From positions 118,940-182,939 of the forward strand of contig CAVVOB010000038.1 in assembly GCA_963749655.1 (NCBI GenBank): a DNA stretch of 64,000 nt, given 5' to 3'. This DNA is from Nitrospirota bacterium. GTDB lineage: Bacteria; Nitrospirota; UBA9217. The notes under the pieces were generated by a model. It searched no databases. It saw nothing but the letters and a program-made list of their open reading frames with translations, and was not told where the DNA came from. Made by a program: the position numbers and the translations under genes. This document shows positions 1 to 64,000 of the stretch, one piece after another. The first letter of the stretch is position 1. The number at the start of each line of letters is the position of its first letter.

Positions 1-318
1 TCCGAACATGGTGCCCAGGCCCTTCATCGCCAAGTTGATCCCGCCGATCCCGAGCGCCGCTGCAAAGCCCACAGGCAGCATGGCAAGGTAAGCCAGGCCG
101 ATGAACGGAGCAGCGGCGATCTTGCCGACGGTCCTCATGATGTCCCCGAGGCCTCTCTGCTGGAGGTGTTCCAGGTCCTCTTTGCCCGCCGCGACCACGG
201 TCTTGAACGGCGCAGGCTTCAGGATCTCCCAGAAGAGGAGGAACCCGCCTATGGCGGAGATGGACAGGATGTACTCGATTCCCTTGATGTGAGTGATGAA
301 GTCTACCAGTGTATACAT
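1..318 (-). CDS. Membrane protein with HmcD-like N-terminus (runs off window start)
   Basis: Manual translation from ATG 318: MYTLVDFITHIKGIEYILSISAIGGFLLFWEILKP...; GGAG RBS upstream; N-terminus resembles small HmcD-type subunits (recall only). Confidence 0.6.
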   Translation of the reverse strand, partial: MYTLVDFITHIKGIEYILSISAIGGFLLFWEILKPAPFKTVVAAGKEDLEHLQQRGLGDIMRTVGKIAAAPFIGLAYLAMLPVGFAAALGIGGINLAMKGLGTMFG

Positions 319-375
319 GAACCGTATCTCCTTTCGTTGTCGGTTTCTCCGTTCGTCCTGCGGATCGCCGGAGTG

Positions 376-714
376 CTACTTGGTGCCGCCCTTTTTCTTC
401 TTGCCCGACAGATAGGCATTGCGCGGTCGCCAGCCGAATGACACGCTCTTGGCAGCCAGGTTGTACATGCCGCCGAGAAGTGCGCGTCCGGTGAGGACCG
501 TTACGGTTGCTATGCCGATGAACGGCATCATCACCGCGTAGAGAAGCCCGATGACGGGGCCCGACAGCAGCATCGCGCCCGGCGACATCCTTACGTAGGT
601 TGCGTTCCCGCCTCCCGCGAGCACCGCTTCACTGAATACGTCGACCCTTCTGCCGCTAGCTAAATCCCAGTACGTTCCCTTTTCAACTGTGTGTCCTCCC
701 TTGTAAGTAAGCAT
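376..714 (-). CDS. Hypothetical membrane protein
   Basis: 112-aa ORF with GGAGG RBS; hydrophobic PVIGLLYAVMMPFIG segment resembles PFIGLAYLAMLP in the downstream gene. Confidence 0.75.
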   Translation of the reverse strand: MLTYKGGHTVEKGTYWDLASGRRVDVFSEAVLAGGGNATYVRMSPGAMLLSGPVIGLLYAVMMPFIGIATVTVLTGRALLGGMYNLAAKSVSFGWRPRNAYLSGKKKKGGTK

Positions 715-1056
715 TGTGTGTTCCTCCTTTCCGTAGATTTGATTTACTTTACCTTGTATATATCAGGGATCGGATTCTTTGTATATTGGTAGAAGTTCCT
801 AGGCAGGGGGGGATTATGTCGTAAAATTCGTATATTTATTGAGAAGAGAGCAGGGAATCGCTTCGGAAAGTTGCAGCAATGAGCAAAACGGGGAAGGCAC
901 AGTGTCGGTTTTTCAATCAGTTACGGGAGGAACGCGGCTCAAAAAGGATAGGATGCTTGTGGACCGAGAACAAATCCAGAGGATTGAGAGAGGATCTCTT
1001 TTTTCTACGAACGGCTTTTGATTTGTCGGGTTTCGTTTCGTTCTAGCCGGCCTGTT

Positions 1057-1113
1057 GGCTAACACGGAGTTTAATCCCGCGCTGGAACGCGCGGTCTGAA
1101 CAACTTGATAATT
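1057..1113 (-). other. Degenerate attC-like site
   Basis: Minus strand AATTATC-aagttgttcagaccgcgcgttccagcgcgggattaaactccgt-GTTAGCC; 57 bp, canonical R' core, R'' has ATC instead of AAC. Confidence 0.45.
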
Positions 1114-1246
1114 TACTTTCAAAGCAGGTAGCAATATTTCAACTGATACATTATTCTCTGAAGTAAGCAAGAGCATTAAAGGTATCTGTCTCCATTTGTC
1201 GAGAGCGTTCACATTTGCTCCGTTGGAAAGAAGCAAATGCAGTTGC
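1114..1246 (-). pseudogene. Ankyrin-repeat gene fragment
   Basis: LHLLLSNGANVNALDKWRQIPLMLL is an ankyrin-like repeat; 5' part is cut off at the REP-like element. Confidence 0.55.
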
Positions 1247-1327
1247 GTAGGTTGGGCTACGCTTCGCAGCCCAACATCTTGATTCTTGATGCGTTGGGCT
1301 TCAGTCAAAGCGTTCAGCCCAACCTAC
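1247..1327. repeat. GTAG-type REP doublet (REPIN-like), copy 1
   Basis: GTAGGTTGGGCT..AGCCCAAC...GTTGGGCT..AGCCCAACCTAC, 81 bp, near-identical to 1770-1850. Confidence 0.8.
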
Positions 1328-1395
1328 CACTGAGGGCGTCCGGTTGAGCCACGTGTGTACGCCCGACCGTCTTAGATTAGATGTCGGGCTTGAGC

Positions 1396-1740
1396 TTACT
1401 CTTGCCTGACTATATCGACCGAGATCTCCACCGCCGAAACCGTTCCTCTGTTTTCAAGCCAGTGTGTGGTGTTTCTATCCTCGGGCCAGCCCACTCCCGG
1501 TCCATAGTCCGTAGCGACTCCCTTTCGATGGTCAGTGATCGTTCCTTGCAGTATATAGACGGTGCCTGGTCTGTCTTTATGGTCGTGAATCGGGCCGAAG
1601 ACGCCTCCTGGCTCGATGGTCACCATACGCATTCGAAGTTGGCGCCCTGCCATGCCCTCGATCTCAGGACCAAGGTCAACCGCTGCAAGTAACTTCACCG
1701 TAACACCTTTCGTCTCGGGTGCCACCTGTTCGTTGCTCAT
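1396..1740 (-). CDS. Cupin domain protein
   Basis: PGGVFGPIHDHKDRPGTVYILQG...HWLENRG cupin motifs; GGAG RBS. Confidence 0.85.
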   Translation of the reverse strand: MSNEQVAPETKGVTVKLLAAVDLGPEIEGMAGRQLRMRMVTIEPGGVFGPIHDHKDRPGTVYILQGTITDHRKGVATDYGPGVGWPEDRNTTHWLENRGTVSAVEISVDIVRQE

Positions 1741-1769
1741 CGTGCTCTCCTCTTTGTACTTCCAATCGC

Positions 1770-1850
1770 GTAGGTTGGGCTACACTTCGCAGTCCAACAT
1801 CGTGATTCTTGATGCGTTGGGCTTCAGTCAAACCCTTCAGCCCAACCTAC
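1770..1850. repeat. GTAG-type REP doublet (REPIN-like), copy 2
   Basis: Direct repeat of 1247-1327 with the same length. Confidence 0.8.
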
Positions 1851-1931
1851 CTGCTGAAAATACTTCACGCAACTGCGAAAATAATTGCACTCTTAAAAAA
1901 GAAGCTATCAGCAACACGGCTTCTTGAAGAT

Positions 1932-2461
1932 TCACCGCATCATGCTTTCGGCGATGTTTACCAGTTCGAAGGGAGGGGCTTTCATGGCAAGAACGATCCT
2001 GCTGCCGCCTTCGGTCCAGGAGATCCTGCTGCAAGGCGTCTTGTCCCGGCAGACTCCGACTTCGAGAAGGGCGGCTCTGCCCTTTATAGCGTAGGCGACC
2101 GTTCTCGTGGTCTGCGCAATCGGAATGAGCGAGGGGGGAGTAAAAGCATCGGACCCTGCCTGGGAGATGACGAGCGCGACGTCGCGAGTGCCGGCTGCGT
2201 TGAAGATCATGATCACGGCGTGATAGGGCTTTGCCTGGGCCAGGATCTCCGTGGGCGGCCACGAGATGCTCTGCGGGAAGTAGGATGGTACGCGCAGGTC
2301 CCGGAGGTTCAGCTTTGCCGTCACCTCTTCGACGCTGTTGTACCTGCTCATCATGTCCTTCTGGAGCAGCGTGGGCACCCATCCGAGGAAGTCTTCAGGG
2401 ACAGGACCACGGCAGCCGCGGCCAGGATGAAATAGAGCAGACCCTTGATACCGGATTTCAT
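1932..2461 (-). CDS. Hypothetical membrane-anchored protein (apparent frameshift near 2380)
   Basis: MKSGIKGLLYFILAAAAVVLSLK from ATG 2461 joins ORF 1932-2378 in another frame. Confidence 0.55.
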
Positions 2462-2477
2462 GACAGTCACTCCCCGA

Positions 2478-3469
2478 TCATACGACGTAGTAGTTGATGC
2501 CCGCAATGACCAGCAAGGCAAGAATAAAGGGAATCCAGCTTGACTGGCGCTTGTTTGCCCTGCCCTGTTCAAGCCTTGCTATCCTGTTGTCGAGCTGGAT
2601 GTTGTAGCTGTACTCCTCGAGGCGCACCGGCGCGAACAAAGGCTTATGCTCCGGTTCTGGCTCCGGCTCCTTCCGCTCGACAAGGAACTTTTTCAGCGCA
2701 TTCGCCAGCGACTCCGGACGCTGGGACAGGGAAACGGCAATATCGTCGCAGATCTTCTCCTCGTTCCGGACGACCCTCCTGAACTCGATCAGCGCCACGG
2801 GATTGAAGAACAGGAGCATTCTGAGAGAAAAACGGCAAGGATCACCGGCCGCCTGCTGCGGGCGATGTGCCCCAGCTCGTGGGCAAAGGCCGCTTCCATC
2901 TCCTCGGGCGTGAGAGCTTCGGCAAGGCCGGTGGATATGTAGATTGCGGGGTTCTTTCCGGTCGATGAAAAGATGATAAGCTCGTCGTCCTCCACGAGAA
3001 GAATGTCGGGCGGATCGATCGAGAGGGCCCGGGACATTTTAGCCAGGAACGGATCAGGTCCGCACAGTTCCCCCTCATGCTCGGCAACACGCGACTCCAG
3101 GGAGTGCCTGACAACAGGGATCATTTCCTGGAGCAGAAATATGAGCGAGGTGATCCCCAGGATGGCCAGGAACAACATCCCCAGCGGGGGAAACCCCCAG
3201 ACTTCCATATTAAGCCACCGCGAGGCGTCGAAGAGAGCGGACAGCCGGAAGATCACGGATCCCCGGTCGGGGTTGATGAGTTGATAGAGGGGAAAAGAAA
3301 AAACGGGAAAGAGCACGACCACGAGCCTGAATCGCTGGCGCACCGCGGGGTTTTCGATCTTCCATGCACGCAGGGCCTGGTCCATGATGACCGATGCAAC
3401 GAGCGAATGGGAGAAGGACTGAACGACGTACATGCCCGCGAGGGAGCTGAAGAATGCTGTTATGCTCAT
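2478..3469 (-). CDS. M56/M48 family zinc metallopeptidase, BlaR1-like (apparent frameshift near 2825)
   Basis: TM helices and HELGH zinc motif; the downstream frame continues FFNPVALIEFRRVVRNEEKICDD. Confidence 0.8.
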
Positions 3470-3702
3470 TGTCCATGGACCATAAGCCGCCGTCCTGCGA
3501 TGTTTGGAGAAGGTTCGCCCTGTCTTAAAAGCCGTGTCACCGCCGAGTCGCGGAGACGCAGAGAATGCTGTTCAGATGGTTTAATTTGGCTTCTATATAT
3601 ATGATGAATTCACAAAGAAAAGCATGAGTGTTTCATGCGGCCTTTCTTCGCGGCTTTGTGTCTTCGTGTGAAAATACTTCTTTACGATTTCACTGTATAT
3701 AT

Positions 3703-3833
3703 GATGTATTCGTAAAAAGTCAAAAACACCAAAGTACGGTCATTCCGGCTTGTCCGGAATCGTATCATATCATCGCGTTATGCGGCATCATGATTCCCGA
3801 CAAGCGGGAATGACGACTTTTTACGAGGCAATC
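3703..3833. mobile_element. MITE-like palindromic element
   Basis: Terminal inverted repeats gatgtattcgtaaaaagtc / gactttttacgaggcaatc around an inner GTCATTCC...GGAATGAC palindrome; AT-rich flanks. Confidence 0.5.
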
Positions 3834-3988
3834 ATATAATAGTAGCGGCGACGAATCCTCAATCTACCCTGCTGAGATTATACAGAAATCAGCGGATGGT
3901 TGCCAGTCTGATTTGGCGGCCTGATTGCAAAGCAGAAGGGTTTCAATTATAATTAACTCGTTGCGCGCGGCGATTTCGCCGCAGGGGA

Positions 3989-4633
3989 GGGGCTACGGAG
4001 ACGTTCGATATCCTGGATTGCCGGGGCATAAAGACCGGGGAGACCATCGCGCGGGACGAAGCCCACCGGATTGGCGCGTGGCACGGCGCGTTTCACTGCC
4101 TTCTCGTGGGCGAACGCGGGGGCAGGAAGTATGCGCTCTTTCAGAAACGGTCGGCAGTCAAAAAGATCGCTCCCCGCAGGTTCGATGTGAGCGTGGGCGG
4201 GCATTACGCGAGCGGCGAGGACGCACGGGACGCGGGACCCCGCGAGATCAAAGAGGAACTCGGGATAGAAGTGCCGTATGCCGACCTTATCCCCCTCGGC
4301 CGCCGTGTCTTCGTGTACTGCTTTACCCAGGACGTCAGGGAATACGAGTTCCAGGACGTCTTTCTCCTGTGCCGCGACATTGCGCCCGAAGAGCTGCTCC
4401 TTCAGAAGGAAGAGCTCGAGGGCGTCGTCGAAATCGGCCTGGAGGAGGGGATTGCCCTCTTCTCCGGCAAAGTGCAGAAGCTGAAACTGATACTGCACAG
4501 AGCCGACGGGTCGCGGGAAGAAACGCTCGTGACCGCCGATGATTTCGTTCCTTGCCTGGACAACTACTACCTCAAGCTTCTCCAGCTTGCCCGGCGATAC
4601 CTGAACGGAGACCGCGAAGCGCTGGTTATTTGA
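3989..4633 (+). CDS. NUDIX hydrolase (IDI-like); start codon unclear
   Basis: Frame is open upstream of 4106 (ATETFDILDCRGIKTG..AHRIGAWHGAFHC); Nudix box GGHYASGEDARDAGPREIKEELG. Confidence 0.8.
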   Translation, partial: GATETFDILDCRGIKTGETIARDEAHRIGAWHGAFHCLLVGERGGRKYALFQKRSAVKKIAPRRFDVSVGGHYASGEDARDAGPREIKEELGIEVPYADLIPLGRRVFVYCFTQDVREYEFQDVFLLCRDIAPEELLLQKEELEGVVEIGLEEGIALFSGKVQKLKLILHRADGSREETLVTADDFVPCLDNYYLKLLQLARRYLNGDREALVI

Positions 4634-4881
4634 TTTTTTGACTGTAACCACAAGTGTCTTTCATCGCTGCTTGTTCACGTTTCCTGCAGGCAGGACCGCT
4701 CTCACGCCATAAGCATTTTACAGGTGGTTCCCTCTGAGATACCCCCCCGATGTAAATAATAATTTTTTACGCCCTCCGCTTGACTCGCCGCATATCTCGG
4801 GTAAACTTAAAAATATAACGTACGTTACGAGGACTTTTTATTCACTCGCTACCGAGCGGGCGAGAGAGAAAGGTTATATCG

Positions 4882-5397
4882 TTGAAATTATCATGGCTCA
4901 TCGGCGGCCTGATCGCCGCGGCAATCGTGCTGGCCGTTGTGCTGGCATTCATGTACGTTCTGCCGCTGGACCTTCTCGATCGTTCTCCCGTACAACCGAT
5001 CGCCTTCAGCCACAAAATCCACGCAGGCGACAACAGCATACCCTGTCTTTTCTGTCATCGCTCCGCGCCGAGATCAGCGGTTGCCGGCATCCCCGCAGTG
5101 GCGGACTGCCGGGCCTGTCACCTGTTCATCGCCCAGAACGCCCCGGAGATCAAGAAGCTCATGACTTACTGGGACAACAAGCAGCCCATCCCCTGGGTCA
5201 GGGTCTACTGGGTGCCGGACTTCGTCTATTTCCCGCACATGATGCATATTCGCGCGGGTCGCGCCTGCACCGAGTGCCACGGCGACGTGGCGCACATGGC
5301 GCGCGTCACGCGGAAGCAGAAGCTGGAAATGGGCTGGTGCCTCGACTGCCACAAGCAGCACAAGGCGAGCATCGATTGCTGGACGTGCCATAAATGA
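4882..5397 (+). CDS. actA: Alternative complex III pentaheme cytochrome c subunit
   Basis: N-terminal TM helix, five CxxCH motifs, PVQPIAFSHKIHAG motif; first gene of the operon. Confidence 0.88.
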   Translation: MKLSWLIGGLIAAAIVLAVVLAFMYVLPLDLLDRSPVQPIAFSHKIHAGDNSIPCLFCHRSAPRSAVAGIPAVADCRACHLFIAQNAPEIKKLMTYWDNKQPIPWVRVYWVPDFVYFPHMMHIRAGRACTECHGDVAHMARVTRKQKLEMGWCLDCHKQHKASIDCWTCHK

Positions 5398-5532
5398 ATG
5401 CAAGGCCGAATTCGAACCGCGGGAGGCGTCGGAGACACGAGAGAAAGTTAATGGTTTGTAATGAGCGACGTCATCGTCTGCTCTGCAGCGGCGATTTTTT
5501 TTTCAGGTGCAATGTTCAAAAAGGGAGCTTGA

Positions 5533-7725
5533 ATGGATCGCAGGACCTTTCTCCAATTAAGCGGAATGACGGCTGCTGCGGCCGCGCTTTCGGGCTGCAA
5601 ATCGGCGAATGAGAAGATCATTCCCTATCTCATTCCGCCCGACGAGGGAGTGACTCCCGGCATCGCGAATTATTATGCCAGCACCTGCCGGTCCTGCCCT
5701 GCCGGATGCGGCATCCTTGTCCGGGTGTCGGAGGGCCGGGCAAAAAAGATCGAAGGCAATCCTCTCCATCCCGTGAACAGGGGAAAACTCTGCGCGCGGG
5801 GTCAGGCTGCTCTTCAGGAGCTCTATCATCCCGATCGGGTGCCGCAGCCCATGAAGCGAACCGGTGCGCGCGGTTCAGGGGCGTTTACGAAGATCACCTG
5901 GGAAGAGGCGCTCACGCTGCTGGTGGAGAAGCTCAAGAACCTGCAGCAATCGAAGATGACCGCCGGTCTTGCCCTCGTTACCCCGCAGCTGAGCGGCACC
6001 ATGGCGGAACTCGTGACCCGCTTCACGCGCTCTTACGGTTCGCCGAACCACGTGTCCTACGAATTGCTCGTCCCGGACTGGCTCCGCGCCGCAAATCGCA
6101 AAAGCTTCGGCCAGGCAAGCCTGCCCTTCTATGATATGAGCGAGACCCGGTATCTGCTCAGCTTCGGCGCTGATTTCGTGGAAAGTCATCTTTCTCCGGT
6201 CCAGTACGGCTATGCCTTCGGCAGGATGCGCCAGGCCAGGGACACGGTGCGGGGCCACTTCACCTATGTGGGCGGCCGCATGTCGCTGACTGCTGCCTCG
6301 GCAGACCGCTGGATGCCTGCCCGACCGGGAAGCGAAGGGGTGCTGGCCCTCGGCATTGCGCGCCTGATTCTCGCAGAATCCCTTCATGACCAGGCTTCCC
6401 TTGCAGCGAACGGGCTCCGTAAAGAAACGCTGCTGCAGGGGCTCAAGGCTTACGACCTAACCCGTGTCGCGGATGAGACGGGGCTGACCGAAAAGGCCAT
6501 TGCCGAAGTCGCCCGCGAGTTCACGGCAACCAGACCTTCGCTCGCCATGGCAGGCGAGGCTGTTGCCTTCCAGAGCAACGGCCAGGAAACGGTCCGCGCA
6601 ATCAACCTCCTGAACGTGCTCGCGGGGAATCTGAACCGTATCGGCGGGATCTACCCGGACAACGGGTCCCCGGAGGGGCCGGCAAATTCCTTTAACGAGC
6701 TCAACTCTCTCATCAAAAAAATGGCGGGCAGCAGCATCCAGCTCGCCATGATCCTCGGCGATCCTGTGCACACCGTTCCCCAGGCAACAAAATTCCAGGA
6801 GGCCCTCTCGAAGGTCCCGTTCATCGTGAGCTTGTCCTCGTTCATGGACGATACGGCCCTGCAGGCCGACCTGATCCTGCCGGACCACGCAGGACTCGAG
6901 AGCTGGGGTGATGTCATTCCGCTTGCCGGCACGCGGGACAGCGTGGTCGGACTGATGCAGCCGGTGGTAAATCCTGTTTTCGATACGCGGCAGTCCGCCG
7001 AGGTTCTGATGACCGCGGCCCATGAATTAGGCGGGGCGATGAAGGCTGCATTCCCCTTCGAGACATATCTCGATATGCTGAAGACGGGGATGAAAAAGCG
7101 GGTGAGCGGCGGCGGAAAGGATTTCGAGGCGACATGGGTCGAGTTCCTTAAGCAGGGCGGGCTCTTCAAAACGAACCAGGGCCAGGGCAAGGCATTCCGC
7201 TGGCAGGCAGGCGCGGGGATCCCCAATCCTGCCAAGCCCGACTTCGCAGGCAATGAGAAGGAGTTCCCGCTCCATCTTCAGGTCTATCCCTCAACGGCTT
7301 TTTATGACGGCCGCGGCGCATCGCTCCCCTGGCTGCAGCAGCTGCCTGATCCCATGACCACGGCGGTCTGGGACAGCTGGGTCGAGCTTAATCCGAAAAC
7401 CGCGCAGGAGCTCGGCATCAATTTCGGAGACCTGGTCGAGGTGAGCTCTCCGCAGGGGTCCCTTCGCGTTCCCGCGGTGATCTATCCCGGCATCAGGCCG
7501 GACATGGCTGCCATGCCCATGGGGCAGGGACATCTCGACAATGGACGCTATGCAAAGGGAAGAGGGGTGAATCCCCTCCATATTTTAGCGTTGGTTGATA
7601 ATAAGGATGCTCAACCTGCCTGGAATGCCACGCGGGTGCGGATCAAGAAGATCTCGGACAAGGGCGAGCTGGTGGTTTACGGAAATCCGCAGGGGAGCTT
7701 CCGGAGCGAGCTGATAGAGATATAG
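5533..7725 (+). CDS. actB1: ACIII molybdopterin-oxidoreductase-like subunit B1
   Basis: Tat signal MDRRTFLQ with LSGC lipobox; CxxCxxxC...C motif; MopB-like fold; operon context. Confidence 0.85.
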   Translation: MDRRTFLQLSGMTAAAAALSGCKSANEKIIPYLIPPDEGVTPGIANYYASTCRSCPAGCGILVRVSEGRAKKIEGNPLHPVNRGKLCARGQAALQELYHPDRVPQPMKRTGARGSGAFTKITWEEALTLLVEKLKNLQQSKMTAGLALVTPQLSGTMAELVTRFTRSYGSPNHVSYELLVPDWLRAANRKSFGQASLPFYDMSETRYLLSFGADFVESHLSPVQYGYAFGRMRQARDTVRGHFTYVGGRMSLTAASADRWMPARPGSEGVLALGIARLILAESLHDQASLAANGLRKETLLQGLKAYDLTRVADETGLTEKAIAEVAREFTATRPSLAMAGEAVAFQSNGQETVRAINLLNVLAGNLNRIGGIYPDNGSPEGPANSFNELNSLIKKMAGSSIQLAMILGDPVHTVPQATKFQEALSKVPFIVSLSSFMDDTALQADLILPDHAGLESWGDVIPLAGTRDSVVGLMQPVVNPVFDTRQSAEVLMTAAHELGGAMKAAFPFETYLDMLKTGMKKRVSGGGKDFEATWVEFLKQGGLFKTNQGQGKAFRWQAGAGIPNPAKPDFAGNEKEFPLHLQVYPSTAFYDGRGASLPWLQQLPDPMTTAVWDSWVELNPKTAQELGINFGDLVEVSSPQGSLRVPAVIYPGIRPDMAAMPMGQGHLDNGRYAKGRGVNPLHILALVDNKDAQPAWNATRVRIKKISDKGELVVYGNPQGSFRSELIEI

Positions 7726-7898
7726 TCAGGAGTCAGGAGTCAGGAGTCAGGAGGATTCCACTTTCAAAGCAAGAGTTTCGCGCCAAGACGCAAAGGCGCA
7801 AAGAAAGTCTTTTTTTAAACGAGATCAAATTTTGAGATTCTCTTGGCGTCTTTGCGACTTTGCGCGAGACTGCTTTCAGAGAATGAGGATTTCCGATC

Positions 7899-8618
7899 AT
7901 GGAAAAAATCACGAGTCCCTATAAATGGGGAATGGTCGTGGACCTCGACCGCTGCACCGGATGCGGGGCCTGCGTGGTGGCCTGCCAGGCCGAGAACAAC
8001 GTGGCCATCTGCGGGAAGAAGGAGATCGCCGAAGGCCGCGACATGCACTGGCTCAGGATCGAGCGTTTCTGGGTGGGCGAATACCCCGACGTACGCGTGA
8101 AGTTTCTTCCTGTGCTCTGTCAGCACTGCCACGACGCGCCCTGCGAGCCCGTCTGCCCGGTCTATGCCAGCTATCACAACCCCGACGGACTGAACGGCCA
8201 GGTCTACAACCGCTGCGTGGGCACACGCTACTGCGGGAATAACTGTCCCTATGCCGTGCGCGTGTTCAATTTTTACGATCACGAGCATTCATGGCCCCAT
8301 CCTCTCAACTATCAACTCTCGCCTGATATTACGGTGCGCTCGCGCGGGGTTATGGAAAAATGTTCGTTCTGCATCCAGCGCATCCGGAGAGTCAAGGAAG
8401 ATGCAAAAGCCGAAGGCCGCCTGATCAAAGACGGCGAGGTGCAGCCTGCGTGTGCGCAGACCTGCCCATCCGAGGCACTGGTGTTCGGCAACATGGCGGA
8501 CCCGGAAAGCCGTGTTGCGAGGCTCAGCCGCAGCCCGCGGGGCTTCCGGCTCCTGGAGCACCTGGGTGCGCATCCCTCGATCACCTATCTCAAGGGAGGG
8601 GGAAGGGAACATGTATAG
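7899..8618 (+). CDS. actB2: ACIII 4Fe-4S dicluster subunit B2
   Basis: CTGCGAC, CQHC..PC..VCP, CVGTRYC, CSFC motifs. Confidence 0.88.
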   Translation: MEKITSPYKWGMVVDLDRCTGCGACVVACQAENNVAICGKKEIAEGRDMHWLRIERFWVGEYPDVRVKFLPVLCQHCHDAPCEPVCPVYASYHNPDGLNGQVYNRCVGTRYCGNNCPYAVRVFNFYDHEHSWPHPLNYQLSPDITVRSRGVMEKCSFCIQRIRRVKEDAKAEGRLIKDGEVQPACAQTCPSEALVFGNMADPESRVARLSRSPRGFRLLEHLGAHPSITYLKGGGREHV

Positions 8619-8799
8619 GAAATGCGGAATAATTCAAATGCGGAATGCGGAATTCTGGAGTGCGGAATGAAAGGCGAATGCGAGAATGCGGATCACACAA
8701 GTTTACGCATCAGCTTGTGACCGCATAAACACATTTACATGTTCTCGACAACCTGAGACTCGAAACTTGAAACTTGAAACCTGAACCCGAAGGAGAAGT

Positions 8800-10176
8800 A
8801 TGTCTGAGAACAACGAGCATACCCTCGCTGCCAAAAGCGCAAAACAGGTGAACGATGAATTGCTCACCTCGATGCGGCCCCCGACCCTTCGCTGGTACTT
8901 GCTCATTGCCGGCCTCAGCGTGGTGATTGCCTGGGGCATGCTTGCTTTCGCCTACCAGGTGATGACCGGTATGAGCGTGACCGGCAAGAACCGTCCCGTC
9001 ATGTGGGCGCTCTATATCACGGGCTTCGTGTTCTGGGTAGGCATGTCCCATTCCGGAACCATGGTTTCCGCCATCCTGCGCCTTTCCCAGGCCAACTGGC
9101 GCCGGCCGATCCTGCGCGCGGCCGAGGCGATGACCGTGTTCACGATCAGCATCGCGGCCCTGTTTCCGTTCATTCATCTGGGGCGCAACTGGGTCGTGCA
9201 CTATTTTCTTCCCTATCCGAACCAGCGCGGATTGTGGCCGAATTTCCGATCGCCCCTGCTTTGGGACATAACGGCGATCACGACCTACATCATCGGGAGC
9301 AGTCTCTTCCTCTATCTGGGAATGATCCCCGATCTGGCAATCGTCCGCGACCGCACGCCCGAAGGATGGAGGAAAAGGATCTATTCAATTCTTGCGATGG
9401 GATGGCGCGGAACGGCACGGGAGTGGATCATCTACCAGAAGGCCTCGACGCTCATGGCGGCCTTGATCATCCCGGTGGCGGTCTCGGTGCATTCCATCGT
9501 TGCCTGGGACTTTGCAGTCACCGTGGTTCCCGGCTGGCACAGCACGATCTTTCCGCCCTATTTCGTGATCGGCGCGATCACGTCCGGCGTTGCCGCGGTC
9601 ATCACGCTCATGATCATCATTCGCCGGGTCTTTCACCTCGAGGAATATCTCACGCCGCTCCACTTCGACAATATGGGGAAAATCCTGCTGGTCATCTGCC
9701 TGCTCTGGTCCTACGCCTATTTCGTCGATGTGAATATCACCTGGTATGCTCATGAACCGATCGAGTGGGAGACGTTCAGCTTCATGGCGGGCAGGTATAC
9801 GCCGCTCCTGATCCTGATGCTTTTCGGCAATTCGCTGCTGCCGATCACGGTTCTCTGCTTCAAGAAGCTGCGGCGTAATATCAAGGTCATGCTGTTCGTT
9901 ACGCTCCTGATCAACGTCTGCATGTTCATCGAACGGTTCCTGATCATCGTGCCGTCGCTCTCGCACAAGAATATGCCGTTCATCTGGCACTCCTATTCAC
10001 CCTCGCTGGTTGAAAGTTCCATCAATGCGGCTGCCCTTGCAGGCTTCGTGCTGCTGTATGCGCTTTTCACGAAGTTCTTCCCGATTGTGGCGGTATCGGA
10101 CGTGCGGGAACTCGGAGTGCGGCACAGGGATGTCAAAATCGGCCGGGCGGAGGTGCATTCGATTTCAGAAGAGTAG
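8800..10176 (+). CDS. actC: ACIII NrfD/PsrC-family quinol-binding subunit
   Basis: Polytopic membrane protein; HSGTMVSAIL, HLGR, NFRSPLLWD, VSVHSIV, PGWHSTIFPPYF motifs. Confidence 0.9.
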   Translation: MSENNEHTLAAKSAKQVNDELLTSMRPPTLRWYLLIAGLSVVIAWGMLAFAYQVMTGMSVTGKNRPVMWALYITGFVFWVGMSHSGTMVSAILRLSQANWRRPILRAAEAMTVFTISIAALFPFIHLGRNWVVHYFLPYPNQRGLWPNFRSPLLWDITAITTYIIGSSLFLYLGMIPDLAIVRDRTPEGWRKRIYSILAMGWRGTAREWIIYQKASTLMAALIIPVAVSVHSIVAWDFAVTVVPGWHSTIFPPYFVIGAITSGVAAVITLMIIIRRVFHLEEYLTPLHFDNMGKILLVICLLWSYAYFVDVNITWYAHEPIEWETFSFMAGRYTPLLILMLFGNSLLPITVLCFKKLRRNIKVMLFVTLLINVCMFIERFLIIVPSLSHKNMPFIWHSYSPSLVESSINAAALAGFVLLYALFTKFFPIVAVSDVRELGVRHRDVKIGRAEVHSISEE

Positions 10177-10292
10177 TCGGTAAAGCGCAGAGGGCATAGG
10201 GCATGGAGCATAGAGTCAAGAGTCTGGTGCATGGCGGAAAAGGTTTAACCCTATGCGCCGTGCCCTCTGCCCTATGCTGACAGGAGTTGCAA

Positions 10293-10790
10293 ATGGAAAC
10301 AGTGGGAACATTCAAAGATGTCGAGACCGCGACCGGGGCCGTGGACGCGTTGATCAAGGCGGGCTTTCCCGAGGAAACGCTCACGTCGCTCACGTCTACG
10401 CCTTATCCCAACGGCGTTATCGTAAAGACCGATCAGCGCACGTGGTTCCGCTGGGTCTCTGCCGGAGGCGGCATTGTCGGCGCCTTCGCGGGTTTTGCAC
10501 TGGCAGCGGGCACGTCTTACCTGTATCCCGTACAGACCGGGGACAAACCGATCATCTCCCCGTTTCCGACGGGAATCATTACGTATGAGCTGACCATGCT
10601 CTTCGCCATGATGGGCGTGATCATCGGCATGTTCTTCGAGATGAGGCTTCCGCCCCGGAAGGAACAGGTTTACGATCCGGCAATCGGCGACGGCGCCATC
10701 GGGATCTGTGTTACCGTTGAATCCCGGGAAAAGATGACCAAAGCAGCGAAGATCATGGAAGCTTCAGGCGCTTTCGCGATCAAACATTAG
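10293..10790 (+). CDS. actD: ACIII subunit D (DUF3341)
   Basis: Two TM helices, GDKPIIS..IITYELTML motif; follows actC. Confidence 0.8.
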   Translation: METVGTFKDVETATGAVDALIKAGFPEETLTSLTSTPYPNGVIVKTDQRTWFRWVSAGGGIVGAFAGFALAAGTSYLYPVQTGDKPIISPFPTGIITYELTMLFAMMGVIIGMFFEMRLPPRKEQVYDPAIGDGAIGICVTVESREKMTKAAKIMEASGAFAIKH

Positions 10791-10926
10791 ACAGAACCGA
10801 ATCTTGGAACCGCCAGGGCGCGAAGGACGCGAAAAACGTCTGACTAAAAAGAAATAAGGGTACGATTTCCTCGCGCTCTTTGCGCCCTGGCGGTGAATGC
10901 TTTTGATTCTCAGGTTGGAGAAAATA

Positions 10927-11382
10927 ATGAATCTTATTCCAAAACTTGTCATTCTTGCTGCGGTGCCTCTTCTCATGGCGGCAATCTGGATGGATGACCA
11001 GCAGTCCTATAAACCGTACAAGGCACCGGTTCTGTCCCCGCCTGTTGGATCCGTGCCTGTTACCGGCAGGGAGATGGTTACGCAGGCATCGGAGCTGAAG
11101 AATCCCGTGCCTCCGACCGCTGAATCAGTGGCAGCGGGAAAGACGCTCTTCGAGACGAATTGCCTCATATGCCATGGCCAGACCTCCGTGGAGCGGGGCC
11201 CGGTGGGCAAAAAACTCGTGCCGCCTCCGCCCGGCCTCGATCCCGTCATGGTGAAAGGCCTGAGCGACTCGACCATCTTCAAGGCCGTTACCTTCGGTTT
11301 CGGCCGCATGCCGGTCTTCCAGGACAAACTTACCCCGCAGGAGCGATGGAACCTGGTCAATTTCCTGCGGACCCGCAAGTGA
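10927..11382 (+). CDS. actE: ACIII monoheme cytochrome c subunit
   Basis: MDDQQSYKPY..PPVGSVP, CLICH, distal Met in GRMP. Confidence 0.82.
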   Translation: MNLIPKLVILAAVPLLMAAIWMDDQQSYKPYKAPVLSPPVGSVPVTGREMVTQASELKNPVPPTAESVAAGKTLFETNCLICHGQTSVERGPVGKKLVPPPPGLDPVMVKGLSDSTIFKAVTFGFGRMPVFQDKLTPQERWNLVNFLRTRK

Positions 11383-11591
11383 ACGCAAAGAGAACTTGGA
11401 TACTGATTGCCTGCACCGGGCCGTCTGAAAGACCTGCACGTCTGATTATTCCTTCTTCAAACATCCAGCGAAAAAGCCTTTTCTTAAAACGTAAAAAGCG
11501 TTAAACTGCAGGAATTCACTGTTCCGAAGTCCGCTGGAGAGGTCGCCGGGACAGTACGGCGAATCTTCGTTGGCGTACAGGGAGAGAGTTC

Positions 11592-12815
11592 ATGATCGAT
11601 CGCTGGTTTTCCGGTTTTTTGTTGAAGGCAGCTGCATTGTCGGGCTGTCTCCTTTTCTTTCTGGCCGCCTGCGCGAAGCCGCCGATGCCGCAGGTGACAA
11701 GGCCCGAGGATGCCCTTACACGGATCGCTTCGCACCGAATGTCGATCCGCGACGATATGGACCTGAAGGACACTGCCGCATCGGTGCGGCAGAGCCTGGA
11801 GTATTATCAGAAGATTCCTCCCGAGTCCACCTTTGTATTCGGCCCCGACCGCGTGACGGCCCTCGATATGACCGTTACGCTCCAGAACTTTCTCCTGATC
11901 GTTGACAACGCTTCCCTGTCCCCGGAGCAGAAGCTCGCGCGCATCATGCGGGAGTTCTCCTTCTACCGCGCCGTGGGATCGGACGGGAAGGGCAGGGTGC
12001 TGTTCACCGGCTACTACGAACCCACGCTGTCCTGCCGCATCGCCGCAGACGATATTTTCCGCTATCCGATCTACCGCAGGCCCGACGACATCATCGAGGT
12101 CGACCTCTCGCAGTTCGGCAACGATCTGCCGAAGAACAGGCTCTTCGGCAGGCTCGACGGCAAGAAGGTGGTCCCCTATTTCACGCGCGAAGAGATCGAC
12201 CGCAAGAAGGCCCTTGCCGGCAGGTCGCTGGAGATCCTCTGGTGCAGCGACATCGTGGACATTTACGTGCTCCAGGTGCAGGGCTCGGGCAAGGTGGACC
12301 TGGGCGAGGACAACATCATGAGCGTGCTCTACGACGGCCAGAACGGCCGGCCCTATAAAAGCATCGGCAAATACCTGATCGATACGGGCGCCATGGCCAA
12401 AGAGGGGATGTCCATGCAGGCGATCCGCCAGTATCTTCGCGACCATCCGGACAAACTCTCCGACGTCCTTAACCAGAACCAGAGCTATGTTTTTTTCCGC
12501 CTCGATACAGGCCCGTCGCTCGGCAACATCGGCGTGGCGCTCACGGCGGGCCGCTCCATCGCCACGGACAGCAGGCTCTATCCCAAGGGCGCGCTGGGGT
12601 TCATCGCGGCCCGGAAGCCGCTCATCGAGGACGGCGTGATCAAGGAGTGGATCCCCTTCACCCGCTTTGTCGTGAACCAGGACACGGGCGGCGCGATCAA
12701 GGGGCCGGGCAGAGTTGATCTGTTCTGCGGCCGCGGCGGCGAGGCGGAGCTCTTCGCGGGAAACCTCAGGCAGGAAGGCGAGCTTTATTTCCTGGTGAGG
12801 AAGAAAGAGCAGTGA
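11592..12815 (+). CDS. mltA: Membrane-bound lytic murein transglycosylase A
   Basis: LAAC lipobox; FTGYYEP, QVQGSG, SYVFF, QDTGGAIKG..RVDLF motifs. Confidence 0.93.
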   Translation: MIDRWFSGFLLKAAALSGCLLFFLAACAKPPMPQVTRPEDALTRIASHRMSIRDDMDLKDTAASVRQSLEYYQKIPPESTFVFGPDRVTALDMTVTLQNFLLIVDNASLSPEQKLARIMREFSFYRAVGSDGKGRVLFTGYYEPTLSCRIAADDIFRYPIYRRPDDIIEVDLSQFGNDLPKNRLFGRLDGKKVVPYFTREEIDRKKALAGRSLEILWCSDIVDIYVLQVQGSGKVDLGEDNIMSVLYDGQNGRPYKSIGKYLIDTGAMAKEGMSMQAIRQYLRDHPDKLSDVLNQNQSYVFFRLDTGPSLGNIGVALTAGRSIATDSRLYPKGALGFIAARKPLIEDGVIKEWIPFTRFVVNQDTGGAIKGPGRVDLFCGRGGEAELFAGNLRQEGELYFLVRKKEQ

Positions 12816-13144
12816 ACCTTTCGTTTTTGCGCTGAGGGTATGACACCTTTTAAACTGCCGAACCTGTCTCGCGCCAAGCCGCCAAGTCGCAAAGAAAGCA
12901 AAGCAGTAAAAATGCGAGTTTCAACTTTCCTAATTTTGACTGAACTTTGCGTCTTTGCGCTTTTGTGCGAGATATCGATTTCTCATTGCTCTTTAGGCAA
13001 ACCATCTGTCCTTGCTTCTCTTCCCCTCAATACCTCGGTATTAGAATCCGAAACGTGCAATATTGTGGCGCCTTGACAATGACCAGTGCGGTGATAGTAT
13101 AAAGTTAGGATTATATACTACATCAAGAAAAGAGGCGATGAGTT

Positions 13145-13453
13145 ATGAAGGCAGCGTTATTGGTAGTATTTGTATTGGTGCTTGCTCTTACTTTTGGCGT
13201 AGCCTATGCAGAAATGGCCGAAGTCTCGCTGGACAATGGTATAACCTACTCCTATCTCGCGAAGACTGACTGTGCCAGCGTGCGCGGCGCCGGAGCGGGC
13301 GGTGTGATTCCTTCGGCTGAACCGGTGCTCATGAACGGGATCACCCATTTCGAACTGGCTCTGCCGGGGACGATGCCCACAGGGCTGTGTGCGGGAGCAT
13401 CGCGCATCGAGGCGCCCAAGCCGTGGCTGAACAACGGGATTACGAGTTTCTAG
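13145..13453 (+). CDS. Small secreted protein with three NGIT repeats
   Basis: Signal peptide ending AYA; repeats LDNGITYS, LMNGITHF, LNNGITSF. Confidence 0.7.
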   Translation: MKAALLVVFVLVLALTFGVAYAEMAEVSLDNGITYSYLAKTDCASVRGAGAGGVIPSAEPVLMNGITHFELALPGTMPTGLCAGASRIEAPKPWLNNGITSF

Positions 13454-13554
13454 CGAGGGATGGAGGCTCGGGCCGGCAAGAGACAAATGGAGTAAGGAAC
13501 AAGAGGTAGAAGCAGGAGGTAATCTCTATTGCGTGCGAGGATAACGTTCGAACG

Positions 13555-13583
13555 AACAGGCTCAACTTGAGCCTGTTTTTTTT
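13555..13583 (+). terminator. Rho-independent terminator
   Basis: aacaggctcaa-c-ttgagcctgtt inverted repeat followed by a T run. Confidence 0.8.
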
Positions 13584-13633
13584 GTGCCTTCAGCGGCCCC
13601 ATCGGCCATTTCTATAAGGACGACGCGCCTCCA

Positions 13634-14278
13634 TCAACGGAAGATCGCCCCTTGCGTAGCGCCGTGGTTCGTTGCTTCGTCGTAATGCCGTTCGTCGTCG
13701 TTCAGCTTTTTCATGCGCTCGTGGGACAGCGCCCTTACCGCCCGGTCCAGATCAGAACAGGTAGTCGCGGGGGGCATTTCCGAAATCACGCGGGAGAGGT
13801 CCTCTGCCGCCTCAACAGCCATGTCGCGGTGCTCGTTTTCATGGACGATGAGGTTCTCCATGTAGGAGCTCCATTTTTCCGCAAGCGTCAAAGGCGCATG
13901 CTCGGTCCGCAGCCATCGGGGATAGCGAAAAACAATGTCCACGTTCACCTGGAACCCGTCGGCGCTGCAGGCCTGCGAATCAGCCGAATATCCGTAATGC
14001 CACTTCACGTGCCAGCTGGTGACGGACTCGTACCTTTTCCCGTCGTCCCAGGGAATGCCTTTCTTCCCCAGGTCGCGAATCAGGTCGTTTTCGCAGCTTC
14101 CCTGGACATCATAGTACTCGTATTGCTCGGTGACGCTCGGCGGGAGGGTGGTCGATTTCTTCCCGACAGGAAGGTTCTTTGAAACGCTGGCGACCATCAC
14201 GGCCTTGTCGCCTGCCGACGCCGTGGCGGCCATCATCACACAGACCAGGCATGCAGCTATCCCTCTTGGTACCTTCAT
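13634..14278 (-). CDS. DUF922 family predicted secreted Zn-dependent protease
   Basis: Signal peptide; YYDVQG, TSWHVKW, HENEH zinc motif, HGATQG C-terminus. Confidence 0.85.
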   Translation of the reverse strand: MKVPRGIAACLVCVMMAATASAGDKAVMVASVSKNLPVGKKSTTLPPSVTEQYEYYDVQGSCENDLIRDLGKKGIPWDDGKRYESVTSWHVKWHYGYSADSQACSADGFQVNVDIVFRYPRWLRTEHAPLTLAEKWSSYMENLIVHENEHRDMAVEAAEDLSRVISEMPPATTCSDLDRAVRALSHERMKKLNDDERHYDEATNHGATQGAIFR

Positions 14279-14594
14279 GATTGCGGGAACTCCTTGCGGC
14301 AATATAATTTTGCTGAGGGGCTCTCTCCGGCGGACAACAGGCGGGATGAGTACTGCGGAACAGCGCGAGCCCGGTTGCCGGGCCTCTTCAGGTCCGGCAC
14401 ATTTTCCCCATAATACGACTGCCGTGATTATGAAAGCAAGAGAGAAACGACAGGACTGGAGCGCCTAAAATTGTAATTTGAGTCACAGAATTATTTCAGT
14501 CGACCGGATCATGGCATCGCAGGGGCGAACGGCCGTGCGCCCCTGCAGAAGTATTGGCGCAGGACGGTCTCGCACGGCTGCCCGCAGAACCCGG

Positions 14595-15044
14595 TCAGCT
14601 CCAGGGTTTGAAGACCATGAGGTAGAGGATCGCGATCACGACAAATCCCCCTCCCGCACCGAGGGCCCTTCCGAGCAGCGACATCCGTTGGTAGGTGCCG
14701 GAAGCCGGTCCGGCTGCATCTGACAATTTTATTTGCTTGTGAAGAACGACCTGGGAAGCTGCCACCAGAACAAGGCCGAGCGCCCACAGGGCCATGGCTG
14801 TCTCGATCCATGGCGTCGTGAGCAACCAGGTCAGATGGACCATCCATAGGCCTGTCAGAAGCATGAGGGTGTACCCGGGAAGAACGAACACCCAGACAAG
14901 CCGTTCAATGGCGCGGAGCACGAAAGGGCCGTGCACAGGGTGGTCCCCGTAGAATTCAAGCACGATGCCGAGCCCCGCGCTCGTTCCCAGGGCAAGGATC
15001 GCGATCAGGATGTGGATGAACTTTATGAAGACGTAGTCGATCAT
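14595..15044 (-). CDS. DUF2269 family membrane protein
   Basis: KFIHIL..., PG...LLTGLWM, C-terminal LMVFKP. Confidence 0.85.
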   Translation of the reverse strand: MIDYVFIKFIHILIAILALGTSAGLGIVLEFYGDHPVHGPFVLRAIERLVWVFVLPGYTLMLLTGLWMVHLTWLLTTPWIETAMALWALGLVLVAASQVVLHKQIKLSDAAGPASGTYQRMSLLGRALGAGGGFVVIAILYLMVFKPWS

Positions 15045-15060
15045 GACAAATATGAGCCGA

Positions 15061-15385
15061 TCAGCCCTCTGCGGCCCTCTCCGCTTTGACGTCATAATGC
15101 TGTGACCGTTCGTCAAAACGGGGAAGGAGTGCCCGCGCCTTTGCCGGTACGACGGCTGCTTCGTAGTCTTCCCCTGCGAACTCGCGGACAGCGTCCAGGG
15201 TATCAAACACCGTGACCGTGACGAATTCAACTTCTTTTCCGACACTGCGGCGCAGCAGCCGGATGTTCTTGAAGCCGCTGATTTCGGCGGTTTTGAATAT
15301 TTACGAAAATCTCCTCTTTCAGAAGGGCTTCGTATTTGTCCGCGTTCGAGGGGATTGTCCAGCCATGCCAGATGCGCGCGATCAT
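15061..15385 (-). CDS. Antibiotic biosynthesis monooxygenase-like protein (+1 frameshift near 15283)
   Basis: Manual translation MIARIWHGWTIPSNADKYEALLKEEIF.../..EFVTVTVFDTLDAVREFAGEDYEAAVVPAKARALLPRFDERSQHYDV; not in the ORF track. Confidence 0.75.
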
Positions 15386-15750
15386 GTTTCATGCCTCCTG
15401 ATTTCAGGATACCATGATCGGATGCCTGCCGGGGGGGATGGAAAATATTATTGTATTCTCAAAACAATGCAGGAATACAATATAGTTGTGCCCTACCTGT
15501 CATATTGATGCCCGCCGGGATGCGTTCATGAACACAAATATCGAAAGGACACTTAGGACACTACGTTTCCAAGTTAGATTTGTGATGCAGAGCGCCGGGT
15601 ACGTCCAGTCGGGCTTGGCGTGGCATGCTGCGAGTCTAAGGGGAAAGGGGACTCCTATCAAGTACAATGACACTCGGGACACAACGAGGTTCCAATAATT
15701 TTCGTCACTTGAAATAAACTTCCGGTTTCATGCCTGTCCTTTTAAGAACT

Positions 15751-15820
15751 AACTAACGTTCAAGGTCAGAGGCGCTGCGCGGCTTTATCGCGCAGCGTCC
15801 CCTGCACCGCAGGGTTGAGC
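15751..15820 (-). other. attC site (last recognisable one in the array)
   Basis: GCTCAAC-cctgcggtgcaggggacgctgcgcgataaagccgcgcagcgcctctgaccttgaac-GTTAGTT, directly after the stop codon. Confidence 0.9.
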
Positions 15821-15821
15821 G

Positions 15822-16232
15822 TCATTTGCATGCCACAAAGGAACGTTCAAGCGTCTGCGTCATTGCAGCGCTACCAAGCTCGACCATCTGCCCTATTGGC
15901 ACACGCATTTCGTCTGGCAGGAGGTCAGTGACCCACAACACACGAGACTGACCGTTTGGAGATGGGAAGACTTGAAGATATGCATTGTGATGTGATGCAC
16001 GGCCTTCAACCGCAGTGTACGCAAGCCTGCGATCTTGATCACTGACGGTGATGATCCGTTCCTTTACAACGAATCCGTTCGCAAAAGTGACCGTTCGGAT
16101 ATCGCCGGCCAGCACCGTGTTCGTGACGAAGCCTTGCGCGAGACGTGTATGAACCGAACCCACATCCTTGATTGCCTCCCAGACGAACTGAGGCGTTGCG
16201 CTGACAATGAATTCTTTGTAGATAGTGGCCAT
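15822..16232 (-). CDS. SRPBCC / polyketide cyclase family cassette protein
   Basis: VWEAIKDVG...RTVTFANG..VKERI..VSDQDRRLAY. Confidence 0.85.
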   Translation of the reverse strand: MATIYKEFIVSATPQFVWEAIKDVGSVHTRLAQGFVTNTVLAGDIRTVTFANGFVVKERIITVSDQDRRLAYTAVEGRASHHNAYLQVFPSPNGQSRVLWVTDLLPDEMRVPIGQMVELGSAAMTQTLERSFVACK

Positions 16233-16270
16233 TTCTGCTCCTTACGTTATGCACCCGAGGTGTCTATGAC

Positions 16271-16319
16271 GCCCAACGACGAGTTGATCCGCCTTGGCGG
16301 CTCGAACGACTCGTTGGGC
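16271..16319 (-). other. Very short attC site (49 bp)
   Basis: GCCCAAC-gagtc-GTTCGAGccgcc-aa-ggcggATCAAC-tcgtc-GTTGGGC. Confidence 0.75.
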
Positions 16320-16493
16320 TTCAATATTTTGTCTTTAGACCGTCTGGCTCACTCAGCGGTCGAAGGCCGCTTATCAATCACCATTTCCGCGATGCTCCCG
16401 AGCTATCCTGATGAATTCGTTATTCAAGTCGATGAACCTGCCATGGCCGATTTCAATGACTTCGAGCGCGTCCTCCTCGCCCCCTAGTTGAAA

Positions 16494-18236
16494 TCAGTGG
16501 TACTGGTACGCGCCGCTCGAGGGCGATGAAGCAAAAGAAAATCCGGTGTAGTCCTCGGTAACGCCGACAGAGGAACTTCCGAGAGTCTTGCATACCGACG
16601 AATTCAACAGTGCGAAGTCCGCGTTCGCGGTATCAGTCATATCAACAGTACCACCGATTCCATGAGATTCAAAACCCGTCGAGCCTGTAAATGCCGAGAC
16701 AAGATTGTATGCAGTTTCGCCATAGCCGAACATGTTCAGATGTTCGCTATAGCAGTTATTATCGATAACAGCGCCGGTCAAGGTAAGTGCGGAATAGAGA
16801 TGCGTGGATGAACCATAAAAAATATTGTTCTGGATCTTCGCGGTTGCGGCGCCGCTCCAATTAAAGACGGCCATATTGATCGTGGTGTTCTCCGAGAGAG
16901 TATTTTGAAATAGTTCGAACCCTTCTGCAGTCGGGGAATTATAGGCTATCCCGTAGCCTCTGTTATGGTGGATCAGTGAGGAGGTCAGCCGCAATTTGGC
17001 GCTTGTCGCTGTCGTCTCCTGCAAGCTGATCCCGTTGTCGTTGTCAGTGATGTTCATCCTGTGCATGCTGACGTTGCTAATATCTCCGGCCAGCTTCACA
17101 CCGTCTCCTATAGATCCTGAGATGGTCGTTGTATCGATCTGAACGTTGCTGATGCTGCCTGCCCCGTTGTCGGCTACTATGCGAATGCCGTAGCCCTCCG
17201 TCCCGTATCGCCTGCCGCTCCAACCGCGGCCCGAGTTCGTTATGGTCGTTTCGGAAATCAGCACCCCGGTCATAGTGCTGTTTGTTGTGCCGCCGTTGTC
17301 CAATACGGAAACTTCGATCCCTGCAAACCCGCAGGAACTGATCTGTGAATTTCTGATCGAGATTGAAGACATCGTCTGGCCGGATACCCATGTCTGAGGA
17401 GATATGCCGCTGTCGAATATGTCGTTTATCGTTACTCCATCAACCACGCCGTTTGTCGAAGAATTGTCGTACTCGACGCCGTTCCCTGCATACAGGAGGG
17501 GAGCAGTCATGATCACCGCGCCGCCGCCCTTTGAAAGGATCGAGTTATAGACCTCGCAGCGGACGCAATCTTCATAGTGAACGCCGTGCAGACTGAAACG
17601 AGTGATCTCGACGTTTTTTACGATAATGTCACTCTTCAATTTTGCAGTAATGCCGAAGATCTTGACGCTGGCTCGATATACATTTCCCGAAGGCGACGAT
17701 GCCGGTTTGATGTATAGTTTGGAAGGATACTCATAAGAAAAAGTGCCGACAGGCGCACCCAAAAAGGTGGTGGCAGCATTTGTAGACCAGGCCAGGAACG
17801 ACATCATCACGTCATTCTCGGACAGATTTCCTAGGGCTTCGTTCACGCCAAGGGTCATCGTAGAACTGCTATAAAGGCCGCCGCCTTCGTCTGTCCAGCC
17901 AGTTATTTCCTTTGACCCGTCAATCTTTGGCAGCATTCCGGTTCCATATGAATCGATCGTGATCCCCGAAGACGGAATTATCAGTTGTTCATACCAGACG
18001 CTCCCGCGCTTCAGGTAGATCATTGATCCGAATGGGATAGAAGATGTGGACACCTTTGCCAGAGATTGCCAGGGAGATAAACTTGTGCCCGCATTGGAAT
18101 CGCTTCCACTCGCAGCATCCACGTAAAACTGTTTCTGCGGCGGGGGAGATGAAGAACCTCCACTGCTGCATGATATCGAAAAAATACTAGATGCAAATAC
18201 AGTCACCATCAGAACCCGGTAAAAGATCGACTTCAT
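16494..18236 (-). CDS. Lipoprotein with right-handed beta-helix (pectin-lyase-like) repeats
   Basis: SISC lipobox; FYVDAASGSDSNAGTS..PW..L motif; Asn/Gly-rich PbH1-like repeats. Confidence 0.8.
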   Translation of the reverse strand: MKSIFYRVLMVTVFASSIFSISCSSGGSSSPPPQKQFYVDAASGSDSNAGTSLSPWQSLAKVSTSSIPFGSMIYLKRGSVWYEQLIIPSSGITIDSYGTGMLPKIDGSKEITGWTDEGGGLYSSSTMTLGVNEALGNLSENDVMMSFLAWSTNAATTFLGAPVGTFSYEYPSKLYIKPASSPSGNVYRASVKIFGITAKLKSDIIVKNVEITRFSLHGVHYEDCVRCEVYNSILSKGGGAVIMTAPLLYAGNGVEYDNSSTNGVVDGVTINDIFDSGISPQTWVSGQTMSSISIRNSQISSCGFAGIEVSVLDNGGTTNSTMTGVLISETTITNSGRGWSGRRYGTEGYGIRIVADNGAGSISNVQIDTTTISGSIGDGVKLAGDISNVSMHRMNITDNDNGISLQETTATSAKLRLTSSLIHHNRGYGIAYNSPTAEGFELFQNTLSENTTINMAVFNWSGAATAKIQNNIFYGSSTHLYSALTLTGAVIDNNCYSEHLNMFGYGETAYNLVSAFTGSTGFESHGIGGTVDMTDTANADFALLNSSVCKTLGSSSVGVTEDYTGFSFASSPSSGAYQYH

Positions 18237-18264
18237 CTTGCCTCCAGTGCGGTTCCAGCGGGAT

Positions 18265-18323
18265 TGATATCACGCGGCTGACGCGCCGCTTTTGGCGCGT
18301 CGCAGTCGAGCGCCTGGTTGGAA
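18265..18323 (-). other. attC site with non-canonical GAT core
   Basis: TTCCAAC-caggcgctcgactgcgacgcgccaaaagcggcgcgtcagccgcgt-GATATCA. Confidence 0.8.
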
Positions 18324-18346
18324 TGCTTGCATGGTATAGAGACGGC

Positions 18347-18679
18347 TTAGACGTGAGCTAAGGCAGGTAATCTTTTTATCTTCTTTATCTCTTTTGCAGT
18401 TGATGAGTGGGTCACATGATATAAATCCCACGCTAACTGTAAATTAAGCCAAAACTGCGCCTCCATGCCGAATAGCTTCTCCAGACGAAGTGCTGTGTCA
18501 GGGGTAATCCCCCGCTTCGCATGAATCAGTTCATTAACGCGAGGGTATGAAACTCCGAGCTTCTCCGCCAACTCGCTCTGTGTTATTTTCAGAGGTTTGA
18601 GAAACTCCTCCAACAGCATTTCGCCGGGATGCGTCGGCGGACCATATTTAGGTATGCGTACCATCTTCTTCTCCTTCAC
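18347..18679 (-). CDS. higA: HigA antitoxin
   Basis: PTHPGEMLLEEFLKPL..HTH..ITPDTALRL..FWLNLQ. Confidence 0.93.
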   Translation of the reverse strand: MKEKKMVRIPKYGPPTHPGEMLLEEFLKPLKITQSELAEKLGVSYPRVNELIHAKRGITPDTALRLEKLFGMEAQFWLNLQLAWDLYHVTHSSTAKEIKKIKRLPALAHV

Positions 18680-18682
18680 TCT

Positions 18683-18976
18683 TTAGTGGTAATCGGTAAT
18701 TTCCACGTTTTCCACGCCATCATCCGTCCACACAAAACAAACGCGGAACTGATCGTTAATCCGTATGCTGTGCTGACCTTTCCGATCATGCTTAAGGGCT
18801 TCCAGTAAATTCCCCGGTGGAATTTTTAATGACTCCAAGGAAATGACCCCATTTAACTGGTCGAGCTTACGCTGTGCTATCCGCCAGATTTGATGCGGAC
18901 AAGTTTCTCTGGCTTCTTTGGTGTTTCTTCTGTCAAAGATGTCCTCAGTGCCCTTGTCGCGAAACGATTTTATCAC
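18683..18976 (-). CDS. higB: HigB (RelE-like) toxin
   Basis: MIKSF..PPGN.LEAL..DRKGQHSIRINDQFRVCFVW..EITDYH; toxin gene precedes antitoxin. Confidence 0.93.
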   Translation of the reverse strand: MIKSFRDKGTEDIFDRRNTKEARETCPHQIWRIAQRKLDQLNGVISLESLKIPPGNLLEALKHDRKGQHSIRINDQFRVCFVWTDDGVENVEITDYH

Positions 18977-19013
18977 AAGGCGTCCCCGTCAGCATAATTT
19001 AACACTACGATAG

Positions 19014-19042
19014 ATTATAACGGATACCGTTATATATGGCAA
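19014..19042 (-). promoter_or_regulatory. higBA sigma70 promoter with palindromic operator
   Basis: TTGCCA-17-TATAAT; TATAACGG-N3-CCGTTATA palindrome at 19016-19034 overlaps the spacer and -10. Confidence 0.8.
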
Positions 19043-19071
19043 CAGCTATTTGACTGTCATAACTGGTATCT

Positions 19072-19317
19072 TTAGCGTTTTCTCTTGAAGAAACTTGCTA
19101 CCGCACCAAAGATAATGCCGAAACCGCCGCAAAACAGGCAGGTCAGTAATGGCGGTGGACCGGCATAAGGATTCGATGCAACTTTCATGGCGCCAACCTG
19201 GATTAGTCGAAGCCGGGCGCCTCCAAAGAATAATGCAAAGCCAATCAGGGCAAAGAGAAGCATCCGCAAATATAGTCGCGATCTCGATTTGGACTCGGAA
19301 TTATTGTTGATTGTCAT
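19072..19317 (-). CDS. Small two-TM cassette protein
   Basis: ATG with GAGG RBS just after the attC core; two hydrophobic segments. Confidence 0.65.
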   Translation of the reverse strand: MTINNNSESKSRSRLYLRMLLFALIGFALFFGGARLRLIQVGAMKVASNPYAGPPPLLTCLFCGGFGIIFGAVASFFKRKR

Positions 19318-19333
19318 GAATGTACCTCGCACA

Positions 19334-19393
19334 ATACAACGCGCCGGTCACGCGCCGCCTTCTGGCGCGTCGCTGTGGACCGGCAGGTTAACC
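19334..19393 (-). other. attC site
   Basis: GGTTAAC-ctgccggtccacagcgacgcgccagaaggcggcgcgtgaccggcgc-GTTGTAT; the upstream gene's stop lies within R''. Confidence 0.9.
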
Positions 19394-19813
19394 GTACCAT
19401 TCGCTGATTTTGCAGTGTTCGATACCCAATTGCCGTAACGTCTTCAGTGCCGTTTCTGATACGATTAAAGTGAAGTTGCTACTCAGGCCGAAATCATGGA
19501 GCCCGGCACGTCCTTCAATTTGAATCCATTGGAAGGCTGGAAGCTCCTTATTTCCGTAGAGTTCATTAAATTCTTCTGACTTTGAGGTCTTAACCTGTGC
19601 CAAACGATAACCAGTTAGCTTGGTTTCTTCCAATGTCGTCGCAGCTGCTTCTGTAATAATGAAGCATGGAAATGACTCAAGAAGCACGTCCCCCGACCAA
19701 CCATCAAGTTGGTAGTGTAATCTTTTCACTTTGGGAGGATGAATCGAAACATCGGCATCGGTACTATCGCCCCACCCACCCGCAACTTCTGGTTCAAGTT
19801 CAAAGTATTTCAT
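19388..19813 (-). CDS. Hypothetical cassette protein (possible immunity-type)
   Basis: 141-aa ORF ending in attC R''. Confidence 0.75.
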   Translation of the reverse strand: MKYFELEPEVAGGWGDSTDADVSIHPPKVKRLHYQLDGWSGDVLLESFPCFIITEAAATTLEETKLTGYRLAQVKTSKSEEFNELYGNKELPAFQWIQIEGRAGLHDFGLSSNFTLIVSETALKTLRQLGIEHCKISEWYG

Positions 19814-19877
19814 ATTCTTTCATGGCTAATGATTAACATCCTTGGTTGTCTGTGATGTTTTATCCAAAGTCGATTGT

Positions 19878-20201
19878 TTACGCTTTGCCCCCGTGTCCTT
19901 TTAGCCAGGGCTTCGCATGAATGGCTTCAATGTCACCTGCCTGCAATAAACGCCACAGAATTAGCATGTCTTCTGGTTTCTGATTCACCATATGCCATGG
20001 CCCGTCGCCAGATTCCAGATTCTGAAACACGACTTTACCTGACTCATGTGCCGAAATAGTCCAGCCATCGTCAGCAGTCAACCAACAATCAGGATGTTCC
20101 TCGTCAGGTGTTGTTAGCTCTGCCAGGGCTGCGCGCAACTCCTTTTCATTGGGATTGACTCCTCCTCCGCCCCAGCGTTTTTCGAGGTGTGTCGTGGTCA
20201 T
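19878..20201 (-). CDS. Hypothetical cassette protein (possible immunity-type)
   Basis: 107-aa acidic ORF with RBS shortly after the GTTAACT core. Confidence 0.75.
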   Translation of the reverse strand: MTTTHLEKRWGGGGVNPNEKELRAALAELTTPDEEHPDCWLTADDGWTISAHESGKVVFQNLESGDGPWHMVNQKPEDMLILWRLLQAGDIEAIHAKPWLKGHGGKA

Positions 20202-20230
20202 GTTACCTTCCTATTTCTAAAGAAGTTAAC

Positions 20231-22019
20231 GAGTCTGTAGAAAAAGTCGATTTGAAAAGCATCATTGATCCCGGGTAGCAAGTTTTTATCAGGGTGAGTT
20301 CTTGATTTGAGCTTTTGCGTGATTCAATCGGTCCTGGTCGATCTCGCTACTGCATTTTCTTTCTCTTTCTGCTTCCCGTTATCTCAACTTTCCGCGAACC
20401 CGAACCCGTATCGGTGCACTTTGAGCAGGTTGTGAACCACACAGTATAGCCGCCACTGGGTGCTTACCTTCTTTTTCCCTCTGAGACTGAAGCGGTCGAG
20501 ACCGAGACTCGATCGGATGTCAGCAAATACCGGTTCGACCGTCGCCATCCTTCGTCCGTAGATCAACTTGCCGGCCACCGAGTCTATCTTCTCTCGCATC
20601 TTCTGCGTGAAGGTCTTTTCTTGTTTGTTGGTCCTGCCTGTGAAATGGGAGAACTGGCGCGTTTCGGTCACCTCGGGGTTCTTCAGGCACTGCGCGCGCT
20701 GCGTGCACGGGATACAGTCTCGTTTTGTTCCGTGATACTTGATCGCATGGAGTCCATGATGATTCGCGTTGCCGCATTTGTACATCCGTTTCCCGGCCGG
20801 GCAGGTGCAGAAGCTTTTATCCGGGCTCACCGTGAAGTCTCTCGGCTGGAAGACGATCGGCCGGTCGAATTTCTTTGCGATCTCTTTATTGAACCTCTCC
20901 TTATGCCTGTCGGCCGTAGCATATCGGGGATCGCGATGACGGAACTTGTTATCCGCGATGTATGCGTCGATGCCTTCTTCGATTACCATCTGCACGTTCA
21001 TTGCGGAATGAAAACCGGCATCGGTCGTCAGTTGGGTCTTTTTGAAGATGTCCTCTTCTTTTCCGATTGTCTTGAAGTTTCCCCGGGTCCCTTCGACCAT
21101 GGGTTTAAGTATTGCAGTCTCGGAGTCTCCGGTCGTATCGGCATGGACAACTACCTTGTGTTTGCTGTCCACCATGGCTACACCGTTGTAACCCTGGACT
21201 ACTCCGTGCGAAGTCATCATATTCGCGCTTTCGTTGTCGGTTATGTTGCTCTTCCTCGGCCCCTTGCTGCCGGGCTTGTCGTCGTTATCGTTCATGAAGT
21301 CTTTTATCTTTTTGATCTTCGCCTTGAGGGTGGCTATATACTGCTCTTCCTTCTCGATTACCGCGTGGTCGGTCTCGGTTTTGTCCCGTTCCTTATGCTG
21401 AGCGATCATTGCCTTGATCGCCTTCTCCATCTTTTCTTTTTTACGTCGAAGATCCTTTTTAGTTCCGCTCCATTCCTTTGAAGCGTTCGAAGGGAGCTTG
21501 CAGCCATCGATAGCGAACATCTCTTTGCCGATCAGGCCCATCCGGTCGCAGATAAAGAGTACTTCAAGGAAGAGCTTCACCGTCTCCTGGTCGTTCGATG
21601 AGATGAAATCGGCGATCGTGGTGAAGTGCGGCCGGGTGTCTGCTGAGAGGGCCATAAACACGACGTTCTCGTTGCAGCATTCGGCGATCTTCCGACTGGA
21701 GGTGATTCCTTTGGAATAGGCGTAAAGGACGATCTTGAGCATAATCCTTGGATCGTAAGCCGGTGCGCCAGTTTCGTCGTTCTTATAGCGGAGATCGAAG
21801 GCGGAAAGGTCGATTTCATTGTCGATAAGATAGTGGAGCGTATGTTCAAAAGTGCCGGGAAGGATCTGTTTGTCGAAGCTGAGCGGGATAAATTTGCCTT
21901 GGGAATAGTCGTACTCTTTGTACTTCGCCATACGCCTCCCGTGGGTGAGGGGTTTTTGTTCTTCAGAAGTGCGTTTAGATGGCGCCAGTATAGCATAAAA
22001 TGACTTTTTCTACACCTTC
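20231..22019 (-). mobile_element. IS1182-family insertion sequence, copy 1 (1789 bp)
   Basis: Imperfect terminal IRs GAAGGTGTAGAAAAAGTC / GAGTCTGTAGAAAAAGTC; flanked by AAC at 20228-30 and 22020-22. Confidence 0.92.
20384..21931 (-). CDS. tnp: IS1182-family DDE transposase
   Basis: GAPAYDPRIMLKIVLYAY..SSRKI, AIDG.K, TD.ES, DAGF, R..TVEPVF motifs. Confidence 0.92.
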   Translation of the reverse strand: MAKYKEYDYSQGKFIPLSFDKQILPGTFEHTLHYLIDNEIDLSAFDLRYKNDETGAPAYDPRIMLKIVLYAYSKGITSSRKIAECCNENVVFMALSADTRPHFTTIADFISSNDQETVKLFLEVLFICDRMGLIGKEMFAIDGCKLPSNASKEWSGTKKDLRRKKEKMEKAIKAMIAQHKERDKTETDHAVIEKEEQYIATLKAKIKKIKDFMNDNDDKPGSKGPRKSNITDNESANMMTSHGVVQGYNGVAMVDSKHKVVVHADTTGDSETAILKPMVEGTRGNFKTIGKEEDIFKKTQLTTDAGFHSAMNVQMVIEEGIDAYIADNKFRHRDPRYATADRHKERFNKEIAKKFDRPIVFQPRDFTVSPDKSFCTCPAGKRMYKCGNANHHGLHAIKYHGTKRDCIPCTQRAQCLKNPEVTETRQFSHFTGRTNKQEKTFTQKMREKIDSVAGKLIYGRRMATVEPVFADIRSSLGLDRFSLRGKKKVSTQWRLYCVVHNLLKVHRYGFGFAES

Positions 22020-22074
22020 AACACGGCGCTGACGCGCCGACGTTGGCGCGTCGCTGTCGAGCGCCAGGTTGGTA
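22020..22074 (-). other. attC site with IS inserted at the core GTT
   Basis: TACCAAC-ctggcgctcgacagcgacgcgccaacgtcggcgcgtcagcgccgt-GTT, then IS, then GTTAACT. Confidence 0.9.
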
Positions 22075-22092
22075 CTTGCATCTCTCTTTTAT

Positions 22093-23073
22093 CTACGCAT
22101 ATCCGGCCCATGCCGAAAGGATTTTCCCTGCTCTCTGCTTGCTGAATCCGCATTCGACTGCCGTGTCTAGCGTAGTTCTTATATCTGCCTCGCTTGGCTT
22201 GAAATTCGGACCAAAAGACCTGCTTACGATTCCCATTGCTTTAATTGTTTCTAGGTCTTCTGAGAGAAGTGATGCAGCGACTTCGCTTTCTATTATAGTT
22301 TTGTGCTTGCCGCCTGACTGTGCAAAAAATGGTATCCGTGCCATCAATGATAAACTACGCGCTTGTTCAAGTTGTTCAGCACCATCTGGCATTGCGTCGT
22401 TCCTAGACTTAATCAATGATGTTTCTAAGGTCTGTAGAATGTCCTGCTCTCGCTCAAGGTTTCCACCAACTGCGGCGGCTTCTTCAAGCATGTCTTGCGT
22501 CTCCTGCAATAGTGATAAAGCGTTAGCCACAGAACTATGCTGACTCATCGCTCGCATTTTATCGCTGCAAAAGGATTCGAACTTCTTCTTGTACTGCTTC
22601 ACGAACACAAGGTCCATTTCCTGTGCATCGAGGATTTCTTGAATTGTAATAATCCTGCGGTCAGCAGGAAAAAGCAGGTTCCCGTCTCTGCGCTGAAGTT
22701 GCCTTTCGTAGCAACCTGGGGCGTCGCTCCATACCTTTTCTTCTTCGGCCCAAGCACGTGAAAGCCTGTGCGCCGTGTTGACCGGCATATTTTCACCGTA
22801 TTTTTCGATAAGTTCCTGCATCGTTTGTTCGATATATGCGCGTTCTTCCGGCGACGCGTCTGCTCGCTTTACACAAATCGAATTTACTGATACAGTTTTT
22901 CCTTCGAGGGCACCTTTATCAACAACATCGTGCATTTGTCGAGAAATTTGTTTGCGCTCTTTTTCTACAAGTATTTTTACATGCTCTGCCTGCTCTTGCG
23001 TCAATGTCACGCCGGTATCGCGTTTCGAGAATAGATTGATCGCCGCTTTTATTAAGAAGCTACCAATTCCCAT
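22093..23073 (-). CDS. Hypothetical helical cassette protein
   Basis: 326-aa ORF with GAGGAG RBS right after the attC core. Confidence 0.8.
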   Translation of the reverse strand: MGIGSFLIKAAINLFSKRDTGVTLTQEQAEHVKILVEKERKQISRQMHDVVDKGALEGKTVSVNSICVKRADASPEERAYIEQTMQELIEKYGENMPVNTAHRLSRAWAEEEKVWSDAPGCYERQLQRRDGNLLFPADRRIITIQEILDAQEMDLVFVKQYKKKFESFCSDKMRAMSQHSSVANALSLLQETQDMLEEAAAVGGNLEREQDILQTLETSLIKSRNDAMPDGAEQLEQARSLSLMARIPFFAQSGGKHKTIIESEVAASLLSEDLETIKAMGIVSRSFGPNFKPSEADIRTTLDTAVECGFSKQRAGKILSAWAGYA

Positions 23074-23087
23074 GTCATATCTCCTCA

Positions 23088-23151
23088 GACTAATGCGGCG
23101 GTAAGTCGCGGTCCCCGTAGGGGCCCGTCGATCTTGACTGCCTTGATCTCT
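23088..23151 (-). other. attC site with variant cores (R'' AGAGATC, R' ATTAGTC)
   Basis: aaggcagtcaagatcgac-gggcccctacggggacc-gcgacttaccgccgc has typical attC arm architecture. Confidence 0.7.
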
Positions 23152-23220
23152 CCGCGCTTTTTGCGGAGAAGGCAGTTCCGCGACTTACCGCCGCAATCTT
23201 TCCGCGATTGCGAAGCGCGG

Positions 23221-23278
23221 AGAGATCGATTGGCATCACTAGCGGCTGTAAGCCGTCCGGTGGATGCCATGGTTATGC
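23221..23278 (-). other. attC site with GAT core
   Basis: GCATAAC-catggcatccaccggacggcttacagccgctagtgatgccaatc-GATCTCT; R'' complements the cassette start GTTATGT. Confidence 0.8.
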
Positions 23279-23349
23279 AATTAGTTGGCTTCTTTACCAG
23301 TTGCAAAGCAATAGATGCCCCCTTGTTTCATAGCAAGCATAGATTTTCT

Positions 23350-25359
23350 TTAAAGTGTCTTCAGTTTATCAATGACAGTCGGATTTCGGCTAAGTTGCTC
23401 AATTGTTTTTTGCACAAATGTATTTAGTATCACGCCGTCGTACTTCCGCTGTTCCGCTTCCTTAACTTCATGTGCCGCTCTGAGAATTTCACCGGACTTA
23501 GCTTTCTTATTGACATGAATCATCCTATCTTGATCCGCTTGCTTCAAAATTTCTGACTGTATCTTCCAAATCTCTTTCCAGATATCTGACTTGCTCCATA
23601 ACGCCTCAAGCGTTTGATCAATTAAGCTCTGGAGTCGTCGATGGGCACGCAATTTCTTCAGCAACACTACGGGATCGATCGGTTTTGGCTGCGGTAGAGG
23701 TGGGAAGGGTGTATTACCTGTACCTGGGATTTGAGGCAACTCCACGGTGATATCTATGAGACCCCGTTCGATCAAATCGTGTAAGGCTCTCTCAAGTCTC
23801 GCTACCTTAGCAGCATCGAAAGCGTAGATTGTAACGGCCGTTTCGACATAGATTATCGATTTTCCATAGAAAAAGAACTGACCTTTTGCGACTGTGTTGA
23901 ATTTATCTACAGATTGAAAATTGAACTCTACTGCTGTATCATTGTCATAGTCAAAAGGGTTATTTGTGAATCCATCGAATATTTTCTGACCATCAACAGA
24001 TAGCGTCGATAAGGTAATATTTTGTGCTGTTGTTTGCCCATGCTTGATTATCACAACGCCCGATGTTCTAGTTGGGGGGGCGAGATTTCTCTCAACGAAT
24101 ACAGCAAAAATTGGGGATGTAATGTTACCGAGACGGTATGAATAGGTCACTTCAACGTAAGCCGTGCTTAAGTCGTCATGTCCCCTTCGAACATCAATAG
24201 GATTATTTACGATTCTGATCCAACGAAACGGAGCGTCAAGTTGTAGAATTGCGGCTGTTGTTGGATTCTGGTCTTTAATGAACAGATCAGCATCAGTGAT
24301 GCCATCATAACCTACTGGTGGACCACCACCTGTCTTATGAACATATGGGTAACAGTCAATAGCTGGTACTGCATCAACATTAGTCGACCGACAATAGTTA
24401 TCGTCATCCAGCAATCGCACGGTAACCGTGGAGAGAGCTCGGGGCAGTTTGAGATTGACGGTGGTACTTCCCGTTCTACTAGAGCACTGTTTGTTGTCTC
24501 TGCCCTTGGGAGATAATTCTGACTTAGCCTGACCGGGTCCCTTGTTGTAATTCCAGTTACTACCATCAACTTGGACGCAGAAGTAGGGGATGAAACAGCA
24601 TTGCCAGGAAAAATCCAGATCATAGTCGGCCACGGTTGCTGAACTAATCCCGGTTTGTTCGCACTTGTTAATTTTCACCAGTGTGCCGTCTTGAAAAGCA
24701 TAACTTCTGTCCTTGTCGTCGAGAAAGAAGCCATGGTATTCGTCTCCCCTATTGTGTCTAAGCCGAATATTACTTTGATCACCATTTAAATAGAATGTAA
24801 GACATACATCGTCATCATTAAAGTAAATTGGATCATAAATGAAGATAGTTACGTGGGTATCCGCGCCGCTCGGTGCTCCCTCCCCTTGGATTATTGACCT
24901 CTCCTCATATGCATATGCGACAACCCGATGGCTGTCTTCAAGGTGCTTAAGATTGACATCATTGGATGACGCAATGAGTGTAAGTGTTACTGGCTTAGAT
25001 TTATCGAGCAGATCCTTAACGCTTGGCCATTCCTGTTGTGTCATGTGCCCTTGGCTATGCTTGCGATTCCAATGACCTAAATCTGGACTTTCTTGCCATC
25101 GATAGATTTTCCAAAGGGTACTTGCAGGTAAGGAATTTACCTGCGTATCCCATATCTCATTATAAAGGGGGTCTCCCTCCGGAGGTTGTGGTATGTTTCT
25201 ATCGATAGGGATTGCATTATAGAATCTCTGCAGTGCTTTCCAGCACATTCCTCCACAAAATCCCATATCTAAGGTGACAGTATCAAAGACAAATGATTTT
25301 CTCCAAGAATTACCAAAAGGCCAGCCATGAATTGATGGTCTAAAGTATGTCGTTATCAT
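23350..25359 (-). CDS. Large cassette protein with putative papain-like Cys protease N-terminal domain
   Basis: FCGGM (Cys), SHRVVAY (His), IYDP (Asp) spacing; GGAGG RBS. Confidence 0.7.
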   Translation of the reverse strand: MITTYFRPSIHGWPFGNSWRKSFVFDTVTLDMGFCGGMCWKALQRFYNAIPIDRNIPQPPEGDPLYNEIWDTQVNSLPASTLWKIYRWQESPDLGHWNRKHSQGHMTQQEWPSVKDLLDKSKPVTLTLIASSNDVNLKHLEDSHRVVAYAYEERSIIQGEGAPSGADTHVTIFIYDPIYFNDDDVCLTFYLNGDQSNIRLRHNRGDEYHGFFLDDKDRSYAFQDGTLVKINKCEQTGISSATVADYDLDFSWQCCFIPYFCVQVDGSNWNYNKGPGQAKSELSPKGRDNKQCSSRTGSTTVNLKLPRALSTVTVRLLDDDNYCRSTNVDAVPAIDCYPYVHKTGGGPPVGYDGITDADLFIKDQNPTTAAILQLDAPFRWIRIVNNPIDVRRGHDDLSTAYVEVTYSYRLGNITSPIFAVFVERNLAPPTRTSGVVIIKHGQTTAQNITLSTLSVDGQKIFDGFTNNPFDYDNDTAVEFNFQSVDKFNTVAKGQFFFYGKSIIYVETAVTIYAFDAAKVARLERALHDLIERGLIDITVELPQIPGTGNTPFPPLPQPKPIDPVVLLKKLRAHRRLQSLIDQTLEALWSKSDIWKEIWKIQSEILKQADQDRMIHVNKKAKSGEILRAAHEVKEAEQRKYDGVILNTFVQKTIEQLSRNPTVIDKLKTL

Positions 25360-25392
25360 TCTTACCTCCTTTCATATTTGATAATTGTATCT

Positions 25393-25451
25393 ACATAACG
25401 CGGGCGTGAGGGGCGCGTCTTTAGCGACCCTCTCGACGCGCTTTGTTAGTA
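25393..25451 (-). other. attC site
   Basis: TACTAAC-aaagcgcgtcgagagggtcgctaaagacgcgcccctcacgcccgc-GTTATGT. Confidence 0.88.
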
Positions 25452-25951
25452 GCTGTTGACTTCTCCGGCTCGCATTTTATTTTGAGCATGGTTGTGGTTT
25501 GCTGCAAATTTTCATCCTCGTACTCTATCAAGAAGACGTTCTGATCGTTGTTATCCGGTTTCTCACGGCTTTCAGAACCCTTCGAATAATATCTGATTGC
25601 CAATAACAGCAGCCGCTTTTTGTTGAAATCAACCCAGTATCTGCGGATGTAGTGTATGTAACGAGGTGTCTTTCCTGATACATCACCAAAGTTCTGCCAA
25701 TTCTCGGAATCGGAGGTACACGATACCCATGGATTAGTTATTTGCTTCGAGTAGTAATCCAAGACGCGTTCGGACGGATAGGAGGCTTCTACTTTAAAGA
25801 ATAATTCGTTGGCTTTTGCTGTTCCTTCGGATAGCGGAATATGCTGAATGTCTTTTGCTTCAGGATAAATTGGAAAGGATGCCCAATCGGCACCGAGGAC
25901 AATAGCAGGCAGTAGCAACATCATTGTCAATGTAAAAACCATGATCCTCAT
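25421..25951 (-). CDS. Secreted hypothetical cassette protein
   Basis: Signal peptide; ORF reads into the attC and stops within it. Confidence 0.8.
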   Translation of the reverse strand: MRIMVFTLTMMLLLPAIVLGADWASFPIYPEAKDIQHIPLSEGTAKANELFFKVEASYPSERVLDYYSKQITNPWVSCTSDSENWQNFGDVSGKTPRYIHYIRRYWVDFNKKRLLLLAIRYYSKGSESREKPDNNDQNVFLIEYEDENLQQTTTMLKIKCEPEKSTATNKARREGR

Positions 25952-25971
25952 TGTATTTTCTCCAGACTAAC

Positions 25972-27760
25972 GAGTCTGTAGAAAAAGTCGATTTGAAAAG
26001 CATCATTGATCCCGGGTAGCAAGTTTTTATCAGGGTGAGTTCTTGATTTGAGCTTTTGCGTGATTCAATCGGTCCTGGTCGATCTCGCTACTGCATTTTC
26101 TTTCTCTTTCTGCTTCCCGTTATCTCAACTTTCCGCGAACCCGAACCCGTATCGGTGCACTTTGAGCAGGTTGTGAACCACACAGTATAGCCGCCACTGG
26201 GTGCTTACCTTCTTTTTCCCTCTGAGACTGAAGCGGTCGAGACCGAGACTCGATCGGATGTCAGCAAATACCGGTTCGACCGTCGCCATCCTTCGTCCGT
26301 AGATCAACTTGCCGGCCACCGAGTCTATCTTCTCTCGCATCTTCTGCGTGAAGGTCTTTTCTTGTTTGTTGGTCCTGCCTGTGAAATGGGAGAACTGGCG
26401 CGTTTCGGTCACCTCGGGGTTCTTCAGGCACTGCGCGCGCTGCGTGCACGGGATACAGTCTCGTTTTGTTCCGTGATACTTGATCGCATGGAGTCCATGA
26501 TGATTCGCGTTGCCGCATTTGTACATCCGTTTCCCGGCCGGGCAGGTGCAGAAGCTTTTATCCGGGCTCACCGTGAAGTCTCTCGGCTGGAAGACGATCG
26601 GCCGGTCGAATTTCTTTGCGATCTCTTTATTGAACCTCTCCTTATGCCTGTCGGCCGTAGCATATCGGGGATCGCGATGACGGAACTTGTTATCCGCGAT
26701 GTATGCGTCGATGCCTTCTTCGATTACCATCTGCACGTTCATTGCGGAATGAAAACCGGCATCGGTCGTCAGTTGGGTCTTTTTGAAGATGTCCTCTTCT
26801 TTTCCGATTATCTTGAAGTTTTCCCGGGTCCCTTCGACCATGGGTTTAAGTATTGCAGTCTCGGAGTCTCCGGTCGCATCGGCATGGACAACTACCTGGT
26901 GTTTGCTGTCCACCATGGCTACACCGTTGTAACCCTGGACTACTCCGTGCGAAGTCATCATATTCGCGCTTTCGTTGTCGGTTATGTTGCTCTTCCTCGG
27001 CCCCTTGCTGCCGGGCTTGTCGTCGTTATCGTTCATGAAGTCTTTTATCTTTTTGATCTTCGCCTTGAGGGTGGCTATATACTGCTCTTCCTTCTCGATT
27101 ACCGCGTGGTCGGTCTCGGTTTTGTCCCGTTCCTTATGCTGAGCGATCATTGCCTTGATCGCCTTCTCCATCTTTTCTTTCTTACGTCGAAGATCCTTTT
27201 TAGTTCCGCTCCATTCCTTTGAAGCGTTCGAAGGGAGCTTGCAGCCGTCGATAGCGAACATCTCTTTGCCGATCAGGCCCATCCGGTCGCAGATAAAGAG
27301 TACTTCAAGGAAGAGCTTCACCGTCTCCTGGTCGTTCGATGAGATGAAATCGGCGATCGTGGTGAAGTGCGGCCGGGTGTCGGCGGAGAGGGCCATGAAG
27401 ATGACATTCTCATTGCAACAGTCGGCGATCTTCCGGCTGGAGGTGATCCCTTTGGAGTAGGCATACAGGACGATCTTGAGCATGATCCGGGGATCGTAGG
27501 CCGGAGCGCCGGTTTCGTCGTTCCTGTACCGGAGGTCGAATGTCGAAAGGTCGAGATCGTTGTCGATCAGATAGTGGAGGGTGTGCTCGAAGGTGCCGGG
27601 GAGGATCTGTTTGTCGAAGCTGAGCGGGATGAACTTGCCTTGGGAATAGTCGTACTCTTTGTACTTCGCCATACGCCTCCCGTAGGTGAGGGGTTTTGAT
27701 GTATCAGAAGTGCGTTTCGATGGCGTCAGTATAGCACAAAATGACTTTTCCTACACCTTC
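25972..27760 (-). mobile_element. IS1182-family insertion sequence, copy 2 (1789 bp)
   Basis: Same IRs and length; AAC at 25969-71 and 27761-63. Confidence 0.92.
26125..27672 (-). CDS. tnp: IS1182-family transposase
   Basis: 515 aa, near-identical to copy 1. Confidence 0.92.
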   Translation of the reverse strand: MAKYKEYDYSQGKFIPLSFDKQILPGTFEHTLHYLIDNDLDLSTFDLRYRNDETGAPAYDPRIMLKIVLYAYSKGITSSRKIADCCNENVIFMALSADTRPHFTTIADFISSNDQETVKLFLEVLFICDRMGLIGKEMFAIDGCKLPSNASKEWSGTKKDLRRKKEKMEKAIKAMIAQHKERDKTETDHAVIEKEEQYIATLKAKIKKIKDFMNDNDDKPGSKGPRKSNITDNESANMMTSHGVVQGYNGVAMVDSKHQVVVHADATGDSETAILKPMVEGTRENFKIIGKEEDIFKKTQLTTDAGFHSAMNVQMVIEEGIDAYIADNKFRHRDPRYATADRHKERFNKEIAKKFDRPIVFQPRDFTVSPDKSFCTCPAGKRMYKCGNANHHGLHAIKYHGTKRDCIPCTQRAQCLKNPEVTETRQFSHFTGRTNKQEKTFTQKMREKIDSVAGKLIYGRRMATVEPVFADIRSSLGLDRFSLRGKKKVSTQWRLYCVVHNLLKVHRYGFGFAES

Positions 27761-27763
27761 AAC

Positions 27764-29552
27764 GAGTCTGTAGAAAAAGTCGATTTGAAAAGCATCATTG
27801 ATCCCGGGTAGCAAGTTTTTATCAGGGTGAGTTCTTGATTTGAGCTTTTGCGTGATTCAATCGGTCCTGGTCGATCTCGCTACTGCATTTTCTTTCTCTT
27901 TCTGCTTCCCGTTATCTCAACTTTCCGCGAACCCGAACCCGTATCGGTGCACTTTGAGCAGGTTGTGAACCACACAGTATAGCCGCCACTGGGTGCTTAC
28001 CTTCTTTTTCCCTCTGAGACTGAAGCGGTCGAGACCGAGACTCGATCGGATGTCAGCAAATACCGGTTCGACCGTCGCCATCCTTCGTCCGTAGATCAAC
28101 TTGCCGGCCACCGAGTCTATCTTCTCTCGCATCTTCTGCGTGAAGGTCTTTTCTTGTTTGTTGGTCCTGCCTGTGAAATGGGAGAACTGGCGCGTTTCGG
28201 TCACCTCGGGGTTCTTCAGGCACTGCGCGCGCTGCGTGCACGGGATACAGTCTCGTTTTGTTCCGTGATACTTGATCGCATGGAGTCCATGATGATTCGC
28301 GTTGCCGCATTTGTACATCCGTTTCCCGGCCGGGCAGGTGCAGAAGCTTTTATCCGGGCTCACCGTGAAGTCTCTCGGCTGGAAGACGATCGGCCGGTCG
28401 AATTTCTTTGCGATCTCTTTATTGAACCTCTCCTTATGCCTGTCGGCCGTAGCATATCGGGGATCGCGATGACGGAACTTGTTATCCGCGATGTATGCGT
28501 CGATGCCTTCTTCGATTACCATCTGCACGTTCATTGCGGAATGAAAACCGGCATCGGTCGTCAGTTGGGTCTTTTTGAAGATGTCCTCTTCTTTTCCGAT
28601 TATCTTGAAGTTTTCCCGGGTCCCTTCGACCATGGGTTTAAGTATTGCAGTCTCGGAGTCTCCGGTCGCATCGGCATGGACAACTACCTGGTGTTTGCTG
28701 TCCACCATGGCTACACCGTTGTAACCCTGGACTACTCCGTGCGAAGTCATCATATTCGCGCTTTCGTTGTCGGTTATGTTGCTCTTCCTCGGCCCCTTGC
28801 TGCCGGGCTTGTCGTCGTTATCGTTCATGAAGTCTTTTATCTTTTTGATCTTCGCCTTGAGGGTGGCTATATACTGCTCTTCCTTCTCGATTACCGCGTG
28901 GTCGGTCTCGGTTTTGTCCCGTTCCTTATGCTGAGCGATCATTGCCTTGATCGCCTTCTCCATCTTTTCTTTCTTACGTCGAAGATCCTTTTTAGTTCCG
29001 CTCCATTCCTTTGAAGCGTTCGAAGGGAGCTTGCAGCCGTCGATAGCGAACATCTCTTTGCCGATCAGGCCCATCCGGTCGCAGATAAAGAGTACTTCAA
29101 GGAAGAGCTTCACCGTCTCCTGGTCGTTCGATGAGATGAAATCGGCGATCGTGGTGAAGTGCGGCCGGGTGTCGGCGGAGAGGGCCATGAAGATGACATT
29201 CTCATTGCAACAGTCGGCGATCTTCCGGCTGGAGGTGATCCCTTTGGAGTAGGCATACAGGACGATCTTGAGCATGATCCGGGGATCGTAGGCCGGAGCG
29301 CCGGTTTCGTCGTTCCTGTACCGGAGGTCGAATGTCGAAAGGTCGAGATCGTTGTCGATCAGATAGTGGAGGGTGTGCTCGAAGGTGCCGGGGAGGATCT
29401 GTTTGTCGAAGCTGAGCGGGATGAACTTGCCTTGGGAATAGTCGTACTCTTTGTACTTCGCCATACGCCTCCCGTAGGTGAGGGGTTTTGATGTATCAGA
29501 AGTGCGTTTCGATGGCGTCAGTATAGCACAAAATGACTTTTCCTACACCTTC
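27764..29552 (-). mobile_element. IS1182-family insertion sequence, copy 3 (1789 bp, tandem with copy 2)
   Basis: Appears identical to copy 2; separated from it by AAC only; AAC at 29553-55. Confidence 0.9.
27917..29464 (-). CDS. tnp: IS1182-family transposase
   Basis: Same protein sequence as copy 2. Confidence 0.92.
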   Translation of the reverse strand: MAKYKEYDYSQGKFIPLSFDKQILPGTFEHTLHYLIDNDLDLSTFDLRYRNDETGAPAYDPRIMLKIVLYAYSKGITSSRKIADCCNENVIFMALSADTRPHFTTIADFISSNDQETVKLFLEVLFICDRMGLIGKEMFAIDGCKLPSNASKEWSGTKKDLRRKKEKMEKAIKAMIAQHKERDKTETDHAVIEKEEQYIATLKAKIKKIKDFMNDNDDKPGSKGPRKSNITDNESANMMTSHGVVQGYNGVAMVDSKHQVVVHADATGDSETAILKPMVEGTRENFKIIGKEEDIFKKTQLTTDAGFHSAMNVQMVIEEGIDAYIADNKFRHRDPRYATADRHKERFNKEIAKKFDRPIVFQPRDFTVSPDKSFCTCPAGKRMYKCGNANHHGLHAIKYHGTKRDCIPCTQRAQCLKNPEVTETRQFSHFTGRTNKQEKTFTQKMREKIDSVAGKLIYGRRMATVEPVFADIRSSLGLDRFSLRGKKKVSTQWRLYCVVHNLLKVHRYGFGFAES

Positions 29553-29608
29553 AACGCGCGCCTGACGCGCCGCCGTGTGGCGCGTCGCTGTCGAGGCGCA
29601 GGTTGGTT
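29553..29608 (-). other. attC of first cassette with IS inserted at the core GTT
   Basis: AACCAAC-ctgcgcctcgacagcgacgcgccacacggcggcgcgtcaggcgcgc-GTT, IS, GTT, IS, GTTAGTC. Confidence 0.9.
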
Positions 29609-29632
29609 CTCGCCTTTTTGGGCAGGCTACTA

Positions 29633-29938
29633 TTACTCAATTTTCGCTTGGCAATGTTTGCATTCTTTGGGGATAGAAAAAAATATATTAACTTGATTAA
29701 AAAGAGACGCGCCACAATTAGAACACGTGATTTTTCGATATGAGAAAATTTGGTATAAATAGATTGGGCCTAATATAAAGAACATGATCAGCATTATCTT
29801 ATCTGGTAGGTCAAAGAAGTTTAGCAGTTTTTCGCTGCCAATCAAAAGGAGCACAACAACTACGAATGTGAGAAGCACGCGCAAAACCCATTTGTTTTTT
29901 TCTCGCTCTATTTCATGTTTAATCATTATTTCCACCAT
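29633..29938 (-). CDS. First cassette: two-TM protein with C-terminal zinc ribbon
   Basis: Two TM helices, then CSNC...CKHC. Confidence 0.8.
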   Translation of the reverse strand: MVEIMIKHEIEREKNKWVLRVLLTFVVVVLLLIGSEKLLNFFDLPDKIMLIMFFILGPIYLYQIFSYRKITCSNCGASLFNQVNIFFSIPKECKHCQAKIE

Positions 29939-29948
29939 ATAGATTTAG

Positions 29949-29966
29949 AACTAACCAGTGTTTGTC
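29949..29966 (-). other. attI site
   Basis: GACAAAC-actg-GTTAGTT just upstream of cassette 1; core nearly complements cassette 1 R'' AACCAAC; no attC hairpin. Confidence 0.75.
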
Positions 29967-30043
29967 GAGCCCTTGCTAAGTCGTAAAGAGCGGATTTCCG
30001 TTCTTTACGACTTAGCAAGATTGATACCCTAATTCCTGCCGCG

Positions 30044-30073
30044 AGTATATTTTATCGTCAGCTCGGTTGTCAA
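30044..30073 (-). promoter_or_regulatory. Pc cassette promoter
   Basis: TTGACA-18-TATACT pointing at attI. Confidence 0.75.
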
Positions 30074-30087
30074 GGAAACTTTGTTGC

Positions 30088-30116
30088 TTGACAGGTGAAC
30101 GAATGTTCACTATAAT
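30088..30116 (+). promoter_or_regulatory. PintI promoter with GAAC-N4-GTTC (LexA-like) operator
   Basis: Perfect TTGACA-17-TATAAT; spacer holds palindrome GTGAAC-gaat-GTTCAC. Confidence 0.82.
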
Positions 30117-30175
30117 AGTAAACGAATTGACGGAGTTACGCACACAGGAGTTTAATTGTCTGGTGAGGGCTGACG

Positions 30176-31614
30176 ATGAAAAGCATACATCCGGAAATCC
30201 TCGCGCGTTTTGATAACATTCTGAAAATACGGCAACTTCCTTTTCCTGTGCGTCCCGATTACCGGAAATGGCTTAGGTACTTTCTGGATTTTCAAGCCAA
30301 ATATCCGCAGCCCGGGGAACGGTCGGATCAGGTCCGGCGTTTCTCTGAAAAACTCCGGTCAAAGGGGCAGACTGAAACGCAGGTACGGCAGGCGGCGGAT
30401 GCCGTATCGCTTTTTTTCGCGTCTCAGCAAGAGGCGCCTGTCGCGCCTGCATCGACCCGATCGGTGACTGTCCCTCATACTGTCGTTTCAATCGCCGCGG
30501 AACAATCGCGCACAGAAGGCCTCGTTGTGTCGTCTGGTGGGAGGGTGCCCGGTATGGTCTGCGACCCGCCCGGGTCGCCGGTTCCTGATGAACACATCAT
30601 GCGTCGCAAGGGCCGGTTTGATGATTGGCGTTGTCTGAAAAAAACAGGGTACCCTGCCTGGGACGCAATCATCGCCTCTCTTGCCGATGAGATCAAAACG
30701 AGGCATTACTCCAGAAAAACGCTCCAACACTATGCAAACTGGACCAGAAAATTCCAGAGCTATCTGTCGCATAAAGATCCGGCCCTGCTTTCGCCACAGG
30801 ACGTGAAGTGTTACCTTACCTATCTTGCAGTTCAGTGCAAGGTGTCCTCGTCGACGCAGAATCTGGCATTCAACGCATTGCTGTTCCTGTACCGGCATGT
30901 TCTGAAAAAGGATTTCGGAAATCACAAGGACATTCCCCGAGCAAAAAAGTCCACCTATGTTCCGGTAGTGCTCTCCCGCGATGAAGTCCAGGAGGTTCTT
31001 GCACGACTGGGACAGCCGTATCAACTTATCGCCAAGCTGCAGTACGGCTGCGGACTGCGTCGTTTTGAAGCGGTGAAGGTGCGCGTGAAGGACTTCAATT
31101 TCGATGCGGGCCTGCTCACGGTCAAGGGGAAAGGCGGCAAGAGCCGGGCAGTGCCGCTCCCGAACAGGATCTTGCCTGAATTGCTCGCCCAACTGGCATT
31201 TGTGAAAAAGGTGCATGCCGACGACCTGTGCTGCCGGTTACGCAGGGGTGTTTTTGGAAGACCAATTGGAAAGGAAGTATCCGAACGCGCCCCAGGGAGT
31301 TTCAATGGCAATGGTTCTTCCCGCAGGAATCATTAACGGTCGTGGCATCGTCCGGGGAAAAGCGACGCTATCACGTACATGACTCGCGGTTTCAGGATGC
31401 GATGTATTTTGCTGTTAAAAGAGCCCAGCTCACCAAGCGCGTAACTACACATACGCTTCGGCACTCTTTCGCCACGCACCTCCTGCAGGCGAACTACGAT
31501 ATTCGCACGATCCAGGAAATGCTCGGCCACTCGGATGTCAGGACGACGATGATCTACACGCATTGCGTTCCGAGCAGGACGGCGAAAGAGAGAAAGAGCC
31601 CGCTTGATTTCTGA
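30176..31614 (+). CDS. intI: Integron integrase, long N-terminus type (two apparent +1 frameshifts near 31228 and 31291)
   Basis: [29 protein letters not shown], restored IntI insert [56 protein letters not shown]. Confidence 0.92.
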
Positions 31615-31758
31615 TCAGAACAAACAGCCTGAACCGCGAGGGCGCCAGGGTCGCGAGGACGGCTTAGTCATAGGCGGATAAATTGAAGTTTAAGGTTTCC
31701 TGGCTACCTTCGCGCCTTCGCGGTGAAAATCGTCGAGTAATAGATTCCGTTCCTTCCT

Positions 31759-34700
31759 CTACCCCCCGATAATGCTCCGGTACAACTTCTTCGTCTCTTC
31801 CTCGGGTTCAAGATCAAGGTCCGCGCTGAGCGCCCGCTCGCACCGTTCGTAGGCCCTGATGGCCTCGCTCCTGCGGCCGTCGGACAGGTACCGCGTCATG
31901 AGCCAACGGCAGGCCTTTTCATGAGACAGGTCCGCAAGGAACAGCTTTTCGTAGAACGCCAGGGCCTTGTCTCGATCACCGGAGGTTGCTGCCGTGTTTG
32001 CGCCGTCTTCGAGGAGCGACAGGTACTGCTGCCGCAGCTTTTCGCGCACGGGCACGGCCCAGTCCGCAGAGGTGTCGTCAGCGAGGAAATCGCCCTGATA
32101 GAGCGTCGCGGCCTGTTCATACTCAGCGAGGGTCTTCGGAATATTTCGTTCCGCTTTCATCCTCCGGGCCGCTTCGACATGGCGCTGGAACTGGCCCACG
32201 TCGGTCCATACCCGTTCCCTGTTGAGGCTGATGAGGTCCTGCTCCTGCTGGATGCAGAAGATGTCCTTGCCTGCTTCGGCTTCGGGCTCGAGGACCTTCC
32301 GCACGCGGTGGAGCATGGAGTTGAAGGCGGGCCTGAGATCGGAGGATTCATTGTCCGGCCAGAGCGCGTCCATGGCCTGCTCCCGGGGAACGCTGCGGCC
32401 GTCGTGGGCCACGAGCATCTTGAGGAGCGTCTTGGCGCGCCTGCTCTTCCACTCCGCCTCACGCACCGGCGTCTGCTCCCGCTTCACCTGAAATCCCCCG
32501 AGACAGTGGATCCTGAACCGGGGCCGGGTGCGGCCGGCCGAAAGGTTTTCCATCAACCCTGTACAGTACTCTTTGCAGATGCCCATTGCCTGCGCCTTGT
32601 CGGCCAGGGCGTAAAGCTCCGCAGTTTCGAAGAGGGCATAGTAGGTAAAGCGCTTTTCCCGGCCGATCTCGAATCCCTGTTCGAGATGTTTGCGGCAGGC
32701 ATCTGTTTTGCCCTGTTTTTCGCAGACCTGCGCGAGCACGAGATGGGCATTGGCCTCCTGCTGCGCGGCCTTTATCTGCTGAAGCGCTTTGAGGGAGGCG
32801 GTGAGGTCCTTCTCCGCCCGGCTGTTCTTTCCGAGCTTGAAGTGGATGGCGCCGCTGGCAATGAGATAGATCCCGTGGAAGAGCCTGCTGCGCGAATGCG
32901 CCTGCGCTGCCAGCGCATAGTCCGATTCCGCCTTTGCCTTGTCCAGCCGGTGCTGGAAGAGATGGGCGATGGCGAGCAGATGGGCGGCCGAAGAACTGAA
33001 GAAAGCGTTGTGCGATTCTTCGCTCTTTTGCTTGCACTCGGAAAGCATACGTTCGGCGCCTGCATAGTCTCCCTCGGCGATCTTGAGCCAGCCGCCTATT
33101 TCGAGGGAAAGGAGCCCGATGGGCTCCAGGGCATGGGTGTCCGCAAGGCTTTTGCACTGGTCGATGCATTCCCGCGCCTCGGCAAAGCAGCCTTCGAACA
33201 GGGCGGTCATGGCCCTGGTCAGGAACAGGGCGGCCCGTCCGCCGGATTCTTCGGGGATCGCAGCCTGCGCCTCGAAACCCTTGCGCATGGCCTCGCGCGC
33301 CGTAGAGAAATCGCCTGCGTAGAGAGCGCAGGGCGCGAGGTAGATCGCGCTCTGGATCTGGTGGTAGAAGTCCTTTGAAGCGCGAAAGGAATCCAGCGCT
33401 TCCAGCAGCGCTTCCGAGCCCTGCCGCAGCCTGCCGATGAAGAAGCAGGCGATGCCGAGGGCCAGGTGAAGCCGCGCCTGCGCTTTCGACTCTCTGCGTT
33501 TCGTGGTGCGGAGCAGTTTTTCCGCCAGGGACGCGGCGGAAGCCATGCGCTTGAAATTCCCTCCTGTGTAAAAGCAGGCCTCGATGATGCCGCAGAGCGA
33601 GAGCATCAGTCCTGACGTGCCGCGAGAACCCTGCCTGCGGAAGCCCTTGAGCGCCAGCTCGAAAAAAGCGAGGGCCGTGCGGGGATCGGTGAACCGGCAT
33701 GCCGCGGCGCGATAGTACAGGAACCAGGGCCGGTTCCTCATGGCAATGGGCAGCGCTTCGAGCCACCGGACGAACGTGGCTGTCTGGCCGCGGGCGATCA
33801 GTTCCTCGCCGCAGAGCTCGATCTGAGCCACGGCCCGGCTGAACTGGCCTGATTCAATCAGGAGGTCCACGCTTCGCACCGGGTCCCCGGCCCGGCGGCA
33901 GTAGTCCGCCGCCGACGTATAGAGCTTCTTCAGCTCAAGGGGACGCGCCCGGGCGATCAATTTTCTGCGCAGGAACTCACGAAAGAGCGCATGGTAGCGG
34001 ATCACGGTCGCTTCCTCGTCCAGTGCTTGGACAAAGAGGTTCCGGTTTCGCAGGTCCCGCACCAGGGAGGAAACGGACGGCCTGGTCGATGACGAACGGG
34101 GCAGATCGGTCAGGATTGCCATGAGCTGTTCGGGAAGGACGTCGGCAACAGAGGTCCTTACCAGGAACTGCTGCAGGGATTCGGGCAGACGGTCGAAGAC
34201 CTCCTGGGCCAGGTAGTCGAAGGCATGAACGCGGAATCCCGCCGCGCGCCGGTCCCTGAGGGCCATGCCGCGTTCCGAGGGCGGGAGCGAGGCGAGGTAC
34301 TCGTGCATCAGCACTAGTCCTGCGGGCCAGCCTTCGGCCGTGCCGTTGATCAGGGCCGCCTCGCTCGGCGAGATCTGCATCCGGAACACGATGTTGAAGA
34401 GCTCCTGCACCTCTTCATCGATGAACCGCAGATCGTCGCCGATGATCTCCCCCAGGGACTGCGCGGCGCGGAGGCGGGCCAGTTCGAACTCCGGCCTGGT
34501 CCGGGAAAGCACCAGGAACCGGACGCCTTGCGGAGAGGCCGCGATTAGCGCGGTCATGATCTCCCGGAGGACCTCGGATGCTCCGGGGAAATCGTCGAAC
34601 ACGATGAGGCTCTGGTCAGGCAGGCTTCCCAGGGCGTGGTCCGGCCCAGCGCTCGACACCGGGGCGCAGGTCCTTCAGGCCGCGGTCGAACCGCGGAAGA

Positions 34701-34983
34701 GGCGCGGTCTTCGGCAGAGAGCCGGGCCAGGTGCGCTTCAGCGCCGAGGCAAGGGCGGAAAGAAAGACCGACTGGATTGTCGTCGTCAGGATCGAGGTTG
34801 TACCACAGAAGCGGAGAGGAAAGGGTGCGGCAGTATTCCGCCGCGAGCGTGCTCTTGCCCTGGCCTGCCTGGCGCATGGATGATCACGAGCTTCTTGTCC
34901 TCCCAGGAAAGAAGCCTGGTCAAGAGGCGCTCGCGTTCGAGCACTGCGGCTGTACGGGGAGGAAGGAACTTGGCGATATTCAT
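31759..34983 (-). CDS. MalT-like ATPase-TPR regulator with C-terminal wHTH/BTAD (several frameshifts in 5' part)
   Basis: KFLPPR..RERLL, GQGKST Walker A, EGWPAGL, RYHALFREFL, C-terminal BTAD (DLEPEEETKKLY). Confidence 0.85.
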
Positions 34984-35355
34984 GCACGACCTCCGATAGC
35001 AGGTTCGTATTCCTGACTACTGTCATGCACATAAGAATGGGGAAATTATAGGGACAGTTCCGGGAAAAAGCAATAAGAAATGAGCGCCTCAGACACGACA
35101 CGCCGATTGGCGCCTCCGCGCCTTGACAACCGGGAGGAGGGGACCTACACTTTAAAGAGAAAGGCGCCGGCGGTGCAAAAGTTCATGAAAAAGCAAAAGA
35201 TTTTTACCGCAGAGGTCGCGGAGAAATGCAGATTTCGAAATGAAAGAGGAATAGGTAAAAGAATGCCGGTTTAATTCGGTTGCAGTTCAAGAAGTTCTCC
35301 GCGTCCTCTGCGGTGAAATTTTTTAACACAACGAAGGCACCACGAAGGAGGTCCC

Positions 35356-37813
35356 ATGGACATCAAGGACCGGGAAGTCCCGCTACCCGAGCTTCGCCAC
35401 GTCTGCGACCCCGCTGAATTTGCCTTTCAAACCACCGACGAGCTTGCGCTCAAGGATGAAGTGATCGGACAGGCGCGCGCCGTCAAGGCCATCGAGTTCG
35501 GCCTCTCCATCAGGAACCACGGGTACAACATCTTCGTGTCCGGCATCCCGGGAACGGGCAGGAACTCCATCGTCAGGTCCATTGTGAAGCGCATCTCCCT
35601 TGAACGACCCGTGCCGGATGATTGGTGTTACGTCAACAATTTCAAGGACCCCGACCGGCCGAAGGCGGTAAAGCTGCCGCCGGGCAAGGGACGGGAGTTC
35701 CGGAACGACGTGGAGAAGTTCATCGAGTTCATGCAGAGCGAGATCCCCAAGGTCTTCGAGTCCAAGGAATACGAAGAGCAGAAATCGCGCATCCTGGAAG
35801 AAACGGAAAAGGCCAAGGAGGCCTTGTTCGAAGACGCCGGCAAGCGCGCGCTCGAATTCGGGTTCCAGCTCACGATCACGCGCACGGGCATCGTCAAGGT
35901 CCCCTTGTGGAAGGGGAAGCCGCTCACCCCGCAGGAGCTGGAGGCGCTTACGGCCGAACAGCGGCTCGAGCTGGAAGAGCCACGAAAAGAAGGTGGATAC
36001 CGGGATCCGCGATTTTCTCGCCAAGGCGCGCCAGCTCGACAAGGAAGCGCACGAGAAGATCCACGAGCTGAACCGCCGCATCGCCCATTTTTCCATGGGC
36101 CATCAGCTGGAGGACCTGAAGGAAAAGTACGGCGTCAACCCCCGCATTCCCGAGTTCCTCGCCGAAGTGCAGGAGGACATCCTCGGAAGCCTCCGCGAGT
36201 TCCTGGGCCAGACCCAGGAAATGCCCTTCCAGGTCGAAGGCATGGACAAGGGAAGTTTTGTCGAACGCTACAAGGTGAACCTCATCGTGGACAACGCGGA
36301 GACCAAGGGCGGCCCGATCATCGAGGAGTCGAACCCGACGTACAACAATATCGTGGGCCGCATCGAGCGCAAGGCGCGCTTCGGCGCGTTTTTTACCAAC
36401 TTCACCATGGTCCGGTCGGGGTCCCTTCTGCAGGCGAACGGCGGCTATCTGATCCTGAACGCCCTTGACGTTCTGAGGAGCCCCTTCTCCTGGGACGCCC
36501 TGAAGCGGGTCATCAAGAAGAGCGAGGTGAAGATCGAGGACATATACGAGCTTTACGGCTACAGCACCGGCGGCATCAAACCCGAACCCATTCCTGTTTC
36601 GCTCAAGATCATCATGCTCGGCAGTCCCTGGCTGTACTACCTTCTCCACAACTACGACGAGGACTTCCGGGACATCTTCAAGGTCAAATCGGATTTCGAC
36701 ACGCAGACCGCAAGCTCCACCGACGAGAAGACGCGCTACGCGAACTTCATCGCGAACATGGTAAAGCAGGACGGGCTCCTGCCGTTCGAACGGACGGCGG
36801 TTGCCGGCGTCGTGGAGCATGCGTCCCGCCTCGCCGAGAAGCAGAACAAGCTGTCGCTCCGCTTCGGCGACCTCTCGGACCTGGTGCGTGAGTCGTCCTT
36901 CTGGGCCGCGAAGGCCGGGAGCCGAACGGTTTCCGCCGAGCATGTGGAAAAGGCCCTTGAGGAAAAGATCTTCCGGGCGAACCTGTTCGACGAACGCATC
37001 CAGGAGATGTTCAACGAAGGCACGCTCATGGTCGACGTGTCGGGCTCCGTCGTCGCCCAGGTGAACGGGTTGTCCGTGTACGACATCGGCGATTTCATGT
37101 TCGGCAAACCATCGCGCATCACGAGCCGCGTGTACCTCGGCAAATCAGGCGTTGTCGCCATCGAGCGCGAGGCAAAGCTCTCCGGCCGCATCTACAACAA
37201 GGCCGTGCTGATCCTGTCGGGTTATCTGGGAGGCGTTTACGCGCAGGACAAGACCCTGTCGGTCTCGGCGACCCTTGCCTTCGAGCAGAGCTACGGCGAG
37301 ATAGAAGGCGACAGCGCCTCGGCGGCGGAGCTGATCGCGCTCTTGTCCGGGATAGCGGACGTGCCGGTCAGGCAGGACCTTGCCATCACCGGATCGATCA
37401 ACCAGAAAGGCGAGATCCAGCCCATCGGCGGGGTGAACGAGAAGATCGAGGGGTTCTTTGCCGTCTGCAAGAACCGGGGCCTCACCGGCGACCAGGGTGT
37501 GATCATTCCCGCCGTCAATGTCAAAAACCTGATGCTCAAGAAGGAAGTCGTCACTGCGGTGAAGGAAGGGAAGTTCCGGGTCTATTCGGTCAAGACCGTG
37601 AACGAGGCGATCGAGATCCTGACAGGAATTCCCGCTGGCGAAAGGAAAGAGAACGGCGCCTGGCCCGAAGGCAGCTTCAGTTTCCTCGTGGACAAGCGGC
37701 TGAAGGACATGGCCAGGAAAATGAAGGCGGACGACAAGGGCGAGGAGAAGAAGGAAAAGCAGGAAGAGAACAACGGCGCGCCGCAGAAGAAGGAAACGGT
37801 GCCGGGAGGGTAG
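35356..37813 (+). CDS. Lon-like (S16) protease with AAA domain (frameshift near 35980)
   Basis: IGQARA, DWCYVNNF, LQANGGYLIL, FEQSYGEIEGDSAS (Ser), PIGGVNEKIEGFF (Lys). Confidence 0.9.
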
Positions 37814-37919
37814 GGAAGGAGAAGGCAGTGAGAGTCAGAAGTCAGTATCCAGCAAGCAGCAAAAAATGACAAAGATAAAACACGGCCCCCGGATGCCGGA
37901 GGCCGTGCAAATAGACTCA

Positions 37920-38465
37920 TTACCGGCCGTAGTACGAAATCATTCCTGCTTTGGCAACGGCATGGCTGTTCAGCATGAATCCCACCAGCGCGGCACCCGC
38001 CTTTTCGTCCAGTTCGAGCTTCGGAACATCGAGAGCATAGAGCGTGAATATATAGCGGTGGGGCTTGTCGCCTGTCGGCGGACAGGCTCCGCCGAAACCC
38101 GGCTTGCCGTAGTCGGTCATGCTCTGGACGCTTCCCGCAGGGGCGAGTTTTTTCTGCGGATCGCCTGCATCGGCCTTGAGCTCGGTCACGTTCGCGGGGA
38201 TGTTGAAGATCACCCAATGCCACCAGCCGCTGCCGGTCGGCGCATCAGGGTCGTAGACGGTCAGGGCAAAGCTTTTTGCATTTTTCGGCGGATTGACCCA
38301 TTTGAGGGACGGCGATATGTTCTTTCCCGTGCAGCCGAAACTCGAATAGACCTGGTCGATGGTAAGCTGGCCTCCGATCTGGTCGCTCTGGAGCGTGAAT
38401 TCCTGCGCGCTTCCGATGCCTGCGAAAATCAGAAGCATCAAGCCTGCTAATAATACTTTCCTCAT
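37920..38465 (-). CDS. YbhB/YbcL family (PEBP) protein
   Basis: NISPSL.W, YDPDAPTGSGWWHW, GGACPP.GDKPHRYIF. Confidence 0.93.
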   Translation of the reverse strand: MRKVLLAGLMLLIFAGIGSAQEFTLQSDQIGGQLTIDQVYSSFGCTGKNISPSLKWVNPPKNAKSFALTVYDPDAPTGSGWWHWVIFNIPANVTELKADAGDPQKKLAPAGSVQSMTDYGKPGFGGACPPTGDKPHRYIFTLYALDVPKLELDEKAGAALVGFMLNSHAVAKAGMISYYGR

Positions 38466-38780
38466 GTCCTTTCTCCTTTCGTTCTTCTTCATTGATGGTT
38501 GCTGCTTTCGGTATGATGAACTCCGGAAAATCTTGAATCATTATACCATAGGTCGGAAATGCGTTGTTCCAGGTGGAGGCAGCGTTTGAAGATCGCAAAG
38601 GTCTGATCTCAGCAATTTACAGCGAGAGGATCAAACATCGTTTCTTTGTAGAGCGACAGCAACAGAACTGACGACAGTAAAACATCGTTTCTTGGCATTT
38701 CTGCTAAATCGAGATTCGAATTCTCATAAATGCCAAGACCGGCACGGAACCATATCGAGCAAAAACAACATGTTCTCTTT

Positions 38781-38796
38781 TGGCATCGCGGATGCA
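38781..38796 (+). promoter_or_regulatory. Candidate sigma54 promoter for the porin gene
   Basis: TGGCATCGCGGATGCA matches GG-N10-GC. Confidence 0.35.
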
Positions 38797-39049
38797 GCAA
38801 AAGAGTAAGCTACAAACCCGTATGCGTTTGAGGACCTTTTGCCGCGAGGGAAGGGTCCAGGAAAGTGCATACGGGGAATTTTTTATGCATATAGTTTCAA
38901 GGATTAGCAACTATGCATCAATCTGGCCGGTTGTTTTTGCGAGGTCACATCCCGATGATCACCGGTTGTTCTATTTCTGCGAAAGGAGGTCGGTGTCTGT
39001 TTCACGTTTCTGTCATCCAGCGGCTCAACTCTCAAGGAGGCATTCGCGT

Positions 39050-40480
39050 ATGAAAAAGAGTTTTTTGTTCCTCGTTTCGCTGTTTCTTCTGGCTGCGGGT
39101 ACTGCAGCGGCGGCCGATGACGCTTCATGGCTCGAGATCGGCGGCGATTATCAGTTCAGGTTTGATTCTTTGAAGGGCAAGGTTCACGAGTACTATAACT
39201 TTTCCGATGTCCTGCCCTGGCAGCTCAGCGGCATGACGACCCCGCCGCCGGCAACCGTAAAAAGCTACGACGTGAAGAACGACTCGCTCATGACGAACCG
39301 GTTCGGAGTCAACCTGAAAGCGAACGCCCTCGAGAACGTCACGGTCAAGGCGCGCTTCGTCATGTACAAAGTGTGGGGCCACGAAACATCGGAGCCTGTG
39401 GACGGAAACTTCTTCGCCGACCGCGCCACGGGGCCGAACGACGGGACCGTGGGCCATATCCCCCAGGACGACACGCTGCGCGTGGACTATGCCTATGCCA
39501 CGTGGAGCAATATCAACGAGCTGCCGCTGTGGTTTTCCGTAGGCAGGCGGCCCACCACGGGCGGCATTCCACTCAACATCAGGGACAACACCGAGAAGGT
39601 CGGCACTGCCGGCGTTCCCGGCATCCTCGTGGACTACGCTTTCGACGGCGCGACCCTGGGCTACGCCCCGGATATTGCTGCGCTGCCGGGTGCGTATACC
39701 AAGCTGTGCTACGGCAAGGGGTTCGACAGCGGCTATGTAACCACGGCCGCCTCTTCGCTCAAGGACACGGAATTTTACGGCATCAATGTCGCGTTCTACG
39801 ATACGGAAGCCCTGCATGCGCAGGTGCAGTATCAGCGAGGCGCGAACATTTTCGACGCTCCTTCCGACGGCAGCACGCAGACGGGGCCTGTTCGCCACAA
39901 TCTCGGGGACATCGATTGGGTCGGCGGCGTGGTGATGGGGAAGGTGAGCAGCTTCAATCTGTTCTTCTCAGCGGCCCAGAGCGTGACCCACCCCAATGAC
40001 CAGTTGTTCCAGGTCGATACGAATGGAGACGGTGTTCCTGATACGGGAGTTGCCGGCCTTCTGTACGACGCAGGCAGCTCGGCCGAAAGCCGCAGCGGCA
40101 CGGCCATCTATGTCGGAGGCAGGTACGACATAGACTCCACGGGAACAAAGATCGGCGTCGAATACAACCAGGGATCAAAGTACTGGATCGGCATGGTTCC
40201 CGCATCGGAGGACGTCTGGACGAGCAAGCTCGGCACCCGCGGCAGCGTGTATGAGATCTATATCATCCAGGAGATCAAGAGCAACCCCGTCTCCAAGAAA
40301 GGGAAGGCGTTCTTCAAACTGGGCTACCAGGACTACAAGTTCGACTACACCGGCAGCAACGGCTGGGTAGGCGCGCCGCAGAAAGTGTCCAGCCTCGCGT
40401 CGAGCCCTGCCTATGCACAGATGTTTGCGCCGATCGAGAGGGCGAGCGATCTTTATGCTACATTTGAAGTACGGTTCTAG
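39050..40480 (+). CDS. extI: DUF3373 family outer-membrane porin (ExtI-like)
   Basis: AAGGAGG RBS, signal peptide, beta-barrel pattern ending in F, GGDYQFRFDSL, VGRRPTTGG, KLGTRGSVYE; next to ExtKL-like gene. Confidence 0.75.
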   Translation: MKKSFLFLVSLFLLAAGTAAAADDASWLEIGGDYQFRFDSLKGKVHEYYNFSDVLPWQLSGMTTPPPATVKSYDVKNDSLMTNRFGVNLKANALENVTVKARFVMYKVWGHETSEPVDGNFFADRATGPNDGTVGHIPQDDTLRVDYAYATWSNINELPLWFSVGRRPTTGGIPLNIRDNTEKVGTAGVPGILVDYAFDGATLGYAPDIAALPGAYTKLCYGKGFDSGYVTTAASSLKDTEFYGINVAFYDTEALHAQVQYQRGANIFDAPSDGSTQTGPVRHNLGDIDWVGGVVMGKVSSFNLFFSAAQSVTHPNDQLFQVDTNGDGVPDTGVAGLLYDAGSSAESRSGTAIYVGGRYDIDSTGTKIGVEYNQGSKYWIGMVPASEDVWTSKLGTRGSVYEIYIIQEIKSNPVSKKGKAFFKLGYQDYKFDYTGSNGWVGAPQKVSSLASSPAYAQMFAPIERASDLYATFEVRF

Positions 40481-40689
40481 AACGCACAGGGGGGTGTCCG
40501 AAGGATTACGTTCAACGGGATTGAACGATCGTGCAAAAAAGTGCAGTGAAAACGAGAGAACCGACAGGAAACATAGAAGAGGGCACGGAGACATACATAA
40601 AACATCGGAACACAAAGGCATGGTTTTTGTAAAATAATCTCTGTGAGCTCTGTGGTTGAATTTTGACAATACGGAAAGGAGGGCAATAT

Positions 40690-42006
40690 ATGAAAACAGG
40701 GAGAACAGCGGTCGTCCTTGTCTTTCTCGCTCTGCTGATCGCCGCGCTTGGTCCATGGCGCAGCTTCGCAGCCGAGGTGAAGAAAGCGACGAGCATCGAC
40801 GAGCTGGCGAAGATGTACGATTCCACGGGATGCAAAAACTGTCACGAAGGCATCTACAACGACTGGGAGCAGTCGATCCATTCCCGGTCCATTTTCGGGA
40901 CCGGCAGGACGGCCGCGACGATCAAGACCACCGTTGCCGTGGGCCTCACGGGATGGCAGTACTCGGGCGTGAAGAAGCCCGAAGACGTCACGGTCAAACA
41001 CCTCATGATCTGCACCAAGTGCCATCTTCCGCAGCTGGCCGAAGCTACGGACGACGTAGCAAAGGAAATCGTGAAGTACGCCTATATCTATTCAGATCCT
41101 AAAACAGGCGATGAAGCCCGGCAGCAGGCGGAATACAAACTATCGAAGGTCAACATCAACTGCCTTATCTGCCATCAGCGAAACGCCATCACGCACAAGT
41201 GGGTTGACGGCTTCCCCCAGAAGAACGAGGTCTACGGATCGAAGAGCGGTGTTCATGCCGATCCCGATCATCCGGTGATGAAGATCAGCCCCATCATGGA
41301 CGAGTCCATCCTCTGCGGCCAGTGCCATGGCCTGGGGCCGAACTTTGAGCTCGAGAACCCCTCGCAGTGCGGCACCCTCTACGGCAGCTACCTCTGGGCC
41401 TACCGGGCCGAGGGCGGGCAGGAAAGCTGCCAGGAATGCCACATGAAGAAAAGCAAGCTTGCTCACAACATGCAGAGCTACCGCGACCCGGGCATGGCCA
41501 AGGCGGCGGTCGACTTCAAGGTCGAGACCCTCGGGTACCAGTGGCGCGACGGCACGAAGATGGTCCCCCAGGCCCTGGTCAGGGTCGAGATGACCAACCG
41601 GGCCGGCCATTCCATACCGGACGGCTGACCAACGCCCAACCGGCTGGTCCTGGAAGTGACCGCGAAAGACAGTAAAGGCAAGGAATTGTTCAAGCAGTCG
41701 AAGATCTACATGCCCGTACCCCAGCAGCTCGGCCGCGGCGATAAAATGGGCCGCGGACCCTATGAAAAGAGCGGCATCATCCGCGACACCGGCCTGCCGC
41801 CGAACCGACCGGTGCTCGAAAAGTTCGACATTCCCTTTCCCGTCGAATACATTAAAAAGGACGGCAAGGACAGTACATCGATACTCGATTACGACATGAC
41901 GGTGGATGTCGAGCTCATGTACCTGCCCTTCGGCACCGTTGAAAGCGGCAAGTTCTCGTGGCACAAGGTCACGAAGAAGGTGAGCATAGAAAAAGGCGGG
42001 GTGTAA
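40690..42006 (+). CDS. extKL: Pentaheme cytochrome c selenoprotein, ExtKL-like (Sec at TGA 41626-41628)
   Basis: Five CxxCH; AGHSIPDG-TGA-PTPNRLVLEV continues in frame into ORF 41656-42006; ggtc/gacc hairpin just downstream of the UGA. Confidence 0.85.
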
Positions 42007-42090
<84 letters not shown>

Positions 42091-42462
42091 AGGACTCCCT
42101 TCCCCGCAGGCAATAAGGCAATACATCATCTAACGCCGTCCGGGTACAGGTCTTCACTTTGTGCTCGGGCGGCGTTATTTAGGGAAATGCATACTTTTCG
42201 AAAAAGGCGTAACTCTCCGCAAGACTGTCATTCCCCGCTCCTTGTGAAAAATATTGATGCGGGGCGCTGCCGGCCTGCCCCGACCAGTCGGGGCTTGTCC
42301 GGAATCGTATCTTTTGTTTCTTTCGAATTCAACTTCATCATGATTTATGCTTCGAACTAAACAGGATTTTACCGCAGAGACGCGGAGGCGCGGAGGAATC
42401 CTTCAGGCTTTTGACGTTCTTCTCTGCGTCTCAGCGTCTCGGCGGTGGAATCTGAATTTAGT

Positions 42463-43230
42463 TCAGTCCTTCCGTCGGAACGACAGGGCTGCGAAGGTGA
42501 TCATGACCAGGGATATCGCCGAGACGACTGCCAGGTCGAGGGAGAGGGGAAACTCCGGGCCCAGGGGAGGAGCGCCGTTCCTGAGCAGGACGTGCTTGAA
42601 GGAATCGATGCCGTAGGTGAGGGGGTTGATGAGCGTCATGTGACGGAGCGCCGGCGGCATGGCGGTGACGGGGTACATGGCGCCGGAGAGGAACAACATG
42701 GGCATGACGAGGAAGTTCATGATGATGTTGAAGCCGTCGAAGGACGCGAGCCGCGCCGCGATCAATATCCCTATGGACGTGATGCAGAACGACACGAGAA
42801 CGGACAGCAGTACGATCTCGACAAACTGCATCACCGTGATGCTGATGCCGAGGAAGGGAATGAGGACCATGATGATCACGGCCTGGGCCACTGAGATGAG
42901 GGTCCCCGAGACCGCCTTGCCGATCACGATGGACGTCCGCGAGATGGGCGCCACCAGCATCTCCTTCATGAACCCGAACTCACGGTCCCAGACTATGGAG
43001 ATAGACGAGAAGATGGACGAGAACAGGATGGTCATGCCGATCATGCCGGGGAAAATGAACTGGAGGTACGAGAAGCCCGCGGCAGGCCTGATGAGCGAGC
43101 TCATGCCGTTCCCGACCACGAACAGCCAGAGCACCGGGCGGGCCAGCGTGCCCAGGAGCCGGCTTTTCTCGCGGAAGAACTTGATGAACTCGCGCATGCA
43201 GATGACGTAGATGGGCCTCACCTGGATCAT
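42463..43230 (-). CDS. ABC-2 type permease (DrrB-like)
   Basis: DREFGFMKEMLVAP, FLSGAMYP, NPLTYGID. Confidence 0.92.
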   Translation of the reverse strand: MIQVRPIYVICMREFIKFFREKSRLLGTLARPVLWLFVVGNGMSSLIRPAAGFSYLQFIFPGMIGMTILFSSIFSSISIVWDREFGFMKEMLVAPISRTSIVIGKAVSGTLISVAQAVIIMVLIPFLGISITVMQFVEIVLLSVLVSFCITSIGILIAARLASFDGFNIIMNFLVMPMLFLSGAMYPVTAMPPALRHMTLINPLTYGIDSFKHVLLRNGAPPLGPEFPLSLDLAVVSAISLVMITFAALSFRRKD

Positions 43231-44211
43231 CGTTGCGCCCTCCGGTGGCTGCGCACGAACTCCCTGGTGGCTTCCCGGCCGTCGGTGTACACTTCATCCC
43301 TGATCGTTCTGCCGGTGAGCTTCAGGAACACGTCGTTCAGGGTCGGTTTCTTCAGGCTCACGGACAGGGTTTGGATCGGCAGGGTGTGGAGCAGCCGGGG
43401 GATGAACTCGTCGCCCTTCTCCGTTTCAAGGGCCAGACCGCCGTTTTCCTCGCGAGCGGCGATATTGAAGTTCTTCCGGATCTCTTCCACCGCGCGTTTG
43501 TTGTCAACGGTCACGAGATGGATCACGTCGCCCTGCACCGTTTGCTTGAGGCTTGCCGGCGTACCCTCGGCGATGATCTTGCCGTGGTCGATGATCGCAA
43601 TGCGGCCGCAGTTCTCGGCTTCTTCCATATAATGCGTGGTCATGAAGACCGTGATCTTTTCTTTTTCCCGGAGCCTGGTGATGAAGTCCCAGATCGTGTT
43701 GCGCGTCTGCGGGTCGAGGCCCAGGGTGGGCTCGTCGAGGAACAGCACGCGCGGGTAGTGCAGCAGGCCCCGGGCTATCTCGAGCCTCCGCTTCATGCCG
43801 CCGGAGAAGTTCTTGATCAGGTCGTGCTTGCGGTTCTGGAGCTCGACCACGGCGAGCATCTCGTCGATCCGCTTCTCGGTGAGCTTCCGGTCGAGGTTGT
43901 AGAGATAGGCGTGGAACTTGAGGTTCTCGTAGGCCGTCAGGCCCGAATCAAGGGTCGTGTCCTGGAAGATGAGCCCGATGGAGGCCCGCACCTCGTCAGG
44001 CTGCTCAGAACAATCAAAGCCCGCGATCGAAGCTTTCCCGGCGGAAGGGGCCAGGAGGGTGCAGAGGATGTTGATGGTCGTGGTTTTGCCCGCGCCGTTC
44101 GGGACCGAGAAAGCCGAAGACCTCGCCTTCACCCACGGAGAAGGAGATGCCGTCGACAGCAGTGAGAGATTTGAAGTGCTTGGTCAGGTTGTTGACTGCA
44201 ATTATCGTCAT
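43227..44211 (-). CDS. ABC ATP-binding protein (DrrA-like; frameshift near 44102)
   Basis: GFLGP/NGAGKTT split across frames, FSGGMKRRLE, LFLDEPT. Confidence 0.9.
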
Positions 44212-44330
44212 AGAAAATTCTGTCTCGCGCGGAGACGCGGGGGCCACGGAGAAAAGCCTTTGAGATTATGTTTTTTCCCTGGACCCCGGACCCTGGACCC
44301 TTGCCCCTTGCTACCGGACCCTGTCGCATC

Positions 44331-45908
44331 CTACCATTCGGCCCTGTTTTTCGGCACGTACCACTTTATAAAATTGTAATCAATACCAAGTGGCGCCGGT
44401 TCGATACTCTTGAAACGCTTATGCACAATGGGTGTCGCATCCGGCACGTAAAGGAAGGCATATGGCTGCTCTTCCGCTAGGATCTCGTGGATGCGGTAGT
44501 AGATCTTTTTGCGCTTCTCCATATCAAAGATCCGCCTGCCCTCGACGAGCAGTCGGTCGACTTCGGCGTTCTTGTACCCGATGAAATTATATTCACCTTT
44601 TTTCGTCTTGCTGGAGTGCCAAATGTCGTAAATGTCCGGGTCTCGGCTCATGCTCCAGCCCAGAATCATGGCGTCAAAGGACCGATTGTCGATCTGCTCC
44701 AGAAAAGCTTGCCACTCCATCACACGGATATCTACGGCAATGCCCACGACCTTGAGGTTCTGCTGGATGATTTCCGCTGTCCGGATGCGTTCATTGTTGC
44801 CCTGATTGGTCATGATCGTGAACCGAAATGGTTTGCCGTCCTTCTCCAGGATGCCGTTCTTGTTCAGGTTTTTCCAGCCTGCTTCAACCAGCATTTGGCG
44901 GGCCAGCTTCGGGTTATAGTCATATTTTTTTACGCTGGGATTGTACGCCCAGGACACGTCGGAATAAGGACCGGTGCAGGGTCTGCCGAGTCCGAGAAGA
45001 ATGCCATCAATAATGCTTTGTCGGTCGATAGCATAGGCGAGAGCTTGCCGGACCTTTATATCGGCAAAGAGAGGGCTGCGCAGGTTATAGCCCAGGTAGG
45101 TATAGCGGTTCGCAGGATACCTGAACTTCTGGTAATTGTCATGTATGCGGCGTGTTTCGCTTTTCCGCAGATACTGGAGAGGTGTCAGCGATTCCATATA
45201 ATCAACGCCGCCGGAGAGCAGTTCTTGGAATATAGTCGAGCTGTCGGGAATGACGCGGTATATGAACTGATCGATGTTGGGTCTTCCCTCGAAGTAATCA
45301 TCGTTTGCGTCGAGCACGATCTTCTGGCCGGCAAGCCATTCCCTGAATTTGTACGGCCCGGTTCCGATGGGTTTCCTGTTGAACGCGTCGGTATTTATAT
45401 CTTTGCCATCCAAGATATGTTTAGGGAGCATGCCCATGCCCCAGCTTTCGAGAGCAGGTGAGAACGGCTTTTTATAAGTCACTCTGAAGACATATGGGCC
45501 GACGACCTCGGTTTTCAGAACGTCCATATAGGAACTACTGTAAGGCGTGGCCACCGCTGGATCGATGAATTTCCGGTAAGTGAACAGACAGTCCTCCGCG
45601 GTGAATTCTACGCCATCATGCCATTTGACGCCCTTACGGAGATGGAAGGTTATGGTCTTGCCGTGGTTCGTCACCTCCCATCGTTCAGCTAGATCGCCGA
45701 TCAGCTTGATGTCCTTATCGTACTTCACGAGCCCGTTGAAGACGAGGCCGTTGATTTCACCGGAGGAATGATCGTTCGCGATGACAGGGTTCAGTCGTCG
45801 CGCATCGCCGATGGATCCCTCGATGATCGTGTCCGGGTTCCGCTCGACCTGGGGGCTGCAGGCAGGGAGGAGCAGGACGGCAATTATTATGAAAAGCAAT
45901 CTATGCAT
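44331..45908 (-). CDS. Peptide ABC transporter substrate-binding lipoprotein (family 5)
   Basis: LPAC lipobox, DLAERWE, LRKGVKWHDG, PIGTGPYKF, VRQALAYAIDR. Confidence 0.93.
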   Translation of the reverse strand: MHRLLFIIIAVLLLPACSPQVERNPDTIIEGSIGDARRLNPVIANDHSSGEINGLVFNGLVKYDKDIKLIGDLAERWEVTNHGKTITFHLRKGVKWHDGVEFTAEDCLFTYRKFIDPAVATPYSSSYMDVLKTEVVGPYVFRVTYKKPFSPALESWGMGMLPKHILDGKDINTDAFNRKPIGTGPYKFREWLAGQKIVLDANDDYFEGRPNIDQFIYRVIPDSSTIFQELLSGGVDYMESLTPLQYLRKSETRRIHDNYQKFRYPANRYTYLGYNLRSPLFADIKVRQALAYAIDRQSIIDGILLGLGRPCTGPYSDVSWAYNPSVKKYDYNPKLARQMLVEAGWKNLNKNGILEKDGKPFRFTIMTNQGNNERIRTAEIIQQNLKVVGIAVDIRVMEWQAFLEQIDNRSFDAMILGWSMSRDPDIYDIWHSSKTKKGEYNFIGYKNAEVDRLLVEGRRIFDMEKRKKIYYRIHEILAEEQPYAFLYVPDATPIVHKRFKSIEPAPLGIDYNFIKWYVPKNRAEW

Positions 45909-46164
45909 GGTTTTTTAGCCACGAATTTCACGAATTTTCACGAATTAGACTCGAAACAATCAAAAGCAGGACATCTCGCTCAAACAACGAGTAGAGCGAG
46001 TGAATTTTTGGCAGATATTCTCTGCGTCCGGGCGTTTCTGCGCGAACACATTATTTATTTTCTTAATTCGTGTTAATTCGTGAAATTCGTGGCGCATCAG
46101 AACAACAAAAGGGTAGGCAAAGCCTACCCCTGAGCATATGAATCGATTGCAATGTTGCCGGTCC

Positions 46165-46506
46165 TTATTTTACCGGATTCGGAGCAGGTGCAGGCGCCGC
46201 CTGCTGGGCGGGCGTGAGCGGCATTGCCGAAGCCGGGGGCGCCGGCTGCTCCTGTTTCACGTTCTCCATGACCGAGCTCTTCTTGGTCGTGGTGAGCGCG
46301 AGCCCCAGCGACGTGAACATGAAGATGATCGCGGCGGAGGTCGTCAGCTTCGCGAGGAAGCTCTGGGTCCCCCGGGGTCCGAACACGGTCTGGGACGCTC
46401 CTCCGAAGGCCGCGCCGATATCAGCGCCTTTTCCCTTCTGCAGGAGAACCATCCCGATCAGGATGGCGGAAACGAGGACGTGAAGTATTACGAGAAAAAG
46501 ATGCAT
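46165..46506 (-). CDS. secG: Preprotein translocase subunit SecG
   Basis: VLLQKGKGADIGAAFGG..QTVFG; follows tpiA. Confidence 0.95.
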   Translation of the reverse strand: MHLFLVILHVLVSAILIGMVLLQKGKGADIGAAFGGASQTVFGPRGTQSFLAKLTTSAAIIFMFTSLGLALTTTKKSSVMENVKQEQPAPPASAMPLTPAQQAAPAPAPNPVK

Positions 46507-46583
46507 TGAAACCTCCAGTTTGTAACCACAGATGAACACCGATGAAAGAAGCGGATCATCTGCATGTTCTGCGGCGAAAAGTT

Positions 46584-47345
46584 CTATTTAAAATTAACGA
46601 GTTCTGCAAACGATTCCGGCTTCAGGCTCGCGCCGCCCACCAGCGCTCCGTCGATGTCCGGCATGGCCATGAGCTGAGACACGTTGTCCGGCGTCACGCT
46701 CCCGCCGTACTGGATGCGGAGCCCCTCGGCGATATCGGCGTTGTACAGGGATTCCACCTGCTGCCTGATCAGGGCGTGGACCTCGTTGGCCTGCTCGGGG
46801 GTCGCCGTCTTGCCGGTGCCGATCGCCCAGACCGGCTCGTAGGCGACGACGACTTTTTTCATGTCCGCGGCACCCACGTCCTTCAGGCCTCCGGTCACCT
46901 GACGGCTGATGATTTCGTTCAGCCTGCCGGCTTCGCGTTCAGCCAGGGTCTCGCCGACGCACATGATCGGGAGGAGCCCCTTTTTCAGCGCCTGTTTTAC
47001 CTTCTTGTTGACGGTCTCATCGGTCTCGCCGAAGTACTGTCTGCGCTCACTGTGGCCTATGATAACATACTTGCATCCCAAATCCAACAGCATTTCGGCC
47101 GAGATTTCGCCGGTAAACGCCCCCTTGTCCTCCCAGTGCATGTTCTGGGCGGCCAGGGAGACGTTCGTTCCCCTGATCGTTTCCGATACGGCCTCCAGCG
47201 AGGTGAAGGGAGGAGCGAGCACGATCTCGCGGTCCCGCGCAGCGGAAACGAGCGGCGTCAGCGCCGCCGCCAGCTCTTCTGCTTCGATCGTGGTCTTGTT
47301 CATTTTCCAGTTGCCGGCGATGATGGGCTTGCGTTTGGGATTCAT
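46584..47345 (-). CDS. tpiA: Triosephosphate isomerase
   Basis: AGNWKMN, GHSERR, AYEPVWAIGTG, LVGGASL. Confidence 0.97.
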   Translation of the reverse strand: MNPKRKPIIAGNWKMNKTTIEAEELAAALTPLVSAARDREIVLAPPFTSLEAVSETIRGTNVSLAAQNMHWEDKGAFTGEISAEMLLDLGCKYVIIGHSERRQYFGETDETVNKKVKQALKKGLLPIMCVGETLAEREAGRLNEIISRQVTGGLKDVGAADMKKVVVAYEPVWAIGTGKTATPEQANEVHALIRQQVESLYNADIAEGLRIQYGGSVTPDNVSQLMAMPDIDGALVGGASLKPESFAELVNFK

Positions 47346-47465
47346 GGGAGCACCTGCTTTCGAATAAGGAACAATTTTTACATACGTGCATTGCGCAGAG
47401 GGCATGGAGCAGAGAGCAGAGTGTAAATGCCTCTGCCCCCCACGCGCTATGCGCCATGCGCGGGC

Positions 47466-48659
47466 TTAGTCTTTATCGTCCGTCAGGGCCGCGAGGCCCG
47501 GCAGCTCCTTGCCTTCGAGCAGCTCGAGCGAAGCGCCGCCGCCGGTGGAGATGAACGTGATGCTGTCCGACACTCCGGCCCGGTGCACCGCCACGTCCGT
47601 GTCGCCGCCGCCGACGATGGTCGTCGCATAGGCGTCCGCCACCGAGCGGGCGATCGCGAAGGTCCCGCGGGAGTAGGCGTCCTTTTCGAAGAGCCCCATC
47701 GGGCCGTTCCAGATGATGGTCTTCGCGTCCTGGATCGCCTCGGTAAAGAGCCGCGTCGTTGCGGGGCCGATGTCCAGGCCCACCCAGCCCTTGGGGATCT
47801 CCTGTGAGGTGACGATCTTGGTCTCCGCGCCGTCGTTCGCATTTTCGGCGACGACGAAGTCCACGGGAAGATAGAACTTCACGCCCTTGTCGCGGACGCC
47901 TTTTCTCAGGCGCTGCGCCATTTCGAGCATATCGTCCTCGACCAGGGAGCTGCCCACTTCCTGGCCCCGGGCCTTGATGAACGTGAAGGCCATGGCGCCG
48001 CCGACGATGATCTTGTCCACCTTGTTCTGGAGGTTTTCGATCACGCCGATCTTGCCCGAGACCTTTGCGCCGCCCAGGATCGCCACGAAAGGCCGCACGG
48101 GGTTGGCCACGGTCTTCTGAAGGTAGTCGATCTCCTTTTTCATCAGGAAGCCGGCCACGGAGATCTTCACGTGCTGCGTGATGCCGAACGTCGACGCATG
48201 GGCCCGGTGCGCCGTTCCGAAGGCGTCATTGACATAGACGTCGGTGAAGGCGGCAAGAGCCTTGGAAAAGCCCTCGTCGTTCATTTCCTCCTCGGGATGG
48301 AACCTCAGGTTCTCAAGCAGCAGCACGTCGCCGGGGCGCATGCCCGCGACCTGGTGCTCCACGTCGGGGCCGATGCAGTCCTTGGCAAAGAGCACTTCCT
48401 TGTTCAGGAGGCGGTTCAGGCGCTTGGCGACCGGCGCAAGGCTGTATTTCGGGCTCGGCTTTCCCTTGGGGCGGCCGAGATGGGACGCGAGGATGACCTT
48501 GGCCCCGGCGTCGAGGGCGTAGTTGATCGTCGGCAGCGTGGAGCGGATCCTGCCGTCGTCGGTGATGTTGCCGTTCTCGTCGAGGGGCACGTTGAAGTCG
48601 GCGCGGATGAAAACCCGCTTGCCCTTGAGGTCGACTTTTTCTATCGTCTTTTTATCCAT
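47466..48659 (-). CDS. pgk: Phosphoglycerate kinase
   Basis: [27 protein letters not shown]. Confidence 0.97.
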
Positions 48660-48722
48660 GATGGCGTTCCTTGCGTTTTTTAAACTTAATTCCGCATTCC
48701 GAAATCCGCATTCCGCAATTTC

Positions 48723-49766
<1,044 letters not shown>

Positions 49767-49835
49767 TCAAGGAGCCGGGGTCCGGGAAAAACAAGGCTGC
49801 GATTTTCCCGGTCCCTGGCCCCTGGCCCCCGGACC

Positions 49836-51161
49836 CTAATCGAGTTTGTGTATCACCAGCCCCGTCAGGAGCTTGGGGTAGAAGTACGTTGCCTTTTGCG
49901 GCATGCGTTCGCCCGAGGCGGCCACGTCTTGCACTTCCCGCACTTTTGTCGGGTTCATGAAGAATACGATCTCGGCTTTGCCGTCATGGACGCGCTGGTC
50001 CGCCTCTTCGGCGTCCTTGATGTATTCTATGTTCAGGCCCAGCTTGTGGGTCTCCATCCTGACCCCGAGAAGCCGGTCGATGATCAGGTGATGGAGGATC
50101 GAGACATCGAGCTTCCGGTATGCCGGCGATTTGGCCGGGAGCAGGTCGTCCATGTCCGCTTCGTTCCGAAGCGTAAGGAGATAGTAGCTGTGCTCTCCCC
50201 GGACCCGTATCCCGAAGACATGCGCCCGGTCCGCGCGGTGCTTCATGGTGTCCAGGATCGTGCTGAGGTCCTTGGCTTCCGAGCGCTTGTCGAAATCGAT
50301 CCGTTCGATGTTGAAGTAGCGGTTCAGATCGTCTTCGAACTTTGCCGGATCGAAGTCCGTCAGATTGAACAGCGCGCGGTGCGCCGGGAGGATCGTGAGC
50401 CCGGGGTCCTCGATGCGGGCCAGGAACATGGCCACATAATTGTAGCCTTCCTCTCCCGTGAAGGAGCCCGCTTGTTTGCGCCGTTCGTTCCGGTAGTTCA
50501 AGGCCGTGTCGTAGCGGTGATGGCCGTCGGCGATGAATATCTGCTTGTCCGCCAGCTCCCGGACGATGGTCTCGATGTCGCCGGCCCCGGTCAGCGGCCA
50601 GATGCGGTGGGTCACGCCGTCGTTGCATTTTACTTCCCGGTCCGGTTTGCCGCCGACGGCATTGACGACGCCCGCCACCGTTCCCCGGGGGTCGGGGAAG
50701 AGCGAGAAGATCTGGCTGAAGCTCGCCTTGCAGGCGCGGAGCAGGTTCAACCGGTCCGTCTTGGGGCCCGAGAGCGTGGTCTCATGGGGCTTCACGACGC
50801 CTGAATCGTAGTCTTCGATCCTGACGAGGCAGATGAGCCCCCGGAGCTTCTTGACGCTTTCGCCGGAGCCGTACTCCATTTCATATATATAGAAAGCAGG
50901 CGCAGCGTCCTGCTGCAGGACGCCGGAGCTTGACCAGTCTTTCAGAACAGCCCCTGCACGGGTGTAGCGGTTGTCCTCCTCCGTATCAGCGGGGCTGGCA
51001 AATCCGTATTCGAGCCGGATGACATTGTAGGGGCTCTTCCGGTACAGGTCCTGCTGTTCGCTTGAGGAAATGATGTCGTAGGGCGGGCAGACAAGCTTGT
51101 CTATCGAGCCTGCGCGAGCCTGGTTGTAGAGAACCCCCTGAAAAGGGGCTATTTTCGCCAT
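49836..51161 (-). CDS. DUF1015 family protein
   Basis: PPYDII, PHETT, IADGHHRY, MPQKATYFYPK. Confidence 0.92.
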   Translation of the reverse strand: MAKIAPFQGVLYNQARAGSIDKLVCPPYDIISSSEQQDLYRKSPYNVIRLEYGFASPADTEEDNRYTRAGAVLKDWSSSGVLQQDAAPAFYIYEMEYGSGESVKKLRGLICLVRIEDYDSGVVKPHETTLSGPKTDRLNLLRACKASFSQIFSLFPDPRGTVAGVVNAVGGKPDREVKCNDGVTHRIWPLTGAGDIETIVRELADKQIFIADGHHRYDTALNYRNERRKQAGSFTGEEGYNYVAMFLARIEDPGLTILPAHRALFNLTDFDPAKFEDDLNRYFNIERIDFDKRSEAKDLSTILDTMKHRADRAHVFGIRVRGEHSYYLLTLRNEADMDDLLPAKSPAYRKLDVSILHHLIIDRLLGVRMETHKLGLNIEYIKDAEEADQRVHDGKAEIVFFMNPTKVREVQDVAASGERMPQKATYFYPKLLTGLVIHKLD

Positions 51162-51517
51162 TGTTCCGTCCTTAAAAGACTTCTTTTATATCACAGGGGC
51201 TGTTTTATTGTCAAATACATTTTGCAGATAAATCGCAGCGCAACCTTGGCAAGGGCGCGAAAAAAATGGCACTTTTCCCGCCTTTGGGAAAGGCAACAAG
51301 GGGACCACGGAAACATTCAGACGGAAAAAGCTTTTTAACCACGGATGAACACTGATGAACACGGATAATTCATTCACGATGACACATCGCAGCCTTTTCC
51401 CACCTGGCAGGTATTATCATGAAATCAAGCAGTTCAAATTTTTTTGCATTTCATCTGTGTTCATCTGTGTTAATCTGTGGTTCCCACTGTTTTTTAGCCA
51501 CGCTTCTGCCGCCAATG

Positions 51518-52549
51518 TTACAGGTCGTTGATCCGGTCAATCAGGGTACGGAGCCTTCCGAAGTCCTGGCGGTTGAAGTCGATGACCAGTCTCGGCAGTT
51601 CCACGACCTCTGCGTCTTCCTTCTCAACGGGAAGGGCTTCCGAAGCCGCAATGTCCCCTCCGGGCAGCAGAATGTCCCGGAACTGCTCTTTCAGCACGGC
51701 GATGTGCTCCCTGCTGATCGGCGAGGTCATGCGGAAGACGAGCTGGCCGTCGACGTAGCGCATGCTGTGATACCTGCTGTAGAAGCGGTTGATGCGCGCG
51801 ACGGCCGCGTCAACGGAATCGACGCGCTCGAAAAGGCCGAGATCCGTCTTGTCGATATACTGGCGCGTCAGGAGCTCTTCCTCCAGGAATTTGATGTATG
51901 CCGTCCAGTAGGAGCAATCGGGGTCGTCCACGAGCACGAGGGGAAGGGGATTGCGCTTTCCGGTCTGTACGAGCGTCAGCGTCTCCATGGCCTCATCGAG
52001 CGTGCCGAAGCCCCCGGGAAAGAGCGCCACGGCGTCGGCTTCCTTCAGAAAGGCGACCTTGCGGTTGAAGAAGTACTTGTAGGTAATGAGCCGCGGATTG
52101 CCTTCGACCACGGGGTTGGGCCGCTGTTCAAAGGGCAGGCGGATGTTCACGCCGAAGGAATGTTCGGGCCCGGCGCCTTCGTTCGCGGCCTGCATGATGC
52201 CGCCCCCTCCGCCGGTGATGACCATGTAGCCGGCCTGGGCGAGCTTTTTGCCGAACTCCTTCGCCATCCCATAGCTCGTTTCGTTCGGCTGGGTCCTTGC
52301 CGAGCCGAAGACGGTCACCTTGCGCTTGTCGCGGTAGGGGCCGAAGACCTTGGAGGTAAACCGCATTTCCTTGAGCGTCGTGTTCATGAGTTTCAGGTCC
52401 GCGCTTGCATCGTCCTCCTGCCCGGCCTTGAGCGCGGCGATGATCATTTCGCGGACGTATTCGGGCCGTCTGACGCCCTCGGCGAGAGTCATGAGATTTT
52501 CGATGGCGTCGTCCACGGACCCGTTGGTTTTCGTAAAGTGAAGTTTCAT
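51518..52549 (-). CDS. LOG family (TIGR00730-like) protein
   Basis: TVFGSAR, TGGGGGIM, PGGFGTLDE. Confidence 0.92.
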   Translation of the reverse strand: MKLHFTKTNGSVDDAIENLMTLAEGVRRPEYVREMIIAALKAGQEDDASADLKLMNTTLKEMRFTSKVFGPYRDKRKVTVFGSARTQPNETSYGMAKEFGKKLAQAGYMVITGGGGGIMQAANEGAGPEHSFGVNIRLPFEQRPNPVVEGNPRLITYKYFFNRKVAFLKEADAVALFPGGFGTLDEAMETLTLVQTGKRNPLPLVLVDDPDCSYWTAYIKFLEEELLTRQYIDKTDLGLFERVDSVDAAVARINRFYSRYHSMRYVDGQLVFRMTSPISREHIAVLKEQFRDILLPGGDIAASEALPVEKEDAEVVELPRLVIDFNRQDFGRLRTLIDRINDL

Positions 52550-52771
52550 GGTGTCCTGCTCCTGCTGTGAAGTGCTTTATTCCCGCGAAGCGGGATTACA
52601 ATATTAAGCCTTTCATGGGTTTTTGTCGAGGGAAAGGTGAAGTCTCCCCGAGATTTTCCGACTGCGGGAAGGCTTCGGTCCTGTGCGCCGGGCCTCATTT
52701 TGTGCTACAGTGTATCAATCGCGGTATGATGCGCCGGGTACTCTCCCCGGATGCCGGAGGGCTCCACCAGG

Positions 52772-53323
52772 ATGAAAGGGAATCCGTCCAATATCGTTCT
52801 TATCGGCATGCCCGGCTCGGGCAAAAGCACGGTGGGCGTTCTCCTTGCCAAAGAAACGGCTCGCAGCTTCGTGGACACCGACGTTCTGATCCAGTCGCAG
52901 GAGGGCCGGACCCTGCAGGATATCGTCGACCATGAAGGCTACCTTGCCTTGCGCGTGATCGAGGAAAAGGTCCTCCTCGGGCTGGAATGCCGCAATCATG
53001 TCATCGCAACGGGCGGCAGCGCGGTGTACAGCCGTATTGCCATGGAACACCTGAAAAGGGACGGGATCGCCGTCCTGCTGAGCGTGGACCTGGAAACGCT
53101 TAAAAAGCGCGTGCATGATTACGGCACGCGGGGCCTTGCGAAGCGGCCCGACCAGACCGTGGACGACCTGTTCGAGGAGCGCTCCCTCCTGTACCGGACC
53201 TATGCCGATATCACCATCCCGTGCAGCGGCCTGACCCATGAAGAGGTTTGTGCCGAGATCGTCCGCAGGCTTGCGGGGAAATCGGGCGCGTCGGACGGGC
53301 GTCCGGTGCGCCCCGGTCAATAA
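52772..53323 (+). CDS. aroK: Shikimate kinase
   Basis: GMPGSGKSTVG, DTD, VIATGGSAV. Confidence 0.92.
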   Translation: MKGNPSNIVLIGMPGSGKSTVGVLLAKETARSFVDTDVLIQSQEGRTLQDIVDHEGYLALRVIEEKVLLGLECRNHVIATGGSAVYSRIAMEHLKRDGIAVLLSVDLETLKKRVHDYGTRGLAKRPDQTVDDLFEERSLLYRTYADITIPCSGLTHEEVCAEIVRRLAGKSGASDGRPVRPGQ

Positions 53324-53437
53324 CGGCCGCGCAGAAAGACGTCCGGGAGGGCATCAGATAAAAAAGAGCCTTCTCTTGACCTCTCTTCTTCATTTCTGTA
53401 TGATAGCGAAAAGATTGCAGGAATTCCCTTAACTTTT

Positions 53438-54604
53438 ATGGCAAGCGACGAATCAATATTCCAGCCCCGCGTCAGGACCTCCGCCGGTCTCAAACCGTCC
53501 CAGGAAACGCTCAATGCCTTTCTGAAAGGTACGGGCAAAGCCGGCGGTGGACTGCATATCAAGGACCTTACGGCCTATCACGGACTTCTTACTGAGAACG
53601 AGGCATTCCAGAAGCGTTCTCACGACGAGCAGCAGCGGGACCTCGCGGAGCTGATTTTCTTCAACGTGATCGACCACAGCCGGTTCACGAACTCCACCCT
53701 CCTTTCGGAAGTCGTTCTGTATAAATATCACCTCCATACGCTCAACGCCCTGGATTTCAAGCATCCGGCGGCTTTTATCAAGTCCGCGGAACACGAAATG
53801 AGCCGGCTGAACGCGAAGAAGATCAATGACGTCCTCAGGATGTCGAGGCTCCAGGAAATGATCGCCGAGCGCAAAAAGATCCTGGCCGCGCTCAAAGTCC
53901 AGTGGACGGAACTGACCGCCGAGCTGCGCCAGATCGCGCTCTATGTCCGGGACAACCTCGTGAAGATCGAAAAACGCTGTGATGCAGCGCTCGTCATTCT
54001 CTCCGATCCCGAAGCCTGCAGGACGAAGGAGCTCGAGCTGATCGAGGACATCAAGGCGCACTTCAAAGAATACATAAAGGACGCGCTGCACCGTGGACAG
54101 ATCACCAAACAGGACCTCGAACAGGCAAAAAAAGAGGCCGAAGAGCTGCTGGCGGAAATGTCGAAACTCGTCAAAGACGACACCGGCGCCATGACGAAAT
54201 TGTACGGAGCCGTTCGCGATCATGTGAAGAAGGCCGCCACGGAGATCGCCGTTCTGCTCATCGATCTCGAGAGCAAGAAAGGCAAGGGCGTGGAGGAGAA
54301 CCGGACCCTCTATGCGCAGATCGAGCAGGTCCTGGTGTCCCTCATAACAGATTTTCAGTTTGACCGGGGAGTGACGCCTGTTCGCACCAAGGACGCTCAC
54401 CGGGAGATCGCGACGGCAAAACGAAAAGAGCTGGTCGAATGTCTTCTTGAGCAGGTGCAGACGGAGCGCAGGGGCCGTGTTGACCGCAGGGCCGGACGGG
54501 ACCGGAGAAAATCCAACGATCCCGACTACAAGGGGCCGGAGCGGAGAAAAAACGAGGACCGGAGAGCGGGCAGGAGCAGACGGAGGACGACGTCTTCTTC
54601 GTGA
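53438..54604 (+). CDS. Hypothetical coiled-coil protein with C-terminal ERR/DRR repeats
   Basis: 388-aa ORF ending ERRGRVDRRAGRDRRK..YKGPERRKNEDRR. Confidence 0.8.
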   Translation: MASDESIFQPRVRTSAGLKPSQETLNAFLKGTGKAGGGLHIKDLTAYHGLLTENEAFQKRSHDEQQRDLAELIFFNVIDHSRFTNSTLLSEVVLYKYHLHTLNALDFKHPAAFIKSAEHEMSRLNAKKINDVLRMSRLQEMIAERKKILAALKVQWTELTAELRQIALYVRDNLVKIEKRCDAALVILSDPEACRTKELELIEDIKAHFKEYIKDALHRGQITKQDLEQAKKEAEELLAEMSKLVKDDTGAMTKLYGAVRDHVKKAATEIAVLLIDLESKKGKGVEENRTLYAQIEQVLVSLITDFQFDRGVTPVRTKDAHREIATAKRKELVECLLEQVQTERRGRVDRRAGRDRRKSNDPDYKGPERRKNEDRRAGRSRRRTTSSS

Positions 54605-54726
54605 CCGAGGCTGCCGGCGGGACCAGCCTGTCTGCGGCGTTCGCGCCTGGGTGACCCCGCAGCGGATCCGCCGGTATTCAAGCAGCGATCACCAAAAAAC
54701 GCAAAGCCGAAAACGCAGGCATTGGC

Positions 54727-55582
54727 TTGTTGTTTTCGAGGAGATGGACTGCATTGAAAGCGGACCTGCAGGCAGACCGCAGCGGGAAGCTGACGCAGCG
54801 GGTGATGAACAAGATCAAAGAGCGATTTTTCCTCCGTTTTCACATGTCCCTGATCCTCCTGGCAACGGTCCTCTCCGGCCTCCTGGCAACGAAGCTGCTT
54901 CTTCTCGCGCAGGTGCACAATATCGTCATCCGCTACCCGCTTGCGGTGGTCTTCGCCTACCTGGCGTTCTTCCTCTTCGTAAAATTATGGCTGCTGTACA
55001 TGTCGGCTTCCCATCCGCTCAGAAAATCGGACTCATCGGGAGATATTCTGTCCGGTCTGCCGGACCCTGTCGGGCGGAGGCTCGTCGTCGGGCAGCGGAC
55101 CTTCCTTCAGCGGGGGCGGGGGAGGGACCGGGGGAGGGACCGGGGGAGGCGCCGGCGCCACGGGCGTTTTTGACGCTCCCGTAACACGTCTCGGAGAGGG
55201 CGCAGTGCGATCGACCTCCGGCGCGGCGCGGGCAACGTCCGGATTTGCCGATGGGGCCGGAAGCATCCTGTCGGGGATCGACGATGACACGATCATACTG
55301 GTCATCCTCGGCGTTCTGTTCGCGGCGATCTTCGGCTCGGCGATCTATCTCCTCTACCTTGCGCCTCACATCCTGTCGGAGGCCGCGTTCGACTTCCTGC
55401 TGGCGACAAGCCTGGTCAGGAGCTACCGGAAGATGAACAAGCCCGACTGGATCGGGAGCGTGTTTCGCGACACCTACAAGCCGTTTCTGGCCGTGCTGAT
55501 CATTGCCACGGCCGCTGCCGGGATTCTTCACAGCTATTTCCCGACGGTGGTAAAAATGTCCGATCTGTTTGTGAAGCCCTGA
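54727..55582 (+). CDS. Hypothetical membrane protein with Gly-rich loop (frameshifted; start uncertain)
   Basis: Two hydrophobic ORFs (54727-55173 and 55205-55582) joined by a G-rich segment. Confidence 0.6.
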
Positions 55583-55808
55583 CCCGGACAAGCCGGATCC
55601 GGAAGCTTGGAACCGCCAGGGCGCAAAGGTCGCGAAGAAAATCTTGTGCTCTTGTGTGAGAATCAGAATTCGCCTTTTTTTGTTGTCCTTGGCGTTCTTC
55701 GCGCCTGCGGTAACTAAAGGAGTCAAGGGCAGGCGGTCCTGAAGGGCGAATCGCGCTGGGTGCATTCCAGCATGCCGGCGGAGAGAACGAAAAGAACCAG
55801 GGAGCGTA

Positions 55809-56258
55809 TTGATGGATGCCGGATTTGTGTGCTTCAACCGAAAGGGACTCGAAAGGATACTGCCCCACCGCGGAGCGGCCCTCGGAAAGATCGACGGGGT
55901 GTTCTACAGCTCCCTCGCTCCCGCTGTCATGACGGGCATCAAAAGGGTCCTCCCTGACGATCCCGATCTTGCAGGTCATTTCCCCGGCGCGCCCACCTAT
56001 CCCGGATATGCCCTGGATGAATTCGTCTGCCTTGTTGCCGCCGCTCTGATCCCGACTTCCGTGGAAGGCCTGAAGGAACAAGCCTACGTCGTTCAGAAGG
56101 TCGTGCGGTATAAGAGCAACGCCGTTCCCGGAGATACGCTGTTCGCCGAGGTCACGCTCCAGGGGCGGCGGAAAAGGTTTTTCATGTTCTCGGCCGTGAT
56201 CCGCAATCAGCGCAATGAAACGGTTGCGGAGTACGAAAAAATCGTCGGTGCGATATAG
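55809..56258 (+). CDS. FabA/FabZ-like hotdog dehydratase
   Basis: ILPHR, GHFPGAPTYPG..E, VPGDTL. Confidence 0.8.
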   Translation: MMDAGFVCFNRKGLERILPHRGAALGKIDGVFYSSLAPAVMTGIKRVLPDDPDLAGHFPGAPTYPGYALDEFVCLVAAALIPTSVEGLKEQAYVVQKVVRYKSNAVPGDTLFAEVTLQGRRKRFFMFSAVIRNQRNETVAEYEKIVGAI

Positions 56259-56606
56259 ATGAATTTGTAAAAGGTCAAACTCAACCGCAGAGACGCCGAG
56301 ACGCTGAGAAAAGATCGGAACGAGTGATCCTGAAAAAGCAGTTAACCACTGATGAACACGGATAAACACGGGTAAATCCGAAAGTCAAATCAAAAGCCTG
56401 ATTCACCAGGCGGGTGCGACACCGAAATGATGTATGTTCCTGATTTTGTTTTTCATCTGTGTTAATCGGTGGTTCCAACTGCCGTACTGAGGGTGATGGG
56501 TTCTCTGCGGCCTCCGCGGCTCTGCGGTGAAACCCTGTTTTTTGCACGTCGCCGCAAAGAGTTTGAACGTCCTTGCCTTCAGAATGCGTATCCGGCATAA
56601 TGCCTC

Positions 56607-58113
56607 ATGCTCCTCATCTTCCCCCCTGTAGCCAAACCCTCGGAACCGCCTGCAGGCATCGCGAAGATTGCCGCTGCACTGGGCGGTCATGGACTTCCCT
56701 GCACGGTCCTGGACGGAAATCTCGAAGGCATGCTCTCCCTGCTCACGAGCAACTGCCCGGCAACCGACACCTGGACGCGCAGGGCCGTGCGGCATGTTTC
56801 CTCCCACCTTGCGGCCCTTCGCAATCCCGGGACCTACCGCTCCCCGGGCCGTTATGCCAGGGCGGTGCGGGACCTTCAGCGCGTTCTGGGGGCGGCCGGC
56901 GGCAGGGATGTAGTTCTCGGTCTTGCCGATTATCACCATCACACGCTCTCACCCCTGAAGAGCGCCGACCTGATCGCCGCGGCCGAACATCCCGAGCAGA
57001 ACCCTTTTTTCTCCCTGGTTCAGCAAACGGCTGCGGGGCATGATGGGCGGTGTATCACGCGTCGGCATATCGCTCAATTATCTGAGCCAGGCGCTGTGCT
57101 CCTTTGCCATGATCGGCTTCATCAAAAAGGAATTTCCCGGTGTGCCGATCGTCATGGGAGGCGGACTCGTAACATCCTGGATGTCCCAGCCCGGATGGAG
57201 GAACCCTTTTGCCGGGCTCGTCGATCATCTCGTTGCAGGCCCCGGGGAAAAGACCCTGCTCGAGCTGTCGGGCATCGATGTCCGACAAGACCACTTCTCC
57301 CCGGATTACGAAAAATTTCCAGTCAGCGATTATCTTTCTCCCGGATTCATCCTGCCTTATAACGCGTCGACAGGCTGTTACTGGAACAAATGTTCCTTCT
57401 GCCCTGAGAAAGCCGAGGGAAATGCCTACGCAGCCGTACCGGCAGCGAGGGCTGCGGCTGAGATCAAGGCGCTGATCGGGAAAACGCGTCCGGTCCTGAT
57501 CCATCTTCTCGACAATGCCGTGAGTCCCGCTTTGATGCAGACGCTGGCGGCCGATCCGCCCGGCGCGCCGTGGTACGGATTTGCGAGGATCAGCGATACG
57601 CTGAAGGACCCCGGGTTCTGCAGGGAGCTCAAACGTTCGGGCTGCGCGATGCTCAAGCTCGGCCTCGAATCGGGCGACCAGGGCGTGCTCGACAGGCTGC
57701 AGAAGGGGATCGATCTGGAGACGGCGTCACAGGTCCTGCGGAATCTCAAGGCTGCAGGTATCGCCGCCTATGTCTATCTCCTGTTCGGCACGCCTGCTGA
57801 ATCGGTTGATGAAGCGCGGAGGACCCTTGCTTTCGTCGTCCGGCACCACGAGGCCGTCACTTTCCTGAACCTGGCTATCTTCAATATGCCCCTCTGCGGG
57901 CAGGAAGCGGGAGCCGGTGAAACGGGCCTGTTCTATGAAGGGGACCTCTCCCTTTACACGACCTTTCACCATCCCCGGGGGTGGGACCGGAAACAGGTGC
58001 GGCTGTTCCTCGACGGGGAATTCAAACGCCATCCGGCAATAGCAGCGATCCTCAGGAACGATCCGCCTGTTTTCACATCCAACCATGCGGCTTTCTTCGG
58101 GGGTATTGAATGA
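56607..58113 (+). CDS. B12-binding-type radical SAM protein (frameshift near 57010-57040)
   Basis: CYWNKCSFC, GLESGDQ.VL..LQKG, YLLFGTP; N-terminal LLIFPP in a different frame. Confidence 0.85.
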
Positions 58114-58207
58114 AGCAGGAAGAACCGGCCGTCGGATTCGGCTGCTTTAATAGTCCGAGGGCCGGTTGCAGATTAGGTTTTGGTGCGGTCCTCCCCGATC
58201 AGATCAA

Positions 58208-58378
58208 TCAGCGGTACACAGGCGGCGGCGGAGGGGGAGGCGGAACCATGGGACCGGGATAGGGCCGTACAGGACGCGGTGGCGGCGGACCCGGGGGCGG
58301 AGCCGGGACGAAACAGGACGTCAGGATCAATGACAAAGCGAACATCATTATTACTGCAAAGCTCCACATCTTTTTCAT
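58208..58378 (-). CDS. Small proline-rich lipoprotein (56 aa)
   Basis: Manual translation MKKMWSFAVIMMFALSLILTSCFVPAPPPGPPPPRPVRPYPGPMVPPPPPPPPVYR; AAGGAGG RBS; LTSC lipobox. Confidence 0.75.
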   Translation of the reverse strand: MKKMWSFAVIMMFALSLILTSCFVPAPPPGPPPPRPVRPYPGPMVPPPPPPPPVYR

Positions 58379-58725
58379 GCCAACCTCCTTTCATTGAAAA
58401 GCAGCATTCAGCACTCAGCGATCATCTGTCAGCTTGAGACCCAAATCTCATGAACGATCGGCCTCGTCCGCTTGAGGGAAAGTATAGCACGGACTCAGGA
58501 TCAGCGAAATCGATTTTTTTGCCGGACAGTATCCGGAATAATTTCCCGCTTCCCGCTTAATGTATTTCTCACCTCAATCGCTCTTGCGATCTCACCATAC
58601 AGCCCTGCTGCAACCTTCGTAGCAAGGATTCCTCCCTGCATAACCGGCCTTGTTGACGCGCCGACTATCCGGTGCTAGGTTTATTATATAGGATTGTAGT
58701 AGTCCTTTTTCGCGGAGGAGGTTCC

Positions 58726-59505
58726 ATGGCAGGAGCAACGATCTGGAAAGGGTTTATTCATTTCGGGGACACGGACGTGGCCGTGAAGCTGCATTCAGCG
58801 GTCAGGGAAGAGCGGATCCAGTTCCACCTTCTTCACGCGACCGATCAGGCGCGTTTGCGCCAGCAGATGATCTGCGCTTTCGAAAAACAGCCGGTGCCAG
58901 CGGAGGAGCAGGCGAGGGGGTTCCAGGTAGAGGAGGGGAAATACCTCATCCTCGACCCGCAGGAGCTCGAACAGACGGTCCCGGAAAGCAACCGGATGAT
59001 CGAGATCCACGAGTTCGTCAAGTCAGAGCAGGTCGATCCCCTCTTCGTCGAGCGCGTCTACAACCTGGAGCCGGACCTGTCGGCTATCCAGGGCAAAGGA
59101 TACGGCGTCCTTGTCAATGCCCTGAAGGAACTGGAGGTGGAGGGCATCTGCACGTGGACCATGAGAAAGCGTTCCTATGTCGGCGCCCTGCAGGCAAGCG
59201 GAAAGGTCCTGCGCCTGAAGACGCTCCGGTACGCCGATGAGGTGGTCGCGGTTGCTTCCCTCGGACTGCAGAACGTTGCTTTGTCGGAAAAAGAGCTGTC
59301 CATCGGGAGCGAGCTGATCGAGAAGCTGACCGTTCCTTTTGAACCGCAGAAGTTCGAAAATGAGCATCAGAATAAGCTGCGGGAAATGATCGAGAAAAAA
59401 GCCCGCGGCGAAAAGATCGCAGTCCTGGCACCCCGGCGTCTGCAGCCCACGGAGTCGGACCAGCTGCTTGAAGTTCTGGAAGCGAGCTTGAAGAAAGCGG
59501 CGTGA
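58726..59505 (+). CDS. ku: NHEJ Ku protein, divergent copy
   Basis: IWKGFIHFG, IEIHEFV, VDPLFVER.Y.L.P, LRYADEV, LLEVLEASL. Confidence 0.85.
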   Translation: MAGATIWKGFIHFGDTDVAVKLHSAVREERIQFHLLHATDQARLRQQMICAFEKQPVPAEEQARGFQVEEGKYLILDPQELEQTVPESNRMIEIHEFVKSEQVDPLFVERVYNLEPDLSAIQGKGYGVLVNALKELEVEGICTWTMRKRSYVGALQASGKVLRLKTLRYADEVVAVASLGLQNVALSEKELSIGSELIEKLTVPFEPQKFENEHQNKLREMIEKKARGEKIAVLAPRRLQPTESDQLLEVLEASLKKAA

Positions 59506-59591
59506 ATTCAGTTTCGAGTTTTTAGTTCTTAGTTTTTAGTTTAAACTCAAAACTTAAAACTCACAACTAAGAACTATTCCGGAGGAATGAT

Positions 59592-60374
59592 ATGGCTGCA
59601 CAGGGAATATGGAGCGGAACAATCAGTTTCAGTCTGGTGGCGATCCCGGTTCGTCTGGTCAAGGCCGTCGAGCCCGGCCGCGTGTCTTTTCACCTGCTCC
59701 ACAGCAAAGACTACTCCCGCCTCTCGCGAAAAATGTTCTGTCCCGCGGAAAATGCTATGGTCCCGCCCGGCGAGGTCGTCCGGGGATATGAGATCCTTCC
59801 GGACAAGTATATCGTGATGACGGACGAGGAGCTCGAATCGGTGTCGCCGGAGCGGAGCCGCACGGTCGAGATCTCAGAGTTCATCGACCTGAAAGAGGTG
59901 GACCCGATCTATTTCGACCACCCCTATTACCTCGTTCCTTCGAAGGGCGGCGAAAAAGCTTACCAGCTGCTGGTCGAAGTGATGCGCCGGACGAACAAGG
60001 CAGGGCTCGCGAAATTTGTATTGTCCGAGCGCGAGTACCTCGTTGCGGTTTTCAGCAGGGACGGCGCGCTCGCACTGACCACGCTCCATTACAGCGATGA
60101 GATCCTTCCCGGGGACGACATCCCGCCGAAGAAAGAACAAAGCGAAGCTCACGAAGAAACCCGGATGGCGGAAAGCATCAGGAAGATGATCGGGGAGTTC
60201 GATCCGGGGAAATACGCCGACGGCCGCAGGAAGAAGCTCATGGACCTCGTCGAGGCAAAGGCAAAGGAAAAAGCTCCCGTGGAGTCGCCTGCGGTGGAGG
60301 AAGAAGAGGGGTCCGGTCCGGCCGATCTCATCTCCGCGCTTGAGGAGAGCATGAGAAGGATGAAGGCGGGATGA
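59592..60374 (+). CDS. ku: NHEJ Ku protein
   Basis: IWSGTISFSLVAIPVRL, VDPIYFDHPYYLVP, KAYQLL, DLISALEES. Confidence 0.92.
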   Translation: MAAQGIWSGTISFSLVAIPVRLVKAVEPGRVSFHLLHSKDYSRLSRKMFCPAENAMVPPGEVVRGYEILPDKYIVMTDEELESVSPERSRTVEISEFIDLKEVDPIYFDHPYYLVPSKGGEKAYQLLVEVMRRTNKAGLAKFVLSEREYLVAVFSRDGALALTTLHYSDEILPGDDIPPKKEQSEAHEETRMAESIRKMIGEFDPGKYADGRRKKLMDLVEAKAKEKAPVESPAVEEEEGSGPADLISALEESMRRMKAG

Positions 60375-60446
60375 TAAATTCGAATGGGGAATGCGGATTG
60401 CGGAATGCGGAATAAAAGAATAGGCGCCTGACGCCAAGGAGAATTG

Positions 60447-61352
60447 ATGAGCCGGACATTCGTCGAGATGACGGGGAGGAGGATTCCTCTGTCGAACCTG
60501 GAAAAGGACCTCTATCCCTCCTACGGTTTTACCAAGGCTACGATCCTGGAATATTACCGCACGATTGCGCCGTTCCTTCTTCCCCACTTGAAAGACCGGG
60601 CATTGACCTTGAAGCGTTTTCCCGAAGGAACGGACAAGAATTTCTTTTTCGAGAAGCGCTGCCCCAGCCATCGCCCGGCCTGGGTGCAGACTGCGACGAT
60701 CCCCCAGGAGCACGGAGGGGCGATTTCGTTCTGCGTGGTCAATGATCTGGAAACGCTGATGTGGGTGGAGAACCTTGCATCCCTTGAGCTTCATGTGTCC
60801 CTGGCCAGGTCCGGAACGCCGGAGATCCCCGACTCCATGGTCTTCGATCTCGACCCCGGCGACGGAGCGACCCTTCTGGACTGCAGCCGTGTGGCCCTGA
60901 TCCTCCGGGACCTGCTCTCCCGGACGGGGCTTGAATCGTACGCAAAAACGTCGGGCAATAAAGGACTCCATGTATTCGTTCCTCTGAACCGGCCGGAAAC
61001 GACCTTTGCGGACACCAAAACATTCTCAAAAGCCGTGGCCGGGATCATGCAGAAACACTATCCCGGTCTGGTGACCGCAAAAATGGCGAAGCAGGAGCGG
61101 AGCGGCAAAGTGTTCATCAACTGGTCGCAGAACGACTCGTCGCTGACGATGATCAGCGTCTATTCCCTGCGGGCCCGGGAGAAGCCCTTTGTATCGTTTC
61201 CCCTTGAATGGAGTGAACTGGAGGCGGCGTCGAAGCTTGATGATCCGGACAGGCTGCAGGTCCTGCATGATGAAGCGCTGAAGAGGGTCGGGGAGAAGGG
61301 CGATCTCTTTCGGGAGATGCTCGTTAAGGAACAGAAACTGCCGCATTTGTAA
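60447..61352 (+). CDS. ligD: Stand-alone LigD polymerase (primase-polymerase) domain
   Basis: LSNLEKDLYP, LKRFPEG, FFEK, VFDLDPG, KTSGNKGLH, YSLRAR. Confidence 0.92.
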   Translation: MSRTFVEMTGRRIPLSNLEKDLYPSYGFTKATILEYYRTIAPFLLPHLKDRALTLKRFPEGTDKNFFFEKRCPSHRPAWVQTATIPQEHGGAISFCVVNDLETLMWVENLASLELHVSLARSGTPEIPDSMVFDLDPGDGATLLDCSRVALILRDLLSRTGLESYAKTSGNKGLHVFVPLNRPETTFADTKTFSKAVAGIMQKHYPGLVTAKMAKQERSGKVFINWSQNDSSLTMISVYSLRAREKPFVSFPLEWSELEAASKLDDPDRLQVLHDEALKRVGEKGDLFREMLVKEQKLPHL

Positions 61353-61508
61353 AAAAAAAGGCTTTCTCGCGCAAAGACGCAAAGACGCAAAGACGCAAAG
61401 AAATAAGGAGACTTCTTAAAGAAAGGGACTCGATATTTTTTGAATAGGGACTTTTCTTTGCGCCTTTGCGACTTTGCGCGAGGCAGGATTTATTCAGCGG
61501 TTAACGAT

Positions 61509-63179
61509 ATGGCACTAAACGAATACACATCGAAGCGGGAATTCGACAAAACGCCTGAACCGAAGCCCGAGGCCGGGCAGGAAGAGGGTCACCGTCTCCT
61601 CTTCGTGGTCCACAAGCACGCGGCGCGGGCGCTCCACTATGACCTCAGGCTGGAGCTGGAAGGAGTGCTGAAGAGCTGGGCCGTGCCGAAGGGGCCTTCG
61701 CTTGAGCCTTCGTCGCGAAGACTTGCAGTGATGGTCGAGGACCACCCGTTCGAATACAAGGATTTCGAGGGCGTCATTCCGGAGGGCAGCTACGGCGCAG
61801 GAAGCGTGATCATCTGGGACCGGGGACATTATCATCACCCTTCCACGAAAGATGAAAAGGAAAGCGAGAAGCTTCTTCTGGAGGGTTTGAAAAAGGGAGA
61901 CCTGAAGTTCGTGCTCGAAGGCGAAAAGCTCCACGGTGAGTTTGCGCTGGTGAAAATGAGGACTGATGGGAAGTCGTGGCTGCTCCTGAAGAAGAAGGAT
62001 CGAAACGCGGCCGCAGCGGATGTCCTGAAGGAGAACCGCTCGGTCTTGTCTCACAAAACGCTGGAAGAAATGCTCGAAGCTGATGCACCGGCGTCCTTCA
62101 AACAGAGGAAGTCGGCCCAGATACGGTTTCACGAATTGCTGGAAGGCGATGCCCTGAAGGATGCGCCGCTCAAACCGATGCAGCACGGCATAACGCCGAT
62201 GCTCGCGACTGCGGCCAGGGAGCCCTTTGATCATCCCGACTGGATCTTCGAAGTGAAGTGGGACGGGTACCGGGCCGTTGCCGAGGTCCGGGACAGGGCC
62301 GTTGCGCTCTATTCCCGGAATGGGATCTCCTTCGAGCGGAAGTTTGCTCCTGTTGTGGAATCGCTCCGAAAATTCGGCTTCGACGCCGTGCTGGACGGAG
62401 AGATCGTGGTCGTCGACGATCAGGGCCGTCCCGATTTCCAGGCGCTGCAGCATTACCAGGGACCGGCCAGCGGCCATCTGATCTATTATGCTTTCGATCT
62501 TCTTCATTTCGAGGGGCATGATCTGACAGGCCTTCCCCTGGTGAAAAGGAAGGATATCCTGAAAAAAATACTCCCCGTTGATCCGAGGATACGATTCAGC
62601 GATCACGTGACGAAGGAAGGCATCCTGTTCTACCGGGTCTCTGAGGAAAAGGGGCTGGAAGGCGTCATAGCCAAGCATGCACAGAGCCTGTACGAACCGG
62701 GCAGGAGGAGCAAACAGTGGCTGAAAGTGAAGACGCGGCTCACGCAGGAAGGGGTGATCGCCGGTTTTACGGAGCCGGGAGGGGGGAGGAACTATTTCGG
62801 CGCCCTTGTTCTCGGCGCGTTCGAAGGGAACGACCTGATCTTCATCGGTCACGTGGGGACAGGCTTTGCCGGGAAAGATCTGAAGGAACTGCGTGAACGG
62901 CTGGAGCCCCTGATCCGGAAGGACTGCCCCTTTGAGGCTGAGCCCGAGACCAATTCTCCGGTTACCTGGGTCAGACCGGAGCTGGTGTGCGAGGTTGCGT
63001 TTGCCGGCTGGACTGAAGAGGGCAGCATGAGGCAGCCGGTGTTCCTGCGGCTGCGGGACGACAAGGACGCGCGCGACGTGGTGCGGGAAAAAGTCGAGAT
63101 TTCCAATGAGGAAGACGAAGCGCACGACCATAAAGAATTGCCACAGAGCACACAAAGGACACAGAGTAAAAACAGGTAA
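61509..63179 (+). CDS. ligD: LigD phosphoesterase + ATP-dependent ligase
   Basis: HAARALHYDLRLE, SWAVPKGPS, EVKWDGYR, LDGEIV, EGVIAK, WLKVK. Confidence 0.93.
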   Translation: MALNEYTSKREFDKTPEPKPEAGQEEGHRLLFVVHKHAARALHYDLRLELEGVLKSWAVPKGPSLEPSSRRLAVMVEDHPFEYKDFEGVIPEGSYGAGSVIIWDRGHYHHPSTKDEKESEKLLLEGLKKGDLKFVLEGEKLHGEFALVKMRTDGKSWLLLKKKDRNAAAADVLKENRSVLSHKTLEEMLEADAPASFKQRKSAQIRFHELLEGDALKDAPLKPMQHGITPMLATAAREPFDHPDWIFEVKWDGYRAVAEVRDRAVALYSRNGISFERKFAPVVESLRKFGFDAVLDGEIVVVDDQGRPDFQALQHYQGPASGHLIYYAFDLLHFEGHDLTGLPLVKRKDILKKILPVDPRIRFSDHVTKEGILFYRVSEEKGLEGVIAKHAQSLYEPGRRSKQWLKVKTRLTQEGVIAGFTEPGGGRNYFGALVLGAFEGNDLIFIGHVGTGFAGKDLKELRERLEPLIRKDCPFEAEPETNSPVTWVRPELVCEVAFAGWTEEGSMRQPVFLRLRDDKDARDVVREKVEISNEEDEAHDHKELPQSTQRTQSKNR

Positions 63180-63302
63180 AGACAGCTTCGTGTTGAAAAC
63201 TGTAAGCTGTTTTCTCTGTGAGCACGGTTACCTCTGTGGCTAAAAGATTTCCCTATCGGGGTCCGGTTTCCAGATTGAAATCGGGCAAAGGCGGTGAACG
63301 TT

Positions 63303-64000
63303 ATGAACATCTATGTCGGCACGAGCGGGTTTGCGCACAAGGAATGGAAAGGCAAGTTCTACCCTGAAAAGCTCCCGGCAAAGGACATGCTCCGCTACTA
63401 TGCCGGGCGTTTCAATACCGTGGAGATCAACAACACCTTTTATTACATGCCCAAGGAGAGCGTGCTCTCGTCGTGGGCGGAGCAGGTCCCGCCCGATTTC
63501 GTATTCGCGCTCAAGGCGCCCCAGGTCATTACGCACATAAGGCATTTGCGGAACGTGTTCGAGCAGACCGAATACCTTTTCCAATCGCTGTCGACTCTGG
63601 ACGCCAGGCTGGGGCCCGTCCTTTTCCAGTTTCCCAGGAGCTTCCGCGCGGACCGGGCCGCGCTGGAGAATTTTCTTCCCCTGATTCCGGAAACGGCCTT
63701 ATGCGCTTTCGATTTCCGCAGCCCGACGTGGCTTGAGGCGGGAACTCCGGACCTTCTGCGCGAAAAGGGATGCAGCTGGTGCGTCGAGGATTCCGATGAG
63801 AACCCGATACAGGAGATCATCAGTACGGCAGCCTGGGGATACCTGCGCCTCCGCCGCAACGGCTATACGGATGCCGATCTGTCGCAGTGGATGGAGCGCA
63901 TCCTTTCGCAAAAATGGGAGAGGGCCTTCGTATATTTCAAACACGAGGACGAGGCCAGAGGCGCTGAAATGGCGAGGCGGTTTCAGGAACTCGTCGAGTC
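63303..64000 (+). CDS. DUF72 family protein (runs off window end)
   Basis: Manual translation MNIYVGTSGF..W.GKFYP..VEINNTFY..LGPVLFQFP..YLRLR..FVYFKHED. Confidence 0.9.
   Translation, partial: MNIYVGTSGFAHKEWKGKFYPEKLPAKDMLRYYAGRFNTVEINNTFYYMPKESVLSSWAEQVPPDFVFALKAPQVITHIRHLRNVFEQTEYLFQSLSTLDARLGPVLFQFPRSFRADRAALENFLPLIPETALCAFDFRSPTWLEAGTPDLLREKGCSWCVEDSDENPIQEIISTAAWGYLRLRRNGYTDADLSQWMERILSQKWERAFVYFKHEDEARGAEMARRFQELVE

Follow-up and report, generated by a model that had tools for sequence, protein, structure and literature searches.

A clade of IS1182-family DDE transposases very probably possesses a transposition machinery with site and orientation specificity for the 3′ terminus of attC sites in integrons. 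The 64-kb window, by which we mean the whole stretch of DNA analysed, contains three 1789-bp copies of an IS1182-family insertion sequence (IS) on the minus strand, one single and two in tandem, and all three (at two sites) lie flush behind the GTT of an attC R′ core, in the sense of the cassettes and with GTT on both sides. This conserved R′ GTT is the triplet of IntI crossover. A literature search found no description of IS1182-family elements targeting attC.

Insertion sites in the window

To detect attC sites we used two home-made covariance models, R1 and R2, of which R1 was trained solely on 22 attCs of this genome that carry no IS. The features of the array, in window coordinates, are as follows.

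18265–18323, minus strand: distal end of the array, an attC-like site whose degenerate R′ has no GTT, 52.8 bits
19334–19393, minus strand: unoccupied attC of the same array, 72.2 bits
20228–20230, minus strand (AAC on the plus strand): GTT 3′ of IS copy 1, starting the native core remainder GTTAACT of the next cassette
20231–22019, minus strand: IS copy 1, 1789 bp; transposase gene 20384–21931, 515 aa, IS1182 family
22016–22074, minus strand: attC of the cassette with ORF 22093–23073, R1 65.3 bits, E 7e-21; R′ GTT at 22020–22022
23088–23148, minus strand: weaker, unoccupied attC match of the same array, 22.3 bits, E 1e-4
25393–25450, minus strand: unoccupied attC of the same array, 59.2 bits
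25969–25971, minus strand: GTT 3′ of IS copy 2, starting GTTAGTC of the next cassette (ORF 25421–25951)
25972–27760, minus strand: IS copy 2, 1789 bp, downstream member of the tandem pair; transposase ORF 26125–27672
27761–27763, minus strand: single GTT separating tandem copies 2 and 3
27764–29552, minus strand: IS copy 3, 1789 bp, upstream member of the tandem pair; transposase ORF 27917–29464
29549–29608, minus strand: attC of the first cassette (ORF 29633–29938), R1 66.8 bits, E 2e-21; R′ GTT at 29553–29555, followed by copy 3
30671–31608, plus strand: intI, the integron integrase gene, running divergently to the cassettes, its coding sequence divided between two reading frames

The preliminary description had placed three 1789-bp copies at attC R′ cores, at two sites and co-oriented with the cassettes, and both the coordinates and the attC model confirm this. 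Its minus-strand junctions are reproduced exactly, reading attC arm-GTT, GAAGGTGTAG...CTACAGACTC, GTTAACT at the first site and attC arm-GTT, IS, GTT, IS, GTTAGTC at the second, and, as it also stated, the rest of the 64 kb contains no fourth copy, these three being the only ones on the window's contig. Between copies 2 and 3 there are 0 differences, while copy 1 departs from both at 55 positions in a mosaic pattern, with 49 of the 55 falling within plus-strand positions 1411–1779. The termini of copy 1 are 18-bp imperfect inverted repeats, GAAGGTGTAGAAAAAGTC and GAGTCTGTAGAAAAAGTC, which match at 14 of 18 positions.

The window array comprises six co-oriented sites on the minus strand, the strand that also carries all cassette ORFs and transposase genes, and adjoins the divergent intI, in which integrase profile positions 2–188 are found at 30671–31231 and positions 209–313 at 31291–31608. 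The targets have the features expected of attCs, namely an imperfect palindrome, R″/R′ and L″/L′ boxes, bulges and a place in an array beside intI, and among the 22 IS-free sites nine of the 12 predicted pairs show compensatory changes and the bulged positions are conserved. In both occupied window attCs the last four model positions are supplied by the IS end (22016–22019 at the first site). The attC hairpin had been said to stay whole after insertion; consistent with this, occupied attCs of the genome score 52.9–73.1 bits, inside the 24–76 bit range of all own-genome matches to R1.

Family assignment of the transposase

With NCBIfam model NF033551 ('IS1182 family transposase') the transposase reaches 278.2 and 278.9 bits, a small margin over the cut-off of 270, with the match spanning profile positions 6–487 of 488, and the Pfam domains DUF772 (PF05598), DDE_Tnp_1 (PF01609) and DDE_Tnp_1_6 (PF13751) are all above their gathering cut-offs, in agreement with the family first proposed. 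Residues D142, D255 and E466, a candidate catalytic DDE triad, are invariant in eight aligned transposases, as is the Y458/R461/E466 stretch. The layout of the element, 1789 bp with a single 515-aa ORF and 18-bp terminal inverted repeats, is also IS1182-like; members of this family are ∼1.3–2 kb long.

Insertions across the source genome and its relatives

The source genome is a draft of 39 contigs and 4.27 Mb, 86.6% complete with 5.8% contamination. Seven of its 47 model-detected attCs are occupied, four by the IS and three by a 217-nt MITE that has only terminal repeats in common with the IS, all at the same model position (R1). Counted by insertion site, seven of nine IS/MITE sites are at this position and an eighth is at a truncated attC, and all seven complete copies have GTT on both sides. 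As the flanking attCs and the downstream sequences differ at every site, these insertions are separate events. The genome contains 106,332 GTT triplets, counted on both strands, and 33,515 CGTT sites as against 47 detected attCs; that the two window insertions agree in model position and in orientation is thus far beyond chance.

One IS copy, on contig C28, lies off target, where it interrupts an ORF of ∼584 codons, again with GTT on both sides. The site is the 13-mer TCAGCGCCGCGTT, identical to an attC 3′ arm and present eight times in the 4.27 Mb: four times in attCs, once at the C28 site and three times elsewhere. It gave no significant attC match (best E 0.55) and no detectable hairpin. 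In the transposase tree the attC-associated enzymes form one clade (support 99/95), within which the off-target copy is nested.

The attC targeting proposed in the preliminary description is borne out and extends over the seven own-genome attCs, 14 of 23 unique readable 5′ junctions in other Nitrospirota and dozens of metagenome contigs; comparison of genomic copies and homologue flanks with the attC models did not return mostly unrelated GTT sites. The 14 Nitrospirota junctions abut an attC on the same strand (E<0.01), with matches that end 3–4 nt inside the IS; of the remainder, three of 23 are partial or ambiguous and six have no attC match, one of these (L046) having the right flank GTTAGGC.

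The metagenome set consists of 80 loci among the matches listed, with transposase relatives at 56–85% identity; in the metagenome scan a relative is encoded in 538 of 598 candidate stretches among the matches listed. Of the 72 listed loci, 71 have GTT as their left triplet, the exception being TCT in L094, and 61 have a left flank ending in CGTT, while 63 of the 64 listed elements having both ends carry GTT on both sides. Right flanks read GTTR in 53 of 57 listed loci and GTTRRRY in 25 of 57, against ∼3.6 expected with four random bases, and the commonest, GTTAGGC (11 of the 57 listed), resembles the canonical core. Left flanks fold more stably than 2792 GTT-ending control windows (median −12.6 vs −5.7 kcal/mol; Mann-Whitney p 4e-18). 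With the Nitrospirota-trained model, 23 of the 62 listed loci that have ≥60 nt of non-tandem flank show a flush attC match at E≤0.01, and nine more at 0.01<E<1. About half of the listed metagenome junctions, together with the six genome junctions, have no significant attC match, and since the models were trained on one phylum these could be undetected attCs or true non-attC sites. Locus L125, which has only a weak, opposite-strand match, appears opposite in orientation to the surrounding attC matches.

Cassette arrays are dispensable DNA, so an element with only a weak preference for GTT or CGTT might seem to target attCs if insertions there were harmless and survived while others were purged, and the frequent CGTT left flank and the few junctions without a detectable attC could be read in this way. 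We give this explanation a slim chance, since many of the GTT and CGTT sequences that so outnumber attCs are intergenic, yet eight of the nine own-genome sites are at an attC, whole or truncated. Nor does differential survival explain why orientation is constant in all flush same-strand attC junctions, L125 being a possible exception; in addition, the right flanks bear the RRRY half of the core, and the off-target copy occupies one of just four non-attC copies of the attC-arm 13-mer.

It is extremely unlikely that there is no transposition into attCs at all, and that one ancestral insertion was instead spread as IntI shuffled cassettes or as attCs recombined homologously with one another. The IS does sit at the exact IntI crossover triplet, where it would make up the 5′ portion of the following cassette, and the arrays repeatedly contain attCs from a single family. 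A cassette-linked passenger would, however, keep its downstream cassette, and the downstream sequences, which differ at every own-genome site and in 57 of 57 listed metagenome right flanks, therefore largely refute this account. Against it also stand the MITE, which holds the same position while sharing only terminal repeats, and the C28 copy, which has GTT on both sides in a coding gene outside any array. Furthermore, both intI genes of the genome, that of the window and that at C29:9153-9992 near the second array (C29:13662-35990), look broken.

Tandem insertions and the putative GTT duplication

Head-to-tail tandems were found in at least nine cases, including window copies 3–2, a MITE–MITE pair on contig C14 (80.6% identity) and an IS–MITE remnant on C29; further cases are L013 and L142 (IS then MITE), L117 (one IS between two others), L065 and L091. 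Given the incomplete assembly (39 contigs, 86.6% complete) and the identity of copies 2 and 3, the window tandem could in principle be one copy assembled twice, in which case it would say nothing on target regeneration. We consider this very improbable, as other contigs and other samples also contain head-to-tail arrangements whose members are not identical and have one GTT between them (C14, L013, L142, L117, L065, L091).

We looked for an empty (pre-insertion) allele and found none for any site; the view that GTT would be a target duplication, rather than part of the 3′ end of the element, therefore draws on the symmetry of the inverted repeats, which reads GA...TC, and on three variant right flanks in relatives (TTT, GCT and GGT).

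Sequence or structure of the target

The C28 copy, at an arm 13-mer with no detectable hairpin, suggests that the attC 3′ arm is read mainly as sequence. This is a single clear off-target site, and from lineage to lineage the arms of the targeted attCs vary greatly, a divergence that would also fit structure reading or lineage-specific adaptation. Targeting may be real, then, but directed by a folded hairpin or cruciform instead of the 3′-arm sequence, as for IS1272 and TnSha1, which are described as inserting into hairpins with little sequence conservation (PMC4923244, PMC5678879). Such recognition would suit the attCs used by different lineages of the clade, which differ strongly in sequence and keep the hairpin, and the constant orientation, which fits the reading of one folded strand. 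We regard it as rather unlikely, because the C28 site has the arm sequence without significant attC-like structure and no own-genome copy was found at other kinds of hairpin, such as a terminator. Insertion is, moreover, always at GTT and leaves the hairpin untrimmed, whereas IS1272 is described as deleting part of the stem without duplication (PMC4923244). A YTSA-N7-CGTT motif also persists, by eye and in a 75-nt window, in left flanks that fold poorly, although these may simply be long attCs clipped by the window.

Comparison with known systems

Elements of the IS1111-attC group (ISPa21, ISPst6, ISKpn4; IS110/IS1111 family) form a monophyletic, attC-targeting subgroup (PMC3001079, PMC11187229). 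Their transposase is described as a DEDD enzyme that takes its guidance from a seekRNA (PMC11187229), and the elements as lying near the attC 5′ end, antisense to the cassettes (PMC3001079). We reject membership of this group, as the protein here is of the IS1182/DDE type and the element enters at the 3′ R′ GTT, in the sense orientation and with GTT on both sides; the region also gave no match to an RNA family. Group IIC-attC introns, a monophyletic lineage whose homing sites are the attC hairpins of cassette arrays, are according to PMC3001079 retroelements that enter the bottom strand antisense to the cassettes, in contrast to the sense orientation and terminal inverted repeats found here. 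An intron of this kind is likewise rejected: neither reverse transcriptase nor ribozyme is present, Pfam giving transposase domains only and an Rfam search of window positions 17000–32000 no match at E≤0.1.

Closer to hand, some IS1182 members target palindromes (review cited in PMC4923244), and IS1272/TnSha1 of staphylococci belong to this same family, use hairpin-forming targets and are reported to insert repeatedly and independently into the same target (PMC4923244, PMC5678879). As described in PMC4923244, however, IS1272 has little sequence preference and cuts inside the stem, with part of the hairpin deleted and no target duplication, and TnSha1 is found in both orientations at one of its targets, whereas orientation is fixed here. 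Unlike IS1272, the present element leaves the hairpin whole, always cuts at the GTT of the 3′ base and has targets of one functional class, attC. An IS1272-like stem insertion is thus rejected, the hairpin being intact and GTT present on both sides in all seven complete own-genome and all but one of the 64 listed metagenome elements.

To our knowledge, no REP-targeting element inserts at the point of crossover within a site-specific recombination site. IS that target REP/BIME resemble the present element in using a repeated, foldable, dispensable sequence as a safe landing site (Tobes and Pareja 2006, cited in PMC3971601; ISPa11, PMC11187229); they differ in that the target is REP, not attC, and that the ISPa11 transposase is described as IS1111-type (PMC11187229).

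Putative mechanism and significance

In the mechanism we propose, insertion would take place at the conserved R′ core GTT, with staggered cuts that duplicate the triplet. The target determinants (L′ box, spacer and R′ GTT) would all lie upstream of the cut, so that attC plus GTT would remain intact ahead of the element, and the element's own first bases (GAR) would restore a GTT-RRR core; each of the 73 listed elements begins with three purines, making the hybrid core GTTRRR. The target would then be regenerated after each insertion, which would explain the IS-GTT-IS, IS-GTT-MITE and MITE-GTT-MITE pile-ups, and the MITE would be mobilised in trans to the same attC position.

If, as we infer, an IS-loaded attC still works for IntI, the IS could ride as leader of the next cassette. 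Such hitch-hiking is plausible; both intI genes of this genome look broken, and among the sites compared no shared IS-plus-cassette unit was seen. A bolder and tentative possibility is that the left end (GAR...) has evolved as an RRRY mimic that keeps attC-GTT/GAR competent for IntI, that IS and MITE lead the next cassette and are excised, captured and spread horizontally by integrases, and that the transposase reads the L′-R′ boxes much as IntI does.

The principal gene-capture system underlying multidrug resistance and a good deal of environmental adaptation is the integron. The attC parasites that we found described are of two kinds, IS1111-attC and group IIC-attC, both with unusual chemistries and antisense near the 5′ end; a sense-oriented classical DDE IS at the crossover triplet, which leaves the site undestroyed, would be a third and mechanistically different kind of attC coloniser. 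The attC-targeting IS1182 group appears widespread, and may be a reason for the abundance of IS5-like transposases, which are reported as the commonest in cassette amplicons (IS5 49%; PMC11089894). It offers a natural model for near-base-pair site and orientation specificity of a DDE transposase, predicts polar or promoter effects on downstream cassettes and suggests a route for the joint movement of transposons and cassettes. If the left end does mimic the IntI core, this would be a DDE transposon plugged into the integron's exchange system, with self-renewing, orientation-controlled landing at a recombination hotspot, and would drive, unnoticed, the evolution of cassette arrays in environmental bacteria.

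The IS copies and their attC junctions

The window carries three copies of a 1789-bp repeat, all on the minus strand.

IS copies in the window
20231-22019, minus strand, IS copy 1 (1789-bp repeat)
25972-27760, minus strand, IS copy 2 (1789-bp repeat)
27764-29552, minus strand, IS copy 3 (1789-bp repeat)

Each copy contains a single 515-aa open reading frame, whose product comprises the Pfam domains DUF772, DDE_Tnp_1 and DDE_Tnp_1_6 and narrowly passes the NCBIfam IS1182 family model (278.2 and 278.9 bits, cut-off 270). Inverted repeats of 18 bp close the element at its two ends (GAAGGTGTAGGAAAAGTC and GAGTCTGTAGAAAAAGTC); they are imperfect, agreeing at 14 of 18 positions. The left end has GAAGG in the window copies and GAACC in other copies of the genome. 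Copies 2 and 3 are identical in sequence and lie head-to-tail with one GTT between them. Copy 1 is a mosaic: it differs from both at 55 positions, 49 of them within plus-strand positions 1411-1779 and so crowded into 380 nt at the transposase-proximal end, a pattern that suggests recombination between IS variants. Four cysteines (C377, C406, C409 and C415), invariant in an alignment of eight transposases with identities down to 51% (alignment A3), sit in the stretch that separates the second D from the E in the presumed triad, and could form a metal-binding insertion domain with a role in target capture.

Read on the minus strand, the first junction is attC arm-GTT / IS / GTTAACT and the second attC arm-GTT / IS / GTT / IS / GTTAGTC, exactly as the preliminary description gave them. 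Covariance models replaced an earlier fold-based attC scanner, which was too strict and strand-ambiguous. Twenty-two IS-free hairpins of the same genome were aligned, and RNAalifold run on this alignment returned 12 pairs, with compensatory changes in 9 and the bulged bases conserved; the alignment with the R''/R' pairs added gave model R1, which finds six sites in the window, all co-oriented. An Rfam search of positions 17000-32000 gave no match at E<=0.1.

Integron features in the window
18265-18323, minus strand, attC (R1)
19334-19393, minus strand, attC (R1)
22016-22074, minus strand, attC occupied by IS (R1, 65.3 bits)
23088-23148, minus strand, attC (R1)
25393-25450, minus strand, attC (R1)
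29549-29608, minus strand, attC occupied by IS (R1, 66.8 bits)
30671-31608, divergent from the cassettes, integron integrase gene (profile positions 2-188 and 209-313, two frames)

In both occupied attCs the end of the IS supplies the last four model positions; so filled, they reach 66.8 and 65.3 bits, and the hairpins are therefore whole.

The two pieces of the integrase gene, 30671-31231 and 31291-31608, lie in different reading frames, and a second intI beside the attC array of another contig (C29:9153-9992) has an internal TAA. Both intI genes of this genome look defective, which may reflect true decay of sedentary integrons or errors in the assembly consensus. Outside the integron, positions 5533-10176 hold genes for subunits of Qrc-like and DsrP-like respiratory complexes; these, together with the nearest IS-bearing relatives (Nitrospirota and Thermodesulfovibrionia MAGs), suggest a sulfate-reducing member of the Nitrospirota as host.

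Insertions elsewhere in the genome

Scanning the 4.27 Mb of the source assembly with R1 gave at least 47 attCs at E<=0.01, with 150 of 2292 first-look candidates scored. Further IS copies, and a 217-nt MITE that has only its terminal repeats (roughly 18 nt) in common with the IS, lie on other contigs.

IS and MITE copies on other contigs of the genome
C29:22339-24127, IS copy, 97% identical to copy 2
C29:30998-32791, IS copy, 86%
C28:190018-191807, IS copy, 97%
C30:121261, 134-nt IS 5' fragment
C14:216407-216623, MITE, with another copy (80.6% identical) at 216627-216843 after one GTT
C29:21095-21311, MITE
C30:120050-120266, MITE
C29, after the second IS copy, 32-nt MITE remnant

Every complete IS copy of the genome has GTT at both sides, and the MITEs sit after attC GTTs, on C14 as a tandem pair. 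Seven of the 47 detected attCs carry an insertion (the IS in four, the MITE in three), and neither the model position nor the strand varies among them. Each site has its own flanking attC and its own downstream sequence, so these are separate insertions. The C30 fragment adjoins a truncated attC-like match (E 1e-3) flush with the junction.

In sequencing runs, the share of sampled words present reached no more than 0.13 even in the best, too small a share to speak for a habitat. These runs yielded contigs with related IS variants and with further members of the attC family; no allele of the same sites lacking the IS was seen in them. Runs X1-X4, compared with window positions 19700-29650, gave wetland and freshwater-sediment metagenome contigs with IS variants 90-99% alike and with attC-family members, whose divergence from the window starts right at the boundaries of the IS (22019/22020 and 29553). 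One joint with a depth of 2 and a side of 22 nt, which skips from 25973 to 29565, was considered as an excision product and rejected, because it is a different attC-cassette junction sharing the common cassette start.

Relatives in the Nitrospirota

A one-genome-per-species scan recovered 14 loci, all in MAGs labelled Nitrospirota, Nitrospirae or Thermodesulfovibrionia, with protein identities of 68-93% for near-full-length matches; within the phylum, the transposase was found in 31 of 401 genomes searched. After duplicates and loci without a 5' end were dropped, 23 junctions were kept. At 12 of these an R1 match on the transposase strand reaches 3-4 nt into the IS (E 3e-22 to 5e-4), and the broader, Nitrospirota-trained model R2 adds two more that do likewise (locus L054, E 1e-3; L040, E 7e-3). 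Three are partial or ambiguous: L008 has a 21-nt flank only, L020 reaches E 0.08, and L037 is an attC joined to a 5'-truncated IS. Neither model matched the remaining six (L046, L047, L049, L050, L051 and L053), in all of which GTT precedes the element; the right flank of L046 is GTTAGGC. The loci are arrays, as judged from extra co-oriented attC matches in the flanks. At L037 (1436-1501) the attC is fused straight to the 5' untranslated region of the truncated IS via a shared CCCCTCAC string, and there is a likeness between the IS leader (..CCCCTCACCTACGGGAGG..) and the 3' arm found in one local attC type.

In a maximum likelihood tree the attC-associated transposases, without L040, form one clade (support 99/95), sister to L046, L047 and L049. 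Nested within the clade is the IS copy on C28 of the source assembly, which lies off target.

An off-target copy and the reading of the attC arm

The C28 copy disrupts an open reading frame about 584 codons long (C28:189532-193031, locus L029), which is internally repeated, its halves being 55% identical to each other. No significant attC match was found at its junction, where the best R2 match (E 0.55) ends flush with the junction. The left flank is the 13-mer TCAGCGCCGCGTT, which occurs eight times in the genome: four times in attCs, once at the occupied C28 site and three times elsewhere, against a background of 106,332 GTT sites and 33,515 CGTT sites. Since this 13-mer is an attC 3' arm and the off-target event fell on one of its four occurrences outside attCs, this single case argues that roughly 10 nt or more of the arm's sequence is able to guide insertion in the absence of a hairpin. 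A search of 41 related genomes for an uninterrupted relative of the C28 gene found no usable allele; one distant relative (47% identity) was set aside as it did not cover the junction. In an unrelated metagenome, locus L082 (430-590) has an attC-like palindrome of about 130 nt that ends in TCAGCGCCGCGTT like the C28 site and carries an IS, with a C-terminal intI remnant adjoining and GTTAGGC as right flank.

The C28 site favours an arm that would be read as sequence, and the diversity of arms across lineages favours a reading of structure or lineage-specific adaptation. Judged by eye, bases 3-5 of the left repeat, which are variable, showed no covariation with the target arm.

Metagenome and other relatives

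Querying metagenomes with an eight-sequence alignment yielded at least 80 loci at 56-85% identity, a relative being encoded in 538 of 598 candidate stretches among the matches listed. The left end could be located in 73 loci; of the 72 with at least 3 nt of flank, 71 have GTT before it (CGTT in 61), with L094 (TCT) against the pattern. Where both ends were located (64 loci), the flanking triplets are GTT/GTT in 63 and GTT/GGT in one. The right flank, used by none of the attC models, is GTTR in 53 of 57 loci and GTTRRRY in 25 of 57, with about 3.6 expected at random; the commonest is GTTAGGC (11 of 57), and the flank reads like a canonical core.

Left flanks fold more stably than 2792 GTT-ending control windows from the same loci (median -12.6 vs -5.7 kcal/mol; Mann-Whitney p 4e-18), with 26 of 61 under the controls' 5th percentile. 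Among the 62 loci whose non-tandem flank is 60 nt or longer, R2, here applied beyond the Nitrospirota attCs on which it was trained, finds a flush match at E<=0.01 for 23 and one at 0.01<E<1 for nine more. About half of the metagenome junctions have no significant attC match; these may be attC types invisible to R1 and R2 (one such locus has a 134-nt match elsewhere) or genuine non-attC sites. Many flanks at 56-66% identity resemble, as judged by eye, the common type ..AAC..CAGCGGAC..GCCGCTGA..GTT. At L125 (2042-2121) there are four attC matches on the strand opposite the IS, where the junction hairpin reaches E 0.069 (vs 4), a possible exception to the orientation rule. Extra copies of the junction flank within its own locus were found in 7 of 63 loci only, the contigs being short. 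A search of all loci with an IntI fragment found intI remnants in three, none with the IS directly at attI, the arrangement that would show an IS-led cassette to have been captured by IntI.

On a 1.3-Mb replicon of Pseudoalteromonas piscicida a 40%-identical element is flanked by GTT with co-oriented attC matches around it; its flank is not repeated elsewhere in the record at E<=0.001. A Catenovulum match was set aside for its degenerate ends. In the plasmid collection relatives occur in three records only, each with an identity below 60% and each outside clinical integrons.

Probable target duplication, tandems and a proposed mechanism

Three features suggest that the GTT is a target duplication and not part of the element: the inverted repeats end GA.../...TC, the flanking triplets are direct (GTT...GTT) and not inverted, and three right flanks have drifted (TTT, GCT and GGT). 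The first three bases of the element are purines in all 73 cases, which makes the hybrid core GTTRRR throughout and a perfect GTTRRRY in 37 of 73. Head-to-tail tandems recur.

Tandems with one GTT between the elements
Window, copies 3 and 2
C14, MITE pair
C29, IS and MITE remnant
L013 and L142, IS and MITE
L065, L091 and L117, 3' end of another element directly before the IS

At L117 a further left end lies beyond the IS. Such tandems are expected if all that the transposase needs sits upstream of the cut, since insertion then leaves an intact attC-GTT target. In the mechanism we consider most likely, the transposase would capture the 3' end of the attC asymmetrically, make cuts staggered by 3 nt around the R' GTT, and join the transposase-proximal end of the element to the attC side. 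The anatomy of the junctions is consistent with a loaded attC that could still serve IntI, the IS travelling as leader of the next cassette.

The original observation is confirmed, and its core interpretation, that the attC is targeted and preserved, is supported. We consider attC targeting as such by a clade of DDE transposases very likely.

Comparison with known systems

In the IS1111-attC group the enzyme is of the DEDD type, with a seekRNA as its guide (PMC11187229), and both this group and the group IIC-attC introns insert near the attC 5' end, antisense to the cassettes (PMC3001079; PMC11187229). IS1272 and TnSha1, both of the IS1182 family, insert into hairpins: they cut within the stem and delete part of it with no duplication, and one TnSha1 target shows insertions of either orientation (PMC4923244; PMC5678879). 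The present clade inserts at the 3' end, in the sense orientation and at the crossover triplet, and preserves its target. A literature search in full texts returned no description of attC targeting of the IS1182 type. The clade therefore joins a known tendency of its family, the use of foldable targets, to a known niche, the attC, in a combination that is new. As the group occurs widely and lends itself to direct tests, it should be of interest to specialists of both integrons and transposons.

Follow-up and report, generated by a model that had tools for sequence, protein, structure and literature searches.

A gene-free integron cassette family of Nitrospirota with cargo antisense to its own attC site

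The window analysed here, a stretch of 64,000 nucleotides from a Nitrospirota genome, contains an integron array with its cassettes on the minus strand. The array adjoins an integron integrase gene, intI (30176–31614, plus strand), which is split by a frameshift into two overlapping frames (30176–31336 and 31228–31614), so that recombination may no longer take place there. The gene matches TIGR02249 in two parts, with 183.3 bits (profile positions 2–188) and 135.5 bits (positions 209–313) against a cut-off of 265, and its Pfam matches are Phage_int_SAM_4 and Phage_integrase, the latter in two halves. The attC model R2 identifies five further attC sites in the array, on the same strand as the ORF-less cassette that is the subject of this study. 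This cassette is followed by one with an ORF of 326 amino acids (22093–23073, minus strand), the ribosome-binding site of which (23081–23086) lies 7 nt past the crossover, and preceded by one with an ORF of 669 amino acids (23350–25359, minus strand); neither ORF has a family match. Profile searches revealed no reverse transcriptase domain in the 326-residue protein, and a retron reading was dropped on this account. The region 23227–23278 (minus strand) is a plausible attC site of the 669-residue cassette. Its AAC box (23272–23278) is complementary to the start of that cassette at approximately 25393–25398, its R′ box consists of G(23227) and the first bases of the ORF-less cassette, and a hairpin is predicted for it on either strand when the minimum-energy structure is computed; model R2 does not detect it at E≤10. 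The first-pass annotation had placed an 83-bp unit between two attC sites. The right-hand site (23088–23151) is well supported, by its R2 match and by a hairpin that covaries in 59 relatives, while the left-hand one is the putative site just described.

The 83-bp unit and the adjacent attC together constitute, judging from their conservation in relatives, one ORF-less integron cassette of 133 bp (23094–23226, minus strand). It opens with the base that follows the upstream crossover, G(23227)|AT, and closes with A(23094), which precedes |TTAGTC. These limits coincide with the limits of conservation, and among near-identical copies in the genome G057 divergence starts exactly outside them. The canonical attC site (23088–23151, minus strand) matches model R2 with 75 bits (E 2.8e-18) and consists of the R″ box AGAGATC (23145–23151), L″ (23125–23142), an apical hairpin (23113–23123), L′ (23097–23111) and the R′ box ATTAGTC (23088–23094), of which the last six bases belong to the next cassette. 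It thus has the imperfect hairpin and the R″/R′ and L″/L′ boxes of an attC site; L″ carries three single-base bulges, which in the window are T, T and G on the bottom strand. The R″ box can pair with the 5′ end of the cassette that carries it: all 9 positions compared match in the window copy, and the same is true for 28 of the 72 further copies scored.

The remainder of the cassette is related to this attC site by inversion. All inverted repeats reported in the first-pass annotation are present: a perfect one of 18 nt (23094–23111/23178–23195), a perfect one of 15 nt (23145–23159/23213–23227), one of 8 nt (23137–23144/23169–23176) and one of 7 nt (23149–23155/23163–23169). The 18-nt arm was not reached in any of 500 dinucleotide shuffles of 23040–23380, which gave a maximum of 16. 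The 15-nt inverted ends of the 83-bp unit, considered as possible terminal inverted repeats of a MITE or REPIN, are the R′ and R″ boxes. In helix P1 (23196–23226, minus strand) the cassette's 5′ end, made up of the remainder of R′ and an extension (23213–23226), pairs with an R″-like arm (23196–23209) that ends in ATT; in the window this is an inverted repeat of 14 nt with 86% complementarity, closed on the bottom strand by the apical loop GCGAAGC and present in the minimum-energy fold of both strands. The R″-like arm is followed by the antisense arm (23146–23195, minus strand), a 50-nt, inverted and internally deleted copy of the cassette itself, which sits at the AA|C point of the R″ box, between the AA/AT of the R″-like box and the C of the true R″. 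Its reverse complement agrees with the rest of the cassette at 48 of 50 aligned bases, from the first base to the last, and the earlier reading of the cargo as an antisense of the attC in the same cassette is borne out. Within this arm, 23178–23195 is a bulge-free, 100% complementary antisense of the L′ arm and the cassette's last base and forms the 5′ strand of helix P2, and 23163–23176 holds the antisense of the start of L″ (23169–23176, helix P3) and of the R″ extension (23163–23169, helix P4).

The unusual cores of the cassette can be understood from its relatives. GATCTCT and AGAGATC of the window occupy the positions of GTTCTCT and AGAGAAC in related copies, which confirms their earlier assignment as cores of the R′ and R″ boxes. 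The first base follows G|TT in 42 of 76 copies, G|AT in 13 and A|TT in 8, and conservation ends exactly at this point. An xAT start is found in 17 of 73 copies, with the compensating base in both R″-like arms in 9 of them and in one arm in 3 more; counted by crossover, G|AT or A|AT is found in the window copy and in 16 of the 72 others evaluated. In the window copy the second R″-like arm carries the matching core change. From this alignment, the GAT/ATC cores are a recurrent T>A/A>T variant of the GTT/AAC R′ and R″ boxes, of which about half are compensated. The window copy has G|AT as its 5′ junction and A|TT as its 3′ junction, both of them variants of the consensus. The R′ box ATTAGTC had been regarded as a variant; by alignment column, its ATT is the family norm at the 3′ junction (39 of 76 copies).

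To describe the family, a covariance model of the cassette (R1), which the window copy matches with 158.4 bits, was searched against 64 genomes of the order and 123 sampled genomes from other Nitrospirota families. Of the 64 genomes, 37 (among them G000) contain matches, a single genome having as many as 13; of the 123 sampled genomes, 7 contain matches. The 140-nt stretch 23088–23229 is conserved as one unit, with 74–91% identity, in 23 of 63 related genomes. An exact 20-mer scan over 185,579 species gave 22 loci, comprising 15 Nitrospirota MAGs with R1 matches and 7 proteobacterial loci; the latter have no R1 match and a coding-like sequence, and were treated as chance. In the window's own genome no second copy was found, the matches being limited to the cassette itself, its own arms and others with E>0.08. 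The copies analysed are that of the window and 75 further sense copies from 31 other assemblies, all with the same architecture. They are only 49–52% (median) similar to each other, yet within each of the 76 copies the self-copy is at least 85% identical to the rest of the cassette (median 96%). The deletion limits of the inverted copy vary somewhat among subfamilies, decayed and truncated copies are common, and the same attC subfamilies also include minimal cassettes that consist of an attC only (L115, L116, L118 and L119).

The distribution of the copies contains indirect signs of recombination by an integron integrase, namely identical copies with different flanks and positions beside attI-like sequence. 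Six copies in G057 are 98.5–100% identical in different flanks, copies from different genera reach 95% identity, and the sequence 3′ of the cassette differs in every copy. Upstream attC calling by energy (≤ −12 kcal/mol), a crude filter passed by 22 of 76 copies, was replaced by reading the flanks by eye, which placed about 50 of the 76 copies after an attC-like hairpin, 9 directly after a shared attI-like motif and 1 after another copy. Remnants of intI lie near two of the nine attI-like loci, and a tblastn search with the IntI of the window detected such remnants near only four of the loci searched (L019, L043, L055 and L076); upstream of the remaining attI-like loci lie ORFs of unrelated genes, and the designation attI-like rests on the shared motif. 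The cassette is best explained as a copy of a mobile gene-free integron cassette family of Nitrospirota.

Since 75 independent copies share and covary in this architecture, an assembly or fold-back artefact of the source MAG is excluded for practical purposes, in spite of the MAG's 86.6% completeness and 5.8% contamination and although none of the public runs listed, which include no RNA run, contains more than 0.10 of the sampled sequence words. Four runs to which the sequence was compared contain only short contig pieces of relatives, with 88–99% likeness and none across the whole stretch; in two of them (X1 and X4) such pieces cover parts of the antisense arm. The same comparison bears on the suggestion that the cassette is a fossil of template-switch synthesis: the inverted self-copy is real, but its exact cassette boundaries and its position at AA|C are the signature of an integrase-type insertion in inverted orientation and not of synthesis by fold-back, and a conserved multi-copy family is not a one-off.

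The pairing between the two halves of the cassette is conserved throughout the family. In the family alignment the five helices are paired in 92.7% of cells, compared to 64.7% after shuffling and 31–49% when the partners are slid, and in 39 of the 40 pairs both partners have changed. All 8 model pairs of P1 covary, the 18 pairs of P2 are paired in 94.8% of cells with both-side changes at 17 of them, and in P3 (93.9% paired) and P4 (92.0% paired) every pair covaries. The base opposite the cassette's last base covaries as well (pair 68:293), being T:A in 39 copies and C:G in 25. When the window copy is compared with its nearest relative, at 90% identity, approximately half of the differences belong to compensated sets. 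The canonical bulged attC hairpin is conserved too: in a structure-blind alignment of 59 copies it is paired in 86.5% of cells (68.7% after shuffling), 11 of 13 L-box pairs covary, and the bulges occur at fixed alignment columns.

These two structures are predicted to compete. DNA folding predicts the five-helix fold as the minimum-energy structure of both strands (−49.1 kcal/mol on the top strand, DNA parameters), and at least 12 of the 18 P2 pairs are kept in the minimum-energy fold of 63 of 76 copies. The predicted probability of the canonical attC hairpin on the bottom strand is ∼7e-7 for the intact sequence, 0.40 without 23160–23200 and 0.42 for the attC alone. The comparison of hairpin probability with and without this segment, which the first-pass annotation had suggested as a check, thus predicts suppression of the canonical hairpin by the insert. 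For the excised cassette, modelled in circular form, the minimum-energy fold pairs 100 of the 133 bottom-strand nt and the attC probability is 3e-11. These are equilibrium values, in a model without integrase binding, SSB or the order of strand exposure at the replication fork.

Strand signals point to action at the level of single-stranded DNA rather than RNA. Departures from pairing are symmetric, with 86 G:T and 85 A:C and hence no G:U excess. The individual helices are mixed in this respect, P1 favouring the bottom strand (43 to 25) and P2 (33 to 22) and P3 (17 to 7) the top strand, while G·T in the attC L-box amounts to 70 on the bottom strand and 45 on the top strand. GNA triloops occur on the bottom strand in P1 in 52 of 76 copies (GCGNAGC) and at the attC apex in 60 of 76, and never on the top strand. 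The absence of a G:U excess and the restriction of the triloops to the bottom strand are the grounds for preferring DNA. It had also been proposed that the cassette encodes a structured RNA that affects the 326-residue gene; in its broader form, transcripts from the cassette promoter would serve as 5′ leader, processing site or small RNA and act on this gene or on the array. The cassette ends 7 nt upstream of the ribosome-binding site, its helices are stable on the top strand too, and ORF-less cassettes elsewhere contain promoters or small RNAs (PMC11014356 and PMC8876359). Against this, a search of Rfam 15 at E≤10 gave no match above chance, the best overlaps being plant microRNA hairpin models (E 0.54 and 2) far under their gathering scores, and neither a promoter-like nor a terminator-like site was detected in 23088–23229 (promoters by a sigma-70 consensus scan only). 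The GNA loops are moreover conserved only on the non-transcribed strand, and the different downstream sequence of each copy means that the cassette is not tied to one gene. The RNA function is on these grounds improbable. Riboswitch, terminator and small-ORF readings were dropped as well, because no terminator was found and indels in the loops break any frame.

The preferred explanation, to which we assign a probability of about one half, is that the ORF-less cassette is a mobile, self-damping selfish element, the attC of which would be held shut by its own antisense arm. Each copy is an attC-only mini-cassette, with a short hairpin formed by the 5′ end and the R″ box followed by a normal bulged attC L-box, and has an inverted self-copy of about 50 nt at AA|C of the R″ box. 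Neither the arm with the bulges nor the apical loop is present in the inverted copy, which cannot act as an attC itself. It is perfectly complementary to the L′ arm of the functional attC, to the junction base, to the cassette's first bases, to the start of L″ and to a portion of R″. In single-stranded form, above all on the bottom strand that the integrase uses, the element would fold into the five helices, which would sequester the cassette's own attC together with the crossover box of the upstream attC; this fold is predicted to be more stable than the recombinogenic hairpin by ∼9 kcal/mol. Most likely, integrase-mediated excision and integration would as a result be strongly damped at both cassette boundaries. 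According to PMC5371416, excision was undetectable for attC sites whose pfold was 3e-3 or 8e-6, and cassettes of 60 bp can disappear in the absence of integrase as well. Damping might let a tiny cassette without host benefit persist in arrays, and neighbouring cassettes would be clamped incidentally. The earlier idea of a structural lock is consistent with the folding in this weaker form; an absolute or strict lock is hard to reconcile with genomes that contain many copies, with almost identical copies at separate sites and with the frequent attI-like neighbour. Because the nested copy has exact cassette boundaries and sits at AA|C, it probably originated by integrase-type insertion in inverted orientation rather than by fold-back synthesis. 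The complementarity of the halves could also be maintained by hairpin-templated correction or repeated re-creation, rather than by selection.

Two other readings accept the same architecture and differ in what it does, and each is considerably less probable than damping. In one, the antisense arm would be an internal guide colinear with the joined cassette ends, which promotes mobility instead of damping it: on the bottom strand P1 would stack on P2 without a linker and bring the crossover points together, which would favour precise excision, by integrase or slippage, and the excised 133-nt single-stranded circle would persist as a stable, mostly double-helical rod until re-integration. The R″-like arm and the antisense L′ arm indeed form an unbroken complement of the L′ arm and last base joined to the first bases and extension. 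The covariation opposite the last base, the extensive pairing of the predicted circle, the tracking by the arm, in xAT copies, of the cassette's own 5′ end and not the 3′ flank, and the integrase-independent loss of small cassettes (PMC5371416) agree with such a guide, and the multi-copy spread and the sites beside attI-like sequence suit high mobility. However, integrase action presumably depends on the bulged L-box, and this is concealed in the rod (attC probability 3e-11), any inverted self-copy gives this geometry automatically, and the circle is a prediction whose junction reads the same as the antisense arm and is thus invisible in reads. A role as splint is for these reasons rather doubtful. 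In the other reading, an integrase would have inserted a cassette copy backwards, perhaps repeatedly, into the G|TT that the R″ box offers on the other strand, and deletions would then have crippled the guest; the composite would still move via the attC of the host copy, and the complementarity would be a functionless by-product of re-creation or of quasi-palindrome correction in replication. In accordance with this, the ends of the guest coincide with those of a cassette and its position is AA|C, minimal attC-only cassettes of the same subfamilies exist, decayed copies are common, and departures from pairing are symmetric; insertion of cassettes by integrases at G|WT sites outside att sites is reported in bioRxiv 10.1101/2022.09.11.507474. 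The near-identity of the halves within copies that are themselves only about half alike, the compensated differences from the nearest relative and the strand-specific GNA loops, which suggest selection on folding, argue against it, and a functionless origin is considered unlikely. A further, equally tentative proposal combines several elements: the cassette would be a two-state single-stranded DNA switch, between a guide-aligned rod that protects the 133-nt circle and an exposed bulged attC, and a minimal selfish replicator; the nested copy would then document, for the first time in nature, the backward insertion of a cassette by an integron integrase into an attC's R″ box, a route to new non-coding cassettes and to GAT/ATC cores.

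Integron cassettes are usually discussed as carriers of genes. The family described here shows that integron arrays of uncultured Nitrospirota contain proliferating gene-free cassettes, which annotation pipelines would call empty spacers or doubled attC sites. It addresses two open questions, how attC folding controls cassette turnover and how cassettes originate, and provides a natural, phylogenetically replicated test case with ∼76 variants in which an attC is set against a perfect antisense copy within the same cassette, together with a graded series of ordinary attC sites, attC-only mini-cassettes and self-nested forms. Standard recombination assays could use it to ask if excision is tuned by competitors within the cassette, if a G|AT core is tolerated by integrases when R″ has changed along with it, and if integrases insert in reverse into R″ boxes.

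ORF-less cassettes of Vibrio, Treponema and Xanthomonas likewise have their own attC and no ORF, are mobile in arrays and are sometimes the first cassette. Those described act as promoters or small RNAs (PMC11014356 and PMC8876359); the Nitrospirota cassette has no promoter-like site and, unlike them, its entire cargo is the antisense of its own attC, with conserved pairing. A full-text literature search found no description of a cassette with such cargo. Low-pfold attC sites of sedentary chromosomal integrons, including some VCR sites, resemble the Nitrospirota cassette in that a non-recombinogenic fold is more stable and excision drops (PMC5371416). In these sites the competing fold lies inside a long attC, whereas here a separate inverted copy forms the cargo and also covers the upstream crossover box. 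Insertion at attG or secondary sites likewise uses a G|WT crossover, but such events are known from genomic sites (bioRxiv 10.1101/2022.09.11.507474), while the nested copy is found at the G|TT presented by the R″ box on the opposite strand. Neither an attC with an ATC R″ that matches a GAT R′, nor a cassette nested backwards in its own R″ box, was found in the literature searched. Joining of two inverted half-sites or ends by intramolecular pairing of single-stranded DNA is known from the forked hairpin of CTX-phage attP, the palindromic repeats of REPIN/BIME and the guide pairing of IS200/IS605. Membership of these groups is not claimed for the Nitrospirota cassette; no Xer, RAYT or TnpA partner is implied, and its copies, judging from their flanks, lie at integron crossover points rather than scattered between genes.

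The element occupies 133 bp (23094-23226, minus strand) and lacks an ORF. Along the minus strand, an AAC-box hairpin (box 23272-23278, ending with G 23227) is followed by an 83-bp unit and a 64-bp attC (23088-23151), in which the box AGAGATC is followed by an arm bearing three single-base bulges, then by a short hairpin at the apex, and after it by the complementary arm and ATTAGTC. The inverted repeats listed in the first-pass annotation were all found where they had been placed, the 18-nt and 15-nt pairs being perfect, and in 500 dinucleotide shuffles of 23040-23380 the longest arm was 16 nt, short of the 18 nt observed.

The picture changed with a blastn search of 64 genomes of the order, because it showed that the attC and the 83-bp unit are conserved together: 23088-23229 is kept as one unit, at 74-91% identity, in 23 of 63 other genomes. 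When 14 copies were aligned, several helices were seen to have compensatory changes. A covariance model of the whole element family (R1; 148 positions, 40 pairs) matches 37 of the 64 genomes (genome G000 included) in 15 of 19 genera, with up to 13 matches per genome (in genome G002) and several copies within single arrays. When the phylum was sampled evenly, 15 of the 27 genomes from the window's family had R1 matches, as did 7 of the 123 from other families. Exact 20-mers were also scanned against 185,579 species, each represented by one genome, giving 22 loci, 15 of which are Nitrospirota MAG loci with R1 matches; the seven proteobacterial loci, coding-like in sequence and without an R1 match, were taken as chance hits. 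Nothing comparable was returned by an Rfam search, and no second copy was found in the window's own genome, a MAG of 4.27 Mb in 39 contigs that is 86.6% complete. From 66 fetched sources, 79 matches were aligned to R1, three of which, weak antisense echoes, were left out of every later count, leaving 76 sense copies. Pairs of copies have a median identity of only 49-52%, and copies from different genera reach up to 95%. Decayed and truncated copies also occur.

Six copies in genome G057 are 98.5-100% identical yet differently flanked. By eye, about 50 of the 76 copies lie directly 3' of an attC-like hairpin, of which a crude energy filter confirmed only 22; likewise by eye, nine lie directly 3' of a common attI-like motif ending CTTG|TT or CTGG|TT, and one directly follows another copy. 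Two of the nine attI-like loci (L055, L076) have a remnant of the intI N-terminus at a distance of about 180 nt, the others adjoining unrelated genes. The family consists of conserved and proliferating cassettes that hold no gene; their cargo is antisense to their own attC and their own ends. Very short units often lie 3' of the element, as at five loci of relatives (L042, L043, L065, L071, L082), where 10-35 nt are followed by an attC starting CCAAC; these are further gene-free mini-cassettes of another type.

The antisense insert spans 23146-23195 (50 nt), starting directly after the AA/AT of the R''-like box and ending directly before the true R'' C. Its reverse complement opens with the cassette's first 14 bases and closes with its last 18, and lacks only two stretches of the cassette, one belonging to R'', the other made up of the apex and the bulged arm. 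Insert and rest of the cassette share 48 of 50 aligned bases in the window copy; across the family their identity has a median of 96% and is at least 85% in all 76 copies, in gapped global alignments, which flatter identity. The element is thus an attC-only mini-cassette that harbours, at AA|C of R'', an inverted and crippled copy of itself; the other strand reads G|TT at this point, an integrase crossover motif. Insert-free minimal forms with the same attC subfamilies occur in relatives at four loci (L115, L116, L118, L119), among 16 inspected hits, outside R1 elements, of a covariance model of the element's attC (R2); these 16 also take in ordinary gene-cassette attC sites of the same class. 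The four attC-only forms measure about 80 nt and contain a short hairpin of 5' end and R'' with the same GCGNAGC-type loop as the element, followed by the L-box; two of them directly follow attI-like sequence. Integrases are described as inserting cassettes at G|WT sites outside att sites in a preprint (bioRxiv 10.1101/2022.09.11.507474), and the insert probably arose by such an integrase-type insertion, in reverse orientation. The suggestion that it is a fossil of template-switch synthesis is not supported, as the copy respects the cassette boundaries, which template switching would not be expected to do. At locus L070 (2813-2957) an ordinary array attC has contributed its R''-L'' half in place of the element's 5' hairpin, a hybrid that suggests recombination or deletion between attC and element.

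The copies can be accommodated in a five-helix fold. Helix P1 pairs the cassette's first bases with the R''-like arm, and P2 (18 pairs, 94.8% paired) joins the bulge-free antisense segment to the L' arm of the attC and, continuing past it, to the final base of the cassette and the adjoining TT; P3 involves the antisense of the L'' start, P4 the antisense of the R'' extension, and P5 is the attC apex. Standard pairs fill 92.7% of the cells, compared with 64.7% after shuffling and 31-49% with partners slid by 1-3 columns, in an alignment that was fitted to R1 and is hence biased in favour of this fold; both-sided changes are seen at 39 of the 40 pairs. Shuffle controls overstate significance, because related genomes are non-independent samples. 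The alternative fold, a canonical bulged attC with a long hairpin of 5' end and R'', also covaries in the R1-fitted alignment (78.8% paired versus 63.5% shuffled). In a structure-blind MAFFT alignment of 59 attC parts, from which 17 of the 76 copies were omitted as decayed or redundant, the bulged attC hairpin is 86.5% paired (68.7% shuffled), with covariation at 11 of the 13 L-box pairs. As both folds covary, the L' arm has two conserved partners, a three-bulge attC-type arm and a perfect one.

Each strand, when folded with ViennaRNA and DNA parameters, has the five-helix fold as its minimum-energy structure. Over 23080-23240 the bottom strand has an ensemble energy of -55.7 kcal/mol, compared with -46.9 kcal/mol when the canonical attC pairs are forced, giving the canonical hairpin a probability of 7e-7; the corresponding value for the top strand is 3e-5. 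Deletion of 23160-23200, as proposed in the first-pass annotation, raised the probability from 7e-7 to 0.40, and the attC alone gave 0.42. Folded as a circle, the element has 100 of 133 bottom-strand bases paired and an attC probability of 3e-11. At least 12 of the 18 P2 pairs are retained in the minimum-energy fold of either strand in 63 of the 76 copies. The folding thus predicts that, on a single strand, the antisense cargo prevails over the recombinogenic hairpin and also covers the crossover box at either side.

The GAT cores, with GATCTCT / AGAGATC in the window versus GTTCTCT / AGAGAAC in relatives, are not unique to the window. The second R''-like arm has ATT in the window copy and AAT in its nearest relative (locus L032; 90% identity, about 13 differing positions). 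Roughly half of these differences fall in three compensated sets read off the alignments, the core triple and two P2 pairs. In 17 of 73 evaluated copies (three of the 76 were left out because their regions are short) the 5' triplet has A as its second base, with the complementary T in both arms in nine and in one arm in three more. Over all 76 copies the 5' triplets are GTT (42), GAT (13), ATT (8), AAT (3) and other (10), and the 3' junctions include ATT (39), GATT, with one extra pair (13), and GTT (10). At locus L072 (G002:C1 ~550106-550377) a GAT-type and a GTT-type element of different subfamilies are arranged head to tail without a spacer.

The window's integron is chromosomal and runs leftward, with cassettes on the minus strand. 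Its integrase gene intI (30176-31614, plus strand) is split, because TIGR02249 matches it in two separate pieces, the first with 183.3 bits (profile positions 2-188) and the second with 135.5 bits (209-313); the two overlapping frames reflect a frameshift or an assembly error. Given the split intI, the array may be frozen now. R2 recognises the element's attC (23088-23151, minus strand) with 75 bits and five further array attC sites, all on the minus strand, with 15.9-30.1 bits: 29549-29615, 25396-25447, 22016-22077, 19334-19396 and 18265-18326, the last being the final recognisable attC of the array. The putative upstream attC (23227-23278) is not recognised by R2. The flanking ORFs, 669 aa upstream (23350-25359) and 326 aa downstream (22093-23073), both on the minus strand, have no Pfam or NCBIfam matches. 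The attC at 18265-18326 ends G|ATATCA, which makes it the window's second GAT junction, and is followed by a 580-aa beta-helix gene. One cassette of the array (18347-18976) carries a toxin-antitoxin pair, the toxin HigB-like and the antitoxin of HTH type. An IS1182-family element of about 1.79 kb (transposase 515 aa; NF033551, 278.9 bits) occurs three times in identical form, at 25969-29552 and 20228-22019, with two of the copies in tandem. Each sits exactly after the GTT of an attC R', with GTT recurring at the far end, and looks like an IS targeting integron crossover sites. Downstream of the element at locus L063 (2001-2151), 13 nt identical with the right end of this IS separate the element's A|TT from the next G|TT, perhaps as a solo IS end, perhaps as the footprint of an excision.

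A selected RNA fold is expected to show an excess of G:U, whereas the departures from Watson-Crick pairing are symmetric (86 G:T versus 85 A:C on the top strand, in 2896 cells). GNA triloops are unusually stable in DNA; 52 of 76 copies have the P1 loop GCGNAGC, and 60 of 76 the attC apex C-GNA-G, on the bottom strand, and no copy has either on the top strand. Mismatches in the attC L-box give G.T on the bottom strand 70 times versus 45 on the top strand. No promoter-like or terminator-like site was detected within the element, and the sequence 3' of its 3' junction is different in each copy. These symmetric departures, bottom-strand loops, L-box bias, lack of promoter or terminator and varying downstream sequence point to a constraint on DNA and most probably on its bottom strand, the one that integron integrases recombine. 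A role of the element as RNA is accordingly unlikely, and an assembly artefact is excluded for practical purposes.

With a probability of about 0.5, the antisense arm damps integrase-mediated excision and integration: in the single-stranded element the antisense cargo would fold over the attC and both crossover boxes, and the damping would prolong the residence of a cassette small enough to be lost very easily, while incidentally clamping its neighbours. An opposite effect, which must be considered doubtful, would be that pairing of the arm joins the two crossover points like a splint, turning the excised strand into a rod and promoting mobility; the arm is colinear with the joined ends of the cassette. 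Equally tentative is the proposal that the element is a neutral by-product whose two halves are kept alike by hairpin-templated correction or repeated origin. Damping by the arm is preferred here. Loss of 60-bp cassettes without integrase, probably via slippage, is described by Loot et al. 2017 (PMC5371416).

In the full-text literature searched, with subscription journals and supplements outside the search, no description was found of a cassette carrying an inverted self-copy, of attC-only proliferating cassettes or of a compensated GAT/ATC core. Related features are on record: promoters and small RNAs are known among ORF-less cassettes (PMC11014356, PMC8876359), and for integron elements in Nitrospira one paper gives two CALINs in one genome (PMC9024848). 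Low-pfold attC sites are likewise already known; pfold values of 1e-5 to 1e-7 apply to 6% of chromosomal-integron sites, and cassettes between attC sites of pfold 3e-3 and 8e-6 showed no detectable excision (Loot et al. 2017, PMC5371416).
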